DNA from: Alphaproteobacteria bacterium | Lineage (GTDB): Bacteria; Pseudomonadota; Alphaproteobacteria; MPNO01 | DNA length: 64,000 bases | NCBI GenBank assembly: GCA_965117055.1 | Contig: OZ220750.1 | Coordinates: 3,501,440-3,565,439 of the forward strand | Reading direction: 5' to 3' | In this document: positions 1 through 64,000 of the stretch, in pieces | How the letters are laid out: each line of letters begins with the position of its first letter | How positions within the stretch are numbered: position 1 is the first letter of the stretch | Program-made: the position numbers and the translations under genes | The notes under the pieces: generated by a model | Told to the model about the DNA's origin: nothing | Seen by the model: the letters and a program-made list of their open reading frames with translations, nothing else | The model's database searches: none

Positions 1-1
1 G

Positions 2-3000
2 GACTCCGATGCGGTGTCGGCGAGCACGTTGGCCGCCGTGAACCCCGCCACCGGCGTCACGGCGTCGAATGCGACACCGACATCGGTCGATCTTGCGTGG
101 GCGCTTCCTGCACAGCCCGTGGGCGTGACGGTGACCAGGGTTCTGCTGCTACAGCAGGTGGTGGGCGATTCTCGGACCAAGATTGTGCCACTCGCGGCCG
201 ACGCGACCTCGCACACGGTGACGGGGCTAAGCGCCAACACGTCGTACAGCTTCCGCATCGAGATCGTTACGAGCAGCGGGAGCGCGGAGTCGGATGCGGT
301 CTTGGCCGACACGCTGGTGGCGCCGAATGCCGCCACCGGGCTCACGGCGTCGAACGTGACGTATACGACGGTCGACCTATCGTGGACGTTGCCCGAGCAG
401 CCCGAGGGCGTGACCGTGAGCGCGGTGGAGGTGGTCCAGTTACTTGACTACGGGGAGGAAGCCACGGTGGCGACGCTTGCTGCCGACGTGATGTCGTACA
501 AGGTCACGGAACTGGCTGCCGGTACGGATCACTTCTTCCGTATCCGCCTTGTCACCAACAGAGGGACCGCACTTACGCTGGCGGTGAGCGCATCCACGTT
601 GGCGGGTCCGAATCCGCCCACGAACTTCACCGCATCGAACGAGACGGAAACGACGGTCGACCTCGCGTGGACGTTTCCCGCACAGCCCGACGGCGTGACT
701 GTGACCGGCGTTGAGGTACGCCAGGAAAAGGCAAACCCATACGTGGTGGATGAACACCTTACTCGCCCCACAACGACGGTGGCGACGCTTGCTGCCGACG
801 CAACCTCGTACACGGTGACGGGGCTGACCGAGGTAAGGCGCTACACCTATCGCATCCGGCTCATCACCAACGGCCAAGGGCATGCGGATTCGCAGCCCGT
901 GACCATCTCGAAAATCCCTAATCCAAGACCGCCGACCGGACTCGCAGCGTCGAACGCAACATCGTCGACGGTCGACCTCTCGTGGACGCTGCCCGAGCAG
1001 CCCGAGGGCGTAAGCGTACGCGGCATCAGGGTATGGCAGGAGGTGGATCAGGAACCCGAACCACGGCCGTCATCATCCCACTCACCAACGGCGTTTGATT
1101 TTCCACATACCGCATGGCTGTCATCAACGATGCTTGGTGCCGACACGACCTCGCACACGGTGACGGGACTGACACCGGAGACGGAATACCGTTTCAAAAT
1201 TTCGCTCGACCTGGATATCGACGGCGCCACGAATGTCGACGGCGGGGGCCCGGCTAACAGATGGTCGAAGCCGGTGGGGGTGACCACGCTGGCGGCCGCG
1301 GACCCCGCCACCGGGCTCACGGCGTCGAACCCGACGCAGACCACGGTCGATCTCGCGTGGACGTTGCCTACGCAGGCCACGGGTGTGACCGTTACCAGCG
1401 TTGAGGTGCAGCAGCAGGCGGCGGACCAGTCCTGGACCACTGCCGCGACGCTCGCCTCCGACGCGACCTCGCACACGGTGACAGGGCTGACCGCAGGGAC
1501 GTCGTACACTTTCCGCATTCGGCTCGTCACGAGCAGCGGGAACGCGGACTCCGAGCCTGTCGAGACGCAAACCTTGCAGACGCTGCTCGAGGCGAAGATG
1601 GCGGGCAGCGTGCCGCCGGCGCAGGGAAGAGATGGCCTGGAGTTTTCACTGTCCCGCTCGACAGGTGGTCGACCTGGCGGCTGCGCGGTTGAGGTGACGG
1701 TGGAGTTCCTCGACGAGGACGGCACCGCGGTTGCGGTGAATGGGCTGGCGGCCTCGGACTTCACGGCGGAGAACGGGCGCGTGGGCACGCCGGTGGCGGC
1801 CGCCGACGGCCTGTCCTGGATGGTGCCGGTGCGGGCGACGACGGACAGGCGGGGCTTCCTGCGCGTGCGCCTGCCGGCGACGGAGCGCTGGCGCGCGGAC
1901 GAGCAGGTGTTCCACAATCGCGGCGCCGGGGTGTGCGCGCCGGCCGCGCGCTGGGAGCTCGCGGACCTGCGGCTCTACGACCTTCGAATCTCCCCGAGCT
2001 TCAGAAGCACCACGACGGAGTACACGGATGAGACCATGGATGCGGACGCGGAGGTGGTGGCCGAGGCGGTCTACGCCGACGCGACGGTGACCATCGCGCC
2101 GGCCGACGCGGACGAGGACACCGACGGCCACCAGGTGGCGTTGCCGGTGGGCGAGACCGAGGTGACGGTCACGGTGACGCCCGGGGACGGCAGCGCGGCG
2201 CAGACCTACACGGTGGCGGTGACCCGCGAGGCGGCGGTGCGCGCGCTGACCGGCTTCGTGCTGGTGGACGCCTCGACGGACACGGACCTGGGCGCGGTGG
2301 AGAGCGGCGCCACGGTGACGGTGGCGCCGGGCGGCTCCTACGGCATCCGCGCGGAAGTCGACGAGGACGCGGAGGTGGGCAGCGTGACGCTGATGCTGCG
2401 CGGCCCGGGCGCGGACGGCGCGGAGCACAAGCAGACCGAGAACGCCGCGCCCTACTCGCTCTACGGCGATGCGGGGGGCGCCGAGCACGGCCGGGCGCTG
2501 GCGGCGGGGTCGTACATGCTGACGGCGACGGCGTACTCGGACCGGTACGGCGCGGGCCGGCTGCTGAACACGCTGGTCCGGCGGTTCAAGGTGGCGGAGG
2601 ATGCGGCGGCGCCGCCCTCCGCGGGGGTGCTGACCGGCTTCACGCTGGTCGACGTGTCGGACCAGTCGACGGTGGCGGCGCTCGTGGACGGCGCCGAGGT
2701 GGACCTCGGCGCGCGCTTCGCCGGGAGCTTCGGCATCCGGGCCGAGGTCGCGCCGAACGCGGCGGTGGGCAGCGTGGCGCTGTCGCTGTCGGGCGCGAAG
2801 ACGGTGTCGCGGAGGGAGAACATCGCGCCGTATTCGCTGTGGGGCGACGTGAACCGCGGGGCCGGCTCGGCGCTCCACGGCGAGGCGCTGCCGGCGGGGT
2901 CGTACACGCTGACGGCGACGGCCTATGCCGAGCGCCGCGCCAAGGGCGCGGTGCGGGGGACGCTCTCGGTGTCGTTCGACATCCTCAGCCCCCCGGCGCT

Positions 3001-4936
3001 CTCGGTGGCGGACGCGAGCGCCGAGGAAGGGACCGACGCGGCGCTGGAATTCGCGGTGACGCTCGACCGCGAGGCGGCGCATACGGTGACGGTGGCCTAT
3101 GCCACGTCGGACGGGACGGCGACGGCGGGGTCGGACTACACGGCGACCTCGGGCACGCTGAGCTTCGCCCCGGGCGAGGTGGAGAAGACGGTTTCGGTGC
3201 CGGTGCTGGTGGACGATGTCGACGAGGGCAGCGAGACGCTGACGCTGCGGCTTTCGAGCCCCTCGGGGGCGGTCATCGCGGACGGCGAGGCGACGGGCAC
3301 CATCACCAACGACGGTCCGATCCCCGAGGCGTGGCTGGCGCGCTTCGGTCGCACGGTGACGGGGCAGGTGCTCGACGCGGTCGAGGCGCGTCTGGCGGCG
3401 CCGCGCGAGGCGGGGGCGCAAGCCGCCCTCGCCGGCCAGGCGCTGCCGTCCTGGCGCGCGGACGGCCCGGCCGGGTCGGACACCAGGGCAGCGGCCAAGG
3501 CGGAGCAGGCCGAGTTGGAAGACCGCGCGGCGCTGGCGTCGATGACCGCGTGGCTGACACAGGCCGGGCGTGATCCCGGAAGGGTGTCCGGGGCAGGCGG
3601 CCAGGGCACGGCCTGGTTCGGAGCGGCTGGCGACGGGATGGGACGCGAGAAAGAGTCTCGAGCGCTGACGCACCGCGACCTGATGGTCGGCACGTCGTTT
3701 GCACTGACCGGCGGGTCGGCGGAGGGCGGCGGCTTCGCCTCGCTGTGGGGCCGGGGCTCGATCGCGGGCTTCGACGGGCGCGAGGGCGCGCTCACGGTGG
3801 ACGGCGAGGTCACCACCGGCCTGATTGGCGCCGACTGGGCGAGCGCTCCGGGGTCCGGGGCAGGCCGCTGGACGGCGGGACTTGCGCTCGGGCACTCCAC
3901 CGGCACGGGCGGTTGGCGCCGGGGCGGCGGCTGCGACCCCAACTGCGGCGGCAGCATCGACGCGGTGCTGACCGGCCTCTACCCCTATGCGGGGATCGAC
4001 CTGACGGAGCGCCTCACGCTGTGGGCGGCGGCCGGCTATGGCGCGGGCGAGGTGACGGTGACGCCGAAGGGCGAGCCCGGCCTGACCGCGGACCTCTCCA
4101 TGTCGATGGGCGCGGCCGGGCTGCGTAGCAAGGTGCTGCAGCCGGAAGACGGCGACGGCCTGGCGCTCGCGGTCAAGGGCGACGCCCGCTTCACCCGGAC
4201 GTCCTCGGACGCGGCGCGGGGCGAGGGCGGAAACCTGGCGGCCGCCGAGGCGGACGTGTGGCTGCTGCGCACCGGCGTCGAGGGCTCGCGGCGCTTCGCG
4301 CTGGGTCGTGCGGATAAGGGCGCGAGCGTGACGCCTTCGTTCGAGCTGGGCGTGCGGCGCGACGGCGGCGACGCGGAGACCGGCATGGGCGCGGACCTGG
4401 GCGGCGGGATTGCGTTTGCCGACCCGAAGAACGGCGTTGCGCTGGACATGAAGGCGCGGGGCCTGGTGGCGCACGAGTCGAAGGGCTTCCGGGAGTGGGG
4501 CGCGAGCCTCGCGGCCTCCTGGGATCCGCGGCCCACCACCGACCGGGGGTTGTCGCTCACGCTGCGCCAGAGCTGGGGCGCCTCGCCCTCCGGCGGCATG
4601 GACGCGCTGCTGAGCCGGGAAACGCTGGCGGGCCTCGCGGCGAACGACCCCGGATCGGGGTCCGGGGCAGGCGGGAAGTTCGAGGCGTCGAGCCGGCTGG
4701 AGGGCGAGATCGGCTATGGGCTGCCTGCGTTCGGCGGCGCCTTCACAAGCACGCCGAACGGCGGCTTCGGGCTGTCGGACGGCGGGGCGCGGGAGTGGCG
4801 CCTCGGCTGGCGCCTGACCTCGGCGATCAGGGGCGATCCCGGCTTCGAAGTCAGCCTGGATGCGACCCGCAGCGAGCCCGCCAATGACGAAGAGCCCGAG
4901 CACGGGGTGACGCTGAAGGCCGCGATCCGCTGGTAG
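2..4936 (+). CDS. Autotransporter adhesin, 5'-partial, with FN3-like repeats, a Calx-beta-like module and a C-terminal beta-barrel translocator
   Basis: The reading frame is open from base 2, so the gene starts upstream of the window. At least six ~110-aa repeats carry TTVDLSW(T/A)LP..P.GVTV and SYTVTGL.....Y.FRIR motifs (FN3-like). A Calx-beta-like segment reads DGTATAGSDY..TSGTLSFAPGE..KTVSVPV..D. The C-terminal ~300 aa is Gly/Ala-rich beta-strand sequence ending in the aromatic terminal motif ...TLKAAIRW. Confidence 0.85.
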   Translation, partial: DSDAVSASTLAAVNPATGVTASNATPTSVDLAWALPAQPVGVTVTRVLLLQQVVGDSRTKIVPLAADATSHTVTGLSANTSYSFRIEIVTSSGSAESDAVLADTLVAPNAATGLTASNVTYTTVDLSWTLPEQPEGVTVSAVEVVQLLDYGEEATVATLAADVMSYKVTELAAGTDHFFRIRLVTNRGTALTLAVSASTLAGPNPPTNFTASNETETTVDLAWTFPAQPDGVTVTGVEVRQEKANPYVVDEHLTRPTTTVATLAADATSYTVTGLTEVRRYTYRIRLITNGQGHADSQPVTISKIPNPRPPTGLAASNATSSTVDLSWTLPEQPEGVSVRGIRVWQEVDQEPEPRPSSSHSPTAFDFPHTAWLSSTMLGADTTSHTVTGLTPETEYRFKISLDLDIDGATNVDGGGPANRWSKPVGVTTLAAADPATGLTASNPTQTTVDLAWTLPTQATGVTVTSVEVQQQAADQSWTTAATLASDATSHTVTGLTAGTSYTFRIRLVTSSGNADSEPVETQTLQTLLEAKMAGSVPPAQGRDGLEFSLSRSTGGRPGGCAVEVTVEFLDEDGTAVAVNGLAASDFTAENGRVGTPVAAADGLSWMVPVRATTDRRGFLRVRLPATERWRADEQVFHNRGAGVCAPAARWELADLRLYDLRISPSFRSTTTEYTDETMDADAEVVAEAVYADATVTIAPADADEDTDGHQVALPVGETEVTVTVTPGDGSAAQTYTVAVTREAAVRALTGFVLVDASTDTDLGAVESGATVTVAPGGSYGIRAEVDEDAEVGSVTLMLRGPGADGAEHKQTENAAPYSLYGDAGGAEHGRALAAGSYMLTATAYSDRYGAGRLLNTLVRRFKVAEDAAAPPSAGVLTGFTLVDVSDQSTVAALVDGAEVDLGARFAGSFGIRAEVAPNAAVGSVALSLSGAKTVSRRENIAPYSLWGDVNRGAGSALHGEALPAGSYTLTATAYAERRAKGAVRGTLSVSFDILSPPALSVADASAEEGTDAALEFAVTLDREAAHTVTVAYATSDGTATAGSDYTATSGTLSFAPGEVEKTVSVPVLVDDVDEGSETLTLRLSSPSGAVIADGEATGTITNDGPIPEAWLARFGRTVTGQVLDAVEARLAAPREAGAQAALAGQALPSWRADGPAGSDTRAAAKAEQAELEDRAALASMTAWLTQAGRDPGRVSGAGGQGTAWFGAAGDGMGREKESRALTHRDLMVGTSFALTGGSAEGGGFASLWGRGSIAGFDGREGALTVDGEVTTGLIGADWASAPGSGAGRWTAGLALGHSTGTGGWRRGGGCDPNCGGSIDAVLTGLYPYAGIDLTERLTLWAAAGYGAGEVTVTPKGEPGLTADLSMSMGAAGLRSKVLQPEDGDGLALAVKGDARFTRTSSDAARGEGGNLAAAEADVWLLRTGVEGSRRFALGRADKGASVTPSFELGVRRDGGDAETGMGADLGGGIAFADPKNGVALDMKARGLVAHESKGFREWGASLAASWDPRPTTDRGLSLTLRQSWGASPSGGMDALLSRETLAGLAANDPGSGSGAGGKFEASSRLEGEIGYGLPAFGGAFTSTPNGGFGLSDGGAREWRLGWRLTSAIRGDPGFEVSLDATRSEPANDEEPEHGVTLKAAIRW
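14..1560 (+). repeat. Tandem ~330-bp coding repeats (FN3-like modules) inside the adhesin gene
   Basis: Recurrent DNA and protein blocks (gtcgatctcgcgtgg.../TTVDL[AS]W) occur with a period of about 110 codons. Confidence 0.6.
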
Positions 4937-5022
4937 CGGCGGCGACGGTGAAGACCGGCCGGGGCCGGCGCGAGCCGGTCGTCCGCCGCACGGATCGCGG
5001 CTGACGGGGCGTCCGCGCGGGC

Positions 5023-5556
5023 ATGCGCACGGAGGACGGTCCGCGGGCGTGGCAGATACTCCGGCGCCTCCCGGCCTACCGTGCGGCCTGGCGCCGGCGG
5101 CGGCCCCAGCCGGGCCTGCCCGAGCCCGCGCCCTTCCCGGTCCGGCTGCAGACCGCTTCCGACCTCGCCGCCGCGCGCTTCGGCATCCTCGCCTGGGAGG
5201 ACCCCTTCGCCGAGGACGGGCCGGCCTCGCCCTTCTGGCGCGTTGCGCCGGCATTGCCTGCGGCGGTCGGGCCGCGGGCGACGCCGCTGATCGGCGAAGC
5301 GGCAGCGGCCGGGCTCGCCGTCTCGGGCCTCAGGCTCGCCGACGGCAGCCTGGCGCTCAAGCTGGAGCGCGGCGACCGGGCGATTCAGCTGTCGGTCGGG
5401 CCGGGGACCGGCTTCGGGCCCGGCGACGGGGTGCTGGCATTGCACGACCTGCTGGAGGAGCCGCGGCTGTTCGTCGCCCGGCTGCGCGAGGCGCGGGCGC
5501 TTGCGGCCGGGCCGGCCCCTCCGGGGGGCGGGGGTCGGGGGATGCGGAATTGCTGA
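5023..5556 (+). CDS. DUF6499-like N-terminal part of a putative frameshift-fused ICE transcriptional activator (FseA-like)
   Basis: It carries a W..LRR.PAYRAAWRRR motif. The ORF ends at TGA 5554-5556, just after a G-rich tract at 5521-5541. The overlapping frame continues into a DUF2285-like C-terminus. Confidence 0.5.
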   Translation: MRTEDGPRAWQILRRLPAYRAAWRRRRPQPGLPEPAPFPVRLQTASDLAAARFGILAWEDPFAEDGPASPFWRVAPALPAAVGPRATPLIGEAAAAGLAVSGLRLADGSLALKLERGDRAIQLSVGPGTGFGPGDGVLALHDLLEEPRLFVARLREARALAAGPAPPGGGGRGMRNC

Positions 5557-5756
5557 AGGCGGTGGAGGGGCTGGCGGCGAAGAAGAAGCTGCCGCAGATC
5601 GCGCTCGACGTCTACGGAGCGGACAAGGTCGCGGACAGGGGGCTGCACTCCGACGGCGACCTGCGCGCCGCGGCGCGCCGTCTGGTCAGGAAGGCGCGCT
5701 TCCTGATGAAGGGCGGCTATCTCGACCTCGCCGCCGGGCGCCGCCCCCGCCTCTGA
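5538..5756 (+). CDS. DUF2285-like C-terminal part, in the -1 frame relative to 5023-5556
   Basis: The alternate frame reads ...GDAELLKAVEGLAAKKKLPQIALDVYGADKVADRGLHSDGDLRAAARRLVRKARFLMKGGYLDLAAGR and stops at 5756. Upstream in this frame there is only GC-rich, protein-unlike sequence, so the segment probably depends on the upstream ORF for translation. Confidence 0.45.
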   Translation, partial: GDAELLKAVEGLAAKKKLPQIALDVYGADKVADRGLHSDGDLRAAARRLVRKARFLMKGGYLDLAAGRRPRL

Positions 5757-6099
5757 CTCCGGCGCGCCGCGGCCGCCGGCGCGGTTCTCCCGTCGGGTCC
5801 TCCCGGAACGCCGCCGCGGGACGCGAGCCGCCCGCGCCGCTGCACACGCAGGATCTGTTCGACTCCGCGCCGTGCGGGACGACGACTCCGGACGCCATCT
5901 CCCGCCCCCGCCGGTCATGCGCCAGTCGCCGTCCGGCGGTGTGCGGCGGCGCGGGTCGCCGTCTGCGGGGGACGGTCTCGCGATTCTGAAATCGTCCCTC
6001 CCGGCGCCCTCCCTTCTCCGCTTCGATGGCCCCGATCGCGACCCGGCGCGGGCCGGGCGCAGGCGCCCCGCCCCGGGGCGGCGGAGAAAGGGAAACGCG
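5757..6099 (+). promoter_or_regulatory. Intergenic region upstream of the HTH gene and the tra operon, a likely promoter/operator
   Basis: It is a 340-bp non-coding gap between the regulator module and the first gene of the co-directional T4SS operon. Confidence 0.3.
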
Positions 6100-6321
6100 A
6101 TGACCGGGACGATCTATCTCAACACGCGCGAGGCGGCGGCCCATCTGGGACTGTCGACGCGCACGCTGGACCGCTACCGGGTGTCGGGCGACGGGCCGGT
6201 GTTCCTGAAGTTCGGCGGAAGGGTGCGCTATCTGCGCGAGGACCTGGACGACTGGGCCAGGACCAGGCGGCGCAAGTCGACTTCGGACGACGGCACGGCG
6301 CTCGACGGAGCGGGCCGGTGA
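6100..6321 (+). CDS. AlpA/MerR-like helix-turn-helix DNA-binding protein in the TraY/TraJ position
   Basis: It starts MTGTIYLNTREAAAHLGLSTRTLDRYRVSGDGPVFLKFGGRVRYLREDLDDWA, a typical excisionase/AlpA-family HTH. The ATG at 6100 is preceded by GGAGAAAGGGAAA, and the stop overlaps the next start (ATGA). Confidence 0.7.
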   Translation: MTGTIYLNTREAAAHLGLSTRTLDRYRVSGDGPVFLKFGGRVRYLREDLDDWARTRRRKSTSDDGTALDGAGR

Positions 6322-6635
6322 GGGTGCCGGCGATGCGAAGCGCGACCCTGCGCACGGCGGCCGTCCTGGCCCTCGGCGCGGCCGCCCTGACGGCCGGCGC
6401 GGATGCGGCGCTGGCGACCACCGACACCACCTTCGGCGATCCGCTGGACACGGTGGAAGGGATCGTCGGCGGCACCGGCGGCCAGCTCGCCGCGGCGCTC
6501 GCCGTGGGCGCCGCTTTGGTCGGCTCGGTGCTGCGCTTCAACGCCATGCAGCTCATGGGCGCGGTCGGCGTCGGCATCGCAGCCGGCGCCGGCACCGGCA
6601 TCGTCACCGGCCTGGTCGGCACGGCGATCGTCTGA
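6318..6635 (+). CDS. traA: Pilin-like small hydrophobic protein (TraA-like)
   Basis: It is 105 aa with a signal-like N-terminus followed by two Gly/Ala-rich hydrophobic segments. It is the first gene of an operon in F order. Confidence 0.6.
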   Translation: MRVPAMRSATLRTAAVLALGAAALTAGADAALATTDTTFGDPLDTVEGIVGGTGGQLAAALAVGAALVGSVLRFNAMQLMGAVGVGIAAGAGTGIVTGLVGTAIV

Positions 6636-6646
6636 CGGGGCGTCCG

Positions 6647-6940
6647 ATGAACGACACCGCCCGCCATACCATCCCGCGCCGGCTGGACGATCCGGAGCGC
6701 TGGCTGTTCTGGACCGTCGACGAGGCGGCGGCCCTGATGGGTCCGGCCCTGCTCGGCCTGGCCGCGAACCAGTTCGTGCCGGGGCTGGTCGCCGGCGTGG
6801 GCGGCTGGCTGCTGCTGCGCCGGGTCAAGCGGGGCGGCGGCGCCAACATCGCGCGCTACGCCCTCTACTGGTTCCTGCCGGACTTCGTGCTGCGACTGAA
6901 GGCGACGCCGCCCTCCCACCTCCGGCGCTTCGTCGGCTGA
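6647..6940 (+). CDS. traL: TraL-like T4SS protein
   Basis: It is 97 aa (F TraL is 91 aa) with a hydrophobic core, in the position after the pilin gene. Confidence 0.55.
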   Translation: MNDTARHTIPRRLDDPERWLFWTVDEAAALMGPALLGLAANQFVPGLVAGVGGWLLLRRVKRGGGANIARYALYWFLPDFVLRLKATPPSHLRRFVG

Positions 6941-6950
6941 GGCGGGAACG

Positions 6951-7523
6951 ATGCGGCGCATCGAAATGGACTCCGCCTTCCGCCGGGTGCGGGACGTCCG
7001 CCTGGCGCTGGCCGGGCTGCTGGTGTTGTCGATGGTGGCGAACCTGGCGCTCACCATGAGCTTCGCCGGGCGCGAGACCGTCACCGTGCTGGTGCCGGCC
7101 ACGGCGGGACCCGCCTGGGAAATCGCCGGCGGCGGCGCCGGCACGGGGCTGGCCCGGGCGCGGTATCTCGAAGACATGGCGCGCACGGTGGCCGTCACGC
7201 TGCTGACGCTGACGCCCGAGAACGCGAGCCACGTCCGTCTCGCGTCGGCGCGGATGAGCCACGCGTCGGCGCGCGGTGCGATCGGCGCCTGGGTCGAGGC
7301 CGAGGCCGCCCGCCTGGCCGGGCGCGACATGGCGAGCGCCTTCTATCCGCAAGAGATCGAGGCCGATCCCGAACGGCTCCGCGTCGAGATCGCGGGCGAG
7401 CTGGTGACCTGGATCGGCCGCGAGGAGTCCTCCCGCGAGGACCGGCGCTACCGGCTCGCCTTCCGCATCGACGCGGGACGGATCGGGCTGCTGCGCTTCG
7501 AACAGATGGAGAGTGGAAAATGA
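6951..7523 (+). CDS. traE: TraE-like T4SS protein
   Basis: It is 190 aa (F TraE is 188 aa) with an N-terminal TM segment (LALAGLLVLSMVANLAL), in the expected position. Confidence 0.6.
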   Translation: MRRIEMDSAFRRVRDVRLALAGLLVLSMVANLALTMSFAGRETVTVLVPATAGPAWEIAGGGAGTGLARARYLEDMARTVAVTLLTLTPENASHVRLASARMSHASARGAIGAWVEAEAARLAGRDMASAFYPQEIEADPERLRVEIAGELVTWIGREESSREDRRYRLAFRIDAGRIGLLRFEQMESGK

Positions 7524-8308
7524 CACATACCCTCCAGAGGCACGCGCTGGCGGCGCTGGCTGCCGCACTCCTCGTCTGCATCGGCGCTATTGCGGCGCCG
7601 GGGTCCGCGCTGGCGATGCAGGTCCTCGACGCGACCGACCATGCCGAGCTGGCGGCGGAAATCTCCGCCACCAACGTGAACCGGATCGCATTGGCGGGCG
7701 ACCGGATCGCGAAGGTGGTGCGCGCGCCGGACGGATATGCGGTCGAGCACGACGCCACCTCGGGCGACCTCTATCTGCGGCCCCTGGCACCGGCCTCTTC
7801 CGGAGATGCGGCGGGCGAACCGGTCACGCTGTTCATCGGCACCGAGAAGGGGTTCACCTACCGGCTGACCCTGACCCCGGCCGCCAGGGACTCGGCGCAG
7901 ATCCTGATCCGCAACGGCGAGACCCTGCCGAACGTCGCGAAGCGCAGGATCGGCGCCAGGGACAGCGCGCGCATTGCGGCGCTGATGCGGCTGGTGCGCG
8001 CCGTTGCCCGGCGGGAGCCGCTGCCCGGCCACGAAATCCGGGCGGCCACCGGTCCCGAGCTCGTCGGATTGACTTTCATCGAGACCTGGCGGGGTCCGCG
8101 CTTCTCGGCGCATGTCCTGGAAGCGGACCGCGATGTGCCGGAAGCCGCGCGCCTCGCCGGGACCATCGAGGGGCTCCCCGGCGTCGGGCGCACCGCGGAC
8201 GGCGCCCGTCTCGCTGCGCTCTGGCTGGCGGCGCCCGGCACCGGCCCCTCGGGCGGCCGTCTCGCCGTGGCTGTCGTGGAAACCGCCCCGGCGGGAGAGC
8301 CGCGATGA
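7520..8308 (+). CDS. traK: TraK-like (VirB9/secretin-like) T4SS protein
   Basis: It is 262 aa with a signal peptide and overlaps its neighbours by 4 nt, in the expected position. Confidence 0.6.
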   Translation: MTHTLQRHALAALAAALLVCIGAIAAPGSALAMQVLDATDHAELAAEISATNVNRIALAGDRIAKVVRAPDGYAVEHDATSGDLYLRPLAPASSGDAAGEPVTLFIGTEKGFTYRLTLTPAARDSAQILIRNGETLPNVAKRRIGARDSARIAALMRLVRAVARREPLPGHEIRAATGPELVGLTFIETWRGPRFSAHVLEADRDVPEAARLAGTIEGLPGVGRTADGARLAALWLAAPGTGPSGGRLAVAVVETAPAGEPR

Positions 8309-9591
8309 GCGCGCGCTCGGACGGGCGCCCGGTCCGCGATCCCGGCGATGCCGATGCCGTGCGCCGGCGCCAGCTGCTGCTGTTCTCGGTCGTCGCGGCG
8401 GCGGTCCTGGTGGCGGTGGCCGCCTGGCTCGGCATGGGCGGCGGCAAGGAACGGGCGACCGAGGGCGGCATCGAGGCGGAGATCGCCGGGCCCGACGCGG
8501 CCGAGAAGGTGTGGACGCGGCGTTCCGAGGCAAGGCTCGGCGGGATCGAGACGCAGATCCGGGAACTGCGCCAGGAGGCGCGGACGCTCCGCGCCGACAA
8601 CGACCGGCTGCGCGCGAAGCTGGAGGGTGACGCCGCCAACGCGCGCGACGTCATCGACCGCCAGGCGGCGCTGATCGACGAGCTGCGGCGCGGCATGCAG
8701 CCGGCCTCCCCTTCCAGCCCCCCGTCCGGCACGGCGCCGGGTTCGGGGGACTATTTCCAGGCGCAGGGCAATGCCCCCTCGAACGGGGATCGATCGCAGC
8801 CGACCGCGATAGCGCCGGGCCGCATGATCGAAACCTTCGATCTGGAGGGATCGCCGCAATCTTCCGCCGCCGATCCCCGGACCGGTCCCGAACTGGTGGC
8901 CGATGCGGTGGCCAAGCCGGTCTCGTCCTGGCTGCCGGCGGGCGCCCATGCCGAGGCGGTGGTGCTGGCGGGCGTCGACGCCTCGGCCGGGGTCTCGTCC
9001 CAGGGCGATCCGCGCCCGGTGCTGATGCGCATAACGGGCCCCGCCTGGACCGCGGCGGAGGACGGCACGGCGATGCAGGTCGACGTCGACGGCTGCACGG
9101 TGACCGGCGCGGCCCATGGCGATCTCTCTTCCGAGAAAGTCTACGTCCGCTTCCGCACCATGACCTGCGCCGGGCCGGAGCCCGGCACCGTGATCGAGAC
9201 CGATGTCGCCGGCTTCGTCGCCGGCTCCGGCAAGACCGGGGTGCGCGGACCCGTCGTGAGCCGCGAGGGCGCGCTGGTCGAGAAGGCGTTCCTCGCCGGC
9301 GTGGTCTCCGGGCTCGGGCAGGGCGTGTCGCAGGCGTTCCAGCCCCAGGCGGTCGTGACGGGAACGGCCGCGGCCGTCGCCAACACCGGGCTCGGCGATA
9401 TCGGGCGCGCGGGCCTCGGCGCCGGCGCGTCGAGCGCGGGTCGGAAGGTCGCCGACTACATGATCCGCCGCGCCGAGCAGTACCAGCCGGTGGTCCAGCT
9501 CCAGGCCGGCACGAAGGTGACGCTGGTGTTTCTGGAAGGCGCGCGCATCGACGGCCGCGCGCCCGTCCGCACCGCGCAGAAAGGACAATGA
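8305..9591 (+). CDS. traB: TraB-like (VirB10-like) T4SS protein
   Basis: It is 428 aa with an N-terminal TM segment, a coiled-coil region (IRELRQEARTLRADNDRLRAKLEG), a Pro-rich linker and a C-terminal beta domain. Confidence 0.65.
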   Translation: MSARSDGRPVRDPGDADAVRRRQLLLFSVVAAAVLVAVAAWLGMGGGKERATEGGIEAEIAGPDAAEKVWTRRSEARLGGIETQIRELRQEARTLRADNDRLRAKLEGDAANARDVIDRQAALIDELRRGMQPASPSSPPSGTAPGSGDYFQAQGNAPSNGDRSQPTAIAPGRMIETFDLEGSPQSSAADPRTGPELVADAVAKPVSSWLPAGAHAEAVVLAGVDASAGVSSQGDPRPVLMRITGPAWTAAEDGTAMQVDVDGCTVTGAAHGDLSSEKVYVRFRTMTCAGPEPGTVIETDVAGFVAGSGKTGVRGPVVSREGALVEKAFLAGVVSGLGQGVSQAFQPQAVVTGTAAAVANTGLGDIGRAGLGAGASSAGRKVADYMIRRAEQYQPVVQLQAGTKVTLVFLEGARIDGRAPVRTAQKGQ

Positions 9592-9592
9592 A

Positions 9593-10249
9593 ATGACCCC
9601 TGCAAGCAAATCCTCGCCGTTTCGGACGGCGTTCCCCCCTGCGGTCATTGCGGCACTCCTGCTCGCCGGCTGTTCGTCGGGCAACATCGGCGAGTCCTGG
9701 CAGTGCCCGCTGGCCGCGGGCGGGTCGTGCGACAGCGTCGCCGCGGCCGATCCGGCGGTGCCGGACCCGAAGGCGGCGGGAACGGCGGTCCTCGCGGAGC
9801 CGCTCTGGCGGGTGCGCGACACCGGTTCGGCGTTGCCGGCGGAGACGGCCCCGGCTCGGGGACCGGGACGAGCCTGCGCGGCGGAATGCGATGGCAGCTT
9901 CGATCCCTTCGGCTGGCTGACGCGGCTGTTCGGGACCGACGCGCATGACGGCGAGGCGCGACCGGCCGGGGAGCCGGCACAGACGCCTTCCGCGACGGAC
10001 ATGCGGCTTTCGGACCCGGTGCCGGGCGAGGAAGCCGATGCGTCCGACGAACCGACCGACCCCCTTCCGGCCGAACCCGGCCCGTCGCACGCCGGCCCGG
10101 CGCCGGACGACCCGGCGGCCGACGATCTGCGCACCGGCGAGGTGGTGGCGCGGATCTGGATCGCGCCCTTCGTCGATGCCGACGGGGTCTACCGCGAGGC
10201 GAGCCACGTCCGGGTCGTGCTGGAGCCGGCCGGCTGGAGGCTGAAGTGA
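9593..10249 (+). CDS. traV: TraV-like outer-membrane lipoprotein
   Basis: It has the lipobox LLLAGC, a Cys-containing N-terminus, and sits immediately upstream of traC. Confidence 0.6.
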   Translation: MTPASKSSPFRTAFPPAVIAALLLAGCSSGNIGESWQCPLAAGGSCDSVAAADPAVPDPKAAGTAVLAEPLWRVRDTGSALPAETAPARGPGRACAAECDGSFDPFGWLTRLFGTDAHDGEARPAGEPAQTPSATDMRLSDPVPGEEADASDEPTDPLPAEPGPSHAGPAPDDPAADDLRTGEVVARIWIAPFVDADGVYREASHVRVVLEPAGWRLK

Positions 10250-12798
10250 TCGGCCGTCTCCTCGAACTCTTCGAGGGTCCGGAGGCGCCCGGTCCCTGGA
10301 CGCCGCCCGCGATGCCGGCCGCGCTCCACGCCCTGCTGCCCTGGCGCGCCTTCGACGAATCGAGCGAGCTCTACGTCAACGCCGGGAGCGCCGGGTTCGT
10401 CGTCGAGCTGCCGCCCTTCGCGGGGATCGACACCGAGACCCTGGGCGCGCTGGCGGGAACGCTGGCCGACGCCGCGCCGGAGCGCTGCACGATCCAGATG
10501 GTCCACTGGGCAAGCCCCCGCTTCGGCGCGGCCAGTCGCGCCTGGGCCGAACCGCGCAGGGAGGCCGGCGGCGCATTGGCCCGGATGGGTTCGCGGCGGC
10601 GGGACCTGCTTGAGCCGGGCGGCTGGCGACGGCTGCATGCGGGCGGCCCGCCGTTCACCCTCTCGGACTATCGGGTGTTCGTCACCGCCTGCCTGGCGGG
10701 CGGGACGGCGCGCTCCGCCACGCCGGGGCCGGCGGCGGAGACCGCTCTCGGCGCCTTCCGCCGGGCATTGGAGGGCACGCTGGCCTCGGCGGGCGCACGG
10801 ACCCGGCGGCTGGAGCCCGACGCGCTTCTGTCGCTCGCGGCGGAGCTGGTCGCGCCGGATATCGCAGGGATCCGCGACGGCGGGACCGAACGCCCGCCGC
10901 GGCGCTGGGCGCCGCGCGATCCCCTGCACGAGCAGTGCATCGCGCCGGGCCGGGCGCTCTCGGTCCATCCCACCGGCCTCACCTTCCACCACCCCGACGG
11001 CGACGACATCGCAGTTCGCGTGCTCTCCGCCATTACCTTCCCCGAGGTCTGGCCGGGCTGGCGCGGCAACGCGCTGATCGGCGACTTCCACCGCGACTTC
11101 CTCCAGCCCGGCTGCCCGGTGCTGACCTGCCTCACCGTCGTCACCGGCGACGAGGCCGCGGGCGAGAAGGCGTTCCTCAAATCCGCCCGTGCCACCCAGC
11201 AGGCGGGCACCGGCATTGCGAAATATCTCCCGGGCCTGCCCGAGAAGGCGCGGGACTGGCAGGCGGTCACCGACCGGATCAAAGACGGCGAGAAGCTGGT
11301 CCGCGCCTGCTACATGGCCGCCGTCTACGCCCCGCTGGATGCGCTCGACGAGGCCGAACAGGCGGTGCGCGCGATCTACCACGGCCAGGGCTGGCGGGTG
11401 AACGCCGAGCGCTACGTCCAGCTCCCCTCCTGGCTCACCTGCCTGCCTATGGCGTCCGCCGGGGGTCTCGACTCCGATCTCGAACGCATGGGGCGAATGA
11501 AGACCCTGCTGACGTCGAGCGCCGTCAATCTCGCGCCGCTCCATGGCGAATGGCGCGGCCAGCCGGCGAATCCCGACAACCCGCCCGCCCTGTTCCTGAT
11601 CGGCCGCCGCGGCCAGCCGGCCTGCTGGTCGCCCTTCGCCAACGAGGCCGGCAACTACAACGTGGCGGTCACCGGCAAGTCGGGCTCGGGCAAGTCGGTG
11701 CTGATGCAGGAGCTGGTGACCGGGCTGATCGGCGCCGGCGGCGAGGCGGTGGTGATCGACGACGGGCGCTCCTTCCAGCACACGGCGGAAGCCCTCGAAG
11801 GGGCCTTCATCGCCTTCGGCAAGGACCCGGCCTGCCTCAACCCCTTCGCCATGATCGACGCCGGGACGGCCGAGCATGACGGCGATTACCGCGAGGAGTG
11901 CTTCGCCATGCTCGCGGGCGTCATCGGGCGGATGGCCCGGCGGCGGGGAAGCATCGACGACATCGAGGCGGCGCTGATCGCGGAAGCCATCGCGGCGGCC
12001 TGGGACGAGGCCGGCAACGATGCCGATCTCGGGACGGTGCGGGGCCATCTCGCGAAACGCGACGACCGCCGCGCCGCCGACATGGCGACTTCCCTCGGCC
12101 CGTGGTGCCCCGACGGCGCCATGGGCCGGCTCTTCGCCGGCTCGAACGTCCCCGACCTGGAGAACGCGCTCACGGTGTTCGAGCTTGCCGAGCTCAAGGG
12201 CCGGGGCGACGTCCAGGCGGTGGTGCTGATGCTGGTCGTCTTCCTCGCCACCCAGCGCATGTATCACGGCCCCCGTACCCGTGCGAAGGCGATCGTCATC
12301 GACGAGGCCTGGGACCTGCTCTCGGGCGAGGACAGCCGCGCCTTCCTCGAAGGCGCCGCAAGGCGGGCGCGCAAATACCGCGGCGCGCTGGTCACCGGCA
12401 CGCAGTCGGTCAACGACTACTACGCCAACCCGGCCGCGCGGGCGGCCTGGGAGAACTCGGACTGGGTGATCTTCCTGGCCCAGAAGGACGAGTCGGTCGA
12501 GCTGCTCAAGTCCGAGAAGCGCATCCACTGCGACCCGGGCATGGAGCGGGCGCTCAAGAGCCTCACCACGGCCGACGGGCGCTATGCGGAGCTGGTGCTC
12601 CACGGCCCCGACGGCTGGCGGGTGGCGCGGCTCGTGCTCGACGCTTGGTCGGTGGCGCTGTTTTCGTCGCGCGGCCCGGCCTTCGCGGCGGTCGAAACCC
12701 TGAAGGCCGAGGGCCTGACCACGGTCGAGGCCATCGACCGGCTCGCCGGTGCCGCTACCGGCCATTCCGAACGGACAGAAACGGAGGAAACCGCATGA
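10246..12798 (+). CDS. traC: TraC/VirB4-family conjugative transfer ATPase
   Basis: It is 850 aa (F TraC is 875 aa) with a Walker A motif (VAVTGKSGSGKS) and a Walker B-like motif (VIDEAWDLL). Confidence 0.9.
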   Translation: MIGRLLELFEGPEAPGPWTPPAMPAALHALLPWRAFDESSELYVNAGSAGFVVELPPFAGIDTETLGALAGTLADAAPERCTIQMVHWASPRFGAASRAWAEPRREAGGALARMGSRRRDLLEPGGWRRLHAGGPPFTLSDYRVFVTACLAGGTARSATPGPAAETALGAFRRALEGTLASAGARTRRLEPDALLSLAAELVAPDIAGIRDGGTERPPRRWAPRDPLHEQCIAPGRALSVHPTGLTFHHPDGDDIAVRVLSAITFPEVWPGWRGNALIGDFHRDFLQPGCPVLTCLTVVTGDEAAGEKAFLKSARATQQAGTGIAKYLPGLPEKARDWQAVTDRIKDGEKLVRACYMAAVYAPLDALDEAEQAVRAIYHGQGWRVNAERYVQLPSWLTCLPMASAGGLDSDLERMGRMKTLLTSSAVNLAPLHGEWRGQPANPDNPPALFLIGRRGQPACWSPFANEAGNYNVAVTGKSGSGKSVLMQELVTGLIGAGGEAVVIDDGRSFQHTAEALEGAFIAFGKDPACLNPFAMIDAGTAEHDGDYREECFAMLAGVIGRMARRRGSIDDIEAALIAEAIAAAWDEAGNDADLGTVRGHLAKRDDRRAADMATSLGPWCPDGAMGRLFAGSNVPDLENALTVFELAELKGRGDVQAVVLMLVVFLATQRMYHGPRTRAKAIVIDEAWDLLSGEDSRAFLEGAARRARKYRGALVTGTQSVNDYYANPAARAAWENSDWVIFLAQKDESVELLKSEKRIHCDPGMERALKSLTTADGRYAELVLHGPDGWRVARLVLDAWSVALFSSRGPAFAAVETLKAEGLTTVEAIDRLAGAATGHSERTETEETA

Positions 12799-13451
12799 CT
12801 GTAAGGGCGCGGGATGCGCGCCGGCGCGCCGGGAATACCGACAGGCCGCTCAATTGGCCGGACGACCCGGAGAACGTCACGGTCGCCGATATCGACTTCG
12901 AGGCGCTGGCCCATGTGCTCGCCAACACCTGCCGCAGGGGCGGCTGCTGCCGGAACTACCACTCGGTTGCGGCCCATGCGGTGATCGTGTCGGAGGAAAT
13001 CGAGGCGCTCGACGGGCTCGGGGACGAGGACCGCCGGACGCTCGCGCTGCACGCGTTGCTCGCCGATGCGCCTTCAGCCTGGCTTCGGGGACGGCTGCCG
13101 GACTCGCAGCGCGCGGCGGATCGCGCCGGAAAGCTCGCCACCGGGATCGAGACCGCGGTGCGCCACGCTGCGGGGCTCGATGCCGTGCTGGAGGAAGAAC
13201 CGGCGGAACTCTTGCGGTTCGTGACGCGGATGGCGGCGGCGGCCGAGCGCCGGGACATCGTGGACGATGCCCCCGCGAGCGCCGGCGTCGCCTTCCCGCC
13301 GCTGAAGCGGCGCATCCGCTCGATCCCGCCGGACAAGGCGGCCGAGGGCTGGCTCGCCCGCTTCCGGGCGCTCGCCGGACCGGACGAAGAGCGGCAACGG
13401 CGCATCGTGGCGGTTGCCCGACCGGACGAATCGGATGCCGGCGAAGGCTGA
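12795..13451 (+). CDS. Hypothetical cytoplasmic protein with a possible degenerate HD-like fold
   Basis: It is 218 aa and overlaps its neighbours (ATGA). Motifs NYHSVAAHAVIV and LHALLADAPSAW are weakly reminiscent of YfbR-like HD hydrolases. Confidence 0.45.
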   Translation: MTVRARDARRRAGNTDRPLNWPDDPENVTVADIDFEALAHVLANTCRRGGCCRNYHSVAAHAVIVSEEIEALDGLGDEDRRTLALHALLADAPSAWLRGRLPDSQRAADRAGKLATGIETAVRHAAGLDAVLEEEPAELLRFVTRMAAAAERRDIVDDAPASAGVAFPPLKRRIRSIPPDKAAEGWLARFRALAGPDEERQRRIVAVARPDESDAGEG

Positions 13452-13452
13452 C

Positions 13453-13842
13453 ATGCACCGGAACGGGTCGAACTGGCCGGTCATGGTCTCCGCCGTGCTG
13501 CTCTCGGGCGCGGTAGCGGCTGCGGTCGCGGCCGCGACGCTCCGATACGGTATGGAAGAGCCGCCGCGCATCGCCGGCGTCCGGCTTGCCGAGATCACGG
13601 CGGCTTACACGACGCGCGCCGCGAGCGAAGGCAAGAGCGCGGAGGACGTTCGCGCCTGGGGCGCGGCGCTCGAAGCCACGCTCGGCAGCGTGGCGCGGCG
13701 CCACGGGGTCGTTCTGCTGCCCACGCGCGCGGTGGCCGCCGGGGCTCCGGACATGACGCGGCAGGTCGAGGCGGCGCTCGCCGGATTCCTCGCGCGGAGA
13801 ACGGGCGGGAGCGCCGGAGCCGGGCCGGGAGACGGGCGGTGA
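13453..13842 (+). CDS. Small membrane-anchored protein (TrbI-like in position and size)
   Basis: It is 129 aa with an N-terminal TM segment (WPVMVSAVLLSGAVAAAVAAA) and lies between traC and traW as trbI does in F. Confidence 0.45.
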   Translation: MHRNGSNWPVMVSAVLLSGAVAAAVAAATLRYGMEEPPRIAGVRLAEITAAYTTRAASEGKSAEDVRAWGAALEATLGSVARRHGVVLLPTRAVAAGAPDMTRQVEAALAGFLARRTGGSAGAGPGDGR

Positions 13843-14504
13843 CGGCGCCGCGCCCGATATTCAATCTGCGGACCTCACGCCCGCGCCGCCGGCATGTCGG
13901 TCTCGTCGTCATGGTCCTGCTGGCGGCGCTCTGGCTAGGCGCGGCCTCGCGCGTGCATGTCAATGCGAGCTGGTCCGACGGCGCCTGGGGCTATGCCGCC
14001 TTCCCGCTGTTCGGCGAGGACCCGCAGATCGGCGACCGGGTGCTGTTCGAGCCGCCGGCCTCTCTGGAATCTCCGGTGCCGTACCTCAAGACCGTGCGCG
14101 GCGTGCCGGGCATGGCCGTCGCGGTCGGGAAAGACGGGACGGTCCGGGTGGACGGCGAGCCGGTCGGCCGCGCCAAGACGCACGCGCTGGACGGCCGGCC
14201 CCTTCAGGCGATAGCGCCCGGGATCATCCCGCCGGACCGCTACTACCTGCACGCCGATCACGCCGACAGCCACGACAGCCGCTATGCCGAGATCGGCCTC
14301 GTGCCTCGCGAGCGAATCCTGGGGCGCGCCATCGTCATGCCGGACATTCCCTGGCTCGGCCTGAAGGGTCCGCTGGTCGGACAGGAGGATGCCGGCGACC
14401 GCGAGAGCACCGCCACGATCCTGCCGCATCCCCAGGACGGACCGCCCCCGGCTCGGGAAGAAGACGACGCGCTGTCCGGTCCGCCGATGCGAGGCAGGCA
14501 ATGA
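13839..14504 (+). CDS. traF: S26-family signal peptidase (conjugative TraF/LepB-like pilin-processing peptidase)
   Basis: It is 221 aa with an N-terminal TM segment and S26-type motifs (GDRVLFEPP ... DSRY). Confidence 0.7.
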   Translation: MTAPRPIFNLRTSRPRRRHVGLVVMVLLAALWLGAASRVHVNASWSDGAWGYAAFPLFGEDPQIGDRVLFEPPASLESPVPYLKTVRGVPGMAVAVGKDGTVRVDGEPVGRAKTHALDGRPLQAIAPGIIPPDRYYLHADHADSHDSRYAEIGLVPRERILGRAIVMPDIPWLGLKGPLVGQEDAGDRESTATILPHPQDGPPPAREEDDALSGPPMRGRQ

Positions 14505-15193
14505 CCCGGCCGTTGGTCGCAGCAGTCCTTTCCGTCGTTCTGGCGCTTGCCGCGCCAGCGTCGGCGAAGGATCTCGGCGTGCGCGGCGCGACCTGGCCGG
14601 TCGCGGAACCGGACCTGCTGGCTGAAATCGAGGCGCGGCTCGTCGAGATGGAACGGTCCGGCGCGCTGGCGCGGCTGGAGACGCAGGCCCGAGAGCGCGC
14701 CCGGATGAAGCTGGAAGAGCCGGACTCCGTGCCGGGCATAGCGCCCGCTAGGGAGGAACGCAGCCGCCTGTTCGACCCCGCCATCACGGTCGCGCGGGAC
14801 ATCCGCACCTCCGACGGTACGCTCATTGCTGCCGCCGGAACGCGCGTGAATCCGCTGGAGCGGACAAAGCTCTCGCGCGACCTGCTGTTGATCGACGGCC
14901 GGCGCAAGGCAGAGGTCGCCTGGGCGCTCGCCCATGACCGTCCCGCGAAGATCGTCCTGCTCGCCGGCCGGCCGCTCGACCTGATGGGCCGCCACCGCCG
15001 GCCCTTCTTCTTCGACATCGGCGGGCGCCTCGCTGCCCGGTTCGGGCTCAGCCGGACGCCGGCCCTGGTCGCGCAGGCCGGGGCGCAGCTCCGCATCACC
15101 GAAATCCCGGTCGAGGATCGGAAAGCTCCCGGATCGGGGCCCGGCCTGCCCCGGACTCCGATCCGGAGGACAAGCCCCGAAAAGGAGGACTGA
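14501..15193 (+). CDS. traW: TraW-like pilus assembly protein
   Basis: It is 230 aa with a signal peptide (AAVLSVVLALAAPASA), in the position before traU. F TraW is 210 aa. Confidence 0.65.
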   Translation: MTRPLVAAVLSVVLALAAPASAKDLGVRGATWPVAEPDLLAEIEARLVEMERSGALARLETQARERARMKLEEPDSVPGIAPAREERSRLFDPAITVARDIRTSDGTLIAAAGTRVNPLERTKLSRDLLLIDGRRKAEVAWALAHDRPAKIVLLAGRPLDLMGRHRRPFFFDIGGRLAARFGLSRTPALVAQAGAQLRITEIPVEDRKAPGSGPGLPRTPIRRTSPEKED

Positions 15194-15196
15194 ACC

Positions 15197-15571
15197 ATGC
15201 TGAACATGAACCGGGCGACACTGGTGGGCCATGCCGGCCGCGATCCGGAGGTCCGCGATCTGCAGAACGGCGGCAGGGCGGCGTCCTTCACGCTCGCCAC
15301 CACCGAGAAATGGAAGGACGCGGAGGGCAAGCCGGCGGAAGCCACCGAGTGGCACCGCATCGCGGTCTACGGCCCGACGGTGGACGCGGTGGAGACGATG
15401 CTGCGCAGGGGCGACCGGGTGATGGTGGAGGGCCGGATCGCGACCAGGGAATACCGGGACAAGGAGGACGTCGCCCGGACGGTCACCGAAATCGTGGTCG
15501 CGGGCCGGCAGGGGATGGTCAACGTGCTGTCGGCTCGCCGGGACGGCGGGGCGCCGGGCGCCGCGGCATGA
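15197..15571 (+). CDS. Short SSB-like (OB-fold) protein lacking the acidic C-terminal tail
   Basis: It starts RATLVGHAGRDPEVRDL...EWHRIAVYG (an SSB OB-fold signature), has an AGGAGG SD 9 nt upstream, and is translationally coupled to traU (ATGA). Confidence 0.6.
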   Translation: MLNMNRATLVGHAGRDPEVRDLQNGGRAASFTLATTEKWKDAEGKPAEATEWHRIAVYGPTVDAVETMLRRGDRVMVEGRIATREYRDKEDVARTVTEIVVAGRQGMVNVLSARRDGGAPGAAA

Positions 15572-16569
15572 AGCGCCTGCTCCTGCCCCTTGTCGCGGCG
15601 GCCGTGCTGGGGGTTGTGTTTCCCGGCACGGCATCGGCCCAGTCCTGCACCGGGCGCTTCGTCAACCCGATCTCGGACGTCTGCTGGGAGTGCCTCTTTC
15701 CCATCACCATCGGGCCGATCCGGATCGGCAGCGCGACGGGCGCGCCCGACACACCCAACCCGTCCTCGCCGATCTGCCTCTGCGGCTCGCCCATTCCCCG
15801 CATCGGCCTTTCGCTCGGAGTCTGGGAGCCGGCGCGCCTGATGGACGTGACCCGCACCCCCTGGTGCTTCCCCAACCTCGGCGGGCTCACCATCGACCCC
15901 GGCCTGCACGCCGCGCGGGGCCGCACCGGGTCCTCGGGCGGCGACGGCGCCAAGGGCTCGGTCTGGCACGCGCACTATTACATGTACCCGCTGCTCTCCT
16001 GGATCGGGGTGCTGCTCGACCTCGGCTGCCTCGAAGGCGGCGGTCTCGACATCGCCTGGACCTCGGAACTCGACCCGGCCTGGCTCGACGACGAGCTGTC
16101 GTTCCTGCTCAACCCCGAGGCCGCCCTGTTCGCGAACCTGCCCGCGCAGGCGGCCTGCGCCGCCGACTGCGCCGCGGCCTCGGCGGGGCTGCCGCTGGAT
16201 GCGATGTTCTGGTGCGCCGGCTGCCAGGGCGGGATGTATCCGCTGACCGGCAACGTCGCCGCCCATGTCGGCGGGGTCCAGGCCTCGCTGCTCGCGGCCC
16301 AGCGCCTGGTCTACCGCCTCCACCGGGCCGGGCTCGCCTGGGGCACCTCGGGATCCGCCGCACTCTGCGTGCGCTACCCGATGCCGATCATGAAGAAGAG
16401 CCAGTATCGCTGGCAGATGACGGAGCCGGTGCCGGCGACCTCGCCGATGACCGGCTGCAACCCGACCGGGCGGTCGTCCGTGCTCTGGGAGACGCTGCGC
16501 GAGCTGCCGGTCTCGGGCGAGAACTTCGGCTACCTGCTGTGGAGAAAACGCACGTGCTGCATGCTCTGA
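15568..16569 (+). CDS. traU: TraU conjugal transfer protein
   Basis: It is 333 aa with a signal peptide and is rich in Cys and Trp (CWECLFPITIGPIRIG...CLCGSPIPRIGL), typical of TraU. Confidence 0.85.
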   Translation: MKRLLLPLVAAAVLGVVFPGTASAQSCTGRFVNPISDVCWECLFPITIGPIRIGSATGAPDTPNPSSPICLCGSPIPRIGLSLGVWEPARLMDVTRTPWCFPNLGGLTIDPGLHAARGRTGSSGGDGAKGSVWHAHYYMYPLLSWIGVLLDLGCLEGGGLDIAWTSELDPAWLDDELSFLLNPEAALFANLPAQAACAADCAAASAGLPLDAMFWCAGCQGGMYPLTGNVAAHVGGVQASLLAAQRLVYRLHRAGLAWGTSGSAALCVRYPMPIMKKSQYRWQMTEPVPATSPMTGCNPTGRSSVLWETLRELPVSGENFGYLLWRKRTCCML

Positions 16570-17318
16570 ACCGGACCGGACGAGTCGTTGCCGGTTTCGC
16601 CTGCGCCTTGCTGACGGCAGGGTGTTGCGGTCCTGCCTTCGGGGATGAACGGCCGGCGGACGCCAATGCGGAAAAGCTGGTCGAGGAGGTTTTGCGCAAG
16701 GCGGGCGGGAACGACCGGGAGTCGCTCGGCGCCTGGTCCCGCTCGATCGTCGACCGCGCGCTGGAACGGGCCGGCGCGGCTGCGCGGCAGGGCGTACCCA
16801 GCAGCGCCGGCCAGTCCGCCGCCCCGCTCCCCGCCGAAACCCATGCCGGGACGTTAGGCGGATCGCACCCGCCAACGTCTGAAATCCTCATCTTCACGAG
16901 CCTCTCCGTCCCCGCCGCAAGCTGGCGGCAATGGGCGCGCGATGCCGCGACCACCGGGACGCCGCTGGTGCTGCGCGGCGTGGGCGCGGGCGGCCTGCCC
17001 GAGACGGCGAGGAGGATCGGCGAACGCCTCGGCCGCGCCAAGGCCGGGAGCCTGCCCCGGACCCGATCCGGGGTCGCCATCGACCCCCGGCTGTTCCGCC
17101 TGTTCGGCGTGACGCGCGTGCCAGCCGTGGTGGTGGTCCCCGGCGGTGTGCCGCCCTGCCGGAACCGGGGCTGCTCTGGCGACGCCGCGCCGCCGCACGA
17201 CCGGGTGACCGGGAACATCGGCCTCGCCGCCGCCCTCGAAGCGGTTGCGGAGGAAGGCGATGCGGGCGGCGCGGTCGCGAAGGCGCGTCTCGAACGCATG
17301 AATGGAGACGGGCGATGA
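16554..17318 (+). CDS. trbC: TrbC-like periplasmic protein, predicted lipoprotein
   Basis: A GTG start overlaps the traU end. Lipobox LLTAGC. 254 aa, in the position after traU. Confidence 0.6.
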   Translation: MLHALNRTGRVVAGFACALLTAGCCGPAFGDERPADANAEKLVEEVLRKAGGNDRESLGAWSRSIVDRALERAGAAARQGVPSSAGQSAAPLPAETHAGTLGGSHPPTSEILIFTSLSVPAASWRQWARDAATTGTPLVLRGVGAGGLPETARRIGERLGRAKAGSLPRTRSGVAIDPRLFRLFGVTRVPAVVVVPGGVPPCRNRGCSGDAAPPHDRVTGNIGLAAALEAVAEEGDAGGAVAKARLERMNGDGR

Positions 17319-18463
17319 CCGCGTGGCCTGCAATCCGGAAGGTGCTGGCGCCCATTACGACCCGTCTGGCTGCCCCCCGGATCAGAGTCCGGGGCAGGTG
17401 GGCGCTCGTCGCGGCCGTGTTCGGGTTCCTGCTTTGGATCGTCCTCGGCGGCGCTGCGCGCGCAGAAGAACCGAAGGCGGCGGCGCGCGCCATCGGCGCC
17501 GGAGGCAATGCGACGGCGGGTGCGCTGGCGCGCGAAGCGGCCAGCAGCGGCAAGGTGCCGGGCTATGCTGGGACCGACGTGCCGGAGCGGAGCCTCACCG
17601 CGTCGGGCATGGAAGACGCGGCGCGTGTCCGTCTCGCCGACCCGGACGATCCGGGCGGCAAGGCCGGGCGAGCGGTGGTCGAGGGAACGCTGACGCGCCC
17701 CGAACGGCCGGTGTGGGCCGGCGATCCTGAAATCGTCCGGGGCGACGCGATCGGGGAGAACCCGCAAGCTTCGGCCCACGGCGCCGGGGGACTCGCCTCG
17801 GGGTCTGTCTCCGACTGCGCCTCCGGGCTCCAGGACGCCCAGGACGGCGGCTCCTGCGGGCAGGTCACATATTGCGTCGGCGCGGACTGCGAGACCGTGC
17901 GCCCGCAATCCAACACCGGGTTCGTCGAAGCCACGACTCGGCTCAACATGGCGGTGGAGCTCGGCGGCGAGGAGTTCGACCGCGGCGACATGCGCTTCTT
18001 CAAGGGCACGCGCCGACGCTGCCACATCAAGCTGTTCGGTCTCGCCAACTGCTGCACGAACTCGGGGGCACTGATCGGCCTCGGGGACTGCTCGGCCGAG
18101 GAGCGCGAGCTCGCGGAGGAGCGCAATGCCGGCAACACCCACTATCTCGGCAAATACTGCTCGAAGCGCACCTTCTTCGGCACTTGCGTCCGCCGTTCGC
18201 GCGCCTGGTGCGTGTTCGGCTCGAAGCTCGGGCGCATCCTGCAGCAGCAGGGCCGCGCGCAGCTTGGGCTGGGCTGGTCGAGCTGCCGGGGGTTCACCGT
18301 CGCCGAAATCGAGGGCATCGACTTCGCCAGCCTCGACCTTTCGGAGTTCACCGAGAACCTGATGGACGGGTCCATGGAGCCCACGGTGTCGCTGCCTGAT
18401 GCCGGGGACACCGGGGACTCCATGCGCACCCGCATCCGCGACTTCTACAGCCGGGGCCGGTGA
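17315..18463 (+). CDS. traN: TraN mating-pair stabilisation protein (Cys-rich)
   Basis: It is 382 aa with an N-terminal signal/TM segment and many paired Cys (CASGLQ..CGQVTYCVGADCE...CHIKLFGLANCC..C). Confidence 0.75.
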   Translation: MTAWPAIRKVLAPITTRLAAPRIRVRGRWALVAAVFGFLLWIVLGGAARAEEPKAAARAIGAGGNATAGALAREAASSGKVPGYAGTDVPERSLTASGMEDAARVRLADPDDPGGKAGRAVVEGTLTRPERPVWAGDPEIVRGDAIGENPQASAHGAGGLASGSVSDCASGLQDAQDGGSCGQVTYCVGADCETVRPQSNTGFVEATTRLNMAVELGGEEFDRGDMRFFKGTRRRCHIKLFGLANCCTNSGALIGLGDCSAEERELAEERNAGNTHYLGKYCSKRTFFGTCVRRSRAWCVFGSKLGRILQQQGRAQLGLGWSSCRGFTVAEIEGIDFASLDLSEFTENLMDGSMEPTVSLPDAGDTGDSMRTRIRDFYSRGR

Positions 18464-18464
18464 G

Positions 18465-19307
18465 ATGGCCGCCGGAAGTCTTTCGGTGCGGCACGCCGTG
18501 ACGCGCGTCCTTGCTGCCATCGGCGTCTGGGCGGCGCTCGGCGCGTCCGCGGCCGGCGGGGAATGGCGCTCCTGGTGCGGGGATCCCGGATCGAACGCGG
18601 GCCAGGGCCTCGGATGGCACTTCTACTGCGACCGGGCCGAGGAGCCGGAACGGGCCGAACCCGCGCCAGGCCGGCCGGTTGCCACTTCCGGCCCCGCGCG
18701 ATCCGCGTCGGAACGCATCGACGCAATACGCAAGGCGCTGGAGGAGGCGCGCGCCGAGGCGATCCTCGACCCCACCACCGCCAACGTCACCGCCTATCTG
18801 CGCCTGCAGCAGGAAACCCTGCAACGTGCCGCGGCCTTCTCCGACGCCTTCCGCCGCACGGTCTGGGCGACGCCCGAGCTCGACTACACGCTGAAGCGCC
18901 CGGTCGGCGCGCTGGCCAAGCAGGTCTGGTCCGACGAGCGAAGGGCGGCGGTGGATGCTTCGCTGGCGAAGCTCGGCGAGCGCTACGGGCTGATCTATCT
19001 CGGCCACGCCGGCTGCGCGGGCTGCAAGGTGTTCGGCCCGCTGCTGCGCGCCTTCGCCGCCCGCCACGGCCTCGACGTGCTCGCCGTCTCGCTCACCGGC
19101 GCGGCGCTGGAGGGCTGGCCGGAGGCAGTGGCGGACAACGGCCGCGCCGCCCGGCTCGGGCTCGGCAATGCGCCGGTCCCGGCGCTGGTGCTGTTCGACA
19201 CCCAAACGAAACGCGTGGTCCCCGTCGGCTTCGGCGTCATGGCCGAGGACCAGATGGCCGAGCGGATCTTCGCGCTCACCGCGCTGGAGCCTGGCCATGA
19301 CTATTGA
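18465..19307 (+). CDS. traF: F-type TraF (thioredoxin-fold pilus assembly protein)
   Basis: It is 280 aa. The C-terminal thioredoxin-like region reads GLIYLGHAGCAGCKVFGPLL, and it sits before traH. Confidence 0.7.
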   Translation: MAAGSLSVRHAVTRVLAAIGVWAALGASAAGGEWRSWCGDPGSNAGQGLGWHFYCDRAEEPERAEPAPGRPVATSGPARSASERIDAIRKALEEARAEAILDPTTANVTAYLRLQQETLQRAAAFSDAFRRTVWATPELDYTLKRPVGALAKQVWSDERRAAVDASLAKLGERYGLIYLGHAGCAGCKVFGPLLRAFAARHGLDVLAVSLTGAALEGWPEAVADNGRAARLGLGNAPVPALVLFDTQTKRVVPVGFGVMAEDQMAERIFALTALEPGHDY

Positions 19308-20721
19308 GTGGAAGAGATATGCCATCGCGGCATCGGCATCTGCCGCGCTGCTGTTTTCGTCTCCGGCTTCCGCCGACGTGCTCTCGGAGATGAACCGCTT
19401 CTGGCAGGGCGCGGCGGTCAACACCACGGGCCCGACCGCCTTCCAGGGCCAGGCCTCCGGTCACTGGACGCTGGGCAACCTCTATCTGCGCGCCCCGGTG
19501 CGCTCGGAGCAGATCGCGACGGTGAGCCTGCCCTCCTTCCGGTCCGGCTGCGGCGGCATCGACGCTTTCGCCGGCGCCTTCTCGTTCATCGACTCGGACC
19601 AGTTGATCGCCTTCGGGCGCGCGGTCGCCCAGAACGCCGCCGGCTTCGCCTTCGAGCTCGCCCTGGAGACCATCTCGCCGGTGATCGCCGAGACCATGGC
19701 GAAGCTCCGGGCGCTGGCGCAGTGGGTCAACGGCCAGAACCTCAACAGCTGCGAGACCGCCCAGGCGCTGGTCGGCGCGCTCTGGTCGAAGAACGACCGG
19801 GCGAGCGCCGCGATCTGCGCCGCCATCGGCACCGGCCAGGGCATCTTTTCCGACTACGCCGCCGCGAAGCACGGCTGCGGCGCGGACGGAAAACGCAACT
19901 CGACGCTCGCCAGCGCGTCCGGCGCCATGGCCGACCAGGTGCCGGTCAACGTCAACTACGCCTGGAAGGCGATCCGTGCGTCGTCCTTCCTGTCCGGGGA
20001 TACGCAGCTGGCCGAGTTCGCCATGGCGGTGACCGGCACGCTGATCGTGACGTCGCCGACCTCCGATTCGGACACCTCCGGCCCGAGGGTGCGGATTCTC
20101 GAACCGCTGGCGCTCGACCGGCGGGTCACGGAGGTGCTGATGGAGGGCGGCGGCGCGCTTCCGGTCTATCGCTGCGACACGCCCGACCGCTGCCTCAACC
20201 CGAGCCTGGGCACGGTCACCATCCCCGCCAACCGCGGGTTCCGGGAGCGGGTGGCGTCGTTGCTGCGCGATCTTGTCGATGCGGTCAGGACGGATACCGC
20301 CCCGCCCGCCCCGGCGCTCGGCCTCGTGAACCTCACCACCCTGCCGGTCTACCGGGTCGCGAACACGGCTGCGGCGTACCGGGGCGCGGTGATCGATCAG
20401 GAGATGGACGCGCTCGCGGAGGCCGTTGCGCTCGACGTGATGCAGGTCTGGATCACCGATCTCCACCGCACCGTCGAGGAGCGCGCCGGCACCCTCGACA
20501 TCGCCGATGGCGAGCAGTTGCAGAGGTGGCGCGAGGGGCTTCGGTCCAATCGCGTCGCGCTGGCAAGGCATCGTCACCAGGGGCTCCAGCGGCTCAACAC
20601 CGCGCTCGCGGTAGTCGAGAAGCTGCGCCTGATCGAGACCGAGCTCGCGGGCGCCCTCAGCGCCGATCTCCGCGCCACGCTGGCGTTCGCGCGCGGCGGC
20701 GCCGGGGCCGGGTCGCGCTGA
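19297..20721 (+). CDS. traH: TraH pilus assembly protein
   Basis: It is 474 aa with a signal peptide (F TraH is 458 aa). It has a Cys motif (SFRSGCGGIDAF) and a C-terminal coiled coil. Confidence 0.8.
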   Translation: MTIEWKRYAIAASASAALLFSSPASADVLSEMNRFWQGAAVNTTGPTAFQGQASGHWTLGNLYLRAPVRSEQIATVSLPSFRSGCGGIDAFAGAFSFIDSDQLIAFGRAVAQNAAGFAFELALETISPVIAETMAKLRALAQWVNGQNLNSCETAQALVGALWSKNDRASAAICAAIGTGQGIFSDYAAAKHGCGADGKRNSTLASASGAMADQVPVNVNYAWKAIRASSFLSGDTQLAEFAMAVTGTLIVTSPTSDSDTSGPRVRILEPLALDRRVTEVLMEGGGALPVYRCDTPDRCLNPSLGTVTIPANRGFRERVASLLRDLVDAVRTDTAPPAPALGLVNLTTLPVYRVANTAAAYRGAVIDQEMDALAEAVALDVMQVWITDLHRTVEERAGTLDIADGEQLQRWREGLRSNRVALARHRHQGLQRLNTALAVVEKLRLIETELAGALSADLRATLAFARGGAGAGSR

Positions 20722-20743
20722 GCCATGGCGTGACACCTCGTAG

Positions 20744-23662
20744 ATGTACGAGCTCTTCACCCTTGGCGGCGGGACCTACCTCGTCGATCTGCTGAACGCC
20801 GTCGCCGCGATCACCGGCGGCGGCGCCTACATCACGCTGGCGCAGCTGGCGGGTGTCGCGGGTCTCGCCTGGGTGCTGTTCCGCACCGCCTTCGGCGGCT
20901 CGTGGAAGGACAACGCGAAGTGGATGCTGTTGTTCGTGGCGGTCTGGGGCGCCATGATCGTGCCGAAGGCGACCGTCCGGGTGGTGGACCGCCTCGATCC
21001 CACGCTTGCACCCGCCGTAGTCGCCAACGTCCCCATCGGGCTCGCGCTGTTCGCCTCCCTGACCAGCCAGGTGGGCGACGGGCTGACGCGCCTCACCGAA
21101 CAGGCGTTCACGCTGCCGAACGACCTCCAGTACCGGCGCCACGGGCTGATCTTCGGGGCCAGGCTCGCGGCCAAGACCACCCGGCTGGAAATCACCGACA
21201 CGGTGTTCGCGCGGAACGTGCGCAACTACGCCCGCCAGTGCGTGTTCCACGCGCTCCTGCTCGGCCACGTCTCGGCGGACGACCTCAGGGAGTCGACCGA
21301 CATCTGGGGCCTGGTCACCGCCGCCGGCTCGCCCTCGGCCGGGGCCTCGCCCGCGCGCATGTTCGAGTTCGCGAGCCGGGGCGCGGTGTCAGGGACCGGC
21401 GCGACGACGCTGGACCGGGAGATCGTCACCTGCCAGGCGGGCGCCGGGCGGCTGAACGCGCAGTGGAACGCGGAAATCCAGCGCGCCGGCACGGTGTTCG
21501 GCAGGCGCATCTTCCCCGACGCGAGGACCGAGGCGCTGGCGCGCGCCGAACTGCTCGCCGCTCTTCCGGCGGCCCACGACTTCCTGATCGGCGCGGCGCG
21601 CTCGGCGGCCGAGATCATGCGCCAGCAGATGGTGCTCAACGCCGTCCACGACGCCGGCGAGCAATGGGCGGCGGAAGCGGGCAATGCGGCGGCGCTTCGG
21701 GCCTACACGGAAGCGAGGGCCGAGGCGCAGACCGTCTCCGCCTACCGGGCGATCGGCAGGCAGGCGGAGACCTGGGTGCCGCTGCTGCGCATCGTCTTCG
21801 AATGCCTCTATGTCGGCGCTTTCCCGTTGGCGGTGCTGCTGATGCTGACGCCGGCGGGGGCGACGATATTCCGGTCGTATGTGACCGGGCTGATCTGGCT
21901 CCAGTCCTGGGGCCCGCTCTACGCCGTGCTACACCGGATCAGCATGGGCGAGGCGGCCGAGCGCATGCAGGCCGCGGCCGCGATGCCGAACGGCGATATC
22001 GGCATCTCGCTGGTAGCGCAGGCCGGGATCAGGGCGGTCGCCTCGGATGTGGCGGTCATGTCCGGCTATCTCTCCATGTCGGTGCCGTTTCTGGCCGCCG
22101 CCCTCGCCTACGGGCTCTCCAAGGCGACGGTGCTGGCGACCTCCGTCCTTGCGGTCGGCCAGGACGCGGCGTCCTCGGCGGCGCACGAGGGGACGACCGG
22201 CAACCTCTCGCTGGCCAGCTCCAGCTACGACGCCCACCGCTTCGCGACCCTGGAGGGGCGCCAGATCCGCACCTCGGCCCATGTCGATACCGACCGCTAC
22301 ACGGGCTATGCGCCCGCGGGCGCGGCGATGACGGTGACGGGAGACGGCACGGTGGTGGCCGATGCCGGCGCCGCCACCAGCCGCATTCCGGCGGCGGGCG
22401 TGCGTCTCTCCGAGTCCCTCGCCACCAGCCACGAGACCCGCGCGACCGAGGCGCGGACGCTCTCGCGCCACTGGTCGGCGGAAGCGGGCCAGGCGCGCAA
22501 CGCCGCCGTGACCGACGCGACGGGGCTGATCGAACGCTATTCCCACGACGTCTCCACGGGCGAAGCGTACGCGCGGGGCGTGACCGAGAGCGAGAGCAGC
22601 CAGGCCCAGGCGCTGCAATCGCACCACGAGAAGGTCGCGGAGATCGCCGGCATCGCGAGGGACCAGGCCGCGGTGCTGACGGGACAGGCGAGCGTCGGCG
22701 GCGGCTGGGACTTCATCGTCAAGGCGAAGGCGGACGGTTCCGTCATGTGGCGCGGCCAGACCATCGAGCAGGAGGCCTGGAATCGGATCAAGGAATACGA
22801 CCTCCGGCACGGCGTCACGGAGACCTGGTCGCAGGTCTCGGAGGCCTCGCGGCGGTATTCCGCTCAGACCGGAGAGTCGGAGCTGGCGAGCCTGGACGAG
22901 AGCCTGTCGGCCAACCTCACCCGCATGAGGACGTTCCAGGAACGCGCCTCGCTGGCCAGGCAGGAATCGGAGAGCTGGTCCGAGCAGGCGGCACAGGTCC
23001 GGAGCGATGCGCAGGCTATCGAGCGCGAGCTGGGCCAGCCCTTCTTCGCCTGGCTGTCCGAACGGAAGGGCACGGACGGGCGCGCCATCGGCGCCGCCGG
23101 CGCCATGCGCATCGCCTCGCCGCAGACGGCGGAGGATTCGGAGCAGCTCCGGGAATACGCCGCCGCCTTCATCGCCGAGAAATACCCCGCCCCCGCCGGA
23201 CCCGATCCGTCCACCGTCGGCGGCGCGGCCGAATACGAGGGTGCGACGGGGAAGTTGCGCACCGCCTATGCCGGCGAGACCGCGGCGGCCCATGCCGGCT
23301 GGTCGGCCGGCGTGCGCGACCGCGCGGCCGAAGCGGGGGCGCCCCGGCCGGGCGAGGCGCCGGCCAAGGCGACGGAGGAACGGGTCGAGACGAAGACCGA
23401 GATGACCATGAAGGGCGCGGCACGCGAGGCGCGGCAGACGGTGACGAAGGAGGAGGCCGCCGAGGGCAGAGCCGGGGTGGAGGCCGAGAGGAAGAAGCCC
23501 TTCGAGCGGCACGCGACGGAGAACCTGCCCGTGGTCGGCGACTGGCTCACCGGCAAGCTGTTCGGCTCGGCGAAGAACGCCGTGCCCGACGGCGCGCCCG
23601 GCGGCAAGGGCAAGGACAGACCGCTGACCGACGAGACCGGCTGGGGGGACTCCTCGCCGTGA
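20744..23662 (+). CDS. traG: F-type TraG (TraG_N) mating-pair stabilisation / entry-exclusion target protein
   Basis: It is 972 aa (F TraG is 938 aa) with multiple N-terminal TM helices and a long periplasmic C-terminal region with coiled coils. Confidence 0.85.
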   Translation: MYELFTLGGGTYLVDLLNAVAAITGGGAYITLAQLAGVAGLAWVLFRTAFGGSWKDNAKWMLLFVAVWGAMIVPKATVRVVDRLDPTLAPAVVANVPIGLALFASLTSQVGDGLTRLTEQAFTLPNDLQYRRHGLIFGARLAAKTTRLEITDTVFARNVRNYARQCVFHALLLGHVSADDLRESTDIWGLVTAAGSPSAGASPARMFEFASRGAVSGTGATTLDREIVTCQAGAGRLNAQWNAEIQRAGTVFGRRIFPDARTEALARAELLAALPAAHDFLIGAARSAAEIMRQQMVLNAVHDAGEQWAAEAGNAAALRAYTEARAEAQTVSAYRAIGRQAETWVPLLRIVFECLYVGAFPLAVLLMLTPAGATIFRSYVTGLIWLQSWGPLYAVLHRISMGEAAERMQAAAAMPNGDIGISLVAQAGIRAVASDVAVMSGYLSMSVPFLAAALAYGLSKATVLATSVLAVGQDAASSAAHEGTTGNLSLASSSYDAHRFATLEGRQIRTSAHVDTDRYTGYAPAGAAMTVTGDGTVVADAGAATSRIPAAGVRLSESLATSHETRATEARTLSRHWSAEAGQARNAAVTDATGLIERYSHDVSTGEAYARGVTESESSQAQALQSHHEKVAEIAGIARDQAAVLTGQASVGGGWDFIVKAKADGSVMWRGQTIEQEAWNRIKEYDLRHGVTETWSQVSEASRRYSAQTGESELASLDESLSANLTRMRTFQERASLARQESESWSEQAAQVRSDAQAIERELGQPFFAWLSERKGTDGRAIGAAGAMRIASPQTAEDSEQLREYAAAFIAEKYPAPAGPDPSTVGGAAEYEGATGKLRTAYAGETAAAHAGWSAGVRDRAAEAGAPRPGEAPAKATEERVETKTEMTMKGAAREARQTVTKEEAAEGRAGVEAERKKPFERHATENLPVVGDWLTGKLFGSAKNAVPDGAPGGKGKDRPLTDETGWGDSSP

Positions 23663-23688
23663 TGCCCGACTGGAAATCGGCTCCGGTT

Positions 23689-24036
23689 TCAGTCCCCGCG
23701 CATCAGCCGCTCGTTCTCCTCGGCAATCCGCATGTAAGCGTAAGGACCGGATTTGAGAGACCAGTTGAGATGGTCCTGGCCGCTGTCGGGAAGCTCGCAA
23801 CGGCGGAAGGCGGACCAGTCTCGGTGGCGCAGTCCCCGCCGGATCGCGAGCGCCAGCGACGAGACGAAGGCCCACGCGGCCGCGGCCAGCCAGGCGGCGG
23901 CGACCGTCTCGATACCGGCGTCGAGCGGGGCCGCAAGGGCCGTGCAGAACGCCGCGACGGCGAAGCCGCCGAGCACGAAGGCGCGCTCTGCAAGGGTGGT
24001 GCGGGCCGTCGCCGGTCCCGTGTCGCTGCGAGTCAT
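23689..24036 (-). CDS. Small inner-membrane protein, antisense to the tra operon (candidate entry-exclusion protein)
   Basis: It is 115 aa with two TM helices and lies between traG and traD, where F carries traS/traT. Confidence 0.4.
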   Translation of the reverse strand: MTRSDTGPATARTTLAERAFVLGGFAVAAFCTALAAPLDAGIETVAAAWLAAAAWAFVSSLALAIRRGLRHRDWSAFRRCELPDSGQDHLNWSLKSGPYAYMRIAEENERLMRGD

Positions 24037-24175
24037 GGCGATGTCCTCCGTTCGTCCTGGACGCCGATCCGGGTGCTGCCGTTCCGGGCGGCTCTCTCCG
24101 GCCCGGACCCCTTCGCCCGACCCCTGCCGGCCTTTCCTCCGGGGGGCGTTTCACGCTGAGAGAAGGAGAACGCGC

Positions 24176-26293
24176 ATGCGCGGCATCGGCGGCAGCACGC
24201 TCCGGGGCGGCCAAACCGTCTTCCACGGCATCCGGATGTGGGGCCAGCTGTTCCAGGCGGCCCTGCTGTTCGCCGCCTTCACGACCGTGGCCGTGCCGGC
24301 CTGGAACCTGTGGCGGTCCACCACGGGGGCGGAATGGTACGCCGCCGGCATGGCGACGCTGGCCGAGGCTAAGCTCGCGCTCGGCTACGACCCGGATTCG
24401 GGCCAGGAGGTCCGGTTCAGGGACGGCACGCGGCGCGTGCTGCGCATCCGCGATGTCGCCGCCTCGGTCCCCGCGCTGGAGGCGCGGGAGCGGATCAAGG
24501 CCGAGATGTTCGCGAGCGCTGGATTCGGGGCTGCGGCCGGAGCCGGGCTGATCGGCCTCTTCCTCGTCGCGTTCTGGGTCCGCGGCGCGCAGCTCGGGCG
24601 CCAGAAGCGGATCCGGGGCGCCGAGATGGTGACGGCCGCCGAGCTCCGCCGCCGCGTGCAGTCGCGCCATCTGCGCACGCTGGCGCGTTTGCCCGGCGGC
24701 AAACGGCTCCGGCCCTACGCCATCGCCGGCATCCCGTATCCGGAACGCACCGAGACCCAGCACACCATCGTCTCGGGCACCACCGGATCGGGCAAGACCG
24801 TGCTGATCTCCGATCTCGTCTCCCAGATCCGCGCCCGTGGCGAGCGCTGCGTCCTCTACGACAAGATGGGCTCCTACACCCGGTCATTCTTCGACCCCTC
24901 CCGCGACGTGCTGATGAACCCGCTCGACGCCCGCGCGCCGCGCTGGTCGCCCTTCCTCGAAGCCCGCGATCCGCGCGACTTCGACATGATGGCCGCCGCG
25001 CTGATCCCGCAGCAGAAGGACACGGTAGACCCGTTCTGGGTGACCGCCGCGCGCCAGCTGTTCTCCAACGGCGCCGGGGTGTTCTGGAAGCAGGGCGTCG
25101 AGGACAACAGGGTCCTGGTCGACCACCTGCTGAAGACCGAGCTCACGGCGCTCGCCGAGGCGATGCAGGGCACGGTCGCCCAGTCCATCGTCGATCCCGA
25201 GAACCCGAAGACCGCGCTCTCGGTCCGCGCCATGCTGACCGCCAACGTCTCGGTGCTGGAGCTCCTGCCGGACAGCGGCAGGCCGTTCTCGATCCGCAAA
25301 TGGATATCGGACGAGGACCGGGACGGGTTCCTGTTCCTCACGTCCAGGGGAGACCAGCATGCCAGCCTGCGCGGGCTGATCTCGACCTGGCTCGAGATCG
25401 CGGTCAACGCGATGCTGTCGCTCGCCCAGGACGAGGGAAGGCGGATCTGGGTGATCCTCGACGAACTGCCCACCCTCCACCAGGTGCCGTCCTTGCAGCC
25501 CGGCCTCGCGGAGTCGCGCCAGTTCGGCGGCTGCTTCGTGCTCGGCGTCCAGGTCGCCTCGGCCCTGCGCGACCTCTACGGGAGGAACGGCGCGGAGACC
25601 ATATCGGGGCTCTGCGGCACGAGGGTGGTTCTGGCCGCGCCCGACCGCGACACCGCGCAATGGTCGGCCGACAGCCTGGGCCGCAGCGAGATCGAGGAGG
25701 TCGCCGAAGGCTATTCCTACGGCGCCAACACGATCCGCGACGGCGTGAGCCTGACCCCGCGGCGCGAGCTGCGCGCCCTGGCGCTGCCCTCCGAGATCAT
25801 GCGGCTCGCCAACCTCGAAGGCTATCTCAAGTTCCCCGGCCCCTTCCCGGTCGCCTCGATCCGCCTTAAATACGCCGCGCGCCCGAAGGCGGCGGAACGG
25901 TTCGTGCCTCGCAAGGGCGACGGGACGGAACCCGGCGAGGCGGCTTCTGCGCCGCAACCCGGGGAAAAAGTCGCGAGGATTCCGGAGACGCCGGTCCCTG
26001 ATGAGGCGCGCCCCGCCGACGATCCCGGCGCGCCCGGCATGCCGCGTGAGCCGAAGGCATGGCAGGGCGAGCTGGACCTTGCGCCCCTGCCGGATGAGGC
26101 CGGAGGAGCCGAGTCCGGACCGGCGGCGAAGGCGGACACCGGGAAAAAGGGCGGCAAGCGCACGGCGGCGAACGGCAAGGCGCCGGCGGCCGAGCCCGGA
26201 CCCGAGGCAGATAACGCGCCATCGGAAGAGGGCCCGGAACCGGCTGATCCGTCGGCCGCCATGGCCGCCGGAGCGAAGCGCGAGTGGTTCTGA
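24176..26293 (+). CDS. traD: Type IV coupling protein TraD/VirD4
   Basis: It has an N-terminal TM pair, a Walker A motif (IVSGTTGSGKT), a Walker B-like motif (WVILDE) and an acidic, low-complexity C-terminal tail. A GAAGGAGAA SD sits 6 nt upstream. Confidence 0.9.
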   Translation: MRGIGGSTLRGGQTVFHGIRMWGQLFQAALLFAAFTTVAVPAWNLWRSTTGAEWYAAGMATLAEAKLALGYDPDSGQEVRFRDGTRRVLRIRDVAASVPALEARERIKAEMFASAGFGAAAGAGLIGLFLVAFWVRGAQLGRQKRIRGAEMVTAAELRRRVQSRHLRTLARLPGGKRLRPYAIAGIPYPERTETQHTIVSGTTGSGKTVLISDLVSQIRARGERCVLYDKMGSYTRSFFDPSRDVLMNPLDARAPRWSPFLEARDPRDFDMMAAALIPQQKDTVDPFWVTAARQLFSNGAGVFWKQGVEDNRVLVDHLLKTELTALAEAMQGTVAQSIVDPENPKTALSVRAMLTANVSVLELLPDSGRPFSIRKWISDEDRDGFLFLTSRGDQHASLRGLISTWLEIAVNAMLSLAQDEGRRIWVILDELPTLHQVPSLQPGLAESRQFGGCFVLGVQVASALRDLYGRNGAETISGLCGTRVVLAAPDRDTAQWSADSLGRSEIEEVAEGYSYGANTIRDGVSLTPRRELRALALPSEIMRLANLEGYLKFPGPFPVASIRLKYAARPKAAERFVPRKGDGTEPGEAASAPQPGEKVARIPETPVPDEARPADDPGAPGMPREPKAWQGELDLAPLPDEAGGAESGPAAKADTGKKGGKRTAANGKAPAAEPGPEADNAPSEEGPEPADPSAAMAAGAKREWF

Positions 26294-26294
26294 C

Positions 26295-29200
26295 ATGCTC
26301 TCGATCGGCGCTCTCTCCTCGGCCGCCCAGGGCGCGTCCTACTACGAGCGCGACGGCTACTACGCGAAGGACGATCCCGAGCACCGGGCGGCCAGCGCCT
26401 GGGCCGGCAGGGGCGCCGGAGAACTCGGACTGGAGGGGCCGGTCGACGCCGACACCTTCCGACAGGTCCTCGAAGGCCGCGTGCCGGACGGCTCCGGGCG
26501 GCAGCTCGGCAAGCGCAGCAAGGACGGCGAGATCCTGCATCGTCCCGGCCGCGACCTCACCTTCTCGGCCCCGAAATCCGTCTCGCTGGCCGCTCTGGTC
26601 GGCGGCGACGACCGGATCGTCGAGGCGCACGACCGCGCTGTGGCCGCGACGCTGGCGTGGATCGAGAAGAACGCAGCCGAGACCCGCATGAAGGACCCGG
26701 ATACCGGGCGCATGATGCGCACGGGCGGCCAGAAGATCGTCGCCGCCACCTTTCGGCACGACACCTCGCGCAACCTGGATCCCCAACTCCACACCCACGC
26801 GGTGCTCGCAAACATGGTCCGGGGCGGGGACGGCAGATGGCGCACGATGGCCAACGAGGGGCTCTATTCGCGCCAGAAGCTGATCGGGATGCTCTACCGC
26901 AGCGAGCTCGCCGCATCGCTGTCGCGCCTCGGCTACGACATCGAGAAGAGCCATGCCGACGGCCGCTTCGAGATCGCCGGCGTGCCGCGCGAAACGGTCG
27001 AAGCCTTCTCGACCCGGCGCGCCGAGATCGAGGCGGCGATGGCGGAACGGAATCTCGGGGACACCGCCGCCAATCCGCGTCTCGCGGAGCGCGCGGCGCT
27101 GATGACGCGCGCGGCGAAGCGCGACATCGACCGCGAGGAGTTGCGCGCCGTCTGGCACCGCCAGGCCGCCAATCTGGGGCTGGACGCGCGGGCGATCGCC
27201 GCGGACGCGATGGAACGGACCGCCGGCCAGGAGGCGCAGCCTGCACCGGTCGCCGCGGATCCCGCCGCCGGCGCCCGGTCCGCCGACCGGACTCCGGATC
27301 GCATGGACGGTCCGTCCGCTGCCGCAGGGCACGATCCGAACGCCGACGCCTCGCCCGAAGCGCCACCCCTGTCGCCCGCGGCGGAGGCCATGGCATGGGC
27401 GATGGCGCATCTCTCGGAGCGCGAGGCGGTGTTCGCCCGCGCCGATCTGCTCGCCGCCGCCCTCTCCCACCGGCCCGGCGCGGTCGCGATCGGCGAGGCC
27501 GAGCGCGAGGCCGCCGCCCTGGAGAAGGCCGGACTGCTGCACGCCGTGAACCTGCCCGGCGCGGAGGACTCGCTCGCGACCGCGAAGACCGTCGGCGAGG
27601 AACGGGAGGCGATCGCCGCGATGCGCGCCGGCGCCGGCCGCGGTGCGGCCCTCATGCGAGGCTGGACGGTACAGGGGCGCCTCAGCGGCGGGCCGCTCAC
27701 CGGGGGGCAGAAGGAGGCCGTGAAGCTGATCCTGTCGGCGAAGGACCGGGTGGTGGGCGTCCAGGGCTACGCCGGCACCGGCAAGACCGCCATGCTCAAC
27801 CGGGCGCGGGCGCTCGCGGAGAAGAAGGACTGGCGGATGATCGGCCTCGCGCCCTCCGCCTCGGCGGCGCAGACGCTCGCCTCGGAGGCCGGGATCGGGA
27901 CCGAGACCCTGCAGAGATTCCTCGCCCGCAACGCCGGGGTGGCCGAGGGGCGGTTGACCGAAGACGGCGCGAAGGCGATGCGCGCCGCCTTCGAGAAGAC
28001 GATCCTGGTGGTCGACGAGGGCTCGCTGGCCTCGACCGTCCAGACCCGCAACCTGCTCCGGATCGCCAACGAAATCCGCATCCCGCGCGTCGTGCTGGTC
28101 GGAGACAGCAAGCAGCTCGACGCGGTCGATGCCGGCAAGCCCTTCGCCCAGCTCCAGGCCGCCGGGATGAAGACCGCGACGATGGACGAGATCGTCCGCC
28201 AGCGCGATCCGGTGCTGAAGGAAGCCGTCGAGGCGAGCCTCAGGGGAGACATCGAGACCGCCTTCGAGAAGCTCGGCGGCAACGTCGCCGAGGTGAAGCC
28301 CGACAATATCGCCGGCGCCGTCGCCGCGCGCTGGCTCGCGCTCTCGCCCGAAGCGCGCGAGAACACCGGCATCATGGCGCCGTCGCACGAGCTCAGGCAG
28401 GCGATCAACGGCCACATCCGCGAGCGCCTGGCGCGCGACGGGACCGTCCACGGGCCCGCGCTACAGGCCGAACGGCTGGTCTCGAAGGGCTACACCAACG
28501 CAGAGAAGGCGCTCGCCGGCAACTACGCGGCCGGCGATGTCGTGGTATTCCACCGGCCCTACAAGCGGCTCGGGGTCGAGAAAGGCGACGAGCGCCGGGT
28601 CGCCGGAGTCGACCACAAGGCCCGGGAAGTGATGCTGGCGGGCGCCGAGGACGGGATCGCGCGCTGGAAGCCGGGCGAGATCGCCGGGCGGAAGGGCGGC
28701 AGCGAGGTTTACCGGACCGAGGACATCGAGCTGCGCGCCGGCGACCGCATCCGCTGGACCCGCAACCATGACGGGCTCGGCATCGTCAACAGCGCCACCG
28801 CGACGGTCGAATCGGTCGCGGGAAACCGCGTGACCTTCGCGCTGGAGGACGGCAGGAAGCTCGAACTCGGGCGCTTCGACCCGCAGCTGCGCCATCTCGA
28901 CCATGCCTGGGCGTCGACCGTGCACGCCTTCCAGGGCCGCACGGTGGACAGGGTGATCGCCGCCATGGAGGCCAAGCACAAGCATCTCACCACCCAGAAG
29001 AGCTTTTACGTCGAGATCAGCCGCGCCCGCGACCGGGCGGAACTGGTCACCGACAACGCCGATGAGCTGAAGGCGCAGCTCGAAGCCGCCACCGGCGAGC
29101 GCATCGCCGCGCTCGAAGGCATCGGCGAGACGACGCGCGGGGAGCCGCAGAAGACGGCGGAGGCCGGTGAGATGCCCGCTTCGGGCCGGGAACACGGTCC

Positions 29201-29309
29201 CGGCGAGGGCGCCGTCAAGGCTCGGGAGGGCACGAAAACGCCCGCGAAAGACCCGGAGATGCCCACGCCGGAACGCGGCCGCGGCGCCGGAATGGACCTC
29301 GGATTGTAG
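26295..29309 (+). CDS. traI: MOBF relaxase-helicase TraI/TrwC
   Basis: The N-terminal relaxase carries the 3-His motif (HDTSRNLDPQLHTHAVLANM). The C-terminal RecD-like helicase carries GYAGTGKT and VVDEGSL. Confidence 0.9.
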   Translation: MLSIGALSSAAQGASYYERDGYYAKDDPEHRAASAWAGRGAGELGLEGPVDADTFRQVLEGRVPDGSGRQLGKRSKDGEILHRPGRDLTFSAPKSVSLAALVGGDDRIVEAHDRAVAATLAWIEKNAAETRMKDPDTGRMMRTGGQKIVAATFRHDTSRNLDPQLHTHAVLANMVRGGDGRWRTMANEGLYSRQKLIGMLYRSELAASLSRLGYDIEKSHADGRFEIAGVPRETVEAFSTRRAEIEAAMAERNLGDTAANPRLAERAALMTRAAKRDIDREELRAVWHRQAANLGLDARAIAADAMERTAGQEAQPAPVAADPAAGARSADRTPDRMDGPSAAAGHDPNADASPEAPPLSPAAEAMAWAMAHLSEREAVFARADLLAAALSHRPGAVAIGEAEREAAALEKAGLLHAVNLPGAEDSLATAKTVGEEREAIAAMRAGAGRGAALMRGWTVQGRLSGGPLTGGQKEAVKLILSAKDRVVGVQGYAGTGKTAMLNRARALAEKKDWRMIGLAPSASAAQTLASEAGIGTETLQRFLARNAGVAEGRLTEDGAKAMRAAFEKTILVVDEGSLASTVQTRNLLRIANEIRIPRVVLVGDSKQLDAVDAGKPFAQLQAAGMKTATMDEIVRQRDPVLKEAVEASLRGDIETAFEKLGGNVAEVKPDNIAGAVAARWLALSPEARENTGIMAPSHELRQAINGHIRERLARDGTVHGPALQAERLVSKGYTNAEKALAGNYAAGDVVVFHRPYKRLGVEKGDERRVAGVDHKAREVMLAGAEDGIARWKPGEIAGRKGGSEVYRTEDIELRAGDRIRWTRNHDGLGIVNSATATVESVAGNRVTFALEDGRKLELGRFDPQLRHLDHAWASTVHAFQGRTVDRVIAAMEAKHKHLTTQKSFYVEISRARDRAELVTDNADELKAQLEAATGERIAALEGIGETTRGEPQKTAEAGEMPASGREHGPGEGAVKAREGTKTPAKDPEMPTPERGRGAGMDLGL

Positions 29310-29319
29310 GGCGCCGGGC

Positions 29320-29342
29320 TCCGCCGGGAGCTCCGGCGGAGG
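29320..29342 (+). terminator. Putative intrinsic terminator hairpin after traI, with no U-tract
   Basis: A perfect 9-bp inverted repeat (CTCCGCCGG ... CCGGCGGAG) with a 5-nt loop lies about 10 nt after the traI stop. Confidence 0.35.
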
Positions 29343-29392
29343 CGCGGGAACGGCTGTTCCTGGCGACAAGCAGGTAGCGCGGGAGGACCGGA

Positions 29393-29770
29393 ATGGACGA
29401 AAGGCAGCCAGAAACCGCCCCGGCCGGGGCCGGCGGGACGGAGAAACGCAACCCGCATTCGATCCGGTTCCACGATCCGGAGTGGGAGCGGATCGAGGCC
29501 GTGGCCGAACAGCGCGGCCTGACCGGCCCGGAGTTCGTCCGCTTCGCCGCGCTGGCGGCGGTGGCGGACGGTCCGCCCGCCGGCGCGGCGGCCGACCGGA
29601 TGGCGCCCTTGATCGAGCGGACCTTCCGCGCGGCCCATATCCTGGTGTCTAAACTGCGCCACGACATGCTCGACGAAGGCTGCGAGGCGGAGTTGGACGC
29701 GCTGATCGCCGGCGCCCAAGGGCACCAGGACGACCTGCTGGGCGGCGGTCCGGACGGGGAAGACCGGTAG
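29393..29770 (+). CDS. Hypothetical small protein downstream of the relaxase, possibly a relaxosome accessory protein or regulator
   Basis: It is 125 aa with reasonable codon usage. It has no recognisable motif beyond a helical N-terminal region. Confidence 0.4.
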   Translation: MDERQPETAPAGAGGTEKRNPHSIRFHDPEWERIEAVAEQRGLTGPEFVRFAALAAVADGPPAGAAADRMAPLIERTFRAAHILVSKLRHDMLDEGCEAELDALIAGAQGHQDDLLGGGPDGEDR

Positions 29771-30506
29771 ACGAAGACCGTCCCCGCGGTCGCCGGCCGG
29801 GCGACTTCGGGCCAACCGCCGCTCTTCCGGTCCGCCCGGAAAGAGCGATTCGCCGGCGTTTCGGGCGCTTCTCCAGAGAATTGCGCATCGGTCAGGACGG
29901 TTCTCCAGAGAACCGCGCCCCGAAAAAGCACGCGATTCCAACCAGTTCTCCGCAGTTCTCCGGAGCATCGACTCGCTCCAACAAGACACGGGCAGTGGAA
30001 GGTGCCCAAAGGCGCCCCGAGGCACGCAAAATGCATGCTCCACGCGCGCATGCGCCCTCTTGCAGCCCGCTGCGTGGGGTGTGACCCCGAAGCCCGCCCC
30101 GGCGGGTCGGAAGCCTGATTTGCGCTGAACGGGGGATCGGGAAATCGACGCCGGGGAACCCGGCGGAGGGGAGCCGCCGCGGCGATTGAGCGGACGGCTC
30201 TGCGGAGCGCACTGTGCGAGGCAGTGCCGGACGACGTGCAGGCGGGCTCCGCAGGAGCGCCTGCACGAGTGCCGCGAGCGATGCGAGCGGCGGCCGGTGC
30301 ACCCATGCGCAGCATGGTGCAGCGGCGCGTGATGCGGCAGCGGAATGCAACCGCGATCGGCGAAGCCGGAGCGGGCCGAGCGAAGCGAGGCGGCGAGCGC
30401 GGCGCGAAGCGCGCGCGAGGATGCGGTGGCCGCGTCTCCGATGTGCGCACGCGGAAACGGGCCGCGCCGCCGCCGGAGCGACGACGCGGCCCGCGATGCG
30501 CTGCGG
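29771..30506 (+). promoter_or_regulatory. Repeat-rich non-coding region (candidate oriT / operator region)
   Basis: Two copies of the palindrome TTCTCCAGAGAA lie 36 bp apart, with a related TTCTCCGCAGTTCTCCGGAG. A GCGCATGCGC palindrome follows. About 730 bp has no credible ORF. Confidence 0.4.
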
Positions 30507-31433
30507 TCAGGCCGCGACGCGCTGGACGGGGATGCCGAGCTGCCGCGCCTTGTCGACGAGGTTCTCGGTGATGCCGGAGCCGGGGAACGCGATGACGCCC
30601 TTCGGCAGGAGGTTGAGCAGTTCGTCGTTGCGGCGGAACGGGGCGGCGCGACCGTGGCGGTCCCAGTCCGGCTTGCAGACGACCTGGTGGACGCCGTTGC
30701 GCTCTGCCCAGCTTGCCGCGATCTTCTCGACGCCGGGGCCGCCGCCGTGGACGAGCACCATGTCGGCGTACTTCTCGCGGGCCTTGTCGAGCCGGGCGAT
30801 GACCGCCGCCGGGTTGGCGATGTCCTTGCCGCCGGCGATGGCGACGAGGGTGCCCTGCGGCAGGTGGGCCTGCGTCTTGCGGTCCTTCCGTGCGCGCTGG
30901 TAGTCGCGGGCGTCGATGGCTGCCGAGGTGAGCTTGCCGGTCTGCGACGTGTGCGATCCGCGCCGGGGCCGCCAGACGTTGCCGGTCTCGCTGCGGTAGG
31001 CGTCGGCGGCCTCGTCGCGCAGGATCTCGAAGGCGTCGCGCCGCGCGGTGAGGTTCTGTGCGCGGTCGGTGACCAGCTCCAGCTCGCGCGACTTGATCTC
31101 GGTGCCGTCCTGGGCGCGCTGGAGGTCGCGGAGGTCCGGCATCAGCTTGTCGGCGGCGCGGTCCAGCCTCTGGGTCTGGCTGTCGAGGCAGTTGACGAAG
31201 CCCCAGAGCAGGCTCTCGCGTTCGTCGGCGAGCTGGAACCCGTCCGGTCCGACGCCCTCGGCCAGGATGCGGAACGCCTCGCTCACGGCGTCCAGCGCAT
31301 CGTCGCGGTCCCAGACGTCGCGGCTGTCGAACTCGTCGCGCTCGGGGGTCGCGCCGAACAGCGCCGCGTGCTCGCAGACTGTCGCGGTGACGGACTGTCC
31401 GCCGTTCTCGATGGTGTCGATATCGAAGGTCAT
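30507..31433 (-). CDS. SLOG-superfamily (DUF2493-like) protein
   Basis: The C-terminal Rossmann-like core reads GTLVAIAGGKDIAN...VLVHGGGPGVEKIAASWAERNGVHQVV...VIAFPGSGITENLVDKARQLGIPV. The N-terminal ~170 aa is a charged, coiled extension. Confidence 0.6.
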   Translation of the reverse strand: MTFDIDTIENGGQSVTATVCEHAALFGATPERDEFDSRDVWDRDDALDAVSEAFRILAEGVGPDGFQLADERESLLWGFVNCLDSQTQRLDRAADKLMPDLRDLQRAQDGTEIKSRELELVTDRAQNLTARRDAFEILRDEAADAYRSETGNVWRPRRGSHTSQTGKLTSAAIDARDYQRARKDRKTQAHLPQGTLVAIAGGKDIANPAAVIARLDKAREKYADMVLVHGGGPGVEKIAASWAERNGVHQVVCKPDWDRHGRAAPFRRNDELLNLLPKGVIAFPGSGITENLVDKARQLGIPVQRVAA

Positions 31434-31439
31434 GTCGAT

Positions 31440-31975
31440 CTCCCTTGATCGGTTTCACGTTCGGGGCCGATCCCCGTTGTGATGTCCTGTTGGGGCACGC
31501 GCGCACAGGGCGAGCACCTGGCCCTAGAAGGTCTTGGGCGGAGTTGGTGCGGAAAGTTGCCGAACTTGGTGCGGAAGATCGCTCCGCGATCTTCACGGTC
31601 GGCAACTTTCACGGTCCGCCCTAGAGCTTCTTGGGTCAGGCCGCAGGGAGCGCAGCGACCGGAGGACCCTTCAGGGTTGCTGGCCCGAGCACGTGTGACA
31701 CAATTGGACAGCACAGCGGGGTGGCGTATCTCTCTCCACCTGCACGGACCCCATCGGCGTTGCCGCCTGGCGCGGCGTCCGAAAGGAACCGCCGGCCTGA
31801 CAGCCTTCCCTGCCAAGCGAAGCGCGGAGCGAGCTTGCGAGCGGAGGCGATAGGGATAGGAGCGGTTATCGGAGGGAGCGCCAGCGACCGGAGATTTGAG
31901 CGGATAGCCCGGGCCGAAGGCATCGCCCAAAACGCCTGCCCCATTCGATGCGTTGCGATTGACAGACATGGCCGT
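31440..31975 (+). promoter_or_regulatory. Non-coding region with nested inverted and direct repeats (candidate ssDNA promoter / oriT-proximal structure)
   Basis: An outer inverted repeat (AAAGTTGCCGA ... TCGGCAACTTT) encloses an inner palindrome (GAAGATCGC TCC GCGATCTTC). Direct repeats CCCTAGAAGGTCTTGGG / CCCTAGAGCTTCTTGGG and TTGGTGCGGAA (x2) are also present. Confidence 0.4.
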
Positions 31976-32203
31976 TCAACCCCAGAGCGGATGCGAGAGA
32001 ACCCGTTGCTCGGCCACCTCCCGGATCCGGTTGCGGTCATGGACGCGGCAGGGACCGCGCGGGTCCTCGTCGAGGTGCACCACGAAATACCGCGCGCCTT
32101 CGCGGAGCGGATCGTCGAGCGCGTAGACGTCGCCCACATGATCGCCATCCCAGAGAATGCGCGACGCGTCCGGGGCGATGCGGCGGAAGGCGACGCCGCT
32201 CAT
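31976..32203 (-). CDS. Small hypothetical protein translationally coupled to the DUF4326 gene
   Basis: It is about 75 aa (MSGVAFRRIAPDASRILWDGDHVGDVYALDDPLREGARYFVVHLDEDPRG...) and overlaps the upstream stop by 4 nt. Confidence 0.3.
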   Translation of the reverse strand: MSGVAFRRIAPDASRILWDGDHVGDVYALDDPLREGARYFVVHLDEDPRGPCRVHDRNRIREVAEQRVLSHPLWG

Positions 32204-32535
32204 GACGCGCCCCTGTCCGCCAGCTGCCGCGATGCCCAGGCCGCCGCGTGGGCGAGCACATGCCCGTGACAGGGCAGCGGATCGCACCAGCACGCGAGCC
32301 AGCATCCGTCCAGCACGGCGAGCTCCTCCAGCGAGACCTCGCCCGCGCGGATGCGGCGCCAGAGATCCGCACGGTAGCGCGCGATGGCCTGCTCGCGGTC
32401 CTGGCCCTTGCCGATCCTGAACGGGTTGCCCCACCGGGTGCGGCGGTCGATCAGCACGGTGTTGTCTACGACCTGCGCATATTCGAACTCCTCGCGCAGC
32501 CTGGGTTCGGTCCTCAGATTGACGACGGCGTCCAT
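32200..32535 (-). CDS. DUF4326 domain protein
   Basis: It is 111 aa with RWGNPFRIG and WLACWCDPLPCHGHVL motifs characteristic of DUF4326. Confidence 0.65.
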   Translation of the reverse strand: MDAVVNLRTEPRLREEFEYAQVVDNTVLIDRRTRWGNPFRIGKGQDREQAIARYRADLWRRIRAGEVSLEELAVLDGCWLACWCDPLPCHGHVLAHAAAWASRQLADRGAS

Positions 32536-33599
32536 GTTCTCCCTCCACTCCTCGGGTCGGCTTGCCCGACCCCTCGCTCTCCTCTTCCTCCCGCGCAGCG
32601 GAACAGCGGCGCGAAGCGGGCGCGGAGCGCCGCTGAGCCGAGCGCGACCAGGTCGTCGTTGAAGTCGTTGCCTGCGGGCACGACGACGGTGGCGGCGACG
32701 CCCGCCCGCGCGCAGCGCCGGGCGAGGCGTTCGGCCGCGAGCGCGCCGTCCTCGTCGTTGTCCCGCGCGATCACCAGGCGCGCGACGCCGGGCGGCGGCG
32801 CGAACGCGCCGAGGCTCCCGGCGGAGAGCGCGGCGGCGGCCGTGATCTCAGGCACGGCGGTGACCAGCGAGAGCACGGTCTCGATACCCTCGCCGACGAC
32901 GAGCGCAGCGTCGTCGGCGGGAACGCCGAAGCGCACCGCGAAGCCGTAGATGCGGCCGAGCGCCTTGCGCGGATCGGCGACGCCCGCCTTGGCGGGCCGG
33001 CGCGGATCGAGCCAGGTGCGCTGCACGCCGAAGATCCGGCCGCCGTCGCCGGTGACGGCGGCGACCAGCGCGGGAAACCGGCGCACGGTCGAGCCTTCGC
33101 GATAGCGAAGCTCGGGATGGAAGCGCAGCGCCGCGAAGCGGCAGCGCGACAGACCCCGCGCCTGGAGATAGCGTTCGGCATGGCTGCCGTCGACCGCGCG
33201 GCAGCGCCGCCAGAGGCGGCGCGCGGCCTCGGTCGCGTCGTAAGGCGGGTCCGGCGTCTTTGCCGGTGACGCCCCCGGAACGCAGTCCGGGGCAAGCGGC
33301 AAGGCGAGGAAGCGCCGCGCCTCGTCGAGCGCCGCGCGCAGCGTCGGCGCGTTGATGCGGTAGCGGATCAGGTCGAGCAGGTCGCCGTGCTCGCCGGTCG
33401 CTGCGTCGGTCCACTTTCCCGGCTTGCCGGAGCCGGAGAGTCGCACGAACAGCGAGCGACCGCGAGCGCCGCCGAGGTCGCCGCAGATCCAGTAGCGGCC
33501 GAGCCGGCGGCCGTTCGGCAGATAGCGCCGGCAGACGTCCTCGGCGCGCGCGGCGAGCGCCGCGGCGATGGCGGCGGCGGGAGACGGGCCGTGCTGCAT
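32514..33599 (-). CDS. Toprim-domain primase-like protein (DUF7146/Toprim)
   Basis: The N-terminus reads CRRYLPNGRRLGRYWICGDLGGARGRSLFVRLSGSGKPGKWTDAATGEHGDLLDLI. The C-terminal toprim region reads ALVVGEGIETVLSL ... ARDNDEDGA. A strong SD (GAAGGAGG) precedes the ATG at 33599. Confidence 0.7.
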   Translation of the reverse strand: MQHGPSPAAAIAAALAARAEDVCRRYLPNGRRLGRYWICGDLGGARGRSLFVRLSGSGKPGKWTDAATGEHGDLLDLIRYRINAPTLRAALDEARRFLALPLAPDCVPGASPAKTPDPPYDATEAARRLWRRCRAVDGSHAERYLQARGLSRCRFAALRFHPELRYREGSTVRRFPALVAAVTGDGGRIFGVQRTWLDPRRPAKAGVADPRKALGRIYGFAVRFGVPADDAALVVGEGIETVLSLVTAVPEITAAAALSAGSLGAFAPPPGVARLVIARDNDEDGALAAERLARRCARAGVAATVVVPAGNDFNDDLVALGSAALRARFAPLFRCAGGRGERGVGQADPRSGGRTWTPSSI

Positions 33600-33739
33600 A
33601 TGGGACCTCCTTCGAGCCATGCGGGACGCCCGATACCGGCCGGCCTCCGCCTCCTGGCGGAGCCAGGAAGCGAGCGCCCCGAGCGAAGCGCGGGCGCGAG
33701 GCCGGGCCGGCAGGCCCGAGGCCGGCGGCCATGCGCCGG

Positions 33740-34291
33740 TCAGGCGCTTGGCGGATCGGCAAGCCGGCCGACATCGATCCGGCCGGTCCAGGCGGCGGTC
33801 CGCGAAGCGGGATCGCCGTCGCGGAGCTGCCGGCGCAGCTCCATCCAGAGCCGCCCCAGCACGTTCTTGCCGCGGTAGCTGTCGCCGGCGGGCTTGGCGC
33901 CCCACCAGTCGTCGCGGGTCGAGACCTCGACGATCGGCCGGTCGCCGCTGCGCGCCAGCGCGGCGTCGATCGCGGCGGCATTGGCCTCGCGCTTCATGCG
34001 CAGCACCCAGCGCATCGCGTTCACGCGTTGCGCGTTCCAGTCCGGGTTCAAGCCTGCCGCCGTGCCGCGCCCGATGGCGGCTGCCTCGCGCGCCGTAGGC
34101 GCGCAGGCGATCCGGCGCTGCACGTCTGGGGCGGCGGCGAACTTGGCCGCCTGGTACAGGTGCTCGGACGTTGCAAACGTCCACGGGCCGGCGGCGATCG
34201 GCGCCGCCAGCGGGGCGAAGTTGCTGAACTCGCCCCACGCTTCGCGGGTGAAGCGAAACGGGCAGACCTCGTCGCGGTTGTAGACACGCAT
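33740..34291 (-). CDS. NADAR (YbiA-like) family protein
   Basis: GEFSNFA, TSEHLYQAAKF, DWWG and GKNVLGRLWMELR motifs match the YbiA/NADAR fold closely. Confidence 0.75.
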   Translation of the reverse strand: MRVYNRDEVCPFRFTREAWGEFSNFAPLAAPIAAGPWTFATSEHLYQAAKFAAAPDVQRRIACAPTAREAAAIGRGTAAGLNPDWNAQRVNAMRWVLRMKREANAAAIDAALARSGDRPIVEVSTRDDWWGAKPAGDSYRGKNVLGRLWMELRRQLRDGDPASRTAAWTGRIDVGRLADPPSA

Positions 34292-34381
34292 GCCGTCATC
34301 CTCCGTTGGCGGGCGGCGGGCTCCCTCGGCGCCGCCGCGATTCGACCGCGCGTAAGCGCACCTCCACTCCTGAGGGGCCGC

Positions 34382-34837
34382 CTACCGGCCGGTAGGCTCG
34401 TGGATGAGGATGGAGACCGCCTCGCAGGGCGCGAGGCGGGCGACCAGCAGGGAGCGGACGTCGGGCCAGGGCAGGCCGCCCAGGCCGCATCCGAGCGGCG
34501 GAACCGCGACGGAGCGGATGGTGCGGCGAGCGAGGATGCCGGCGAGATCGTCGAGGCCGGCGGCGATGTCCTCGATGCGGCTGCGGTCGCGCCAGTGGCG
34601 CTTGGTCGGGAAGTTGACGACGAAGCGCGGCAACCCGGCGCCGGCGTCGAAGACGAAGCAGCGCCCGGGCCGGACCTCCCGGCGCGCGCAGGCGTCCCGG
34701 TAGCCCTCGAAGTTGGCCGGGAAGCGGTGCCTGAACTGGAGGGCGAGGCCCTTGCCCATCACGCCGACGCAGTTGACGGGATTGACGAGGGCCTCGCAGC
34801 CGGAGGCGAAGAGGTCGCCCTGAACGAAACGGATCAT
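34382..34837 (-). CDS. Macro domain protein (ADP-ribose binding/processing)
   Basis: It starts MIRFVQGDLFASGCEALVNPVNCVGVMGKGLALQF..., with the Macro signature N..N..G.MG.G.A..F. It is 151 aa. Confidence 0.7.
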   Translation of the reverse strand: MIRFVQGDLFASGCEALVNPVNCVGVMGKGLALQFRHRFPANFEGYRDACARREVRPGRCFVFDAGAGLPRFVVNFPTKRHWRDRSRIEDIAAGLDDLAGILARRTIRSVAVPPLGCGLGGLPWPDVRSLLVARLAPCEAVSILIHEPTGR

Positions 34838-34887
34838 GACGCAGCTCCTGTCGAGAGAAGATCGAGACAAGACCGGCTCCGCCCGGC

Positions 34888-35472
34888 TCACGGGCGGCCG
34901 CCGGCGGGTGCGAGCGTCCGGAAGGTGGCCGAGAGGCGCGTCGCGGCCTGGCCGGCAGTGTCGGCGCGGTCGATGCCGTGCATCCACGCCGAGCGCGCGC
35001 GGCCCGCGAGGACGAGGAGCGAGCGGCGGGGGAGCACCGCCACCTCGTCGCCCGGCAGCCCGTCGCGGGCGTAGGGGCGCACCGAGCGCGGACGGAAGCG
35101 CATCGGCCAGTCGGCGGCGAGCGACAGGGAGGCCACCACGGGCCCGAAGTCCCGGTGGTCGGCGTGCATGCCGATGCCTTGGCCCGGTCGGTACTCGTTG
35201 ACGATGCACTGCACTGGAAGCGCCCCGCCGAAGTGTTCCCGCAGCCGGTCCGCCATCGCGTCAGCCCACCGCGGGAACGGCGTAGCCGGAACCGGGCGGC
35301 TGGCGCCCCGGTAGTCGTAGCGGTAGCCGTAGTGCTGCACGCGGCGACTGAGCTCGGTCATCCAGGGCGCCTGGGCGATGCGGAGCAGGATGCGCTCCTC
35401 CTCGGCCGGGGTGACGAAATCGGGGACGATGACGGCCCCCTGGGCGAAGACGCTCTCGGTGTCGCCGGTCAT
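34888..35472 (-). CDS. alkB: AlkB-like 2OG-Fe(II) dioxygenase (DNA/RNA dealkylation repair)
   Basis: It carries the HxD...H facial triad (MHADHRDF ... WMHGI) and R..S.T.R near the C-terminus. It is 194 aa. Confidence 0.8.
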   Translation of the reverse strand: MTGDTESVFAQGAVIVPDFVTPAEEERILLRIAQAPWMTELSRRVQHYGYRYDYRGASRPVPATPFPRWADAMADRLREHFGGALPVQCIVNEYRPGQGIGMHADHRDFGPVVASLSLAADWPMRFRPRSVRPYARDGLPGDEVAVLPRRSLLVLAGRARSAWMHGIDRADTAGQAATRLSATFRTLAPAGGRP

Positions 35473-35630
35473 GCTCTCTCTCCTCGCAAGTGCGAACGCC
35501 CCTTCCAGCGCTTCTCCCGAACTCCGGCGCCGGGATGGGGAAGAAAAGCTCCGGCCCGTCAGCAGAAAAAAGGGGACCGACGCCGAAGCGCCGGCCCCCG
35601 AGGCGGGAGGGAGGGACGATGACGGGCCGT

Positions 35631-36086
35631 TTAAAACGGGATTTCGTCATCCAGATCCGCGGGCGCCGAGGCCGGCACGGACCTGGTGTCGCCCGCCATG
35701 TCCGGGTCGGGCTGCATCTGCGAGCCGTTGCCGTTCGGCTTGTCGAGGAACTGCACCCGGCCGCCCGGGACCAGCAGGATCTCGGTCGAGAAGCGGTCGC
35801 CGTCCTCGCCGGGCTTCGACCAGCGCCGGGTCTGGAGCTTGCCGTCGACGTAGACCAGGCGGCCCTTGGTAGCGTGCTTCTCGAACATGTCGATCAGCCC
35901 GTCCTGGAAGGTGACGACCCGGTGCCACTCGGTCTTGTCGACCTTCTCGCCGGTCTGCCGGTTGATGTACGACTCGTCGGTCGCGATGCTCAGGTTGGCC
36001 ACGCGGCCGCCCGAGGTGAGGTGGTTGACGGTGACGTCGCCGCCGAGGCGGCCGATCAGCTGCACCTTGTTCAATCCGAATGCCAT
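35631..36086 (-). CDS. ssb: Single-stranded DNA-binding protein SSB
   Basis: It has an OB-fold N-terminus (LNKVQLIGRLGGD...TEWHRVVTF), a Gly-rich linker and the canonical acidic tail DLDDEIPF. Confidence 0.9.
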   Translation of the reverse strand: MAFGLNKVQLIGRLGGDVTVNHLTSGGRVANLSIATDESYINRQTGEKVDKTEWHRVVTFQDGLIDMFEKHATKGRLVYVDGKLQTRRWSKPGEDGDRFSTEILLVPGGRVQFLDKPNGNGSQMQPDPDMAGDTRSVPASAPADLDDEIPF

Positions 36087-36197
36087 GACGATTCCCCTTC
36101 ATGGACGAGTTGATGACGATGGGTTCCGAACGACCGGAGGCCGGGTCCTACTCCCCCGAACCCCCGACCGTTCAATCTCTTCAAGCCCTCCTCCCCT

Positions 36198-36449
36198 CTA
36201 TTCCGCCGGGGAGAGCGACGACGCCGGGTCCCAGGGTTCCGCCGGCGCCGCCTCGTGCAGCGCGTGCCCGAACGCCGGTTCCGGGTAGAGGCTCGCGAAG
36301 CCGTGTTCGGGATAGACCGCGCCCCGGTCGGGACAGCGGATGGCCCGCTCGTCCTCGGCGATCTCGCGGACGGTGCGGCGATCGACCCCGATTTCGGTCA
36401 GCAAATCGCTGCCAATCGGAAGGTCGAGGGATGTATCGGGACGAAACAT
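36198..36449 (-). CDS. Small hypothetical protein
   Basis: It is 83 aa with an AGGAGA SD upstream of the ATG. No motif was recognised. Confidence 0.3.
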   Translation of the reverse strand: MFRPDTSLDLPIGSDLLTEIGVDRRTVREIAEDERAIRCPDRGAVYPEHGFASLYPEPAFGHALHEAAPAEPWDPASSLSPAE

Positions 36450-36551
36450 GGGCGGGATCTCCTCTGGCCGTTGCCCTGCCCGGCATCGGCGCGGAGAAAC
36501 CACTCCCTCCGGCCTGCCGGACACTCGCCCGACAGGCGCTCTCCTCCTGCT

Positions 36552-37088
36552 CTACGGTGAAGGGACGGCGCGGCGGATCGCGGCCAGGCGCTCGCACACG
36601 GGCCGCAGCGTCATCGCTCCCAGGTTGAACACCGGGATGCCGCGGTCCTCGGCGATACGGATGCCCATGCCGGTGCCGCCCACCGCCTCGCCGCGTTCGC
36701 TCCACGCAACGACCGCATCGACCGGCCGGTCCAGCCCCTCCCCCAGCAGGATCGCGACGTTCCTCGCATGCAGCTTGCGGACGGCCGGCGAACACCGCTC
36801 CCACGCCGGATGCAGGGGCGCCGCGATCGCGATGCAGGCCGCCAGCTCAGCCGCCGACAGCACCCGGCAGTCCGGCCCGCCATGCCCGTTGTAGCCCCGC
36901 CACGGTAGCCAGATCGCCCGCTGATCCGCCGGCGCTCCCCTGGCAAACGCGCTGTCGGCCCCGTCCGCCCCGCCGCTCGACAGATGCCAGCCGGTCCGGG
37001 CCAGCCATCCCGCCATCACCGTCATGTCCGCCAACACGGCTGCCGGTGTCGCCCGCGCGCCGATACCTGCGTAGATCAATGTCGCCAT
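36552..37088 (-). CDS. SLOG/DprA-LOG-like Rossmann-fold protein
   Basis: It reads IYAGIGARATP...SGGADGADSAFARGA...IAEDRGIPVFNL, resembling DprA/LOG-type SLOG domains. Confidence 0.5.
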   Translation of the reverse strand: MATLIYAGIGARATPAAVLADMTVMAGWLARTGWHLSSGGADGADSAFARGAPADQRAIWLPWRGYNGHGGPDCRVLSAAELAACIAIAAPLHPAWERCSPAVRKLHARNVAILLGEGLDRPVDAVVAWSERGEAVGGTGMGIRIAEDRGIPVFNLGAMTLRPVCERLAAIRRAVPSP

Positions 37089-37212
37089 GTCCCGAGCTCC
37101 CGGATATCGAATACCGCCGCTCCCTCTCCGTCAGGGGCCTCGCTCCCCGCACGCTCTTCTCCGCCTCCCCGGCGACATGTAGACCGGCCGTCTTGAACGC
37201 CGCCCCGGCCTG

Positions 37213-37620
37213 GTGCATCGCTACGGCATGGACGGGCGCGGATGGATCGGACGGCACGGGTTCTGGCCGCTGGCGCTGCTCTGGCTGCCGGCCGGGATCG
37301 TCGCGCAGGCGGCGGTGCGGTTCGGGCCGGAGGCGCTCGCCGAGGGCACGCTGGGTCCTTGGCTGGCGGCGATGGCGATGGAGGGGCTGTCGCTGGCGCC
37401 GCTCGTGCCCTGCGGCCTGCCGCTCGCGCTCGGCTGCCGCCGCCTTTGGCGGCTCGGCTACCGGCGCGCGGCCTGGATGGCGGGTTTCGGGCTGGGCATA
37501 ACGACAATCCCGGTGGCGGTGTTCGCGGGGCTGCTCGGACCGCTCGCCCTCACGGCCGGGGCCGTGGTTCTAGGCCTGCCGGTCTGGATGGCTTGGTGGT
37601 GGCTCGTGCGGAGGGGCTGA
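37213..37620 (+). CDS. Hypothetical small membrane protein
   Basis: It is 135 aa with three or four predicted TM helices. It is the only + strand ORF here, and GC-bias artefact cannot be excluded. Confidence 0.3.
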   Translation: MHRYGMDGRGWIGRHGFWPLALLWLPAGIVAQAAVRFGPEALAEGTLGPWLAAMAMEGLSLAPLVPCGLPLALGCRRLWRLGYRRAAWMAGFGLGITTIPVAVFAGLLGPLALTAGAVVLGLPVWMAWWWLVRRG

Positions 37621-37808
37621 GCGGAGACGGCGACCGGCCGGCTGCGCAGCAGGCGGCCGGACGGCACGGTGGTTCTGGGACCCCGGCAAGACGGTGCCGG
37701 GCCGGCAGCGCAGCTAGAGCGCGACCTTAGTGATGGGGCCGTCCTGCTCGACGGGCATGGAGGCAGCCGTCATTGCTCTTTTGGATTCGGAGCAAATGTG
37801 GGGGACCG

Positions 37809-38672
37809 TTATCGGCGCCGCTTCTTCCCCGGCCAGGGGAGGATGCCGTCCAGCTCGGCAAGGAGCGGGTCTTCGTCCTCTACCTCACGCCCTTCATGCT
37901 GTAGAGGAGGCACCTCTTCATCCTCGAACCAGAGCAGCGTGAGCGTCTGATCCCACGACTTTAGATATCGAGCTTCCTCCAAGACCGTGCCACCCCGGCG
38001 CCAATCGCTGAACCACACGTCGGCAGCTACTTCGTCCGGCCCTGTTTCCTTGCCGCCTGTACGTAGAGCGGCGGACAAGGTTTGTGGTGGAGTCTGCATT
38101 CGGGGCGGAATCCAGGCTCCCGCATCGCGCAGCGAATTCGACCGAGACGCGTATCGCACAACGCCCTTTTCGGAGAGAACGAAGGCGCATGGAGCATCCA
38201 TCACCGTCGCATAACGGGAACCCGTCGCGGTGGTCGATGCAATGAAACGACTCGCAAGCTCGTCGATTGCCATGAATCCGATCTGTTCGTCCCTTACCAA
38301 GGGCTCGAACAACTGCTTCGGCAGCAGCAACTCCGCCGCGAAAACGTCACAGAGAACCTCGTTCTTCGGGCGCCTGGCATAGCTCCACCATGGCATCGAG
38401 GAGTGGTCGGACGGCAGCCCCAAGACGATGTGTGCGATCTCGTGACAGGCGGTGAACCGCCTGCGCTCCTCGCTGTCCTTTTCGTTGACGCAGATAAAGT
38501 GCTTGCCCTTGTTCTCGAACGAGTAACCGGGCTCGTCGTCCGGTAGGTCCGGCTCGTGACGAATGACCCCGCCGATGTGCTTTGCATAAGCCCTGACGCA
38601 CGGTGGAAGTCCGGGAGATCCGGCTTCACGCACGAAGTTCCGAGCGCGGAGGACGACCGAGAATTCATCCAT
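37809..38672 (-). CDS. ImmA/IrrE-family (DUF955) metallopeptidase, CapP-like
   Basis: It carries the HEIAH zinc motif (TACHEIAHIVLG) and is 287 aa. It overlaps the XRE gene by 8 nt. Confidence 0.8.
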   Translation of the reverse strand: MDEFSVVLRARNFVREAGSPGLPPCVRAYAKHIGGVIRHEPDLPDDEPGYSFENKGKHFICVNEKDSEERRRFTACHEIAHIVLGLPSDHSSMPWWSYARRPKNEVLCDVFAAELLLPKQLFEPLVRDEQIGFMAIDELASRFIASTTATGSRYATVMDAPCAFVLSEKGVVRYASRSNSLRDAGAWIPPRMQTPPQTLSAALRTGGKETGPDEVAADVWFSDWRRGGTVLEEARYLKSWDQTLTLLWFEDEEVPPLQHEGREVEDEDPLLAELDGILPWPGKKRRR

Positions 38673-39057
38673 TGCCGTTCTCTTCCGACAGGATTCTGCG
38701 CACCCTGGCAAGCAGCTGCGCATAGTTGGGCCGGGCGCCGCCTCGGAACGCTGCGCCGGCTGCGGCCGCGAACTCGTCATAGGTCACGGTCGGATCGTTC
38801 AGCGCCTCGGCCACCAGGTCATCGGCGGTCTCGGGGTGGGCGGCAAGGAAGCGGAGCATTTCGGTCTCGCGTCGGTCGGCCTTGAGCGCGCGGATGAGCC
38901 TGACGAGCACATCCTCCGAGGGCGCCCCCTTTTCCCCCTGCTCGAGCCGATAGATATAGGCATGGTCCGTTTGAGCGAGTTGACCGAGCTCCCGCAGCGA
39001 CAGCCCCCGTCGCTCCCGCAGGAGCCGGAGTAAAAACCCCAGCCCGTTTTTTTTCAT
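38665..39057 (-). CDS. XRE-family helix-turn-helix repressor, ImmR/CapH-like
   Basis: The HTH reads LRLLRERRGLSLRELGQLAQTDHAYIYRLEQG. It is 130 aa and lies directly upstream of the ImmA gene. Confidence 0.8.
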   Translation of the reverse strand: MKKNGLGFLLRLLRERRGLSLRELGQLAQTDHAYIYRLEQGEKGAPSEDVLVRLIRALKADRRETEMLRFLAAHPETADDLVAEALNDPTVTYDEFAAAAGAAFRGGARPNYAQLLARVRRILSEENGNG

Positions 39058-39261
39058 GCCGGCCCCATTGACATCGGTCGTGTGACTCCTTATCTGTTGT
39101 CTGAGTGAGCAACAGTGCCCGATTTTCCGGTCACGGACTTGGATCGGCCGTTGAGAATCCTGGACACCATGTTGTCGTCATAGACAACCGGGTCGCGGAT
39201 GGCAATGGGCGAATGCAGAAGCCCACGGCTGAATTTCGGGCCAACCGAGAAAGGAAATGGC
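39058..39261 (+). promoter_or_regulatory. Divergent promoter/operator region between the XRE gene and the ubiquitin-like operon
   Basis: A 200-bp gap separates the two divergent transcription units. AT-richer stretches (TGACATCGGTCGTGTGACTCCTTATCTGTTGTCTGAGTGAGCAACAGTG) contain a short palindrome. Confidence 0.4.
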
Positions 39262-39783
39262 ATGACTGCCACCGAACTCGAAGTCTTTCTTCACCTCCCC
39301 GGCAAGCGCCCGACCGTGGTGTCTGCCGAACCGACCGAGACTCTGCGCGCCCTCTTGTCCCGGGTCGACGTCGGGAACGACGCCGCCCATGACATCCTGG
39401 TCTTCGTCGGCGAATGCGATCACGCGCTCACGGAAGGCGAGGACTCGCACAAGCCGGTCGATCTCGACCTTACCCTGGCAGATCTCGAACTCGACAAGCT
39501 CCAGCATGTCCACTGCAGCCGCTGCCCGGAAATCGACACCTTCGTCCACTTCTCCGGGAAGGAGTTGAATCGGAAGTTCTCGCCAGCGACCACGGTCGAA
39601 GCGGCGACGCAGTGGGCTCGCGACAATCTACGCCTGGATGGGGCGGCGGCGTCGGAGTTCGTTCTGCAGCTCTCCGGCGCGCAGGACAAGCCGCGTTCGA
39701 GTCAGCACTTGGGCGAGCTCGTCCAGGGCAGCGAGTGCAAGCTGTCGTTCGAACTCGTCAAGGAGATGACGCCGCAAGGCTAG
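39262..39783 (+). CDS. Tandem ubiquitin-like (beta-grasp x2, multiubiquitin/BilA-like) protein ending in C-terminal Gly
   Basis: It is 173 aa with two ~85-aa halves of beta-grasp-like hydrophobic patterning. The C-terminus reads ...KEMTPQG-stop. An AGGAAA SD is present. Confidence 0.6.
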   Translation: MTATELEVFLHLPGKRPTVVSAEPTETLRALLSRVDVGNDAAHDILVFVGECDHALTEGEDSHKPVDLDLTLADLELDKLQHVHCSRCPEIDTFVHFSGKELNRKFSPATTVEAATQWARDNLRLDGAAASEFVLQLSGAQDKPRSSQHLGELVQGSECKLSFELVKEMTPQG

Positions 39784-39787
39784 TCGC

Positions 39788-40261
39788 ATGAAGTCACCGT
39801 CCCAGCGCCTATTCGAAGGCGACCTTCAGTCCGCGGAGTTCCGCAGCGGCGTCCTCAAGGAACACTGGGGCGTCGCTGCACTGGACTGGCCGCGAGTGAT
39901 CCTTTGGATCCGTGCGGCACCCAGAGCGGGAGCGCCGGACAGATACCATGTGGCCCTCGATCTTGAGGGATATCGCGCCGCAGCGCCGACGGGCACTTTC
40001 TGGGATCCTTCGACCGAGGCAATGCTCGACACGGCAAAGCGCCCGAAAGGCAAGGCGAACAGTCGCTTCGCGAAGGTTTTCCGAACAGACTGGAAGAAGG
40101 GCCGCGCCTTTTATCATCCATATGATCGTGTCGCTGCGGGGAGCCACGGTGAGTGGCGAACGCAGCAGCCGCACCTCGTCTGGACACCGGATCACACCAT
40201 CGTCGACTACCTGGAAGAGATCCGTTCCCTCCTGAATTCGGATGACTACGTTGGCCTCTGA
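39788..40261 (+). CDS. E2/UBC-like protein (cysteine-free variant)
   Basis: It is 157 aa and sits between the ubiquitin-like gene and the JAB/E1 genes. It has an HPY tripeptide where E2s carry HPN, followed by AAGSHG. The sequence contains no Cys at all. Confidence 0.5.
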   Translation: MKSPSQRLFEGDLQSAEFRSGVLKEHWGVAALDWPRVILWIRAAPRAGAPDRYHVALDLEGYRAAAPTGTFWDPSTEAMLDTAKRPKGKANSRFAKVFRTDWKKGRAFYHPYDRVAAGSHGEWRTQQPHLVWTPDHTIVDYLEEIRSLLNSDDYVGL

Positions 40262-40748
40262 ACCCGTTCCCGAAGAACTCTCCCTGTCCGTCTGGCTGTG
40301 GTTCCGTCTGCTCGGCGATTTGAGACGCCGTGGCGCGGGACGGCGCGAGAGCGGGGCGTTTCTGCTCGGTCGCAGCGATGGTCCACGGGGCCGCATAACG
40401 ACCTACCTGTGCTACGACGATCTCGATCCCGACGCCCTCCACTCCGGCGCCGTCACCTTTCATGCGAAGGGATACGCCGCTCTCTGGCAATTCTGCCGGG
40501 AGAAGGACCTGGAGATCTTGGCCGACGTGCATACCCATCCGGGCCGCTGGGTCGGGCAAAGTCCGATTGATCGGCGAAACCCGATGGTGCCGATAGTCCA
40601 CCACACGGCGCTTATCGTGCCTTGCTACGGGCGGGCCTCGCGCTGGTCGCTCAAGGGCGTCGGCGTCTACGAGTATCTCGGCGACTTCAAGTGGGCGACG
40701 CACAACCGTGCCGGCAAGCCGAAACGGGTCTCCCTCACCCTCTGGTGA
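40242..40748 (+). CDS. JAB/JAMM (MPN+) metallo-isopeptidase
   Basis: An upstream Glu (RESGAFLLG) and the JAMM motif HTHPGRWVGQSPID (H-x-H-x7-S-xx-D) are present. It is 168 aa. Confidence 0.75.
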   Translation: MTTLASEPVPEELSLSVWLWFRLLGDLRRRGAGRRESGAFLLGRSDGPRGRITTYLCYDDLDPDALHSGAVTFHAKGYAALWQFCREKDLEILADVHTHPGRWVGQSPIDRRNPMVPIVHHTALIVPCYGRASRWSLKGVGVYEYLGDFKWATHNRAGKPKRVSLTLW

Positions 40749-40753
40749 TAGGC

Positions 40754-42157
40754 ATGACGGACGAAAGGCCCAATCTCTCCCGGATATCGAAGCTGTTTGC
40801 CGACAGAGATTCAATGCCGACCTGGGACGGGCTCAGGAAACGGCAGCAATTCGGGGTGACGCTCGTTTGCGGTGGGGACGTGGCCGGTTCGTACATGCTG
40901 CAACTCTGCGTGCTCACAGCCGCGAAGATTGCCACGCGGTGCTTTCCCGGTGCGGTGCGTGTCGTACTGCCTGCACCGGACGACAGAGCAGCCTTGTTGC
41001 TCTGGCCGGAACTGAAGGGCCGCACTGCCTTCGGTGCTTTGCTCCGCCAAATCGTGGGCGACCAGAATGTCGTTGCCGACCTGGGCGGTCTGTCCGTCAG
41101 CAACGCGCTATTGTTTGGCGACGCGCCCGAGACCGCTGGCGGGTTGCGCGTCACCTTCGACGGATGGGTCGCGATGACGGGCCCGGCATCGCAGTTGGCC
41201 CGGCTGCAAGAGCGACCATACTGTTCGCTGGCTGCCGTTCTGGCGGGGGCACTGGGCGTTTCGGAGCTGTTCCTGTCGTTTGCCGATATCTCGATCCAAG
41301 CAACACGACGGGCGGTAGGGCTGTCGCTCTGGCGACCTGATCTCGATCCCGCCGATACCGATGCAATCGGTCCAGTTGTCGGGTGGTTGCCGGCCAATCT
41401 CTGGGTGCTGGGCCTCGGACACCTGGGCAACGCCTACCTGTGGGCGCTGGGGACGCTGCCCTACGCGACGCCAGGGAAGGCCCGGCTCTTCCTGAACGAC
41501 TTTGACTCGATAGAAGACGAGAATATCGAAACGGGGCTGCTCTTCACCGGCGCGGACATAGATCGTACCAAGGCGCGGACCTGTGCCGCATGGCTGGAAC
41601 GGCGCGGATTTCAGACCCGTTTGCTCGAACGTCGATTCGACAAGCACCTTCGCTGTCAGCGCGATGAACCAAGGCTCGCGCTATGCGGATTCGATTCCAA
41701 CCCTCCACGTCGCGAGCTGGATGAGGTGGACTTCGACCGGGTCATTGAGAGCGGTCTTGGCGGTACGTCCAACAACTTCGACACCATGAGCATCCACGCA
41801 CTACCGAACCCCCGTTGCGTTGCTGAGCTCTGGCCGGATCTCCCCGACGAAGAAGAGAAGATGCGCGAGGCCCACCAGGAGAGTGTTGCGCAAGACAACG
41901 AAGCGTACGTTCGCTCTGGACTGGACGCGTGTGGCCGGTTTGAGTTCGCCGGAAAATCGATCGCCGTACCCTTTGTGGGAGCGGCCGCAGGCTGTCTTGT
42001 CGTCGCGGAGGCGGTCCGCTTGTTCCACGACGGCCCAGCCTGTACGGACATCAAGCTGCGCCTGGGAACATTCGAGAAGCATTGCTTTCCGGCAAGTCGC
42101 TGGTACAGCCCGGAGGATACCGCCGTTCACAGCTTCACGGAGGCGCTGCAGCTGTAG
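40754..42157 (+). CDS. E1-like ThiF/MoeB-family adenylyltransferase
   Basis: It is 467 aa with a Rossmann motif (VLGLGHLGNAYLWAL), ThiF-like Arg/Asp motifs (TGADIDRTKA) and several Cys candidates (LCGFD, ACGRFE). Confidence 0.8.
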   Translation: MTDERPNLSRISKLFADRDSMPTWDGLRKRQQFGVTLVCGGDVAGSYMLQLCVLTAAKIATRCFPGAVRVVLPAPDDRAALLLWPELKGRTAFGALLRQIVGDQNVVADLGGLSVSNALLFGDAPETAGGLRVTFDGWVAMTGPASQLARLQERPYCSLAAVLAGALGVSELFLSFADISIQATRRAVGLSLWRPDLDPADTDAIGPVVGWLPANLWVLGLGHLGNAYLWALGTLPYATPGKARLFLNDFDSIEDENIETGLLFTGADIDRTKARTCAAWLERRGFQTRLLERRFDKHLRCQRDEPRLALCGFDSNPPRRELDEVDFDRVIESGLGGTSNNFDTMSIHALPNPRCVAELWPDLPDEEEKMREAHQESVAQDNEAYVRSGLDACGRFEFAGKSIAVPFVGAAAGCLVVAEAVRLFHDGPACTDIKLRLGTFEKHCFPASRWYSPEDTAVHSFTEALQL

Positions 42158-42371
42158 AGCGCTGCTTTCGACAGGACGCTCGCGGACGTGGCGGATCTCG
42201 GATGGCCGCAGCGCGCGTTCGGCGTAAATCGGACAGTGGCAGGGCGACCGGAATCAAGGTGAAGGCCAGGGATGGTAGAGGCGTTTTCGGTTGTTTCGTA
42301 ACGTCACCAGTGCGGCACGGGTCCGTTGAAGTCGGATTGGTCAGGACGCAATGCGCACCGCAGAAATGGCT

Positions 42372-42641
42372 TCAGTGCCAGGCGCCGCCCTCCGGATCGT
42401 CGTCCTCGGCCTGCATGGAGGCGGCGACCATGGCTTGCCAGGCCTCGCGGTCGAGCCCGAGCCGGCGGTTCAGCTTGTCGCAGATGTCGAGAGCATTTTC
42501 GAGGTCGAGGGTGACGAGAGCCGTGGGGACATGGCCGGCCATGCCCTCGATGACGATGCGGATCTGCTGCACCTCGGTCTCGACGTCGTAGGCCGGCGCG
42601 AAACAGAAGTTCGGATTGTCCGGCAGGGTCTGCGCGGTCAT
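42372..42641 (-). CDS. Small hypothetical acidic protein downstream of the methylase-helicase
   Basis: It is 89 aa (MTAQTLPDNPNFCFAPAYDVETEVQQIRIVIEGMAGHVPTALVTLDLENALDICDKLNRRLGLD...) with a GGAGAA SD. Confidence 0.5.
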   Translation of the reverse strand: MTAQTLPDNPNFCFAPAYDVETEVQQIRIVIEGMAGHVPTALVTLDLENALDICDKLNRRLGLDREAWQAMVAASMQAEDDDPEGGAWH

Positions 42642-42796
42642 GGCGTTTCTCCTTCGGGCGGCCGCCGCCCGGCCGGCAATATGTATCGCGGCGGGCGGCG
42701 GCGCGAGCGTGTCGTTGGTTGGTGTCGCCGACGGCACGCCCCCGCGCAGGGCTGCGCGGAGGACGGCGGGACGGCGATACGTATCGCGCTGGCCGC

Positions 42797-45700
42797 TCAG
42801 GCGGCGAGCGGCCAGCGGTCGAGGATCCGCTCCATGGCGCCGGCATTGGGCGCGAATATCCGGGCGCGGAACTGGACGATCTCCACCGTGCATCCCAGGC
42901 GCTTCAGCGCGTCCATGTCGGTGTCGGCCGGCCCCTCGATCTCGATGCGGTCGGCGCCCATCAGGCGGCGGCGCGCGAGCCGCCAGCCGTTGGCGAGCGC
43001 GAGCGCGTTGCCGCGTCCCATCACCGCCTCGAAGGCCTCCGCGCCGGTCATGGCGGGGCCGCCGCCGAGGCCGAAACTCTGGCGCACCGCCCGCACCTGC
43101 TCGGCGTCGAGCACGCGGCCGATGAGGGCGATGCCGTCGTCCGAGGTGAGCCGCCGGACCCGCATGTTCTCCTCCGGCAGGCGGTCCCAGACCGGCAGCA
43201 GCAGGCCGGTGGCGAGCCAGAAGCGCGAGTCCCGGTGCGACGGCAGGCCGGCGATCTCGGCGTCCCAGACGCGTCGCCATGCGGCCTCGTCGGCCCTGCG
43301 CCAGTTGGAGGCGTCGAGCTCGGCCCGCGCGATTGTCTCGGCCGTCGCTGGCCGGATCAGCCGGACCCGTTCGCGGACCCCGCCGTCGTCGAGCATGCGC
43401 GAGGTGGCCGGCAGGATGACGGCGGCGCGCTTGGAGCGGGCGTTCACGGCCAAGCGCGGCCTGCCGTCGGGGCCGGGGTCGCGTTCCCCGATCTCCAGCG
43501 CCGATTCCGCCGTGAGCGGCACCAGCCTGTCGCGGCGGACGATCTCGACCAGCTCGGTGGCCGCGCCGGTGCCGGGATGCTCGTAGAGCGTCTCCCGTCC
43601 GGCGACGATGAGAGAGTCCGCTGTGACCGTCTCGACCCCGACCTCGTAGCTGCCAGCCTCGATCGCCTGCTCGATGTTGGATGCGATACGTGCCTCCAGC
43701 TCGGCGAAGAGCTGGTTCTGCTCGGCGATGGGCAAGGCCAGCAGCCGGTTGAGGAACCGGGGCATGGGCGGCAGGTCCTCCTTGAGATTGCCCTCCCAGG
43801 TGAGCTTGAGGCCGGTGGCCTTCTCGAACCGCTCCAGGGTCCAGCCCTCGATGCTTCCCCGCCACAGCGCGCCGTAGAACTGGCGCAAGGCGGCTCTGGC
43901 GTAGACGCTCTCGAGGTTGTCGCTCTCGCGAAACAGCGCCGCGTCGCTGCCGCCCATGGCGGTCTGGCTGTCGCGCTGGCCCCGCGTGATTGCGCCGAGG
44001 CTATCCAGACGGCGCGCGATGGTGGCGATGAAGCGCCGCTCGCCCTTCACGTCGGTGGTCACGGGCCGGAACAGCGGCGCCGAGGCTTGGTGGGTCCGGT
44101 GGGTGCGGCCCAGCCCCTGGATCGCCTGGTCGGCGCGCCAGCCGGGCTCCAGCAGATAGTGGATGCGGCGTTCCGTGTTCCCGCAGGACAGGTCCGCGTG
44201 GTAGCTGCGCCCCGTGCCGCCGGCCATCGAGAACACCAGGATGCGCTTCTCGCCGTCCATGAACGAGGCGGTCTCGGCGAGGTTGGCGGAGGCCGGCCGC
44301 GAGCGCAGCGCCAGGCGTTCGCCCTTGGCGTCCGTGATCCTCAGCACCCGGCGCGACCGGCCCGTGACCTCCGCCACCGCCTCGTGCCCGAAATGCTGCA
44401 CGATCTGGTCGAGCGCGGTCGGCACCGGGGGCAATGCCGCGAGCTTCTCGATCAGTGCATCGCGCCGGTCCTCGGCCTCCTTGCAGATCACCGGGTTGCC
44501 GTCGCCATCCCTGGCGGGCCGGCTCAGCAGATTGCCGGCGTCGTCGGTGAAGGGTTCCTGCAACTGCACCGGGAAGGCGTGCATCAGGTAGGACAGGATC
44601 GCGTCCCGCGGCGTCAGGTCGATGTTGAGGTCGTCCCACTCGGATGCGGGAACGTCGGCGATCCGCCGTTCCATCAAGGCCTCGCCGGTGGAGACCAGCT
44701 GCACGACCGCCGACCGGCCGGCGGCGAGGTCGGCGTCGATCGCGCGGATGGTCGAGGGGCACTTCATGCCGGTCAGTAGATGGCCGAAGAACCTCTGTTT
44801 CGTCCCCTCGAACGCCGACAAGGCGGCCGCCTTGGCGTTCCTGTTCAGCGTGTCCTCGCCCTGGACGATGCCGGTCGCCTTCAGCGCCTCCTCGATGTTG
44901 GCGTGGATGACCTTGAAGGCGCCGGCATAGGCGTCGTAGATGCGCCGCTGCTCCGGGCTGAGCGGGTGCTCCAGGATGTCGACCTCGATCCCGTCATAAG
45001 CCAGCGCCCTCGCCTGGTAGAGCCCGAGGGCCTTCAGATCGCGGGCGACCACCTCCATCGCGGCGACGCCGCCGGCCTCCATGGCGACGACGAACTCGGT
45101 GCGCTTCTCGAACGGCGTCTCGCCGGCGGCCCACAAGCCGAGCCTGCCGGCATAGGCGAGGCCGGGAACGGTGGTGGCGCCGGTGGCGGACACATAGGCG
45201 ATGCGGGCGTCCGGCAGCGCGTTCTGGAGGCGCAGCCCCGCCCGGCCCTGCTGGGACGGCTTGGTCTCGCCGCGCTCCGACTTGGACCCGGCGGCGTTGG
45301 CCATGGCGTGCGCCTCGTCGAACACGATCACGCCCTCGAAGCCGTGGCGGTCCTCCTCGTCCAGCGAGCCGGCCAGCCATTCGACGATCTGCTCCAGCCG
45401 CGAGGGCCGGCCCTGGCGGGACGGCGAGCGCAGCGTGGCGTAGGTCGCGAACAGGATGCCTGCGTCGAGGGGGATCTCCATGCCCTGCCGGAAATTGCCG
45501 AGCGGGATGACGTCGCTCTCCAGCCCGCCGAGCGCGGTCCAGTCGCGGCGCGCGTCCTCCAGCAGCTTGTCGGACTGGGAGAGCCAGAGGGCACGTTTCC
45601 TCCCGCGCAGGCGGTTGTCGAGGATGATGGCGGCGACCTGCCTGCCCTTGCCGCAGCCGGTGCCGTCGCCCAGCATCCATCCCCGGCGGAAGCGCACCGG

Positions 45701-47296
45701 CTCCGACAGGGTCTCGCCTTCCTGGGTGACGAGGGAGGTATCGACCTCCTCCTCGTTTCCGTCATCGTCGAGCTTGCGGCGGTGGACGGTCTCCCACTGG
45801 GAGCCGATTCGGTATTCCGCCGCCAGGTGCCAGGAGTGCGCTTCGCCCGCGAGCACGACGCTCTCGAGCTGGGCGTCGGACAGCAGGCCGTCCGTGACGA
45901 TGCGCTCGGGCAGCATCGGCCTGTAGGCCGGCACGGGATGCGGCACGGCGGCCATGGCGGCGGACTGGACCAGCGGCGTCGGATGCTGGACGGCGCCCGG
46001 CACCCGCACCGCGCCCGGCCGCCATGGAGCGTAGGGGCCGGTGTCGCTGGTTGAGGAATCCGCTTCGTCGCCGGGCTCGACCGGGCCGCTCTCGACAGTG
46101 AGCTCGGAATCCGGCCCCCAGTCGTGGGACTGCCGCGTCTCGGGCGTGGATGCTGGCTTGGGGCCCCGGCGCTTCTCCGGCTTGGGCGTAACCGGCTTGC
46201 CGAACAGGTCGCGGGTGGGGCCGGACGGGGCAGGCGCGGGCGCGATCGGCTGCCTCTGCGGCACCTGCGCGATGACGGCATCGAGTAGCTCGGCGGCATC
46301 GGCGGCGCGTGCGGTGCCGTCCAGCTCGACGGCCGGTCCGTCGCCGCGCTCCAGCACGGTGAGGCGGGTGTCGAACCCGGTGCCGCGCCGTGCATAGGCG
46401 CGGCCGTCGATGGCCATGGTGAAGATGCAGCGGGCCGGGGGATCGAGGCGGCCGACGGCGTCGCCCAGGACGCAATGGGCCGAGGTGATCGTCACCAGCC
46501 GCCCGCCCGGCGGCAGCATCGAGGCGGCGGAGCGGACATGGCGCAGATCGGCATCGTGGCGGCTGCGGTCGACACCGGGCGTTGCCGAGAAGGGCGGGTT
46601 CATCAGCACGACAGTCGGCCGGACGTCGCGCAGCCGGTCGGCGATGGATTCGGCGTTGAAGGCGGTGACGACTGATCCGGGGAAGAGCTGCGTCAGCAAT
46701 CGGGCCCGGGTCTGGGCGTATTCGTTGAGATACAGCTCGCCGGTGGCGTCCGTGCCCAGCGCGCATTCCGCCATCACCGCCAGCATGCCGGTCCCGGCGG
46801 AGGGCTCCAGCACCACGTCGCCCGGCCGGATCGCGGCGGCCTGCAACGCGGCATAGGCGAGCGGCAGCGGGGTCGAGAACTGCTGGAGCCGGACCTGCTC
46901 CTCCGAGCGCCTGGTGTGGGAGGGCTCCAGCGCCGCGACCGCCTCCAGCATCGCCAGCATGCGGCGCGGCCCGTCCGTCCCGGCGCCGCAGGTACGGCGC
47001 ATGCCGCGGCCGTAGCGCTGCAGGAACAGCACGCAGGCGGCTTCGGCGGCCTCGTAGGCGTCCTTCCAGACCCAGCCGCCCCCGGTGTCGGACACACCGA
47101 ACGCCTCCGTCATGGCGTCCCGGAGGGTCGCGGCTTCGAGGGGCCGGCCGGCCTCCAGCACCGGCAGCAGGGCCCAGGCCGCAGCGAACAGGGCATCGCC
47201 CGGAGACGGGCGGGGTGGCGTTGCGGGCGGTTCGATTGCGTCGGTAGGAAGGGGCGGACGCGCGAGGGCGTCCGGCGCCGGGTTGGCGTCGAGCAT
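42797..47296 (-). CDS. N6-adenine DNA methyltransferase fused to an SNF2/strawberry-notch-like helicase (about 1500 aa)
   Basis: The N-terminal SAM-MTase has an FxGxG-like motif (LEPSAGTGMLA) and the catalytic MNPPFS motif. The central P-loop NTPase/helicase has GDGTGCGKGRQVAA and VIVFDEAHAM. The long C-terminus has MAGGTGRSYH. Confidence 0.85.
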   Translation of the reverse strand: MLDANPAPDALARPPLPTDAIEPPATPPRPSPGDALFAAAWALLPVLEAGRPLEAATLRDAMTEAFGVSDTGGGWVWKDAYEAAEAACVLFLQRYGRGMRRTCGAGTDGPRRMLAMLEAVAALEPSHTRRSEEQVRLQQFSTPLPLAYAALQAAAIRPGDVVLEPSAGTGMLAVMAECALGTDATGELYLNEYAQTRARLLTQLFPGSVVTAFNAESIADRLRDVRPTVVLMNPPFSATPGVDRSRHDADLRHVRSAASMLPPGGRLVTITSAHCVLGDAVGRLDPPARCIFTMAIDGRAYARRGTGFDTRLTVLERGDGPAVELDGTARAADAAELLDAVIAQVPQRQPIAPAPAPSGPTRDLFGKPVTPKPEKRRGPKPASTPETRQSHDWGPDSELTVESGPVEPGDEADSSTSDTGPYAPWRPGAVRVPGAVQHPTPLVQSAAMAAVPHPVPAYRPMLPERIVTDGLLSDAQLESVVLAGEAHSWHLAAEYRIGSQWETVHRRKLDDDGNEEEVDTSLVTQEGETLSEPVRFRRGWMLGDGTGCGKGRQVAAIILDNRLRGRKRALWLSQSDKLLEDARRDWTALGGLESDVIPLGNFRQGMEIPLDAGILFATYATLRSPSRQGRPSRLEQIVEWLAGSLDEEDRHGFEGVIVFDEAHAMANAAGSKSERGETKPSQQGRAGLRLQNALPDARIAYVSATGATTVPGLAYAGRLGLWAAGETPFEKRTEFVVAMEAGGVAAMEVVARDLKALGLYQARALAYDGIEVDILEHPLSPEQRRIYDAYAGAFKVIHANIEEALKATGIVQGEDTLNRNAKAAALSAFEGTKQRFFGHLLTGMKCPSTIRAIDADLAAGRSAVVQLVSTGEALMERRIADVPASEWDDLNIDLTPRDAILSYLMHAFPVQLQEPFTDDAGNLLSRPARDGDGNPVICKEAEDRRDALIEKLAALPPVPTALDQIVQHFGHEAVAEVTGRSRRVLRITDAKGERLALRSRPASANLAETASFMDGEKRILVFSMAGGTGRSYHADLSCGNTERRIHYLLEPGWRADQAIQGLGRTHRTHQASAPLFRPVTTDVKGERRFIATIARRLDSLGAITRGQRDSQTAMGGSDAALFRESDNLESVYARAALRQFYGALWRGSIEGWTLERFEKATGLKLTWEGNLKEDLPPMPRFLNRLLALPIAEQNQLFAELEARIASNIEQAIEAGSYEVGVETVTADSLIVAGRETLYEHPGTGAATELVEIVRRDRLVPLTAESALEIGERDPGPDGRPRLAVNARSKRAAVILPATSRMLDDGGVRERVRLIRPATAETIARAELDASNWRRADEAAWRRVWDAEIAGLPSHRDSRFWLATGLLLPVWDRLPEENMRVRRLTSDDGIALIGRVLDAEQVRAVRQSFGLGGGPAMTGAEAFEAVMGRGNALALANGWRLARRRLMGADRIEIEGPADTDMDALKRLGCTVEIVQFRARIFAPNAGAMERILDRWPLAA

Positions 47297-47518
47297 GGAC
47301 CGGTCTCCGTGCTGAAGGGCGGAAGCGGGCCGGCGGCGCGGCACGGAACCTCCCGCGCCTGCCCGCCGACCGCCCCCGGCCGGCTGACCGGACTCCCGCC
47401 GGCGCAACGCGCGCCCGGGAAACCATGCGCGGCCGCGGCCGGTGGATGCGTTCAGGAAGGTGTGGGGATGCCCAGAGGGGCGGCGTCTCTCAGGGCCGGC
47501 GCGGGATGTGCGGCGATG

Positions 47519-48163
47519 TCAGACGAAGTATTCGCCTGCCGCCGTGAACGCCCACGCATTGGCGGCGAGGGTCTCGTCGATCGCGTCGTCGGAGGTCAGA
47601 TGCTCGTACTCGGTGCGGAGCTGGCGGTAGAGCCAGCGTGCGAGATCGCGCATGGCCTCTGTCACCGTGTCCTCGGCATCGTCCGTGGGCGGCTGCCAGG
47701 TCGGGCTGTCGCGCTCGACCTCGACCGCCATCGTGTATTCGTGGTGGTAGCGCCCGCTCTGGCGGATGGACGCGTGGATCTGCCAGAAATTCCGCCGCTG
47801 AACGGCCTGCAACGAGTCGGCTATGCCGTGGAGCTCTTCGTCCTTCGGAGCATGGGCGCGGATCGCCCTGGCCGCTCCTCTGGCGTGGGAATACGAGCCT
47901 TCGAACGACGCGCCGTCGCCTTGCGACCAGAAGCCGGTCCACCAGAGATGCGGCTTGTCCCGCGTTCCGCCGCCATAGAGGCGCACGGGGCTGGTGCGGA
48001 GCGTCACGCCGAGAATGCCGCAGATCGTCTGGAAATCCTCGTAGACGAAGTCGTACCACTCGTAGTCCAGGCAGGACTCGCGATACCAGGCGCGGGCCGC
48101 TTCCTTCGCCGCGTCCGAAAGCTCGTCGATCGTGTAGACCGTGATCTCGACGATCCTGGGCAT
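47519..48163 (-). CDS. Hypothetical conserved protein
   Basis: It is 214 aa, acidic and W/Y-rich (WWTGFWSQGDGASFEG), and starts 4 nt after the upstream gene's stop. Confidence 0.45.
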   Translation of the reverse strand: MPRIVEITVYTIDELSDAAKEAARAWYRESCLDYEWYDFVYEDFQTICGILGVTLRTSPVRLYGGGTRDKPHLWWTGFWSQGDGASFEGSYSHARGAARAIRAHAPKDEELHGIADSLQAVQRRNFWQIHASIRQSGRYHHEYTMAVEVERDSPTWQPPTDDAEDTVTEAMRDLARWLYRQLRTEYEHLTSDDAIDETLAANAWAFTAAGEYFV

Positions 48164-48166
48164 GGC

Positions 48167-48688
48167 TCAACACTCCTTGGAAGACGGGCCGCGCCGGGCA
48201 AGCGGCGCGAAGCGGATGGCCTCGCGGACGCGCCTGAGCGCGACGCGGTCATGCTCGGGAATGGCGCGGAACCAGAAGGCAGGCTTGCGCGAGAAGAAGG
48301 CGCCGGAGTCCGCCACGAAACCGTCGCCGTAGGCCACGAAGTGATCGCTCGTCGCGATGGCCCAGGTTCCGGCGGGCGCGGGGTCGAGGAAGGTCCCGAG
48401 GGTGACGGCGCGCCGTTCGCAGGGAACGTCCGAGAGGCGGCGTTCCCAGGCCTCTTCGTCGTGGGCGTAGGGGCGTTCGCGGAGCCTGGGGTGGCGGAGT
48501 GCGCGGTCCGGCGCCCAGCCGAACTCGGCAAGCGCGGCGGCGAGCTCGTCCATGTAGACGCCGTTGACGGCGCGGCGGCCGGTAAGGCGGCGGATGACGG
48601 CGGCGGCTTCATGGGTCGGCACGCCGGCGATGGCGGAAATCGCGGCGGGGCCGCACTTCGTGGCGCGGCCGGTGATCCGGTGGAGCAT
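48167..48688 (-). CDS. Hypothetical protein, possibly a papain-like (C39-like) cysteine peptidase
   Basis: It starts MLHRITGRATKCGPAAISAIAGVP..., which resembles the Cys-box of C39-like peptidases, and has a downstream His (SDHFVAYGDG). The assignment is tentative. Confidence 0.35.
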   Translation of the reverse strand: MLHRITGRATKCGPAAISAIAGVPTHEAAAVIRRLTGRRAVNGVYMDELAAALAEFGWAPDRALRHPRLRERPYAHDEEAWERRLSDVPCERRAVTLGTFLDPAPAGTWAIATSDHFVAYGDGFVADSGAFFSRKPAFWFRAIPEHDRVALRRVREAIRFAPLARRGPSSKEC

Positions 48689-48912
48689 GGGCGGTCTCCG
48701 GGCATGGGGGGACGATCCCGGATTGCGGTCCGGGGCGGGCGGCGGGATATGCGGCGTGCAGCGGGTCCTCCCGCGCCGGCCCTCCGGCCCGCCCGACACC
48801 GGCTGGCCGGACTCCGGCCGGCGACAGGTGCGGCGGAGCGACAGGGAACGGCGGGGCCGTTCCGGAACGGGGTTGTCAGGGGTGGGGGTTCAGGCCGCCG
48901 GGCGGCGGGAAC

Positions 48913-49605
48913 TCAGAGGAGCGAGACCGGCTCCACGCAGCGCGCGTCGTCGTTGGCGGGCCGGTTGACGTGCGTGCTCACCGGATGGGCCGTCATGTCC
49001 TCTGCCGGGTACGGACCGAGGGGCACGGCATCGCCCGTGAGCCAGGCATCCCAGGCGTTCGGCGCCAGGATGACCGGCATGCGGCCGTGGACCGGCGCCA
49101 CCGTTTCGTTGGCGGCGGTGGTGAGGATGGTGCAGGTTTCGACCGCATCGCCGGGGCTGCGCTCGGCGAGCGATCCGGTGAGGGCAGCGCCTTCGGGAAC
49201 GGTCCAGCGATCCCACAAGCCCGCGAAGATCATGGGCGCGCCGTCCCGGAGGCCGAACAGCCAGGGTTGTCTGGTCCCGCCCCGGCGCTGCCATTCGTAG
49301 AAGCCGTCGGCCGGGATCAGGCAGCGGCGATGGCGGAAGGCCGAGCGGAAGGACGGCTTCTCGGCGGCGGTCTCGGACCGGGCGTTGATGAGCTTGTGGC
49401 CGATCGCATGGTCCTTCGCCCAGGACGGGATCAACCCCCACCGCAGCATGGCGAGCGTGCGGCCCTGCTCCGCGGCGCGAACGGCGGCCACGTCCTGGGT
49501 GGGCGCGACGTTGTAGCGGGGCCGCAGGTTGAGCGGCGTGCCGATGAGGTCGAGGCGCTCGTGCAGCTCTTTCCAGGTGAATCGGTTGCTGAAGCGACCG
49601 CACAT
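48913..49605 (-). CDS. SOS-response-associated peptidase (SRAP/YedK/HMCES-like abasic-site processing protein)
   Basis: It has an N-terminal MCGRF (catalytic Cys2) and YNVAPTQ, WGLIPSWAKD, PADGFYEW motifs. It is 230 aa. Confidence 0.85.
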   Translation of the reverse strand: MCGRFSNRFTWKELHERLDLIGTPLNLRPRYNVAPTQDVAAVRAAEQGRTLAMLRWGLIPSWAKDHAIGHKLINARSETAAEKPSFRSAFRHRRCLIPADGFYEWQRRGGTRQPWLFGLRDGAPMIFAGLWDRWTVPEGAALTGSLAERSPGDAVETCTILTTAANETVAPVHGRMPVILAPNAWDAWLTGDAVPLGPYPAEDMTAHPVSTHVNRPANDDARCVEPVSLL

Positions 49606-49680
49606 CCGAATAGCATTACCCGCATTGGCGGCGGTTTGTCACGCTTGTTCCTTAAATGTTCCCATGCCACCCTGCACGCC

Positions 49681-49947
49681 ATGGAGAGAAAACACACCTG
49701 TCCGGTGTCGCGGGAGGACCTGGTGTTCTCGGTCGACATGGCGCTGCGCAAGGCGGAGCGCTTCTGGCCGAAGAAGCGCGGACCGGGCGACCACGACCGT
49801 CTCAGGCCGTTTGCCGAGATGATCGTGGACCATCTCGAACTGTGCGGCATGAAGTGTTTCCGACGGCCCCTTGGCCGCGGCCACAGCATACCGGACCCCT
49901 GGGGCGGGCAGCGCCGGGGCGGGGAGTCGGACGGCGCGGACAGGTGA
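49681..49947 (+). CDS. Small hypothetical protein
   Basis: It is 88 aa (MERKHTCPVSREDLVFSVDMALRKAERFW...). It is the only + strand ORF in a minus-strand block, with low support. Confidence 0.25.
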   Translation: MERKHTCPVSREDLVFSVDMALRKAERFWPKKRGPGDHDRLRPFAEMIVDHLELCGMKCFRRPLGRGHSIPDPWGGQRRGGESDGADR

Positions 49948-49978
49948 AGCCGGGCTGCGGTGGCGGGAGCGAGCACGC

Positions 49979-50395
49979 TCAGTCGTCCTCCGGCCACATT
50001 ATGGTAATGACCGGCTCGCCCTGGTCGCCGCCGCTGATCGCCACGATGGGAAAGTGCTTGCGGGGTGGGCGGTGGCTGTCGCGAAGGTCCTTGCGGATGT
50101 CGCGCACCAGCACGCACATCCTCACGCGGTCGCTGTTCGAGGCGCGGACCGCGTAGTAATGCGCCATCCAGAGCACGTCCCAGAGGCGCCCGCTCTCCTC
50201 CTGGAAGCCCTGGTATCCCTCGGGCAATGCGACCAGCTGGTCCCAGACCGCGCGCGTGACGGCGACGGGGATCTTGAAGCCGGCCTCCCGCGCGGTCTTG
50301 GAGACGTCGACGAGGATGCCGTCCTCGATCGCCTTGGCGCGGGTGTAGACGGAGAGCAGGGGACCGAATGCGGCGGCGTCGGCGGGTTCGGGCAT
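49979..50395 (-). CDS. Hypothetical conserved protein
   Basis: It is 138 aa (MPEPADAAAFGPLLSVYTRAKAIEDGILVDVSKTAREAGFKIPVAVTRAVWDQLVALPEGYQGF...) and lies upstream of the SRAP gene. Confidence 0.45.
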   Translation of the reverse strand: MPEPADAAAFGPLLSVYTRAKAIEDGILVDVSKTAREAGFKIPVAVTRAVWDQLVALPEGYQGFQEESGRLWDVLWMAHYYAVRASNSDRVRMCVLVRDIRKDLRDSHRPPRKHFPIVAISGGDQGEPVITIMWPEDD

Positions 50396-50442
50396 GGTCG
50401 GGTTCCTCGCGGGCAAGAGTGGTAGACGGTCGCTGGGGCCTG

Positions 50443-51183
50443 TCAGAGCAGGCCGCGAGTCTGAAAGCTGACCGCGCCGGTCGGGGTGACGATGAGGTGG
50501 TCGAGCAGCGTGACCTCGATCGTCTTCAGCGCGTCCTTCATGCGCTTCGTCATGTCGATGTCGGCGCGGGACGGTTCGGGATCTCCGGAGGGGTGCGGAT
50601 GCACGGCGATGACCGCGCTGGCCTGAAGCTCCAGGCAGCGGATGCAGACCTCCCGGGGATAGACCGGGGTGTGGCAGACGGAGCCTTTCTGGAGGCACTC
50701 GTCGGCAATCAATCGGTTCTTCCGATTGAGATACAGAATCCTGAATTCCTCGACCTCGCGGTGCCCGGCGAGCGCGCGGCAGTACGCGATCACCTTGTCG
50801 TAGCTGCCGAGGGACGGACGCACGGTATCGGGCACGTCGGCCCGCGCCATGCGGATGCCGAGCGCCTCGGCGGCCTTGAGGGCGGCGATGGCGTCTTCCG
50901 ACAGGCCGGGCACGCCGCGCAGCCGGTCTGGCCGGGCCGCCAGGACGCGCGGTGCTGTGCCGAACACCTCGAGCAGGCTCGCGGCAAGCGCCTCGGCATC
51001 GTCCACCGCCCGGCGCCCCGAGAGCAGCAGCTCCAGCAGCTCGCGCTCGTCGACGGCCTCGCGCCCGGCGCGCAGGAAGCGGTGCTGAAGCCGGCGGCGG
51101 CCCGCGGCCTGCCGGACCGAGGCGGGCGCGGCGGGGATGTCGTAGAGCGGCATCTCTTCGAAACCCGGTACGGGATCGGGCAT
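50443..51183 (-). CDS. radC: RadC-like JAB-domain protein (UPF0758)
   Basis: It has the RadC signature VHPHPSGDPEPSRADIDMT and a helix-hairpin-helix-like N-terminus. It is 246 aa. Confidence 0.85.
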   Translation of the reverse strand: MPDPVPGFEEMPLYDIPAAPASVRQAAGRRRLQHRFLRAGREAVDERELLELLLSGRRAVDDAEALAASLLEVFGTAPRVLAARPDRLRGVPGLSEDAIAALKAAEALGIRMARADVPDTVRPSLGSYDKVIAYCRALAGHREVEEFRILYLNRKNRLIADECLQKGSVCHTPVYPREVCIRCLELQASAVIAVHPHPSGDPEPSRADIDMTKRMKDALKTIEVTLLDHLIVTPTGAVSFQTRGLL

Positions 51184-51225
51184 GGCGACATTCTCCAGAG
51201 GGTTGAAACCGAAGCGCCTGCGGGA

Positions 51226-51441
51226 TCAGTGGGCCGGGACCCCCGGCACCGGGACGGGCGGGCCGAGCTCGACCGCGACCTCGCCGCCGGTTACGGCGAT
51301 GGTGACCGTGCGGTCGGGCGGCATGAGCCAGAGCAGGTCGGTCCAGACGGCATTGGCGATGGCGCGCTTCTGGGCCTCGTCGTCGGGCCGGGGCGGCGCT
51401 GCGGGGACGGCGGCGGTGTCGGGAACTGCGGCAGGCTTCAT
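51226..51441 (-). CDS. Small hypothetical protein
   Basis: It is about 71 aa (MKPAAVPDTAAVPAAPP...TVTIAVTGGEVAVELG) with weak support. Confidence 0.25.
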   Translation of the reverse strand: MKPAAVPDTAAVPAAPPRPDDEAQKRAIANAVWTDLLWLMPPDRTVTIAVTGGEVAVELGPPVPVPGVPAH

Positions 51442-51667
51442 GAGTCTGACCTCCTGTTGCTGGATGCCGGACAGGCAGGACGGGGACGCTCCCGCGCCCC
51501 GACTCGCCTCGTCCGGACGCATGCCGGCCTCCGCTCCGGGCGGAGCGGGGCGGGCACAGGTGTGGAAGGATCGGCGGCGGCGAGTGACCCGCGGCCGGAT
51601 CAGCCGCCGAGGCTGACGGTGTTGCAGTGATGCGCGTTGCAGCCGACCTGCACGGTCCAGGGCCGGT

Positions 51668-53413
51668 TCATGGCGCGGCCTCCGCGGCGGCGCCGAGCGT
51701 CACCGTCACCTTGGGCCGGCGAATGCGGATGTCGACGGCGCGGCCGTCGGGAACGAACCACATCAGCTCGCGCCGCACCGCCTCGGCGATGGACTGCCGG
51801 CAGGCTTCGTCATCACTGAGCAGCAGTCGTGTCGCCAGGTGCAACGCGTCCTCGTCGAAGCGGGCGCGCTGGGTCTCCCAGCTGTCCGCCTCGACGTCGT
51901 CCGACGGCGAGAAGAAACCGTTGCGGAGCAGCACCGCGAGCTGGTGCGGCTGGATCGCGCTATCCGCGGCCACCAGCGGCAGGGCGTCGTCGAGGTGGGA
52001 CCAGGCCTCGCCCGCGAAGACGACATCGGCCGGCAGAAAGAGGGTGTCCGCCGGGCTGTCCGCCGCCCGGACGACGAGTTCGAAGCGCAGCGCTTCCGGC
52101 CTTGGCGGCAGCTCCGCGGCGGTCGGACCCGTCCGTTCCGGCAACGGAGCATCGTCCAGCGCATACGGCTTTCCGTCCAGCGTGACCTCGACGTCGATGG
52201 CGGTCGTCCGGTGGAGCCCGTCGTACCAGCCGTAACCTTCCAGCCTGACGTCGGCCTCGAAGAGGCGCGGCGCGGCGCCGTTGCGTTCGGCGGCCCGCCA
52301 CAGCGCCTGGGCCTCGTGAGGCTCGGGATCACAGTCCATGACCAGGGTGTCCCAGCCCACGGCGGCGAGCTTCGGCGGATCGCGCCAGTCGTCGACATGG
52401 GCGAGGGATGGCTGCCAGGGGCGCAGCACGGGCGGCGGCGGCGCGATGTCGATGCCGGCCTCCCGCGCCCGCGTCCAGTCCTCGAAGACGGGACGCGGGT
52501 TCGGATCGGCGGCCATGGCGCGGTAGACCGCGAGCCGGGCGGCAGCGCGCATCTCCTTCAGAAAGGCGTTCTCGACCGCCTCCTTGCGGGCCGGCAGCAC
52601 GAGTTCCAGGTCCGGGCAGTCGTCCACGTCCGCCAGCACGGTCCAGGTGGCGCCGTGGACGGTCTCGACCGTGGGCAGGCGGAGCGCCAGCGTCAGGCCA
52701 TGGAAATTGAGGTCCGGATCGTTGTAGCCGGCACGGCGGTTCTTGAAGACGCCGAACACGAGGCCGCGCCAGCGCTCGGCGTGGACGGCGCCGTCGAGAA
52801 AGGCGCGGCGCGGCAGCTCTTCCGGACCGGCGGTTTCGTCTTCGGTTCGGTCCTCGAAGATCACCGGCAGCGGGTAGTGCCGGGCGGCGTTCTCCGCCGC
52901 GTTGCGGATGGTGGCGGCGGATTCGGTCGCCTCGAACGAAATCGACGTCCCATGGGGACAGGGCGCCTCGTCGACGGCCTGCACCTCGGCGTCGGCCTCC
53001 CCGAGAAAATGCGCCGGTTCCAGCCCGACGCGCCAGCCAGGCAGGAACTCCCCGTTCGGCGAACGCGGCCGCGAGGATACGGCGCAGTTGCGGCGCGCCA
53101 GGCTGGCGAAGCCGAAGCCGGCGGCGTCCTCCCGGCGCACCAGGGCGTCGTCCCAGCCGTTCTCGCCGAAGCTCAGCAGCACGGCGGGATCGGCGATGCC
53201 GGCGCCGTCGTCGGCCACGGTAACGGTGAAATACGGCTCGCCGGCGTCCGGCGCGCCGACGGACCCGGAAACCGCGATGCGGACGCGGGCGGCGCCGGCG
53301 CGGCGGCTGTTCTGGAAGGTCTCTGTGAAGATGTCGGCGAGGGTTGCGGCGTAGATGCGGGTGACGCGCTTGACGGCGCTCTCGTGGATGCGGGCGCGGA
53401 TCGTGCGGTTCAT
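51668..53413 (-). CDS. GHKL-type (histidine-kinase-like) ATPase domain protein
   Basis: An N-box-like (ADIFTETFQNSRRAGA) and a G1-box-like (VTVADDGAGIADP) motif lie near the N-terminus. It is 581 aa with a large C-terminal region of unknown function. Confidence 0.55.
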   Translation of the reverse strand: MNRTIRARIHESAVKRVTRIYAATLADIFTETFQNSRRAGAARVRIAVSGSVGAPDAGEPYFTVTVADDGAGIADPAVLLSFGENGWDDALVRREDAAGFGFASLARRNCAVSSRPRSPNGEFLPGWRVGLEPAHFLGEADAEVQAVDEAPCPHGTSISFEATESAATIRNAAENAARHYPLPVIFEDRTEDETAGPEELPRRAFLDGAVHAERWRGLVFGVFKNRRAGYNDPDLNFHGLTLALRLPTVETVHGATWTVLADVDDCPDLELVLPARKEAVENAFLKEMRAAARLAVYRAMAADPNPRPVFEDWTRAREAGIDIAPPPPVLRPWQPSLAHVDDWRDPPKLAAVGWDTLVMDCDPEPHEAQALWRAAERNGAAPRLFEADVRLEGYGWYDGLHRTTAIDVEVTLDGKPYALDDAPLPERTGPTAAELPPRPEALRFELVVRAADSPADTLFLPADVVFAGEAWSHLDDALPLVAADSAIQPHQLAVLLRNGFFSPSDDVEADSWETQRARFDEDALHLATRLLLSDDEACRQSIAEAVRRELMWFVPDGRAVDIRIRRPKVTVTLGAAAEAAP

Positions 53414-53500
53414 GGGCGAACCTCCATCGAATTGCGGAAACGGAAGCGCCCCGCCAGCGGTGGTGCGCCGGCGGGGCGTTCCGGTCAGGCGTGCGGCCTG

Positions 53501-55942
53501 CTAGTGGACGCGGCGGAGGAACTCGGGGATCTCCATCGGGTCCGGATGGGTGTCGTGCCCGTTGACCGGTCCGGTGACCCCGATGCCGTCCGGCCCGCCC
53601 GCGACGGCCGGGTCGGGATCCGTCTCCCCGGCCTCGGCGCGCTCGGCATCCGGACCGGGGTCGACCGTGTCGGCGGCGCCGTTGCCGTCATCCGCCGCCG
53701 CGCCGTCCGACGATGCGGGATCGGCCTCCGTCGCATGGCCGTTGCCGACCGGTGGCGCCTCCGCCGGATCGGTCCCGGCATCGGCGGCCGGTTCCGCGGG
53801 CTCCGGCTCGATGGCCGGCGCGGTCCCGGCGGTCTCGGTCACCGCATCGCCGGCACCGACGTCCGGCCGGCCGGTGTCGAACGCCGCGAACCCGGGCGGC
53901 ACCCAGGCGAGCGCCTTGGCGTGCATCGTGGCGCTCACGCCGACCGGCGGCTCGCCGGCGGCGAAGGCGGCCTCCATCGCCTCGGCCAGCGCCGGCTTCT
54001 TGTACTTGGACCGCGCGGACGCCCAGGCGAGGCCGAACACTGTGCGGGCGATGTCGAGGACGCGGCTCTTGTTGATCCGCGACCAGTACATGGCCGCCGT
54101 GGGCCGGATGTGCTTCGCGAAGTCGATGTCGAGCCGGGCGATGGTGGCTTCGAGCTCGGGACGCGCCTGGGGCTCGAAGGCGAGCTGGCCCTTCACCGTG
54201 CGGGCGACGCAGGCCGCGAACAGCGCTTCCTTGTCTGGCTGGGGCAAGGCCCGCAGCGCGGCGAAGGACTCGCCGTCGTCCTCGATCTCCAGCCAGTCGA
54301 ACGGCAGGTGCGAGCGATCCGCCAGCATGGCTTCGCCCGGCGACCAGTCCGCGAAGTCCTCGTCGTTCATCCGGGTGTTGGGCCGGTCCGGGGTCTCCTT
54401 CACCGCGATGTCGAGGGCGTGGTCGTGGTAGCCCGGCGCGAAGACTGCGCGTCCCATCTGGAACAGCATGAGGTCGAAGGCGGCCTCGAAGTCCCCGGCG
54501 AGATATGCCTTCACCAGCGCCGTGCGAATGGAGCGCTGATCGTCGGCGAGCCCGATGCCGACCCCGGCCTCCTTGCGCGCCTCGGCCTCGCGGTCCCTCG
54601 GCCCGGCCACGGGCTGGGCGACGGCCGGCATGGTGGTGTGAACGCCATGACCGGCGGTGTGGACCCCGGCGGCGGCGGGATCGTGACCGTTGCCGGCCTG
54701 CGCTGCCGCGTCGGCGGACTCATCCGGCTTCGGCATGTCCTCGGGCTTGACCAGACCGGCGATGACCTGGAGCGAGCCGTCATTGCCGATCGTGGCGATG
54801 CAGCCGGCCATCGCGAAGTCCTCGCGGCGCCACATGGCCCGCGCCTCGACGGCGCCCTCGATCTCGTCGAGCCGGGCCTCGATGCGCCCGGCTTCCTCCA
54901 TGAGAGCCTCGGTCCACGCGTCGTCGTCGAGGCCGCGGAGCTCGTCGTAGCGAGTCTCCAGCTTCTCGATCTCGGCCCGCTCCTCGTCGGTCGGCGTGCC
55001 GGGCTGGGGTTCGACGCGGCCGTAGGAGGCGGTGTCGCTCCACGCAACCTCGATCATTGGGACCGCCCACTTCCACCGGGTCGCCAGCTCGTCGGCGGCG
55101 GCCTGGAGCTTGTCGGTGGCCAGCTTCTCCAGCAGCACCGGGTCCTCGAACCAGACGCCGTGCTCGTGTTCGTCGGCGAACAGGTCGCGCATGACAGCAC
55201 CGCCGGCGGCCTCATAGGCCTCCACGCCTACGAACCTGGCGATCACGGTGCCGCCGGGCACGCGCTCCTCGGTCAGGAGCCGCTTCACCTGTGCGGCCGA
55301 GGGGCGGTAGCCCTGGGCCGAGACCTGTTCCCAGACCGCCATCTGGCGCTCACGGTCGGCGGTGACGGCGAAGGCCTTCAGCACTTCGAGGCCGATCTCG
55401 TCCGCCCGGTAGGCGTCCAGCAGCTCGGGTGCGGCGTTGCCGAGGCGAAGCCGCTGCTCGACGATGCGCTCGGACGCGCCGAAACGCGCGGCGATGGCGG
55501 AAACCGACTGGCCGGCCGCGACCAGCTCCGCGAACGCCGTCACCTGGTCCGCCGGGTGCATGGCGATGCGGACGACGTTCTCGGCGAGCGAGAGCTCGGA
55601 GGGCTCGGCGTCGCCGGTTCTGACCTGGCAGGGCACCGGATGGTTGGCGTCCAGCACCTCGTCCTGGACCAGTGCCTGCATGGCCCTGAGGCGGCGCCCG
55701 CCGGCGACCACGGCGTAATGCTCGGCGTCCGGGGCAGTCTCCGCCGATCCGGGATCGGCAGCCGGCTCGTCCGGCCGGACCACCAGGTTCTCCAGCAATC
55801 CGAGGGCGGCGATCGAGGCCTTGAGCGAGGCGTCGGCCTGCGAATCGGGCGGGGTCTTGCGGACGTTCTCGGGCGCGAGCGCGAGCCGGGAGAGCGGGAT
55901 CTCCCGGATGAGCGGTTCGGCCCTGGGGGCGATGAAGTTCAT
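53501..55942 (-). CDS. ParB/Srx-like nuclease-domain protein with a long acidic C-terminal extension
   Basis: The N-terminus reads IREIPLSRLALAPENVRK...YAVVAGGRRLRAMQ (ParB N-domain), with an HTH-like region (SVSAIAARFGASERIVEQRLRLG). It is 813 aa with an AGGAGG SD. Confidence 0.75.
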   Translation of the reverse strand: MNFIAPRAEPLIREIPLSRLALAPENVRKTPPDSQADASLKASIAALGLLENLVVRPDEPAADPGSAETAPDAEHYAVVAGGRRLRAMQALVQDEVLDANHPVPCQVRTGDAEPSELSLAENVVRIAMHPADQVTAFAELVAAGQSVSAIAARFGASERIVEQRLRLGNAAPELLDAYRADEIGLEVLKAFAVTADRERQMAVWEQVSAQGYRPSAAQVKRLLTEERVPGGTVIARFVGVEAYEAAGGAVMRDLFADEHEHGVWFEDPVLLEKLATDKLQAAADELATRWKWAVPMIEVAWSDTASYGRVEPQPGTPTDEERAEIEKLETRYDELRGLDDDAWTEALMEEAGRIEARLDEIEGAVEARAMWRREDFAMAGCIATIGNDGSLQVIAGLVKPEDMPKPDESADAAAQAGNGHDPAAAGVHTAGHGVHTTMPAVAQPVAGPRDREAEARKEAGVGIGLADDQRSIRTALVKAYLAGDFEAAFDLMLFQMGRAVFAPGYHDHALDIAVKETPDRPNTRMNDEDFADWSPGEAMLADRSHLPFDWLEIEDDGESFAALRALPQPDKEALFAACVARTVKGQLAFEPQARPELEATIARLDIDFAKHIRPTAAMYWSRINKSRVLDIARTVFGLAWASARSKYKKPALAEAMEAAFAAGEPPVGVSATMHAKALAWVPPGFAAFDTGRPDVGAGDAVTETAGTAPAIEPEPAEPAADAGTDPAEAPPVGNGHATEADPASSDGAAADDGNGAADTVDPGPDAERAEAGETDPDPAVAGGPDGIGVTGPVNGHDTHPDPMEIPEFLRRVH

Positions 55943-56135
55943 GCGAACCTCCTTCGATGGTGTGTGGAAATGCACGGAAGCGGGGCGCGGGGAACGGCTC
56001 CCGCCGGCCCCGTCCGCTTCGCTCGGACCGCCGCCCCGCTCCGCCTCCGGGCGGCGTCGCGGGCAAGGATGGGGCGCGGCGGTGGTGTGGGACGTGTCCT
56101 GGACGAACGGGATCAGGGCTGAAGCGACAGCAGGC

Positions 56136-56381
56136 TCAGGGGCTGGCGCCGCGCCCGACCTCGTCACGCTCGTCGGCCTCGGCCCGGTCGGCCGCCTGGT
56201 CCAGCAGGTCGGCGGCCTTGCGCAGCGCGATCGCGGCGTCCCGGATGCAACGCACGCTCACATGCCTTTCGGGCGCGAGGTCGGAGTCGGCCGTCCAGGC
56301 GATCCAGAACGAGAGCTCGGACAGCGCCTTGAGCGCCTGCCTGAGCGCCTCGGCGGGAGCGCCGTGGATCGCGCGCGTCAT
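56136..56381 (-). CDS. Small hypothetical protein translationally coupled to the VWA gene
   Basis: It is 81 aa, and its ATG overlaps the VWA stop (ATGA). Confidence 0.3.
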   Translation of the reverse strand: MTRAIHGAPAEALRQALKALSELSFWIAWTADSDLAPERHVSVRCIRDAAIALRKAADLLDQAADRAEADERDEVGRGASP

Positions 56382-57784
56382 GGCCGGGCTCCCCGACCGG
56401 GGGCGATGTCGATGCGCTCCCCCCAGGGCTCGCGGTTCCAGTCCTCCGGCGCCGGTCCCCAGTTGACCCAGGCAACCGGAAACCCCGGCTCGGCATCCGG
56501 GTAGTCCGAGCACTCCATATCGGTGAAGTAGAGGCAGACGGCGGGCCGGATGCCCTGCTCGTCGAGCCATTCGAACCCGGGCCGGAAGTCGGTGCCGCCC
56601 CGGCCCTTGACGACGATCTCCTCGGGCAGATCGTCGGGCGGGTACTCCGCCGCGTCCTGCACGATGGTGTCGACCTGGAGCACGAAGACGCTTTCCGGCT
56701 TGATCTCGGACGCGACCTCGCGCAGCTCGGCCCAGAACTCCGCCAGCGTCTCCGCCGGCAGGGAGCCCGAGGTGTCGACGATGACGGCGATGGTCTCGAT
56801 GCCCTCCGAACGGATCGAGGGCAGGTAGAGGCCGGAGTCGATGAAGCGCCGGTTGGGCAGGCTCCAGGAATAGTCGCTCTTCGCCGCGTCGGTCATGTAG
56901 CGGCGCAGCAGCGTGCGCCAGTCGAGCGTGCTGGCATGGGCGCCCTTCACCGTCTCCTCGACCCGGCCAGGCACCTTGCCTTCGGCCCTCGCGATGTTGA
57001 GGGCCTGGTGCATGGCCTCGTCCCACGCCTGTTCCTCGGCGGCGGCGTCCACCGGCGTCTCGGCGGAATCGCCGTCGTCGCCCGCGCGCGCATTCGCGTC
57101 CATGACCTCGCCGGTGCCGGAAGGATCGTGGCTCGGAGGGGCATCGGATCTGGCATCCTCGCCCTGGTCCTGGCTGGCCTCGCTCTGGCCGTCCCCGTTC
57201 CCTTCGTCCGGGTGGTCATCGCCCCCGTGCTCGTCCCGGGGGTCCTCGCCATTGCCGGAATCGGACGGGTCGCCGGCGTCATCGTCATCGTCGTCGGGCG
57301 AGGACGAGGCGTCGGCGGCAGCGCCGGCACCGTCCGCACCGGACGGGGCGTCGCCGTCGTCCTCGGAATCGCCGTCCTCGGGCGTCGGCAGGCGGTCGTA
57401 GGCCTGCTCGACGCTGAGATCGTCCCAGGCTTCCGCGTCGGGCGGCAGCGTGAACCCGGCGTCGCGGATGAGCGCATGGGTGACGAGCTGCGAGGCCATC
57501 TGCCAGCGCTCGGGATCGCGCTCGCCCCGCCGCGTGTGGTGCTTCAACGCGCACGCCATCACCACCCGCGCCATCGCGGTCTCGATCAGGTGCGCCTCGG
57601 TCTCCGCGATCCACTGGGGCGAGTAGCGGATCTCGTGCCCGTCGGTCGCCAGCGTCTCGCGGGTGGGATCGGGCCGGAGTGGGAGCCGCAGCACGAGGCT
57701 CCCGAAGAAGGGCTGCTTGCGCAGCAGCTCGGTCACGCAGTCGCTGACCCGGAGCGCGGACTCGCCGAGCACGCGGGGGGCCAT
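56378..57784 (-). CDS. VWA-domain protein (DUF2201/CoxE-like) with a highly acidic Asp/Gly-rich linker
   Basis: The C-terminal VWA MIDAS-like region reads VIVDTSGSL...ELREVA. The central ~120 aa is D/E/G/S-rich. The N-terminus has a putative metallopeptidase-like helix. Confidence 0.7.
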   Translation of the reverse strand: MAPRVLGESALRVSDCVTELLRKQPFFGSLVLRLPLRPDPTRETLATDGHEIRYSPQWIAETEAHLIETAMARVVMACALKHHTRRGERDPERWQMASQLVTHALIRDAGFTLPPDAEAWDDLSVEQAYDRLPTPEDGDSEDDGDAPSGADGAGAAADASSSPDDDDDDAGDPSDSGNGEDPRDEHGGDDHPDEGNGDGQSEASQDQGEDARSDAPPSHDPSGTGEVMDANARAGDDGDSAETPVDAAAEEQAWDEAMHQALNIARAEGKVPGRVEETVKGAHASTLDWRTLLRRYMTDAAKSDYSWSLPNRRFIDSGLYLPSIRSEGIETIAVIVDTSGSLPAETLAEFWAELREVASEIKPESVFVLQVDTIVQDAAEYPPDDLPEEIVVKGRGGTDFRPGFEWLDEQGIRPAVCLYFTDMECSDYPDAEPGFPVAWVNWGPAPEDWNREPWGERIDIAPGRGARP

Positions 57785-58683
57785 CAGGCCGCCTCCCGCA
57801 CCGGCTCGTCCCGCGTCCCGAAATACCCCGCGAACTTCTCCGCGAGCGCGTCGGCGTCGCGCTTGACCTGCGCGCGGGCCGCAGGGTCGAAGGTCTTGGA
57901 CGGCCTGAGCGCGTCCGGCTCGACGCTCGCGATCTTCTCCTTCACCTGCGCGCAGAGCTGGGCCAGGGTCTCGTCGCCGAAGATGTTGAGCCGGGGCACC
58001 ACGTCCACCAGGTCCCGGATGTTCGAGATCATCGTGTCGCGGAACACCAGCGGCTTGCCCTCGTCGTCCTCCCGCAACCGCTCCGAGACCCGCTCGACGG
58101 CTTCGCCAAAGCGCCGGTAGAGGTCGCCCACCGCGCCGTGGAGCTGTTCCTCGACATGGCGCTCGATGTCGCGCTTCACCCGCTCGGTGTCGTCCGAGGC
58201 GAGCTGGGCGATGAAGTGGTCGGCATCCGGCACCGGCGTGATGCGGTAGCGGATGGCGAACTTGCCCTGGAGAGCTTCCTTGGAGGGGTAGTCCTCGATG
58301 CGGAAGAGCTTGCCGAGGTCGAGGCGGGCCTGGTCGATGTAGTCGTCGTAGTCCTCGATAAAACGGGCGCGCTGGCGCACGACGCGCTCGCGCAGCCCGT
58401 CCATCAGCTCCGTGTAGTGCTCGTAGTTGGCGACGGTGAGGAGCCGGGCGCCCTTGTCGTCCCAGGGCAAGGAGTTCGAATAGTGCTTCGTCCTCGCCTC
58501 GCTCATGGTGGCGGTGAGCGCGGCGAAGGCGGCCTTGGGCAGAAGGCGCTTGTTGTAGCGCCCGGCGCCGGTCGAGGCTTCGTGGGCGACGGCGACGTGA
58601 TCGCTCGCCTGGCGGTCGTAGAGCCGGCCGGACCAGGCGGCGATGTGCAGGCCGACCAGCATGGCGTCGCGGTTGAGGTCCAT
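57784..58683 (-). CDS. Hypothetical protein between the MoxR and VWA genes
   Basis: It is 299 aa and helical. A GAGGAGGAA SD is present, and the stop overlaps the VWA start. Confidence 0.5.
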   Translation of the reverse strand: MDLNRDAMLVGLHIAAWSGRLYDRQASDHVAVAHEASTGAGRYNKRLLPKAAFAALTATMSEARTKHYSNSLPWDDKGARLLTVANYEHYTELMDGLRERVVRQRARFIEDYDDYIDQARLDLGKLFRIEDYPSKEALQGKFAIRYRITPVPDADHFIAQLASDDTERVKRDIERHVEEQLHGAVGDLYRRFGEAVERVSERLREDDEGKPLVFRDTMISNIRDLVDVVPRLNIFGDETLAQLCAQVKEKIASVEPDALRPSKTFDPAARAQVKRDADALAEKFAGYFGTRDEPVREAA

Positions 58684-58747
58684 CGGTTCCTCCTCTCGGG
58701 TTAGCGGAGCGTCCACAGGGGGACGCGAAGGGCGGCGGTGGCGTATT

Positions 58748-59779
58748 TCACTGGGTCTTCGCCGCCGCCCAGCGGATGAAGGCGGGCGAGCGCTGGAGCG
58801 CGGGCTCGCGGCGCACGCAGGCGCCGACCAGCGACTCGCCCACCTCGCGCCGGAGCCGGGAGGCGTAGGTGACGATCGCGTCCAGGTTGACGTCGGTGGC
58901 CATGCGGTAGAGCGATCCGCAGAGCGCCATCAGCGTGCTGGCGTTCTCCGGGATGTCGGCGTTGCCGGGGTCGTCGAGGACGGCCCTCGGGTGGGGCAGC
59001 TCGCGCCACACCTTCAGGAACGCGGTGAACTCGACGGCCGCGGCCTCGCCCACCGTGCCCCGGAACAGCGCCCGCTCGACCTCGGGATCGAGGCCGTTGC
59101 GGTGCTTGACGATGTTGCTGGCGAACTCCCAGCTCCGGGGGGTCGGGAAGGCGTGCTCCTTGGACTGGGCATCGAAGTCGTGAAGCAGGTCCGGTTCGAG
59201 CTCGATGAAGAACAGCACTTCCGGCGCGATCCCGTGCGCTGCACCCCAGGCAAGCCAGTCCCTCGCATCGACCCGGATCTCCAGGTGGACGAAGCGGTTG
59301 GCGAGGGGGGCGGGCATGCGGTGCACGATCGAGCGGTCCTGCTCGCGGTTGCCGCAGGCGATGATCGCGGCGCCCGGAGGCAGTTCGTACTCGCCGATCC
59401 GGCGTTCCAGGCAGAGCTGGAACAGGGCGACCTGCACCATGGGGACGGAAGAAGGAAGCTCCTCCAGGTTGATGAGGTATTGCTCGGCGCTGTCGGTCGG
59501 GGGAAGGAACGCCGGCGGCGCCCAGCGGGTGCGGCCGAACTCGTCGCGCCAGGGGATACCGCGCAGGTCCACCGGGTCGAGGAGCGGGCCGCGGATGTCG
59601 AGATAGGTGTATGCGAGGCTGTCGGCCGTCTGGTTGGAGACCTGGCTCTTGCCGGTTCCGGGCCCGCCCCAGACCATGGTCGGCTGGCGCGCCTCGACCA
59701 GGGTGGCGAGGACCGCGGCGAGCTCGCTCGGGCGCAGCGTGTAGTCGGCGGAGATGGTGTCGGGAAGCGTCATGGGCAT
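58748..59779 (-). CDS. MoxR-like AAA+ ATPase
   Basis: It has a Walker A motif (VWGGPGTGKSQV), a Walker B-like motif (LINLEELP) and sensor motifs. It is 343 aa. Confidence 0.8.
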   Translation of the reverse strand: MPMTLPDTISADYTLRPSELAAVLATLVEARQPTMVWGGPGTGKSQVSNQTADSLAYTYLDIRGPLLDPVDLRGIPWRDEFGRTRWAPPAFLPPTDSAEQYLINLEELPSSVPMVQVALFQLCLERRIGEYELPPGAAIIACGNREQDRSIVHRMPAPLANRFVHLEIRVDARDWLAWGAAHGIAPEVLFFIELEPDLLHDFDAQSKEHAFPTPRSWEFASNIVKHRNGLDPEVERALFRGTVGEAAAVEFTAFLKVWRELPHPRAVLDDPGNADIPENASTLMALCGSLYRMATDVNLDAIVTYASRLRREVGESLVGACVRREPALQRSPAFIRWAAAKTQ

Positions 59780-59832
59780 GCTCCGGAATGGCAGGGAGGC
59801 GGCGCGGACGGCTCCCTCCGGGCGCCCGGCCT

Positions 59833-60747
59833 TCACCCCGCCAGGGCCCCCTTTTCCTCCATTTGCAGGGCGGCGCGTCGGCGTCGCAGCCGGCTGGATT
59901 CGGTGAATTCGCACCCTGATGGCCTCGTGGGCTGCGCCCGGAAGATTGGCGGCGCGTTGAGAGGACCGTCGGACGGCACGGAAATGCCGGTCAGTTCGGG
60001 GAGTGGGCGGCCGGACGGCGAGAGCGTGTGGCCGATGCGCTCTTCGAGCTCGACGTAGCGCGCATAGAGCGCCGGTTGCAGCATTGCGGCGGTGCGGAGA
60101 TCGGCACGCGAGGCCATGATGCAGAACACGCAGGAGAGCCTCGACATGCCCATCCCGTAAGCCGGATGTGGCGACTGGCCGGCGTCGCGGATGATGCGGA
60201 ATACCTCGTCGGTCGAGAGCTCGAACACCGGCAGCCAGTCGAAGACCTCGCGGCCCGCGACGCTCATCCGGTCGTTGCGCTTCCACGGCGTTTTCCGGGC
60301 GCGCGCCGGGCTCTCCTCGGCGCGCATGCCCATGGCGTTGACCATCCGCCCGGCGAAGCGGGGGTTGGTCTTGAGAAAGCGGCGGAGCTCGCGCTCAATG
60401 GGTCCCCGCTTCGTCGAGCTGGTGCACCATCGAACCGACGGCGAAGGAAACCGGCCCCGTTCCTCGATGCTGTCGAGCAGCGTCTTGCCGGACGCTACGG
60501 GCGCGAGGATCATGGGCACGCCGGGCGGGAGGGTCGCCCGGATGAACTCGATCGTGCCCGGCCACTCGACGTCGACAAGCGGAGCGTGAATCGCCACGAT
60601 CTGGTCTCGGGGGACGATCCGCGACAGCAGGATCGTCATGGACTGGCTGTCCTTGCCGCCGCTGGTATTGACCGCCACGAGCGCGCCGGCGCGGATCATC
60701 TCCCGGCATTCTCGGGGAACGCGAACATCGGCGTGGTTGACGGCCAT
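59833..60747 (-). CDS. PAPS-reductase-like (PP-loop ATP pyrophosphatase; IbrA/DUF3440-like) protein
   Basis: It has the PP-loop SGGKDS (LVAVNTSGGKDSQSM) and is 304 aa. Confidence 0.75.
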   Translation of the reverse strand: MAVNHADVRVPRECREMIRAGALVAVNTSGGKDSQSMTILLSRIVPRDQIVAIHAPLVDVEWPGTIEFIRATLPPGVPMILAPVASGKTLLDSIEERGRFPSPSVRWCTSSTKRGPIERELRRFLKTNPRFAGRMVNAMGMRAEESPARARKTPWKRNDRMSVAGREVFDWLPVFELSTDEVFRIIRDAGQSPHPAYGMGMSRLSCVFCIMASRADLRTAAMLQPALYARYVELEERIGHTLSPSGRPLPELTGISVPSDGPLNAPPIFRAQPTRPSGCEFTESSRLRRRRAALQMEEKGALAG

Positions 60748-61121
60748 GGACGGATCTCCCGGTTGGCGGCGCAGGACCCGCTCTCCGGCCCCTGACTGCA
60801 CCCGGAAAGAGGCCGGCCACCGCCTCCTGGCGCCGCACCGCACGCCAGCGGCGGAAGAACGAACGGGCGTGCTAAAGCGGGCTGCGGCCGGCGGGAAAGC
60901 GAGGTCTCCGGCCAGGCCGTCCAGGGAACGGTCAAGGCGTCGGAGGCATCTGCCCGCTTGCCGGGCGATGGGGAAAGCGGCGGTCGCGTCGGCGTACGGC
61001 GCGGTCCGCGCTTGACCCTGCCGGAGGCATTGCGCGCGGCGACGCGGGCGGGCTAGACAGGTAGGGAGATGCGGGCGTTCGGATGGAGAACGGCCGGCGT
61101 CGCAAAATCCGGGAGATCGAG

Positions 61122-61553
61122 ATGGTCAGCGAAACAATGGTGCTCCGGGGGGCAGGCAGCGCGGCAAGAATGATCGGACTGTTGTGCGTCGCGGACTCGA
61201 AGCTGGGAGAGTTCGGGGAGGGAGAGTGCCCGGTCACCAGGACGGGCGACTATTCCGATGTCGTGGTCGTGGATGCTGACGGCCGCATCATCCCGTGGCA
61301 GCGCGTGGCCCGCCTGGACCGTACCGAGATGGAGCGCACGATGCGCGAAATCGTCGACAGGCTGTACACCTATCTTCGGAACATGGAAGCGGCGGAGCTG
61401 GCAGAGCTCCGGAAACACCGGGAGGACGAAACCTCGCAATGGAGCAGGCCCAGGGAGAATCCAGGCCTGAAGAAGCAGCTTGAGGTGATCGCGAGCGGCA
61501 TCGTCGAGAGTGGAGGGAGGCGGGGAGCGAAGGACGGGGCGACAAAGGGCTGA
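61122..61553 (+). CDS. Hypothetical protein upstream of dndB
   Basis: It is about 143 aa (MVSETMVLRGAGSAARMIGLLCVADSKLGEFGEGECPVTRTGDYSDVVVVDADGRIIPWQRVARLDRTEMERTMREIVDRLYTYL...). GC is lower than the ICE backbone. Confidence 0.3.
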   Translation: MVSETMVLRGAGSAARMIGLLCVADSKLGEFGEGECPVTRTGDYSDVVVVDADGRIIPWQRVARLDRTEMERTMREIVDRLYTYLRNMEAAELAELRKHREDETSQWSRPRENPGLKKQLEVIASGIVESGGRRGAKDGATKG

Positions 61554-61900
61554 CCGGAGCAGTTTCGGCAATGCGCCCGGACCGGCAACGCTCGCGTGAT
61601 GGGACCGCCTCTCACGATCAATAGTGCAGTATGCTATTGGTGGTGTGCAACGCGGCCACCGTAAGATGGAGCGACGGAAGGTCGAGAGCCACGGGCGGAC
61701 AGACATGTCCTCGAGTTTGAGGCAGCGCGCTTCAGGCGCGATGACGGTTGGCTGGTGCCGTGAGGCGGGAGACCATGGCAATCTCAAGGCCCAGAGTGGC
61801 GACCGAATACGGTCGGCGTCGGTCTAAGGCCCCGATAGGCTACAAATTCACTTGACTTCCCAACAGACTTCCACAAACTTCCAGCCAGGAAGGGAAGTCC

Positions 61901-62989
61901 ATGAGCAACTTCTATTCTTTTTCGGCAATTCGCGGGATGCAGGCAGGTCATCCGTATTACACAGTGATGATCCCGCTATGCCAGGTGCCGCGGATTTTCA
62001 GTTTTGACGATGAGACATTGCCACCGGACCTGCGAAGCCAGCGAGTGCTCTCAAAGGCTCGGGTTCCCCAGATCGCCGACTATCTGTCGGCCAACTGGGA
62101 CAACTATATTCTCTCGTCACTCTGCGCGTCGGTGGATGGAGACCTGAGTTTCAAGCCGGCGTCCGATGATCTCTCGCTGCGCAATGTGGGAGTTCTGACC
62201 ATTCCAATGGACGCTCGCATTCTCCTGAACGATGGACAGCATCGCCGGGCCGCGATCGAAGAGGCGCTCAAGACGCGGCCCGAGCTTGAAAACGAGACTA
62301 TCTCGGTTGTCCTGTTCGCCGATCGCGGGCTGGGGCGTTGCCAGCAAATGTTCGCGGATCTCAACAAGAACGCGGTGCGTCCATCAGGCTCACTGAACGT
62401 CCTGTTCGATCACCGCAATCCGCTGGCCCGTCTGTCGGCGCATGTCCTGAGCGAAGTTGAGTTTTTCAGGCGCTTTACCGATCTAGAACGCAGTTCTATA
62501 CCGAACCGGGGGACGGCGCTCTACACGCTTTCGAGCTTCAACCGTGCCAATGAATGGCTCGCAGGGAGGACCGCAGACCGCTTTGGTGAAGACACGCCCG
62601 CCCTGGCAGCGGCCTATTGGGGTGCTCTCTACCAAGCGATGCTCGACTGGCAGCGACTCGACGCAGGGACTCTGAAATCCTGTGATCTGCGCCAAGCGAC
62701 GGTCCACGCCCATGGCGTGATGCTACAGTCCCTCGGGCTGCTTGGCGGACGACTCCTAGCGGAAGAACCGCAAACGTGGCGCAAGCGTCTACCGAAGCTC
62801 AAATCCTTGGACTGGTCGCGGCGGAATGCGGAACTCTGGGAGGGCCGGGTGATGAATGGCGCGCGGATAAATGGTCAAAAGCGGGCGGTCCTGCTCGGCG
62901 CCAATGTACTCTGCCAAACTGTTGGTCTGCCACTCGACGAACGGGGCCGCCACGCCGAGTCCAGTTTAGATGAGAAGGAGGCGGCATAA
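61901..62989 (+). CDS. dndB: DndB (DGQHR-domain DNA phosphorothioation regulator)
   Basis: It has the DGQHR motif (ILLNDGQHRRAAIEEA) and is 362 aa. The region is of lower GC. Confidence 0.8.
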   Translation: MSNFYSFSAIRGMQAGHPYYTVMIPLCQVPRIFSFDDETLPPDLRSQRVLSKARVPQIADYLSANWDNYILSSLCASVDGDLSFKPASDDLSLRNVGVLTIPMDARILLNDGQHRRAAIEEALKTRPELENETISVVLFADRGLGRCQQMFADLNKNAVRPSGSLNVLFDHRNPLARLSAHVLSEVEFFRRFTDLERSSIPNRGTALYTLSSFNRANEWLAGRTADRFGEDTPALAAAYWGALYQAMLDWQRLDAGTLKSCDLRQATVHAHGVMLQSLGLLGGRLLAEEPQTWRKRLPKLKSLDWSRRNAELWEGRVMNGARINGQKRAVLLGANVLCQTVGLPLDERGRHAESSLDEKEAA

Positions 62990-64000
62990 GTTGGCGACTC
63001 TGTTTGACGGACTCGATCCGACCTCGGAACCTGAAACTACCGGCCGCTCCGTTGCGGACGTCGAAGACGAAGTGCGCTGGCTCTATGGCAACGACGATCG
63101 CCCTTGGGTGATAGGTTATAGTGGCGGCAAGGATTCTACCTGTGCGCTGCAACTCATTTGGTCGGCCTTGTCGGGATTGCCGAAGAAAAAGAGAAAGAAG
63201 CCCGTATATGTCTTGAGTTCCGACACGCTGGTCGAGACGCCGGTCATCGTCGACTACATCGACAATTCTATCTCCAACATCAATAAGGCGGCCAAGGCGC
63301 AATCGATCCCCGTTGCGGCGCGCAAGGTGGTGCCGGACATTTCCGATAGTTTCTGGGTCAACTTGCTGGGCCGCGGCTACCCGGCACCGTCCAAGAGGTT
63401 TCGTTGGTGTACGGAGCGGCTGAAGATCGACCCCGCAAACGCGTTCATCAAGGAGAAAGTGGCGGAGTTCGGCGAAGTCGTCATGGTGCTGGGCGTACGC
63501 CGCGCCGAAAGCGCGACCCGAGCCCAAGTTATGTCACTTCATCGGATCAGGAACAGCGTTCTCTCGCGCCACACGACATTGCTCGGCGCTTATGTCTACA
63601 CGCCGATCGAAGCATTTAGTATCGATGATGTGTGGAGCTATCTTTTGCAGAACGATAATCCTTGGGGAGGAGATAATCGGCAGCTCCTAGCAATGTATCG
63701 GAATGCCCAAGCAGGAGAATGCCCACTCGTAGTGGATAAGAACACCGATAGCTGCGGAAACTCCCGATTTGGTTGTTGGGTCTGCACTGTGGTCACCAAG
63801 GACAAGGCCATGGAGGCGATGATCGACAATGGCGAAGCGTGGCTCGAACCGTTGCTTGACCTTAGGGATGAACTCGCGGCAACCCAAGACCCGGCGGAGA
63901 AGTTGAAGGTCCGCGATTTTCGTCGGAGGGACGGACGTGTGGCCTTTAAGGCGGGCAGCAACGAAACAGTCCCGGGACCCTATCGGATATCCTTCCGACA
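62970..64000 (+). CDS. dndC: DndC (PAPS-reductase-like sulfurtransferase of the Dnd system), 3'-partial
   Basis: It has the PP-loop SGGKDS (VIGYSGGKDSTCALQLIW) and a Cys cluster (CGNSRFGCWVCT). It runs off the window end. The start is either ATG 62970, which overlaps dndB, or TTG 62991 with an AAGGAGG SD. Confidence 0.8.
   Translation, partial: MRRRRHKLATLFDGLDPTSEPETTGRSVADVEDEVRWLYGNDDRPWVIGYSGGKDSTCALQLIWSALSGLPKKKRKKPVYVLSSDTLVETPVIVDYIDNSISNINKAAKAQSIPVAARKVVPDISDSFWVNLLGRGYPAPSKRFRWCTERLKIDPANAFIKEKVAEFGEVVMVLGVRRAESATRAQVMSLHRIRNSVLSRHTTLLGAYVYTPIEAFSIDDVWSYLLQNDNPWGGDNRQLLAMYRNAQAGECPLVVDKNTDSCGNSRFGCWVCTVVTKDKAMEAMIDNGEAWLEPLLDLRDELAATQDPAEKLKVRDFRRRDGRVAFKAGSNETVPGPYRISFR

Follow-up and report, generated by a model that had tools for sequence, protein, structure and literature searches.

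Probable programmed -1 ribosomal frameshifting at a conserved G-rich tract in an FseA/RovC-family regulator gene upstream of tra genes

Among mobile elements, the transfer activator FseA is a well-studied case in which ribosomal frameshifting keeps the activator scarce. FseA (Msi172-Msi171) of ICEMlSymR7A depends on a +1 shift on UUUC next to the WGL motif, where DUF6499 ends (PMC4755241, PMC10359603), and its production by programmed ribosomal frameshifting has an efficiency of 4-13%, with a G-rich element upstream (PMC4755241). The protein has roughly 4,700 homologues, among which recoded and single-ORF relatives are mixed (PMC4755241, PMC10359603). The 2023 census of these homologues left out environmental sequences (PMC10359603), and for this reason the MAG-borne clade described here was probably missed. 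For -1 frameshifting in general, the smallest accepted shift site is Z_ZZN, and GG_GGG is known to act as an internal Shine-Dalgarno stimulator (PMC5009743).

Here, we analysed a 64,000-nt stretch of alphaproteobacterial DNA (the window), in which a regulator gene is divided between two reading frames (Table 1). ORF1 encodes 177 aa from ATG to TGA, with the C-terminal end ...PPGGGGRGMRNC*, and the -1 frame has no stop from 4917 until the TGA at 5754-5756, with the translation ...SGGRGSGDAELLKAVEGL...VRKARFLMKGGYLDLAAGRRPRL. A G-tract (5523-5541), contained in the G-rich run CCGGGGGGCGGGGGTCGGGGG (5521-5541), lies between the ORF1 part and the DUF2285 part. An earlier sequence-only reading had proposed a regulator gene split at this tract with its DUF2285 part in the -1 frame, which our analysis confirmed; it had also placed the end of ORF1 30 nt after the G-rich run, whereas the stop (5554-5556) starts 12 nt past the end of the run. 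The tail of ORF1 consists of five out-of-frame codons ending in this stop, and without a frame shift the product is a 177-aa protein from which the DNA-binding domain is absent.

Table 1 Features of the regulator locus and the genes 3' of it (positions in the window)
Feature	Position	Strand	Remarks
ORF1, frame 0: DUF6499-like N-terminal domain (RAWQILRRLPAY motif), middle domain and linker	5023..5556	+	
Invariant CCCTC(C/G) immediately 5' of the G-runs	5517..5522	+	includes the rare proline codon CCT (5518-5520)
First G-run, includes G_GGG_GGC	5523..5529	+	conserved part is GGGG 5525-5528 only
Conserved tract GGG_GGT_CGG_GGG_A (G-runs 2 and 3)	5530..5542	+	proposed recoding zone
DUF2285/RovC_DNA-bd extended-turn HTH domain, -1 frame, GDAELLKAVEGL...GRRPRL	5538..5756	+	stop TGA 5754-5756
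TTGCTGA: possible internal start TTG (5550-5552, -1 frame) overlapping the ORF1 stop	5550..5556	+	
Inverted repeat GGGACGGTCTCGCGATTCTGAAATCGTCCC, candidate operator	5969..5998	+	nearly invariant in six elements
HTH_17 gene (excisionase/RdfS-like)	6100..6321	+	PF12728, 45.4 bits
TraL gene	6647-6940	+	
TraE gene	6951-7523	+	
TraK gene	7520-8308	+	
TrbI/TraB-like gene, after TraK	ends 9591		

The -1-frame part matches RovC_DNA-bd (PF10074, formerly DUF2285) in Pfam with 38.6 bits against a cutoff of 26.4, and in the conceptual fusion of the two halves this match crosses the junction and covers profile positions 26-106. Against DUF6499 (PF20109), ORF1 scored below threshold (14.6 bits, cutoff 23.8), with the AW.[FI]LRR motif present; PF20109 is carried by four relatives (P0060, P0068, P0069 and P0072), and the N-terminal part of ORF1 has an HMM score of 269.8. 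ORF1 reads without interruption through RFGILAWEDP as far as about residue 170. Alignment to single-ORF regulators, which the sequence-only reading had suggested as a check, gave homology that is continuous across the junction after a conceptual -1 shift. Indeed, the fusion is collinear and unbroken with single-ORF homologues of 240-244 aa and aligns at both ends to the single chain of RovC (6XZ5), whose residues 15-82 align to ORF1 residues 9-74. In an AlphaFold model of moderate overall confidence (pLDDT 63.6), which was used for domain and helix boundaries only, the DUF2285 domain has a pLDDT of 80-87 and its helix 1 begins at G173/D174; at least 90% of full-length homologues share D174. 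It is thus well supported by sequence comparison that the gene encodes an FseA/RovC-family regulator whose two halves require a -1 frame change in the poly-G tract to be joined.

The regulator is followed by the HTH_17, TraL, TraE, TraK and TrbI/TraB-like genes in this order. The sequence-only reading had placed it upstream of an HTH gene and a putative traA; the position 5' of an HTH gene and tra genes agrees with this. The synteny of regulator and HTH_17 gene is repeated in four relatives (L099, L100, L107 and L108), and the HTH_17 gene is presumed to be the target of activation. The inverted repeat, ~100 nt upstream of the HTH_17 gene, has stayed nearly constant despite diverged flanking intergenic DNA, and, by analogy with the FseA box, may be the operator bound by the regulator. 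HMM searches of the window detected no further DUF2285 or QseM-like copy, and no quorum-sensing genes were identified at this locus. The FseA-like identity assigned in the sequence-only reading stands for the family and for the gene neighborhood. The FseA recoding site, to which the frameshift had been likened through msi172/msi171, is absent; the site here is a different one within the same protein family, and the shift is -1 rather than +1.

To place the split in its family, we compared 94 related gene copies. Their sources are numerous MAGs, with MEGAHIT, SPAdes and JGI short-read contigs represented alongside long-read assemblies, and 17 loci were contributed by a JGI metagenome scan. A tblastn search for cultured or plasmid-borne relatives among 72,556 plasmids gave no match, and the similarity to plasmid-borne relatives is too low for detection by tblastn. 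The DUF2285 frame is -1 in 84 of the 94 copies, +1 in six and in frame in four, and in the 84 copies the split falls at the same linker position. Of 75 distinct -1 copies, 70 (93%) have a homopolymer of at least 5 bases no more than 45 nt from the junction, compared with 5.4% of 992 equal-sized tiles from the same genes, which shows that the arrangement is far from chance. Sub-families carry G5-6, A6, C5 or C7 at the equivalent position, with A6 always phased AAA_AAA_G. In copies in which the stops of the two frames leave only 25-64 nt for the shift, this interval contains the run without exception.

Both halves are under purifying selection at a dS of ~0.6. The dN/dS of ORF1 is 0.34 in frame 0, and that of the C-terminal part is 0.41 in frame -1 versus 1.18 in frame 0 for the close clade, and 0.46 versus 1.06 for the sub-family whose DUF2285 part has no start codon. 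The synonymous signal moves from frame 0 to frame -1 at ~5520-5532, and substitution patterns put the frame switch at ~5532-5541, where position 5535 (T/A/G) is synonymous in frame 0 only and position 5540 (G/C) in frame -1 only.

The junction is also constrained at the nucleotide level, as the motif CCCTCG-N3-GGGG-C-GGG-NN-CGGGGG-A is conserved beyond the coding requirement. CCT, for example, makes up 3% of the Pro codons in these genes and is nevertheless found at 5518-5520 in 52 of 55 copies. CCCTC(C/G) is complementary to CGGGGG (5536-5541), the predicted pairing being confined to invariant bases. The sequence-only reading had proposed G_GGG_GGC as a slippery heptamer and had suggested comparing its conservation. 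This heptamer is in the right phase for X_XXY_YYZ but was rejected as the shift site for lack of conservation, as it occurs in this window only: the position reads CCGCGGGGC in L108 and CGGCGGGGC or ATCGGGGGC in the other clade members, and the heptamer is broken in L108, L001, L002 and the rest of the clade. No conserved X_XXY_YYZ heptamer was found among the relatives compared. Instead, the minimal Z_ZZN (G_GGN) is conserved, the conserved elements being GGG_GGN (5530-5535) and CGG_GGG_A (5536-5542) with the second and third G-runs at 5530-5534 and 5537-5541. CGGGGG is phased CGG_GGG in 55 of the 59 copies that have it. Exceptions exist for each run (L099, L102 and L104 have a broken run 3 and L106 a broken run 2), and every clade member retains at least one intact G5 run. 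At 8-9 nt 5' of G_GGG (5538-5541), the conserved GGGG has a sequence and spacing that may make it an internal Shine-Dalgarno-like stimulator. A conserved downstream stimulatory RNA was considered and rejected, as the pairs predicted by RNAalifold for 12 clade members were all invariant, with a covariation term of +0.32, and an Rfam search of the locus gave no match at E up to 1.

These data suggest that the full-length protein is probably made by a programmed -1 ribosomal slip in the conserved G-rich tract. The regulator would consist of a DUF6499-like domain, a middle domain, a disordered linker and the DUF2285 HTH in the -1 frame. The majority of ribosomes would complete ORF1 and release the 177-aa product, and a minority would slip back by 1 nt within GGG_GGT_CGG_GGG_A. 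The likely event is re-pairing of peptidyl-tRNA-Gly at Z_ZZN, namely at G_GGT (5532-5535) and/or at G_GGG of the third run, possibly assisted by pairing of the upstream GGGG with the 16S anti-Shine-Dalgarno sequence. After the slip, translation would continue through GDAELL... to 5756 and yield a protein of ~244 aa, with the predicted junction peptide ...APPGGGGSGDAELLK for a slip at GGT or ...APPGGGGRGDAELLK for a slip at the third run. By analogy with FseA, the scarce full-length product would bind the inverted repeat and activate both the tra operon and the HTH_17 gene, which would make the triggering of transfer a rare event. To our knowledge, G-runs are not among the well-characterized efficient bacterial -1 shift sites; if this reading is true, natural bacterial -1 shifting on glycine G-runs would be added to a site type with few natural examples.

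Alternatively, the gene could be split in this clade, with ORF1 and a separate DUF2285 protein of ~69 aa translated from TTG 5550 (ATG in some relatives). GGGGGA (5537-5542) would then act as the Shine-Dalgarno sequence and the TTGCTGA overlap would give translational coupling; the two polypeptides would assemble non-covalently, or the small one would be a QseM-like antiactivator, and such initiation may coexist with frameshifting. We consider a split gene unlikely, mainly in view of the wider family. An ATG, GTG or TTG start codon for the DUF2285 part is missing between -45 and +15 nt of the domain start in 39 of the 75 distinct -1 copies, in which the frame-0 stop lies more than 130 nt downstream, and separate initiation or stop-start coupling is therefore impossible in these 39 copies, although their domain is under the same purifying selection. 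Of the 15 members of the close clade, 13 have TTG or ATG at the position of the first Leu of ELL and 10 at that of the second, although TTG accounts for just 5.8% of Leu codons in these genes; together with the Shine-Dalgarno-like GGGGGA 7 nt 5' of the TTG and the ORF1 stop at +4 in most members, this resembles an internal start under selection. L005, however, has no start codon at the TTG position, L107 has no nearby ORF1 stop, and the GGGCGA variant (3 of 15 sequences) weakens the putative Shine-Dalgarno sequence but is synonymous in frame -1. Moreover, the codons for G173, D174 and [DE]176, 5' of the TTG, are kept as amino acids of helix 1 with synonymous variation, those of G173 and D174 varying only synonymously in frame -1 (GGG/GGC and GAT/GAC). 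In this window, the codons for the near-invariant Asp174 and for the beginning of helix 1 of DUF2285 precede the TTG. QseM is a stand-alone DUF2285 protein that binds DUF6499, but in the 2023 study every bona fide DUF6499 domain was joined to a DUF2285 domain (PMC10359603). Gene callers, in turn, predict separate ORFs of 64-78 aa; with a programmed slip, the annotation of such genes as a 177-aa hypothetical protein and a 64-78-aa DUF2285 ORF with an arbitrary start would be systematically wrong.

Both modes of expression may overlap at this locus, which would then give three products: the 177-aa protein by termination, a stand-alone DUF2285 protein from the TTG/ATG start as a QseM-like antiactivator or partner, and a rare full-length activator by a -1 slip of tRNA-Gly. 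We regard this combination as quite unlikely. If true, it would place an activator and its own antagonist in one locus, with the switch for conjugative transfer set by how efficiently recoding occurs, and would represent a second recoding site in the regulator family, independently evolved and opposite in direction.

RNA polymerase might also add or omit a base on the G- (or A- or C-) run in some transcripts, followed by normal translation of the fusion. Known bacterial sites of transcriptional slippage are typically A or T runs of ~8-9 nt or longer, whereas the runs here are short (5-6 nt, with 7 in L060); the interchangeability of G-runs 2 and 3 and the conserved GGGG spacing fit the ribosomal model better. 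Transcriptional slippage thus appears improbable, even though a homopolymer at the junction in every sub-family is a hallmark of this process too and its genomic signature is identical to that of ribosomal slippage (PMC5009743). Sequence data alone cannot separate a ribosomal from a transcriptional origin of the slip. Finally, a homopolymer sequencing or assembly indel (an alternative named in the sequence-only reading), a phase-variable tract caught OFF or a pseudogene is extremely improbable and was rejected on reproducibility and selection: G-rich homopolymers are error-prone in long reads, from which many loci apparently derive, one clade member is in frame, six copies need +1 and L035 and L063 differ by one G, but the -1 state recurs in the 84 copies, many of them from short-read assemblies, the independently assembled, 95%-identical L108 keeps the split with identical lengths of G-runs 2 and 3, the sole in-frame clade member (P0001/L098) differs by a 7-nt insertion and not by run length, run lengths are constant among close relatives where phase variation would vary them, and both halves are under purifying selection.

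Among known systems, low-level frame correction during decoding of a G-run is also seen in herpes simplex thymidine kinase, where it rescues a mutant allele in a eukaryotic virus and is not a conserved, selected architecture (PMC5009743). With dnaX and IS3-family frameshifting, the proposed slip shares the -1 direction, a Shine-Dalgarno-like element ~9-10 nt 5' of the shift site, a second product from one mRNA and, in sister sub-families, the use of A-runs. In contrast to these systems, it has no conserved X_XXY_YYZ, its A-run copies are phased AAA_AAA_G rather than A_AAA_AAG, and it would be a single-tRNA Z_ZZN slip on glycine codons with no supported downstream hairpin or pseudoknot. RovC of Yersinia (PDB 6XZ5) is the only solved relative, and its single chain is collinear with the N- and C-terminal parts of the fusion; it is, however, encoded by a single ORF without recoding, regulates a type VI secretion system and shares ~18% identity with the fusion, and the structural model of the fusion is of low confidence (pLDDT 63.6, TM 0.37-0.40). 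FseA resembles the regulator in its layout of DUF6499 (here a DUF6499-like domain) with the AW..LRR motif, a middle domain and the DUF2285 extended-turn HTH, in its location 5' of an excisionase-like HTH gene within a conjugative element, in the frame change that the active protein requires in FseA and probably here, in the G-rich, Shine-Dalgarno-like element just 5' of the shift site and in the coexistence of recoded and single-ORF relatives. Unlike in FseA, the UUUC/WGL (UGGGGG) site is absent and ORF1 reads through RFGILAWEDP, so that it comprises the DUF6499-like domain and the middle domain rather than DUF6499 alone; the break is -1, comes ~110 codons later, in the linker that connects the middle domain to DUF2285, and falls on homopolymers (G5-6 here, A6 or C5-7 in sister groups). 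If a sister clade without the +1 site evolved a -1 break elsewhere, via G-, A- or C-runs, low-yield recoding in these regulators would reflect repeated selection rather than historical accident.

The sequence-only reading had described a first ORF (ORF1) followed by a DUF2285-like part in the -1 frame, and both ORF calling and Pfam agree with this layout, although the ORF1 stop codon begins 12 nt past the end of the G-rich tract and not 30 nt past it as had been stated. The -1-frame part matched PF10074 (RovC_DNA-bd, formerly DUF2285) with 38.6 bits against a cutoff of 26.4, and in the conceptual fusion this match (profile positions 26-106) reached upstream over the junction. ORF1 scored a sub-threshold 14.6 bits against DUF6499 (PF20109) in Pfam, but the AW.[FI]LRR motif is nonetheless present there. 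NCBIfam contained no model for the ORF1 half or the DUF2285 half.

Features of the split regulator locus in the window and junction runs or copies at related loci (L numbers)
Feature	Position	Strand	Remarks
Giant surface-protein ORF	14-4936	+	1640 aa as listed in the window
-1 frame	open 4917 to TGA 5754-5756	+	carries DUF2285 part
ORF1	ATG 5023 to TGA 5554-5556	+	177 aa
G-rich tract CCGGGGGGCGGGGGTCGGGGG	5521-5541	+	at frame junction
30-nt inverted repeat GGGACGGTCTCGCGATTCTGAAATCGTCCC	5969-5998		candidate operator
HTH_17 gene	6100-6321		downstream of regulator
AAAAAA, always in phase AAA_AAA_G	equivalent linker position		L034, L045, L046, L052, L056, L067
CGG_GGG_AAA_AAA	equivalent linker position		L024
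C_CCC_CCC	equivalent linker position		L060
TCC_CCC_GGG	equivalent linker position		L039, L043, L048, L076
Split-regulator copies	CBDDOM010000002.1		L029, L047, L053, L058, L059, L066

With the fused sequence as query, a protein search recovered ~58 close relatives (60-99% identity), nearly all of 177-179 aa and ending in ...GGGR[GA]xxxC*, with one fused member, P0001 (246 aa, 77% identity). A farther group (40-47% identity) comprises uninterrupted ORFs (240-244 aa) that have PF10074, some of them together with PF20109, and that align with the conceptual fusion across the junction, a comparison that the sequence-only reading had proposed. Further, DNA of 108 related loci was gathered from genome, metagenome and assembly collections, and the N-terminal and DUF2285 parts were placed in them by two HMMs. 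The DUF2285 frame was -1 in 84 of 94 gene copies, +1 in six and in frame in four. The -1 copies come from apparent long-read MAGs and also from many short-read contigs (MEGAHIT, SPAdes and JGI), and L108, a 95%-identical locus from an independent assembly, has the same split with G-runs 2 (5530-5534) and 3 (5537-5541) identical. Because the split is conserved in this way, an assembly or sequencing error, including the homopolymer indel raised earlier as an alternative, is ruled out. The sole in-frame clade member, P0001 at locus L098, carries a 7-nt insertion in the tract, with the run length unchanged.

At L098, two family members are arranged in tandem: a -1 split copy belonging to the distant sub-family (5296-5982) and, directly after it on the same contig, P0001 (6001-6741). 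The six copies needing +1 (or -2) instead of -1 (L029, L031, L032, L036, L038 and L035) could reflect homopolymer errors in long reads, gene decay or genuine +1 variation; the second run of L035 is one G shorter than that of the -1 copy L063 (GGGCGGGTC versus GGGGCGGGGTC). Single MAGs hold many split-regulator copies (the 5.3-Mb contig CBDDOM010000002.1 alone has at least six), which implies many related mobile elements per genome. Source names (jk18x, p16x, SB0673 bins, OX... locus tags) suggest Alpha- and Gammaproteobacteria associated with sponges.

The heptamer G_GGG_GGC (5523-5529), previously proposed as the slip site, is indeed in valid phase. However, it is specific to the window, since L108 has CCGCGGGGC at this position and the rest of the clade CGGCGGGGC or ATCGGGGGC. 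The frame-0 sequence conserved in the clade is GGC GGG GGN CGG G[G/C]G A. Base 5535 varies (T/A/G) synonymously in frame 0 (GGN), whereas bases 5540 (G/C; GGG/GGC) and 5543 (T/C; GAT/GAC) vary synonymously in frame -1 only; therefore, the frame switch lies at ~5532-5541. In a comparison with in-frame homologues (APRSARMRADRELL, APPNGGRKIDRELL), homology is to frame 0 (P-R-x-G-R-x-R-G) as far as the last G-run, after which it is to frame -1 (D-x-E-L-L). No clade member is without an intact G5-6 run: run 3 is lost and run 2 kept in L099, L102 and L104, and the reverse holds in L106, which suggests that the G_GGN sites are redundant. The motif CCCTCG-N3-GGGG-C-GGG-NN-CGGGGG-A occurs in 55 copies of several sub-families, with the rare Pro codon CCT (3% of Pro codons in these genes) in 52 of them; CGGGGG is present in 59 copies, of which 55 have it in phase CGG_GGG. 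The invariant CCCUC(G) at 5517-5522, which includes this CCT, is fully complementary (one pair being G·U) to CGGGGG at 5536-5541, 13 nt downstream, and is also like the anti-SD sequence of 16S rRNA. It may fold into a hairpin or act as a competitor for the G-runs; as both arms are invariant, the pairing offers no covariation test.

Judged by comparison across the family, homopolymers at the junction are a family-wide property. Among the 75 distinct -1 copies, 70 have a run of at least five bases in the 45 nt before ELL, against 5.4% of 992 equal-sized tiles from the same genes, and G-runs alone occur at 79% of -1 junctions against a background of 3%. The other runs listed in the table by L number belong to sister sub-families. 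In four copies, stops in both frames bound the obligatory shift zone to 25-64 nt, and a run falls inside it in all four; the zone of L046 spans just 25 nt, with AAAAAA as its sole run.

Pairwise dN/dS (Nei-Gojobori, custom script) in the close clade and the large sub-family was 0.34 and 0.31 for the N-terminal part, 0.41 and 0.46 for the C-terminal part in frame -1, and 1.18 and 1.06 for the C-terminal nucleotides in frame 0. In a sliding analysis of a 15-sequence close-clade alignment, the synonymous-difference fraction peaks in frame 0 to ~5500 and in frame -1 from ~5532. These substitution patterns indicate that both halves are translated.

Separate initiation of the DUF2285 part was rejected as a family-wide explanation, as scanning from -45 to +15 nt around the first Leu of the conserved D-x-E-L-L motif found no ATG, GTG or TTG in the DUF2285 frame of 39 of the 75 distinct -1 copies, whose frame-0 stop lies 130-310 nt downstream. 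Their DUF2285 domain is still under purifying selection, and a frame change in expression is therefore the only ordinary route there. In the window's clade, it is plausible that a DUF2285 protein of ~69 aa is initiated independently at TTG 5550-5552, perhaps alongside the fusion, because the first Leu of ELL is TTG in 11 and ATG in two of 15 clade sequences and the second is TTG or ATG in 10 of 15 (in these genes only 5.8% of Leu codons are TTG), GGGGGA precedes the TTG by 7 nt, and the TTG shares bases with the stop codon region of ORF1 in the overlap TTGCTGA. As the sole route, however, such a start is at odds with the amino acid conservation of G173, D174 and [DE]176, encoded upstream of the TTG. 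Moreover, the GGGCGA variant, although synonymous in frame -1, weakens the putative SD, a start codon is missing from the TTG position of L005, L107 has no nearby stop, and the motif is common to this clade and the start-less sub-family. Transcriptional instead of ribosomal slippage would be indistinguishable by sequence alone.

In other sub-families, the first Leu of ELL is the rare codon CTT (6.9% overall) in 32 of 69 copies. Together with the TTG or ATG of the window's clade, this unusual codon choice indicates that the nucleotides 14-23 nt downstream of CGGGGG are themselves constrained. Locus L103 has a stand-alone 95-aa DUF2285 (PF10074) ORF (4093-4380) downstream of its split regulator and adjoining RelE/HTH_3-type toxin-antitoxin genes, possibly a QseM-like antiactivator; no counterpart of this ORF turned up in the window.

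An AlphaFold2 model of the fused product, built from 27 sequences, had moderate confidence (pLDDT 63.6), with the DUF2285 domain modelled confidently (pLDDT 80-87) and linker residues 156-171, which hold the G-tract, disordered. Helix 1 of this domain begins at G173/D174, upstream of the TTG-encoded Leu177, and at least 90% of full-length homologues share D174. The Yersinia relative RovC (6XZ5) was the sole significant match in both comparisons, by sequence at E = 0.0045 with the two termini collinear and by fold at E = 6.6e-05 over 242 aligned columns.

Beyond the HTH_17 gene lie TraL, TraE, TraK and a TrbI/TraB-like gene, with the same HTH_17-tra synteny in L099, L100, L107 and L108. The inverted repeat (GGGACGGTCTCGCGAWTCYGAAATCGTCCC) is near-invariant in six elements (window, L100, L107, L099, L001 and L081) while the flanking intergenic DNA has diverged. 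An operator equivalent to the FseA box in front of PrdfS (PMC10359603) would show this pattern, and the repeat is proposed as a candidate operator of the regulator. Some 100 nt upstream of the repeat is another conserved block, which includes GTGCGGGACGACGACTCC. In several elements (window, L100, L102, L104 and L108), a giant repetitive surface-protein gene directly precedes the regulator; its relatives contain fn3, Cadherin-like, Calx-beta, SWM_repeat and SRCR domains, and Pfam gave no match in the C-terminal 478 aa of the window's protein.

Taken on this comparative evidence, the -1 recoding architecture of this FseA/RovC-family regulator, which belongs to a conjugative element, is real and conserved, and frameshifting probably yields the fused protein that serves as the functional activator. 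The minimal site accepted for a -1 shift is Z_ZZN, internal SD stimulation by GG_GGG is known, and HSV thymidine kinase provides a documented case of low-level frameshifting on G-runs (PMC5009743). FseA, the ICEMlSymR7A transfer activator, is made by +1 programmed ribosomal frameshifting on UUUC near the msi172 3' end, beside the WGL motif (UGGGGG), with an efficiency of 4-13%, and the UUUC site occurs in ~61% of 4,709 FseA homologues (PMC4755241, PMC10359603). The 2023 census of these homologues left out environmental WGS sequences (PMC10359603), and our literature search found no description of a -1 or second-site shift in the FseA/RovC family. In contrast to the +1 shift by WGL, the equivalent region of the window, RFGILAWEDP, is read through without a break, and the break lies ~110 codons further downstream in the -1 direction. 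Therefore, the regulator family and regulatory logic match those of FseA, whereas the shift site, direction and slippery sequence are all different.

Follow-up and report, generated by a model that had tools for sequence, protein, structure and literature searches.

Putative toxin-less ADP-ribose erasers in the predicted leading region of an alphaproteobacterial F-type conjugative element

What task would enzymes predicted to erase base modifications perform when their genes lie among those of single-stranded DNA (ssDNA) proteins? The question is raised by a gene cluster at positions 30507-37088, on the minus strand, of the window, the 64-kb stretch of DNA analysed here, which comes from an alphaproteobacterium with a genome of 72% G+C whose nearest named relatives are Defluviicoccus-like Alphaproteobacteria. 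On a contig of 4.79 Mb lies a gene for a protein with 100% identity to a 178-aa protein of the cluster, suggesting that the element is integrated in a chromosome. A preliminary description of this DNA had listed eleven co-oriented minus-strand genes; orientation and strand hold, however only 10 ORFs were counted, and "nearly gap-free" was generous for gaps of 27-158 nt plus one of 542 nt. Eight clear Pfam domains were found (YAcAr/DUF2493 SLOG, DUF4326, DUF7146, Toprim_3, NADAR, Macro, AlkB-like 2OG oxygenase and SSB), in agreement with the earlier calls of Macro, NADAR, AlkB-like, SSB, toprim and DUF4326. All genes of the cluster given below are on the minus strand.

The position of the cluster relative to the transfer genes supports the leading-region label. 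The final gene of an F-type tra operon encodes a TraI-type relaxase-helicase (26001-29309, plus strand; Pfam TrwC, AAA_30 and UvrD_C) that is 69% identical to the relaxase of the related locus L003. It is followed by a gene (29393-29770, plus strand) for a 125-aa protein with no Pfam match, whose homologues adjoin the relaxase gene in L009, L010, L013 and L016 and which is a possible RHH-like relaxosome accessory protein. A cluster of TTCTCC half-sites at 29869-29962, identified by reading the sequence and with TRF, comprises the palindromes TTCTCCAGAGAA (29869-29880) and GGTTCTCCAGAGAACC (29899-29914) and two copies of CAGTTCTCCG (29943-29962); these are probably the accessory-protein binding sites of oriT. 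The predicted oriT core (30062-30083, plus strand) consists of the inverted repeat GCAGC-CC-GCTGC followed by GCGTGGGGTGT^G, with an exact 12-nt match to the nic core of the F plasmid, 5'-TTTGCGTGGGGTGT^GG (PMC2504302), at 30072-30083 on the plus strand, between the relaxase gene and the cluster. This match is the sole one in the window, where 0.02 are expected, and the predicted nick between 30082 and 30083 on the plus strand would make this the transferred strand.

A variant of the core, GCGTCGGGTGTG, occurs once each, at the matching place and strand, in L003, L009, L010, L011, L013, L014 and L016, which argues that the cluster enters first and that the transferred strand is its template. 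The predicted nic site falls within a conserved block, and in two distinct families of elements the array is directed at this site. These features support the leading-region assignment that had been proposed from the first reading: the cluster would make up the 7 kb of that region nearest to oriT in a conjugative element of F type (TraI/TrwC, MOB_F-like). In the F plasmid, however, oriT precedes the tra operon, whereas here it follows traI, with a convergent leading region on its other side. On this sequence-supported scheme the relaxase would nick the plus strand at 30082^30083 and the strand would enter the recipient 5' end first, bringing in over the first 7 kb the YAcAr gene, a hairpin and then the remaining cluster, and serving as template for all 10 genes.

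The 542-nt gap (31434-31975) had been described as a repeat region; it contains no direct or tandem repeat, but a long imperfect inverted repeat is present. The resulting hairpin of about 250 nt (31471-31723, plus or transferred strand) is the strongest DNA-fold outlier of the window (z -5.7). Its pairing of 89.6% compares with 35-45% in slid controls, 27 of its 74 pairs are compensatory, G.T pairs number 50 on the transferred strand versus 3 on the complement, and the hairpins of 13/13 relatives are more stable on the predicted transferred strand. The distal arm carries TTGCTG (31677-31682), a 16-nt spacer and CACAAT (31699-31704), which makes the hairpin a candidate single-strand promoter, similar to Frpo/ssi, that would serve only the YAcAr gene. 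F Frpo, too, is a long transferred-strand-specific hairpin, with -35/-10-like hexamers in its stem and a leading gene downstream. This likeness is one of general features; the hexamers in the window match at just 4/6 and 4/6 positions, and the gene that follows is a SLOG gene, not ssb or psiB. By structural analogy with F Frpo, the incoming strand may fold at 31471-31723 and could let RNA polymerase start on ssDNA and transcribe the YAcAr SLOG gene. Within the same gap, a conserved non-coding block (31812-31930), 92% identical to L004 and 87% to L003, shows no strand-specific fold and no Rfam family. The single coordinated transcription unit proposed earlier is not upheld, since an intrinsic-terminator-like hairpin with a T-run (35572-35599, minus strand) behind ssb splits the block; this site, and the lack of any hairpin or clear promoter belonging to the eraser genes in the fold and promoter scans of the window, count against the eraser reading weighed below.

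The first gene to enter (30507-31433) encodes a 308-aa protein with a predicted helical N-terminal half and a C-terminal YAcAr/DUF2493 SLOG domain (Pfam E 3e-23); its AF2 model is of low confidence, and the family has 2266 homologues, the 120 listed being 78-94% identical. At the other end, the 178-aa orf178 (36552-37088) belongs to an abundant uncharacterised family and models as a SLOG fold whose likeness to LOG, the SLOG domain of ThsA and the MoCo carrier is no smaller than that to DprA, so that the two flanking SLOG proteins noted initially are retained. Between them lie a 111-aa DUF4326 protein (32200-32535; Pfam E 1e-22) and a 355-aa DUF7146 and Toprim_3 protein (32514-33581; Pfam E 1e-33 and 1e-22), a predicted DnaG-like primase of conjugative elements that contains the DaN-acidic motif NDFNDD, a criterion for this primase type (PMC5512222). 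The SSB (35631-36086; Pfam E 1e-23, TIGR00621 above cut-off) ends in ...DLDDEIPF, the tail originally reported. By homology, the SSB would coat the incoming strand and the Toprim primase would prime its complementary strand. Two small ORFs without a known domain are both kept in relatives: orf75 (31976-32203; Pfam scan), whose start codon shares an ATGA with the DUF4326 stop, has homologues in 9/18 of the toxin-less arrays described below, and orf108, probably 83 aa from an internal ATG (36198-36449, the ORF reaching 36524), has in both L003 and L004 a homologue, of 70-83 aa, at the equivalent place. Further along the same array lie genes for SRAP, an ssDNA abasic-site protein, and for a methylase-helicase, and the arrays of the window and of its relatives hold other toxin-antitoxin or defence cassettes. 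ArdA, PsiB and anti-CRISPR-type Pfam families had no match among the 31 proteins scanned.

Of particular interest is the 150-aa Macro protein (34382-34834; Pfam E 2e-21). Its best PDB matches are the DarG macrodomains of T. aquaticus (E 6e-46) and M. tuberculosis (3e-42), the NCBIfam DarG equivalog is matched over its N-terminal half, and PADLOC calls it DarG (2e-66), bearing out the DarG-type reading made at the outset. It is homologous to the DarG2 hydrolase domain of DarTG2 and shares about 55-60% identity with genuine DarG macrodomains, with Lys78 and Asn21 invariant in 34 aligned homologues. Unlike the DarTG1 and DarTG2 systems, the window has no DarT-like gene in its 64 kb and the protein lacks the C-terminal, toxin-binding domain of DarG; by sequence it is thus an orphan DarG-type macrodomain, not half of a toxin-antitoxin pair. 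A survey of genomes covered 80 loci that hold a close relative of the macro protein, of which 59 are DarT-DarG operons and 18 are toxin-less arrays. In the latter the neighbours include SSB (15), Toprim (15), AlkB-like (13), YAcAr (13), orf178 (13) and NADAR (9), none of which occurs in the 59 DarTG loci. The macrodomains of the conjugative arrays form one clade in the tree, sister to DarG, and lie next to SSB and an AlkB-like gene in their genomes. In the relative L021, Macro, SLOG (orf178) and NADAR are fused in one 1540-aa protein.

The stand-alone NADAR protein (33740-34291, 183 aa; Pfam E 2e-22) matches YbiA in the PDB (3e-17), TIGR02464 above cut-off and NF053876 (1e-40) below cut-off, and keeps the Glu and Lys of SEH...AAKF. 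Although it shares the NADAR fold with DarG1, it lacks the N-terminal extension of DarT1-linked NADARs, and its sequence is YbiA/DS-32B-like rather than DarG1-like; the DarT-type assignment given before was overstated. The toxin labels had also been swapped, as DarT1 modifies guanine and DarT2 thymidine (PMC11543638, PMC11125620). All NADAR subtypes tested hydrolyse guanosine-ADPr, and YbiA-type and phage NADARs gave no in vivo rescue from DarT1 (PMC11125620); some NADARs hydrolyse cytidine-ADPr (PMC12945103). The AlkB-like Fe(II)/2-oxoglutarate dioxygenase (34888-35472, 194 aa; Pfam 2OG-FeII_Oxy_2 E 7e-23) has ALKBH8 and ALKBH6 as its best PDB matches, with the HxD...H ligands aligned. It was rejected as an AlkB orthologue, scoring 22 bits against a cut-off of 267 in the AlkB equivalog models, and the repair of 1-meA/3-meC once attributed to it was a guess.

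Phages overcome DarTG1 and DarTG2 by means of orphan NADAR and macro proteins (PMC11825919, PMC13309987). Like the phage proteins AdfM (macro, anti-DarTG2; PMC13309987) and AdfN (NADAR, anti-DarTG1; PMC11825919), those of the window are predicted toxin-less, single-domain ADP-ribosylglycohydrolases on an invading element; the Macro protein shares 35% identity with AdfM (E 8e-25) and retains the Asn whose mutation lowers AdfM activity. In contrast to the phage genes, those of the window are on a conjugative element, both types stand side by side with an AlkB-like enzyme and SLOG proteins, and the NADAR, unlike AdfN, is of YbiA/DS-32B type. Leading regions are enriched for orphan antitoxins and SSB according to Samuel et al. 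2024 (PMC11541004), and the anti-defence islands described there share with the window a place just behind oriT at the end that enters first, a gene orientation that makes the transferred strand the template, SSB, orphan antitoxin-like genes, a methylase-helicase further along and a hairpin with promoter-like hexamers. However, the window belongs to a 72% G+C alphaproteobacterium, and Macro, NADAR, AlkB-like, YAcAr and DUF4326 are unmentioned in the main text of that study, a search of its supplementary files turning up just a 'Thoeris ThsA Macro' family; no link of DarG to plasmid leading regions was found in the literature searched. The polyvalent proteins (Iyer et al. 2017, PMC5512222) and the transferred primases TraC1/Sog have the DaN-acidic motif in common with the Toprim_3 primase, and the 1540-aa multi-domain protein of L021 is of comparable build, whereas the domains of the window are separate genes and Macro, SLOG and AlkB are absent from the domains named in the main text of that work.

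These comparisons leave several readings to be weighed. The presence of DUF4326 and two SLOG proteins beside the erasers is also compatible with a module that degrades soluble NAD+/ADP-ribose-derived signals or toxic metabolites (e.g., cADPR isomers, TIR/Thoeris-type). Each of Macro, NADAR, the two SLOG proteins and DUF4326 would then attack a bond of its own, as proposed for DNA viruses. The four families cluster or fuse in phages and giant viruses, where DUF4326 is a rhodanese-phosphatase-like domain and the predicted substrates are soluble ADPr derivatives (Iyer et al. 2022, PMC9503650; Iyer et al. 2021, PMC7824862); the window has all five of these proteins, L021 carries three of them as a fusion, and the resemblances of the orf178 model point the same way. 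We nevertheless regard this as a live but less likely alternative, as the macrodomain is of the DNA-specific DarG type, whose known substrate is thymidine-ADPr in ssDNA, the locus is a leading region, and its most constant neighbours act on ssDNA (SSB, primase, AlkB-like enzyme), with SRAP in the same array.

RadC counts, with SSB, primase, the AlkB-like enzyme and SRAP, among the general ssDNA and repair functions of the element. Such a set would suit plain housekeeping, that is, repair of spontaneous or chemical lesions and support of rolling-circle and second-strand synthesis with no link to defence, as would the missing promoter logic tying the erasers to early entry and the finding that TNTC, the DarT2 target motif, is not depleted on the transferred strand. 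To our knowledge ADP-ribosylated bases are made only by dedicated toxins, so that spontaneous damage would hardly account for two different ADP-ribose erasers; the place right after nic and the strict orientation also match the establishment and anti-defence pattern (PMC11541004), and we judge housekeeping improbable. There is a slim chance that the erasers serve competition between elements or bacteria, neutralising DarT-type addiction modules or DNA-ADP-ribosylating effectors delivered by neighbours: anti-addiction or orphan immunity has been discussed for stand-alone NADARs (PMC11825919) and for leading-region orphan antitoxins (PMC11541004), and the additional toxin-antitoxin or defence cassettes of these arrays would be in keeping with it, however it does not explain why the genes are so closely linked to those of SSB, primase and the AlkB-like enzyme and lie beside nic, and it has no experimental example for DarTG. 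A decayed DarTG remnant with no function of its own, as the missing C-terminal domain and DarT partner might imply, was already disfavoured and receives next to no credence, given a large stand-alone family of about 151 aa (most of the best 120 of 5865 homologues are 149-170 aa), the invariant catalytic positions, and a monophyletic clade whose neighbours are kept across diverged elements.

Slightly better than even confidence is thus placed in leading-region erasers that protect the transferred strand from base-modifying enzymes. Judged by their characterised homologues, the DarG-type orphan macrodomain would free thymidine in ssDNA of ADP-ribose, the NADAR protein would do so for guanine and possibly cytidine, and the AlkB-like dioxygenase would remove some N-linked base adduct. 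Together with SRAP, these erasers would keep ssDNA replicable despite DarT2-, DarT1- or pierisin-type, and perhaps DS-32-type, modifiers of host or competitor origin, in the manner of AdfM and AdfN in phages, after being made upon local second-strand synthesis or delivered by the donor as protein. Several findings weigh against this reading: TNTC motifs are not depleted on the transferred strand, the NADAR protein is nearest to DS-32B and YbiA, and the dioxygenase is no AlkB orthologue. DarT in an uninfected recipient is, moreover, held in check by its own antitoxin, and it is not known to restrict conjugation. The carriage of toxin-less erasers in a leading region is probably an extension to conjugation of the counter-defence known from phages, rather than a new principle.

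The window has a G+C content of about 72% and carries an F-type transfer operon on the plus strand (about 6.9–29.3 kb), encoding TraE, TraC, TraH, TraG_N, a TrwB/TraD coupling protein and, at its end, a TrwC-type relaxase-helicase (26001–29309). Convergent with the relaxase gene is a cluster of ten minus-strand ORFs (30507–37088), in which seven previously named domain proteins were borne out by Pfam with E-values of 1e-21 to 1e-33. These are a YAcAr/DUF2493 SLOG protein (30507–31433), DUF4326 (32200–32535), DUF7146 with Toprim_3 (32514–33581), NADAR (33740–34291; 2e-22), Macro (34382–34834), a 2OG-FeII_Oxy_2 oxygenase (34888–35472; 7e-23) and an SSB whose C-terminus reads DLDDEIPF (35631–36086). 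A PLSDB megablast search returned no close plasmid. Upstream of traE lies a gene for a giant fn3/Calx-beta/cadherin-like protein (2–4936), which may be a surface adhesin of the element; a similar giant protein adjoins the leading array of a distant relative, L008 (1–4459).

The preliminary description placed the cluster in a leading region without giving an oriT, and this placement is now joined by a match to the F-plasmid nic core on the plus strand, conserved in position and strand in seven relatives. Past the relaxase gene and ahead of the cluster, the plus strand reads GCAGCCCGCTGCGTGGGGTGTGACCCC, and GCGTGGGGTGTG (30072–30083, +), which lies 424 nt before the first cluster gene, is identical to the F nic core, 5′-TTTGCGTGGGGTGT^GG, where ^ is the cleavage site (PMC2504302). 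The predicted cut on the plus strand falls after GTGT, 5′-GCAGCCCGCTGCGTGGGGTGT^GACCCCGAAG. The window contains a single exact match to the core, against 0.02 expected, and a short inverted repeat precedes it within a block common to relatives. A one-base variant, GCGTCGGGTGTG, occurs once in each of the related loci L003, L009, L010, L011, L013, L014 and L016, in every case a few hundred nt beyond the YAcAr stop codon and on the strand opposite the array of co-oriented leading-region genes; L003 keeps this placement although an IS element and a toxin-antitoxin pair stand between the variant and the relaxase gene.

If the relaxase cuts as F TraI does, the plus strand would be the transferred one, entry would begin with the DNA to the right of 30083, and the incoming strand would serve as template for all ten genes, each of which is on the minus strand with the predicted nic on the plus. 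This is the arrangement reported for leading regions (PMC11541004). A like array (Toprim ... SSB, AlkB-like, Macro, SSB, SSB) in a distant element family (L005, L007, L008, L018, L019 and L038) is also directed at the intergenic region beside the TraI gene, which there is co-directional with it. The assignment of the cluster as a leading region, directly 3′ of the predicted nic on the transferred strand, is well supported by these sequence features. Repeated TTCTCC half-sites, forming two palindromes and a direct repeat, were also observed between a small RHH-like gene and the predicted nic (29869–29962), and an accessory protein of the relaxosome probably binds to them. Separately, the motif [G/C]CC[G/A]AGCGAAGCG[A/C]GG has three intergenic copies in the cluster (30375, 31812 and 33678, +); its four matches in the window, against 1.0 expected, were equalled in 3 of 100 shuffles and are of marginal significance.

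Between the YAcAr gene and the rest of the cluster is a 542-nt gap (31434–31975) that had been taken for a repeat region. Searches for tandem and direct repeats gave no genuine one there, and the term is therefore replaced by hairpin, the gap containing instead an imperfect hairpin of about 250 nt (31471–31723). After correction for G+C this is the top single-strand-fold outlier of the window (z -5.7), with z-scores of -4.8 to -7.1 against shuffles. Equivalent hairpins, which belong to two unrelated sequence families, lie upstream of the YAcAr homologue in L003, L004, L009, L010, L011, L013, L014, L016, L062, L079 and L080, and where two YAcAr paralogues are present, in L009 and in L010, each has its own. 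An alignment of six type-A hairpins was tested for covariation: compensatory changes were found at 27 of 74 pairs, 89.6% of cells were paired compared with 35–45% when partners were slid by one to three columns, and the observed covariation was reached by none of 500 shuffles. The fold is strand-specific, with 50 G.T pairs when formed by the strand predicted to be transferred and 3 when formed by the complement, and all 13 hairpins tested fold 9–20 kcal/mol better on the transferred than on the mRNA-sense strand under DNA parameters. This specificity argues for a role in single-stranded DNA rather than as an mRNA leader, and is a second line of support for the strand assignment that does not depend on the nic motif.

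In its distal arm the hairpin holds the -35/-10-like hexamers TTGCTG-N16-CACAAT, replaced in relatives by TTGGCG-N16-CACAAT or TTGCGG-N16-TGTAAT. They lie within the stem, an architecture like that of Frpo in F, and have the right geometry for reading into the YAcAr gene. The hairpin is a candidate Frpo-like single-strand promoter and remains a candidate because the hexamers are weak, each matching at only 4–5 of 6 positions, and a consensus promoter scan reported no sigma-70 site in 29.3–37.7 kb. No hairpin or promoter-like site was found in the window upstream of the Macro, NADAR, AlkB-like, SSB or orf178 genes, and early expression from single-stranded DNA is therefore plausible for the YAcAr gene only. 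Rfam gave no family at the gathering threshold, and an E-value search gave only a chance miRNA-precursor-like match on the hairpin (E 0.4). Another outlier in the fold scan, near 42.66–42.82 kb, was rejected, being no long hairpin and having only a weak strand bias. The non-coding block 31812–31930 is 87–92% identical to blocks in L003 and L004; it yielded neither a strand-specific fold nor an Rfam match.

The Macro protein had been linked to DarT/DarG-type systems, and by homology it is unambiguously DarG-type. Its best solved relatives are the DarG macrodomains of T. aquaticus (PDB 5m31, E 6e-46) and M. tuberculosis (5m3i, 3e-42), it matches the NCBIfam DarG equivalog NF048014 over positions 1–150 (221 bits, where the full-length cut-off is 250), and the PADLOC assignment is DarG (2e-66). 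Lys78, in a PTK motif, and Asn21 are invariant in the alignment; in DarG the PTK lysine is the catalytic residue. Macro is also 35% identical to AdfM, a phage orphan antitoxin acting against DarTG2, and its Asn21 corresponds to an Asn of AdfM, a protein that removes DarT2 marks and is less active when this residue is mutated (PMC13309987). While the homology and catalytic residues of the DarTG2 antitoxin are thus present, full-length DarG is about 340 aa, whereas Macro has 150 aa and is without the C-terminal DarT-binding domain; DarG_C had no match in any array locus. A profile of 40 DarT (DUF4433) sequences likewise had no match at E ≤ 10 in the 64-kb window, and the genes adjoining Macro are those of the AlkB-like and NADAR proteins.

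The NADAR protein, at 183 aa with its Pfam domain starting at residue 17, is of the short YbiA-like form, and a search of PDB sequences returned only YbiA. Its TSEHLYQAAKF stretch aligns with the SEH...QKF of YbiA and retains the active-site Glu and Lys, which correspond to the NADAR residues E88 and K95 (PMC11543638). It passes TIGR02464, and its best NCBIfam match, below cut-off, is NF053876 (DS32_2), the NADAR partner in the two-gene anti-phage system DS-32. With DarG1, the DarT1-associated NADAR, it shares the fold and the conserved Glu and Lys, but the N-terminal extension of the YbiA fold and the DarT1 partner are both absent, and no ART gene is adjacent; from its sequence, the NADAR subtype is uncertain. 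The guanine modification had been attributed to DarT2, which exchanges the two labels: DarT1 modifies guanine and DarT2 thymidine. All NADAR subtypes tested to date hydrolyse guanosine-ADPr and not thymidine-ADPr, with subtype-specific protection in vivo (PMC11125620), and some also remove cytidine-ADPr (PMC12945103).

For the third putative eraser, named AlkB in the preliminary description, the Fe(II)/2OG fold holds and AlkB orthology does not. The oxygenase carries HxD...H and RxxxxxR motifs, with H-A-D and W-M-H-G aligning with the metal ligands of ALKBH8 and RLSATFR read from the sequence, however it fell far short of the AlkB equivalog models (NF011930, 22 bits against a cut-off of 267; TIGR00568, 19 against 231). 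The fold and key residues are common to E. coli-type AlkB, but the best structures are ALKBH8 and ALKBH6, to which it is nearer. The Toprim protein combines a Toprim_3 domain with the DaN-acidic motif NDFNDD, which marks DnaG-like primases of conjugative elements (PMC5512222), and it is predicted to be such a primase. The SLOG (DprA/LOG-like) Rossmannoid fold was recovered. For orf178, the 178-aa SLOG-fold protein at 36552–37088 (-), the fold was modelled because a profile search of PDB sequences returned nothing, and the AF2 model of the YAcAr protein (pLDDT 58) was too poor for a fold search.

Linkage was surveyed by using aligned macro homologues to scan a set of genomes with one per species, giving 80 loci: 59 canonical DarT-DarG operons, 18 toxin-less macros and 3 isolated macros. 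SSB (15), Toprim (15), AlkB-like (13), YAcAr (13), orf178 (13), NADAR (9) and DUF4326 (9) genes occur no more than 10 kb from the 18 toxin-less macros, and none of the seven families occurs at any of the 59 DarTG loci. By neighbour joining without bootstrap, the array macros form a single clade apart from the DarG macros. On this clade structure, together with conservation, the idea that Macro is the decayed remnant of a DarTG operon was rejected.

In L021, three of the window proteins are joined with helical repeats in one polyvalent protein of 1540 aa: Macro (residues 2–148, with 58% identity to its window counterpart), the orf178 SLOG (794–967, 64%) and NADAR (1002–1168, 57%). The fusion gene stands between a gene for a 1040-aa protein that has two YAcAr modules and a Toprim gene (6712–16142); the arrangement in L023 is similar, and a serine recombinase gene lies upstream of the fusion region in L021. 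Because of this Rosetta-stone fusion there is good evidence, at the level of sequence, that the Macro, orf178 and NADAR proteins function together, and the polyvalent framework hints that the fused forms may be delivered as protein. The cluster had also been regarded as a coordinated, nearly gap-free unit, however a T-run and terminator-like hairpin follow ssb, gaps of 90–158 nt are common and one reaches 542 nt, and NADAR lies on either side of the AlkB-like/Macro pair in different relatives. As predicted from these features, it is not a single transcription unit; despite this, linkage is upheld by conserved synteny and by the L021 fusion.

Beyond the cluster, a 135-aa hydrophobic ORF without a family (37213–37620, +; hydrophobicity read from the sequence) runs against the array direction and occupies the same place in L003, L004, L012–L014 and L016. 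It is followed at 37809–42157 by a regulator pair, CapP (M78 peptidase) and CapH (HTH), on the minus strand, adjoining a complete BilA-BilB-BilC-BilD ubiquitin-like anti-phage system on the plus strand (PADLOC E 2e-39 to 3e-131). Because these genes stand there and the region has a G+C content of about 62% compared with 72% elsewhere, it is a defence cassette inserted within the leading array; the same slot in L003 and L004 holds a HigB/Gp49-HTH toxin-antitoxin pair. The co-oriented array continues on the minus strand for about 20 kb more (42797–57784), encoding a Strawberry-notch-type helicase (42797–47518), SRAP/YedK (48913–49638), RadC (50443–51225), a ParB-like protein of 918 aa (53501–56257), a DUF2201 metallopeptidase/VWA protein (56378–57784) and several proteins without a family. 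At the right end of the window, where G+C falls (59833–62989), a PAPS-reductase-like gene, possibly DndC-type, and a DndB gene (E 5e-118) suggest a DNA phosphorothioation system.

The most economical reading of the cluster, plausible but inferred from gene content and context, is a module that helps the incoming single strand to establish itself. Handling of this strand would fall to SSB and the primase, and the Macro, NADAR and AlkB-like enzymes would strip base adducts that would otherwise stall second-strand synthesis. As far as is known, DarT, AlkB-family and SRAP enzymes all act preferentially on single-stranded DNA, and SRAP, encoded in the same array, therefore fits the establishment theme. 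DarT is not known to restrict conjugation. The transferred strand was not depleted in TNTC, the motif in which DarT2 modifies thymidine (TNTC, TTTW and TCTC tested), an outcome that is not informative. The main rival is that Macro, NADAR, the SLOG proteins and DUF4326 degrade soluble ADP-ribose-derived signals, as the same domain set has been read to do in viruses (PMC9503650, PMC7824862); this accounts better for the two SLOG proteins and DUF4326, but fits less well with a DarG-type macrodomain among neighbours that handle single-stranded DNA.

A more far-reaching form of the establishment reading takes as a conserved trio the YAcAr SLOG gene under the transferred-strand hairpin, the orphan DarG-clade macrodomain and the AlkB-like dioxygenase, which is the macrodomain's most faithful neighbour. 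At this entry end of the element they would form an unrecognised establishment system built on ADP-ribose chemistry on single-stranded DNA. The AlkB-like enzyme would oxidatively remove ribosyl or other bulky N-linked base adducts beyond the reach of the hydrolases, the SLOG proteins would sense or cleave nucleotide-derived products, and the enzymes would arrive as proteins, as suggested by the 1540-aa Macro-SLOG-NADAR fusions of relatives. We regard this extended scheme as rather unlikely; were it true, conjugation would face a significant barrier not yet described, the ADP-ribosylation of incoming single-stranded DNA. The cluster noted in the preliminary description is itself real, and its leading-region context is anchored by the nic-site match and the strand-specific hairpin.

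Taken as an island for counter-defence and establishment that lies in a leading region and carries orphan erasers of ADP-ribose, which we infer as a plausible reading, the cluster would extend to the leading region the orphan-antitoxin counter-defence of phage AdfM and AdfN (the latter a NADAR acting against DarTG1), and would likewise extend the concept of leading-region anti-defence (PMC11541004). Macro domains, NADAR, AlkB and DarT are all absent from the main text of that study, by Samuel et al., and our literature search found no published link between DarG and plasmid leading regions. That 59 DarTG operons separate cleanly from 18 toxin-less arrays offers a simple rule for telling defence from counter-defence copies of DarG. 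From a poorly studied and very G+C-rich group come three items open to direct testing: a predicted nic, a candidate single-strand promoter with a fold under selection on the transferred strand, and two SLOG families, abundant but uncharacterised, whose genes stand right where the transferred DNA begins. [quoted passage not shown]

What the first reader, a model, noticed from the sequence alone, without database searches (positions are those of the whole stretch)
39262..42157. Complete four-gene ubiquitin-like conjugation operon (tandem Ubl with C-terminal Gly, E2-like, JAMM isopeptidase, E1) carried as cargo on a conjugative element
The order tandem beta-grasp protein ending ...TPQG, UBC-like protein, JAB with an intact HxHx7SxxD motif, and ThiF-type E1 with GxGxxG matches the predicted prokaryotic 6E/multiubiquitin operons. 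It also matches the Bil-type bacterial ISG15-like antiviral systems, whose Ubl is conjugated to phage tail proteins. Here the operon sits in a lower-GC island inside an ICE/plasmid leading-region neighbourhood, under a CapH/CapP-like switch. This suggests element-borne protein-conjugation immunity, or targeting of competing mobile elements or conjugation proteins.
Basis: partly seen in the sequence, partly recalled or inferred. Interest (0 to 1): 0.75.

Follow-up and report, generated by a model that had tools for sequence, protein, structure and literature searches.

The report
Bil ubiquitin-like defence operon, cysteine-less E2
This is a complete bacterial ubiquitin-like (Bil) anti-phage operon with its DNA-damage switch, carried on a conjugative element; it belongs to a known family, but its E2-like protein has no cysteine at all, so it cannot work by the textbook E1-to-E2 thioester relay.

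Summary
Window 39262-42157 encodes, tightly packed on the + strand, BilA (tandem beta-grasp Ubl ending TPQG-stop), BilB (UBC fold), BilC (JAMM, intact HxHx7SxxD) and BilD (E1, GLGHLG, catalytic Cys393). CapH and CapP are divergently upstream. The module lies in a 62% GC island on a 72% GC F-type conjugative element.

PADLOC profiles match all six proteins nearly full length. It is a Type I Bil system.

Its nearest tested relative is the Paraburkholderia caffeinilytica CF1 system (43-51% identity), which was shown to defend E. coli.

BilB has no cysteine. Tyr112 sits where Collimonas BilB has Cys113, and C113A abolishes defence there. In 130 family representatives this position is Cys in only 42. 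Three of the five experimentally validated Bil systems lack it (Tyr, Trp, Trp). E1 Cys393, the Ubl glycine and the JAMM site are kept, and dN/dS is 0.1-0.3.

I infer that BilB positions the target without carrying the Ubl as a thioester. A Tyr oxyester relay is the main rival. The capH-bilA spacer carries two GTTGTC-N6-GACAAC palindromes conserved across phyla, which I read as CapH operators. This is a new member of a known kind, carrying a mechanistic anomaly that I did not find discussed.

The parts
37809..38780 (-). capP: M78/ImmA-IrrE zinc metallopeptidase (HEIAH at residues 113-117). The maximal ORF is given. The probable start is Met37 at 38672, overlapping the capH stop (my inference).
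   Evidence: PADLOC capP 5e-56, profile positions 8-242 of 242. Pfam Peptidase_M78 6.4e-14. dN/dS 0.14-0.24 against relatives.
38665..39057 (-). capH: XRE-family HTH repressor, divergent from bilA.
   Evidence: PADLOC capH 1.2e-13. Pfam HTH_31 7.8e-16. dN/dS 0.09-0.15.
39068..39096 (+). Putative bil promoter: TTGACA (39068-39073), a 17-nt spacer, then TATCTG (39091-39096).
   Evidence: Read from the sequence. A TTGACA followed by the first palindrome recurs in related loci. The consensus scanner did not call it because the -10 is imperfect. Inferred, not shown.
39094..39115 (.). Operator-like palindrome O1, CTGTTGTCTGAGTGAGCAACAG, overlapping the -10.
   Evidence: The GTTGTC-N6-GACAAC consensus is found at the same place in about 22 CapH/CapP-linked loci from Alphaproteobacteria, Acidobacteriota and others.
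39171..39188 (.). Operator-like palindrome O2, GTTGTCGTCATAGACAAC, about 75 nt downstream of O1.
   Evidence: A second copy is conserved in the related loci.
39262..39783 (+). bilA: Ubl with two beta-grasp domains and a free C-terminal Gly173 (TPQG-stop).
39788..40261 (+). bilB: UBC-fold E2-like protein with no cysteine. Tyr112 occupies the position of the Collimonas catalytic Cys113. Invariant residues are Y109, P111, D113, R114, H120, W123 and W132.
40242..40748 (+). bilC: JAB/JAMM metallopeptidase with E36, H97, H99, S107 and D110.
   Evidence: PADLOC BilC 4e-57. Weak match to PDB 8tyx DUB(BilC). The motif residues are conserved in at least 92% of 67 sequences.
40754..42157 (+). bilD: E1 with an N-terminal BilD_N (inactive adenylation-like) region, the GLGHLG adenylation motif (220-225) and catalytic Cys393 (D-A-C-G).
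   Evidence: PADLOC BilD 2.5e-131. Sub-threshold ThiF hits. Cys393 is the only cysteine conserved in all clades.
37621..42371 (.). Lower-GC (about 62%) cargo island holding capP-capH-bilABCD. It lies between backbone ORF 37213-37620 and a small 89-aa backbone ORF (42372-42641, minus strand).
   Evidence: Composition. Synteny blocks against L006 break at 37606/37810 and 42067/42797.
6951..29309 (+). Context: F-type T4SS (TraE, K, C, U, N, H, G), coupling protein and TrwC relaxase of the conjugative element.
   Evidence: Pfam hits.
30507..37088 (-). Context: backbone block with a YAcAr/SLOG protein, Toprim/DUF7146, NADAR, Macro, 2OG-Fe(II) oxygenase, SSB and two unassigned ORFs.
   Evidence: Pfam hits. 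The same block flanks the Bil module in L006 and L082.
42797..47407 (-). Context: strawberry-notch-like helicase (AAA_34 + Helicase_C_4), 1536 aa, the backbone gene on the right of the island.
   Evidence: Pfam hits. Syntenic in L006, L003, L039 and L082.

Best explanation
This is a Type I BilABCD (bacterial ISG15-like) ubiquitin-like conjugation defence module with a CapH/CapP switch. It travels as cargo on an F-type conjugative element.

Proposed working:
1. CapH binds two GTTGTC-N6-GACAAC operators that overlap and follow the bil promoter, keeping bilABCD off. (Inferred from conservation.)
2. Single-stranded DNA from phage infection or DNA damage activates the CapP metallopeptidase, which cleaves CapH. 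Conjugative entry could plausibly do the same. (Known for the CapH/CapP family; not tested here.)
3. BilD adenylates BilA Gly173 and takes it as a thioester on Cys393. (Inferred from invariant motifs and from the Collimonas system.)
4. BilB has no cysteine, so it cannot accept a thioester. (Shown by the sequence.) I propose that it docks on BilD~BilA as a UEV-like, non-covalent factor that positions the acceptor. It would present a target lysine for direct aminolysis, using the invariant Asp113-Arg114...His120 cluster.
5. BilC (JAMM) removes or edits conjugates. BilA ends in a free Gly, so no C-terminal maturation is needed.
6. The likely targets are phage structural proteins, as in the characterised Collimonas system.
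For: Family identity:
- PADLOC matches to BilA-D, capH and capP are near full length.
- The UBC and tandem-Ubl folds are confirmed.
- Gene order BilA-B-C-D holds in the 66 related genome loci, a few of them cut short by contig ends.

Clade and tested relative:
- The window belongs to a clade with BilB motif FYHPYDR and BilA tail TPQG.
- That clade includes the P. caffeinilytica CF1 system, marked as giving defence in Millman 2022 Table S2. Identity to the window proteins is 43-51%.

No E2 thioester:
- BilB has 0 Cys.
- Y112 aligns with Collimonas C113.
- That column is the only one that is Cys in all Cys-type BilBs. Non-Cys types have no compensating conserved Cys, Ser, Thr or Lys.
- In 130 representatives the column is C 42, Y 30, F 20, W 11, L 8, V 6, M 5, I 4.
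- It changes many times on a tree of those representatives.
- The validated Caulobacter and Thiomonas systems have Trp there.
- Phe variants at 88% and 66% identity sit in otherwise intact operons.

The rest of the chemistry is retained:
- E1 Cys393, GLGHLG, the Ubl Gly and the JAMM residues are conserved in every clade.

All six genes are under purifying selection, with dN/dS 0.09-0.34.

Regulation:
- CapH and CapP are divergent upstream in 26 of 37 Tyr-clade loci.
- The palindromes are conserved.
- CapP is described as ssDNA-activated and as cleaving CapH (paper text).
- 15% of Type II Bil operons are described with a divergent CapH/CapP pair.

Against: - No biochemistry was done on this operon.
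- In Collimonas, C113A abolishes defence, so at least some family members need the cysteine.
- Direct E1-to-lysine transfer assisted by a Cys-less UBC fold has not been shown for any Bil system.
- Tyr is nearly invariant in the near clade (119 of 121). A Ubl~Tyr oxyester has precedent in the Bub E1, so a covalent BilB intermediate is not excluded.
- The structural equivalence of Y112 to the canonical E2 cysteine rests on sequence alignment to Collimonas. I could not superpose coordinates. hhalign to UBE2D2 aligned only the W132/helix segment.
- The promoter and operators are inferred from conservation only.
- The targets are unknown.
Confidence: 0.6

Rival explanations
1. Tyr-oxyester relay. 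BilA passes from the BilD Cys393 thioester to the hydroxyl of BilB Tyr112 and from there to a target lysine. BilB would then be a true, cysteine-free E2.
For: - Tyr sits exactly at the Collimonas Cys113 position.
- It is Tyr in 119 of 121 close homologues.
- The neighbouring D113, R114 and H120 are invariant and could activate a hydroxyl.
- Bub pathways use a Ubl~Tyr oxyester on the E1 and a Ubl~Ser oxyester on the E2.
Against: - The same column is Phe, Trp, Leu, Val, Met or Ile in many relatives.
- Trp occurs in two systems that were shown to defend.
- Phe variants at 88% and 66% identity have otherwise intact operons.
- Going from a thioester to an oxyester and then to an amide has no precedent in Bil.
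Confidence: 0.17
2. A second carrier cysteine has moved into the E1. BilD Cys63, in the N-terminal domain, would take over the E2 thioester role in this clade.
For: BilD position 63 is Cys in 44 of 44 Tyr-clade BilDs and in the Caulobacter (Trp-type) system. It is never Cys in 25 Cys-clade loci, nor in Collimonas, Cupriavidus, L079 or L080.
Against: - Other non-Cys types have Ala, Thr or Val there: L073 W, L075 L, L076 F, L077 V, L081 W and Thiomonas W.
- The correlation therefore reflects one or two evolutionary events.
- The residue lies in the presumed inactive adenylation domain, and its distance to the active site is unknown.
Confidence: 0.07
3. The operon is a 6E/Bub-type (multiubiquitin) system, as the first reader also proposed.
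For: It has a multi-domain Ubl, an E2-like protein without cysteine, a JAB and an E1, and it is associated with CapH/CapP. These are all traits also seen in Bub operons.
Against: - There is no DUF6527/BubE gene and there are no Ubl-E2 or JAB-E1/E2-E1 fusions.
- The E1 keeps a conserved catalytic cysteine.
- Pfam Multi_ubiq and Prok-E2 models do not hit.
- PADLOC Bil models hit strongly.
Confidence: 0.02
4. The module does not chiefly act against phage. It would serve the conjugative element itself, for example by modifying proteins of rival plasmids or ICEs or host factors just after transfer. It would be switched on by zygotic induction and by the ssDNA of conjugation.
For: - The module sits at the same backbone slot in related elements and has diverged along with the backbone at 80-85%.
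- 23 of 38 plasmids with a BilD homologue are typed conjugative.
- CapP is described as responding to ssDNA.
Against: - Relatives in the same clade lie on chromosomes and in varied contexts.
- The only demonstrated activity of the family is anti-phage.
- No target information exists.
Confidence: 0.12
5. BilB is a dead pseudo-enzyme and the module is decaying or non-functional.
For: - The catalytic cysteine that is essential in Collimonas is absent.
- One relative (L003) has Trp instead of the E1 cysteine, and L021 and L082 show damage in bilD or the regulators.
Against: - All ORFs are intact and translationally coupled.
- dN/dS is 0.11-0.23 for bilB.
- The clade spans several phyla with invariant motifs.
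- A member of the same clade was shown to defend.
Confidence: 0.05

Closest known systems
Type I BilABCD of Paraburkholderia caffeinilytica CF1 (construct Ub12, Millman et al. 2022; my locus L068, plasmid p1)
   Same: - Same gene order.
- BilA ends TPQG.
- BilB carries FYHPYDR, with Tyr at the Cys113-equivalent position.
- BilD has Cys63, GLGHLG and the catalytic Cys.
- Identity is 43-51% across the four proteins.
- Marked as giving defence in E. coli.
   Different: - Its upstream HTH+ImmA/IrrE pair is co-directional and is not a close homologue of the window's CapH/CapP.
- Its BilB has two cysteines near the C-terminus, whereas the window BilB has none.
- It is on a plasmid typed non-mobilizable.
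Type I BilABCD of Collimonas sp. OK412 (Millman 2022; Hor et al. 2023/2024)
   Same: - Four-gene architecture, a two-domain Ubl with terminal Gly, the E1 Cys and adenylation motif, and a JAMM.
- The PADLOC profiles derive from this family.
- Its mechanism is shown: BilA is conjugated to the phage central tail fibre.
   Different: - Its BilB has LYIPC113DR, and C113A abolishes defence. The window has Tyr there.
- BilA, BilB and BilC are 32%, 35% and 41% identical to the window proteins.
- No CapH/CapP was found in 21 Cys-clade loci.
Type II BilABCD (6C/CEHH; Ensifer aridi TW10; PDB 8tyx-8tz0)
   Same: - 15% of these operons have a divergent CapH/CapP pair.
   Different: - Sequence similarity is only marginal.
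- Its E2 has the CEHH motif with a catalytic Cys.
- Its Ubl usually has one beta-grasp domain and often needs C-terminal trimming.
Bub (6E/DUF6527) pathways
   Same: - Cysteine-free E2 chemistry and a multi-domain Ubl.
- Frequent CapH/CapP control.
   Different: - Bub uses a Tyr on the E1 and a Ser on the E2.
- Bub has the BubE serine protease and fused proteins.
- Here the E1 keeps its cysteine and no BubE is present.
UEV proteins (Mms2/Uev1a, Tsg101) and E2-independent E1-like conjugation (archaeal SAMP/UbaA, Thermus TtuB/TtuC)
   Same: - Ubl conjugation without an E2 thioester has precedent. (This is my knowledge, not tested here.)
   Different: - No sequence relationship.
- Mms2 works with a cysteine-bearing E2 partner, which is absent here.
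- The analogy is functional only.
CapH/CapP regulators of CBASS and other defence operons (Lau et al. 2022)
   Same: - An HTH repressor plus an M78 metallopeptidase, divergent from the regulated operon.
- Full-length PADLOC matches.
   Different: - The operator sequence found here (GTTGTC-N6-GACAAC, two copies) is inferred from this clade only.
- The regulated cargo is Type I Bil.

Membership tests
Type I BilABCD (bacterial ISG15-like) | Four genes in the order Ubl, E2-like, JAB, E1. | tested here: met
   ORFs at 39262-42157. The same order is seen in the 66 related loci, a few of them cut short by contig ends.
Type I BilABCD (bacterial ISG15-like) | Profile similarity of each protein to BilA, BilB, BilC and BilD. 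| tested here: met
   PADLOC E-values 1.5e-39, 9e-54, 4e-57 and 2.5e-131, near full length. Homologues carry the precomputed Pfam families BilA_UBL_2, BilB-like and BilD_N.
Type I BilABCD (bacterial ISG15-like) | Ubl with two beta-grasp domains and a C-terminal glycine. | tested here: met
   The AF2 model aligns over both domains to di-ubiquitin and ISG15. The sequence ends G173-stop. The Gly is invariant.
Type I BilABCD (bacterial ISG15-like) | E2 with a catalytic cysteine (Collimonas C113). | tested here: not met
   BilB has no Cys, and Y112 aligns to C113. However, 3 of the 5 founding, experimentally validated systems also lack it. So it is not a feature that truly defines the family.
Type I BilABCD (bacterial ISG15-like) | E2-like protein with a UBC fold. 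| tested here: met
   [not shown]
Type I BilABCD (bacterial ISG15-like) | E1 with an adenylation glycine motif and a catalytic cysteine (Collimonas G219, C385). | tested here: met
   GLGHLG at 220-225 and Cys393 are conserved in all clades.
Type I BilABCD (bacterial ISG15-like) | JAMM active site in BilC. | tested here: met
   E36, H97, H99, S107 and D110 are conserved in at least 92% of 67 sequences.
Type I BilABCD (bacterial ISG15-like) | Conjugation of BilA to phage proteins, and phage defence. | not testable with these tools
   Shown only for relatives.
Bub / 6E (DUF6527) operons | A DUF6527 (BubE) serine protease gene in the operon. | tested here: not met
   The operon is flanked by capH and by an 89-aa ORF with no Pfam hit. 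No further gene lies in the island.
Bub / 6E (DUF6527) operons | Ubl-E2 and JAB-E1 fusions (or an E2-E1 fusion), and an E1 without a catalytic cysteine. | tested here: not met
   There are four separate proteins, and BilD Cys393 is conserved.
Bub / 6E (DUF6527) operons | Pfam Multi_ubiq / Prok-E2 family signatures. | tested here: not met
   No such hit at E <= 0.1.
Type II BilABCD (6C/CEHH) | CEHH motif in the E2, and sequence grouping with the Ensifer-type proteins. | tested here: not met
   There is no Cys. Only marginal PDB sequence hits were found (BilC E = 0.09; BilB N-terminus E = 2.3).
CapH/CapP regulatory pair | An XRE-type HTH protein plus an M78/ImmA-IrrE metallopeptidase with HExxH, adjacent to each other. 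| tested here: met
   HEIAH is present in CapP.
CapH/CapP regulatory pair | Divergent from the regulated operon, sharing a promoter region. | tested here: met
   A 204-bp spacer holds a promoter-like element and two conserved palindromes. The arrangement is seen in 26 of 37 clade loci.
CapH/CapP regulatory pair | ssDNA-activated cleavage of CapH by CapP. | not testable with these tools
   Known from the literature as quoted.
Conjugative element (ICE or plasmid), MPF-F type | A T4SS gene set, a coupling protein and a relaxase. | tested here: met
   TraE, K, C, U, N, H and G, TrwB-type T4CP and TrwC relaxase. Integrase, attachment sites and replicon were not located, so ICE versus plasmid is undecided.

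The most novel reading that the evidence does not exclude
In this clade of Type I Bil systems, ubiquitin-like conjugation proceeds without any E2 thioester. Across the BilB family, about two thirds of the representative sequences I aligned lack the cysteine. Two routes are open:
- The UBC-fold BilB acts as a non-covalent, UEV-like factor that presents the acceptor to the E1~Ubl thioester.
- In the more exotic version, BilB carries the Ubl as a Tyr112 aryl oxyester.

Either route would mean that the published E1~Cys to E2~Cys model for Bil is a special case. It would also mean that a minimal E1 plus pseudo-E2 ligase exists in bacteria.
Probability: 0.55. Interest if true: 0.7.

Novelty: new member of a known kind. 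Interest (0 to 1): 0.5.

Why it matters
As a locus, this is one more Bil defence operon with a known type of DNA-damage switch on a mobile element. That is useful for annotation but not surprising.

What matters is what the locus exposes about the family:
- The residue treated as the catalytic E2 cysteine of Bil is absent here, in most of the BilB representatives I aligned, and in three of the five systems already shown to protect against phage.
- Everything else needed to activate the Ubl is strictly conserved.

This makes a concrete question testable with existing constructs: how does a UBC-fold protein without a nucleophilic cysteine support ubiquitin-like conjugation? The answer bears on how E2 enzymes and UEV-type pseudo-E2s arose.

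The conserved operator pair also gives a defined DNA target for studying CapH.

Tried and rejected
- **PDB sequence searches.** Searches with the single proteins gave almost nothing. A profile search of BilB aligned only the N-terminal half to 8tyz_C. Residue-level equivalence of Y112 to the Type II Cys138 could therefore not be read off.
- **hhalign to UBE2D2.** The BilB profile aligned only BilB 129-152 to UBE2D2 90-113. The resemblance of 'YHPY' to the E2 'YHPN' motif was considered. It was set aside because the direct alignment to Collimonas places Y112 on C113.
- **Genome scan with the diverse BilB alignment.** Its search pattern AFYHPYDR biases the Tyr count among those loci. The independent counts are used for that claim.
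- **The window's own BilB.** It is not on record in the contig index.
- **Megablast of 33-48 kb against plasmids.** It found only backbone fragments at 70-75% identity and no empty site.
- **Compensating nucleophile in BilB.** Position 151 (Ser/Cys) looked tempting but is Gly, Ala or Asp in many members. No Ser, Thr, Lys or Cys is conserved in the non-Cys types.
- **BilD Cys63 as a relocated carrier cysteine.** It is specific to this clade and is not general among non-Cys types.
- **The sigma-70 scanner.** It found no promoter in 37.5-42.9 kb, and its terminator hits were at the chance level.
- **Literature searches.** Searches for DUF7665, PF24702, PF27055 and for discussion of a missing Bil E2 cysteine found nothing.

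Full report
**1. What is in the sequence**

Window 39262-42157 holds four tightly packed + strand ORFs.
- bilA (39262-39783) encodes 173 aa ending EMTPQG, followed directly by TAG. An AGGAA lies 5 nt before the ATG, and homologues begin at the same Met.
- bilB (39788-40261) starts 4 nt after the bilA stop.
- bilC (40242-40748) overlaps bilB by 20 nt.
- bilD (40754-42157) starts 5 nt after the bilC stop.
- Divergently upstream lie an HTH gene (38665-39057) and an M78 metallopeptidase gene (37809-38780).

GC is 62% for 38-42 kb against about 70-75% on both sides.

**2. Family assignment**

- PADLOC profiles match all six proteins nearly end to end: BilA 1.5e-39, BilB 9e-54, BilC 4.1e-57, BilD 2.5e-131, capH 1.2e-13 and capP 5e-56.
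- Pfam-A gives DUF7665 for BilB (5.7e-43), only sub-threshold Prok-JAB and ThiF hits, and nothing for BilA. NCBIfam gives no family for BilA, BilB or BilC.
- Homologues in the large database carry the newer precomputed Pfam families BilA_UBL_2, BilB-like and BilD_N.
- BilC has E36, H97-x-H99, S107 and D110. BilD has GLGHLG (220-225) and Cys393.

**3. Which Bil, and not 6E**

The literature separates three groups.
- Type I Bil is the group of Millman 2022 and Hor 2023/24, with a two-domain Ubl.
- Type II Bil was formerly called 6C/CEHH. Its structures are 8tyx-8tz0.
- Bub was formerly called 6E/DUF6527. It has fused proteins, a BubE serine protease and no catalytic cysteines.

The window has no BubE gene and no fusions, and it keeps the E1 cysteine. 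Multi_ubiq and Prok-E2 models do not hit. Similarity to the Type II structures is marginal at the sequence level.

**4. The unexpected feature: BilB has no cysteine**

In Collimonas, the predicted E2 active site is C113, and C113A abolishes defence.

Evidence from homologues:
- Aligning the window BilB with its 120 best homologues (60-94% identity) shows no conserved cysteine. The motif is VFRTDW..G.AFYHPYDR.AA..H..W, with Tyr at position 112 in 119 sequences and Phe in 2.
- An exhaustive phmmer search against 1.84 billion cluster representatives found 354 relatives.
- In 130 of these representatives aligned with the window sequence, position 112 is C 42, Y 30, F 20, W 11, L 8, V 6, M 5 and I 4. 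Meanwhile Y109, P111, D113, R114, H120, W123 and W132 are nearly invariant.
- That column is the only one that is Cys in all Cys-type members. Non-Cys members have no other conserved Cys, Ser, Thr or Lys.
- On a neighbour-joining tree the residue changes about 52 times, with at least 19 Cys/non-Cys switches. This is a rough count on a short protein.

Evidence from the validated systems:
- Millman's Table S2 gives the sequences of the five experimentally validated systems.
- Collimonas has LYIPC113DR and Cupriavidus has LYLACDR.
- Paraburkholderia caffeinilytica has FYHPYDR.
- Caulobacter and Thiomonas have IYRAWQR.
- A direct pairwise alignment puts window Y112 on Collimonas C113.

So three of the five validated Bil systems lack the E2 cysteine. 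The window belongs to the same clade as the validated P. caffeinilytica system: BilA ends TPQG, and the four proteins are 43-51% identical. I found no discussion of this in the papers available to me. The Chambers preprint states that the cysteine is highly conserved in Types I and II.

**5. Everything else needed for conjugation is kept**

- A genome scan gave 66 loci with the BilA-B-C-D order, a few of them cut short by contig ends.
  - 42 are in the Tyr clade. They come from Alphaproteobacteria (Paracoccaceae, Silicimonas, Bradyrhizobium), many Acidobacteriota, a Smithellaceae and an Isosphaeraceae.
  - 23 are in a Cys clade from Burkholderiales and Xanthomonadales.
  - One is of the Met type.
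- The search pattern biases the Tyr count in these loci, so the independent counts in section 4 carry that claim.
- Across the clades, BilD Cys393 is the only universally conserved cysteine. GLGHLG, the BilA C-terminal Gly and the JAMM residues are also conserved.
- The E1 cysteine is also present in Trp-, Leu-, Phe- and Val-type operons retrieved individually.
- dN/dS between the window and four relatives is 0.09-0.34 for all six genes and 0.11-0.23 for bilB.
- Phe variants of the Tyr clade occur at 88% identity (L082, same element backbone) and at 66% identity (L083). All other catalytic residues are intact in both.

**6. Mechanism**

Shown: BilB cannot form a thioester.

Inferred: BilD adenylates BilA Gly173 and forms BilA~Cys393.

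My preferred model for the next step is that BilB acts without covalent catalysis. It would be a UEV-like factor bound to the E1 that presents the acceptor lysine to the thioester, and the invariant D113-R114...H120 cluster would do the chemistry or the positioning. Three observations favour this:
- The position is hydrophobic or aromatic in most lineages.
- Trp-type systems defend.
- Phe variants look healthy.

The main rival is a Tyr112 oxyester relay. It has a precedent in the Ubl~Tyr intermediate of the Bub E1 and is favoured by the near-invariance of Tyr in the close clade.

A relocated carrier cysteine, BilD Cys63, was also considered. It is Cys in 44 of 44 Tyr-clade BilDs and in none of the Cys-type BilDs examined. 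It is not a general feature of non-Cys types, however.

BilA ends in a free Gly, so BilC is more likely to edit or recycle conjugates than to mature BilA.

**7. Regulation**

- CapH and CapP homologous to the window's lie divergently upstream in 26 of 37 Tyr-clade loci and in 0 of 21 Cys-clade loci.
- The 204-bp spacer has TTGACA-17 nt-TATCTG (39068-39096).
- It also has two palindromes: O1 at 39094-39115 and O2 at 39171-39188.
- The consensus GTTGTC-N6-GACAAC occurs twice, at the same spacing, in about 22 related loci from different phyla. I read these as CapH operators. This is an inference.
- CapP is reported to be activated by ssDNA and to cleave CapH. A divergent CapH/CapP pair is reported for 15% of Type II Bil operons.

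**8. Mobile context**

- The window carries an F-type T4SS (TraE, K, C, U, N, H, G), a TrwB-type coupling protein and a TrwC relaxase.
- A minus-strand backbone block follows: Toprim/DUF7146, NADAR, Macro, 2OG-Fe(II) oxygenase, SSB, a 1536-aa strawberry-notch-like helicase, SRAP, RadC, a ParB_N protein and DUF2201.
- In L006 (an alphaproteobacterial MAG) the same backbone flanks the same module. Similarity is 80-85% for backbone and module alike, with breaks at 37606/37810 and 42067/42797.
- L082 shows the same arrangement. The module therefore appears to be inherited with this element family.
- Bil on conjugative DNA is common: 23 of 38 plasmids with a BilD homologue are typed conjugative.
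- Whether the module lies in the leading region was not established.

**9. Verdict**

The Bil, CapH/CapP and mobile-cargo interpretation is supported, and the 6E interpretation is not.

The locus is a new member of a known, experimentally validated kind.

Its value lies in a family-wide anomaly: an E2 without a catalytic cysteine alongside a strictly conserved E1 cysteine. As far as I could find this has not been discussed, and it is directly testable.

Noticed in passing
window 39058-39261; L001-L038 capH-bilA spacers: Two copies of a GTTGTC-N6-GACAAC palindrome lie about 75 nt apart. The first overlaps the -10 after a TTGACA. They are conserved in the capH-bilA spacers of loci from Alphaproteobacteria, Acidobacteriota and others. 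They are likely CapH operators.
   Followed up: partly
window bilD residue 63 (about 40940-40942); BilD alignments: BilD Cys63 (motif R-C-F-P-G) is Cys in all 44 Tyr-clade BilDs and in Caulobacter. It is never Cys in the Cys-type systems examined. Other non-Cys types (W, L, F, V) have Ala, Thr or Val there.
   Followed up: yes
window bilA residues 80-88, 149 and 159 (HVHCSRC...H...C): His84, Cys88 and Cys159 are invariant in BilA of both clades. His80, His82 and His149 are nearly invariant in the close clade. This may be a metal site or a disulfide in the second beta-grasp domain.
   Followed up: no
proteins P0122, P0125, P0132, P0171, P0177, P0211, P0219, P0247, P0264: These are predicted BilA-BilB fusion proteins of 300-355 aa. 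The conserved Ubl glycine is followed directly by the E2-like domain, which recalls the BubAB fusions cleaved by a JAB peptidase. Both Cys and non-Cys types occur among them.
   Followed up: partly
L081 (freshwater metagenome contig): A Trp-type BilB-BilC-BilD cluster has no BilA gene called immediately upstream. An M78 peptidase gene lies nearby.
   Followed up: no
L003 bilD; L021 bilD; L082 capH/capP: Some relatives look damaged. L003 has Trp in place of the E1 catalytic Cys. L021 bilD is disrupted. L082 has lost capH and has a truncated capP next to a HicB-like gene. Some of these may be assembly errors.
   Followed up: partly
L070, L071, L072 (Aminobacter, Rhizobium and Xanthomonas plasmids): Cys-type Bil operons on plasmids have a large UvrD-helicase-domain gene immediately upstream in the same orientation, instead of CapH/CapP.
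   Followed up: no
L083 9323-10827: About 1 kb downstream of a Phe-type Bil operon lies a second pair of ubiquitin-system-like genes, ThiF plus Prok-E2_D.
   Followed up: no
window 33740-35472 (minus strand): NADAR, Macro-domain and 2OG-Fe(II) oxygenase genes lie in a row next to SSB on the element backbone. They look like a set for reversing ADP-ribosylation or alkylation. The set is conserved in L006.
   Followed up: no
window 59833-62989 and onward to 64000: A PAPS-reductase-like gene (59833-60843, minus strand) is followed by a DndB gene (61901-62989, Pfam 4.9e-118). GC falls here to 56-62%. This may be another cargo island (DNA phosphorothioation or a related system) or the end of the element.
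   Followed up: no
window 14-4936: A 1640-aa ORF with five fibronectin type III repeats plus Calx-beta and cadherin-like domains lies immediately before the T4SS genes.
   Followed up: no
window 42372-42641 (minus strand): A small 89-aa ORF with no Pfam hit lies between bilD and the strawberry-notch-like helicase. An ORF of the same size sits in the same place in L082.
   Followed up: partly
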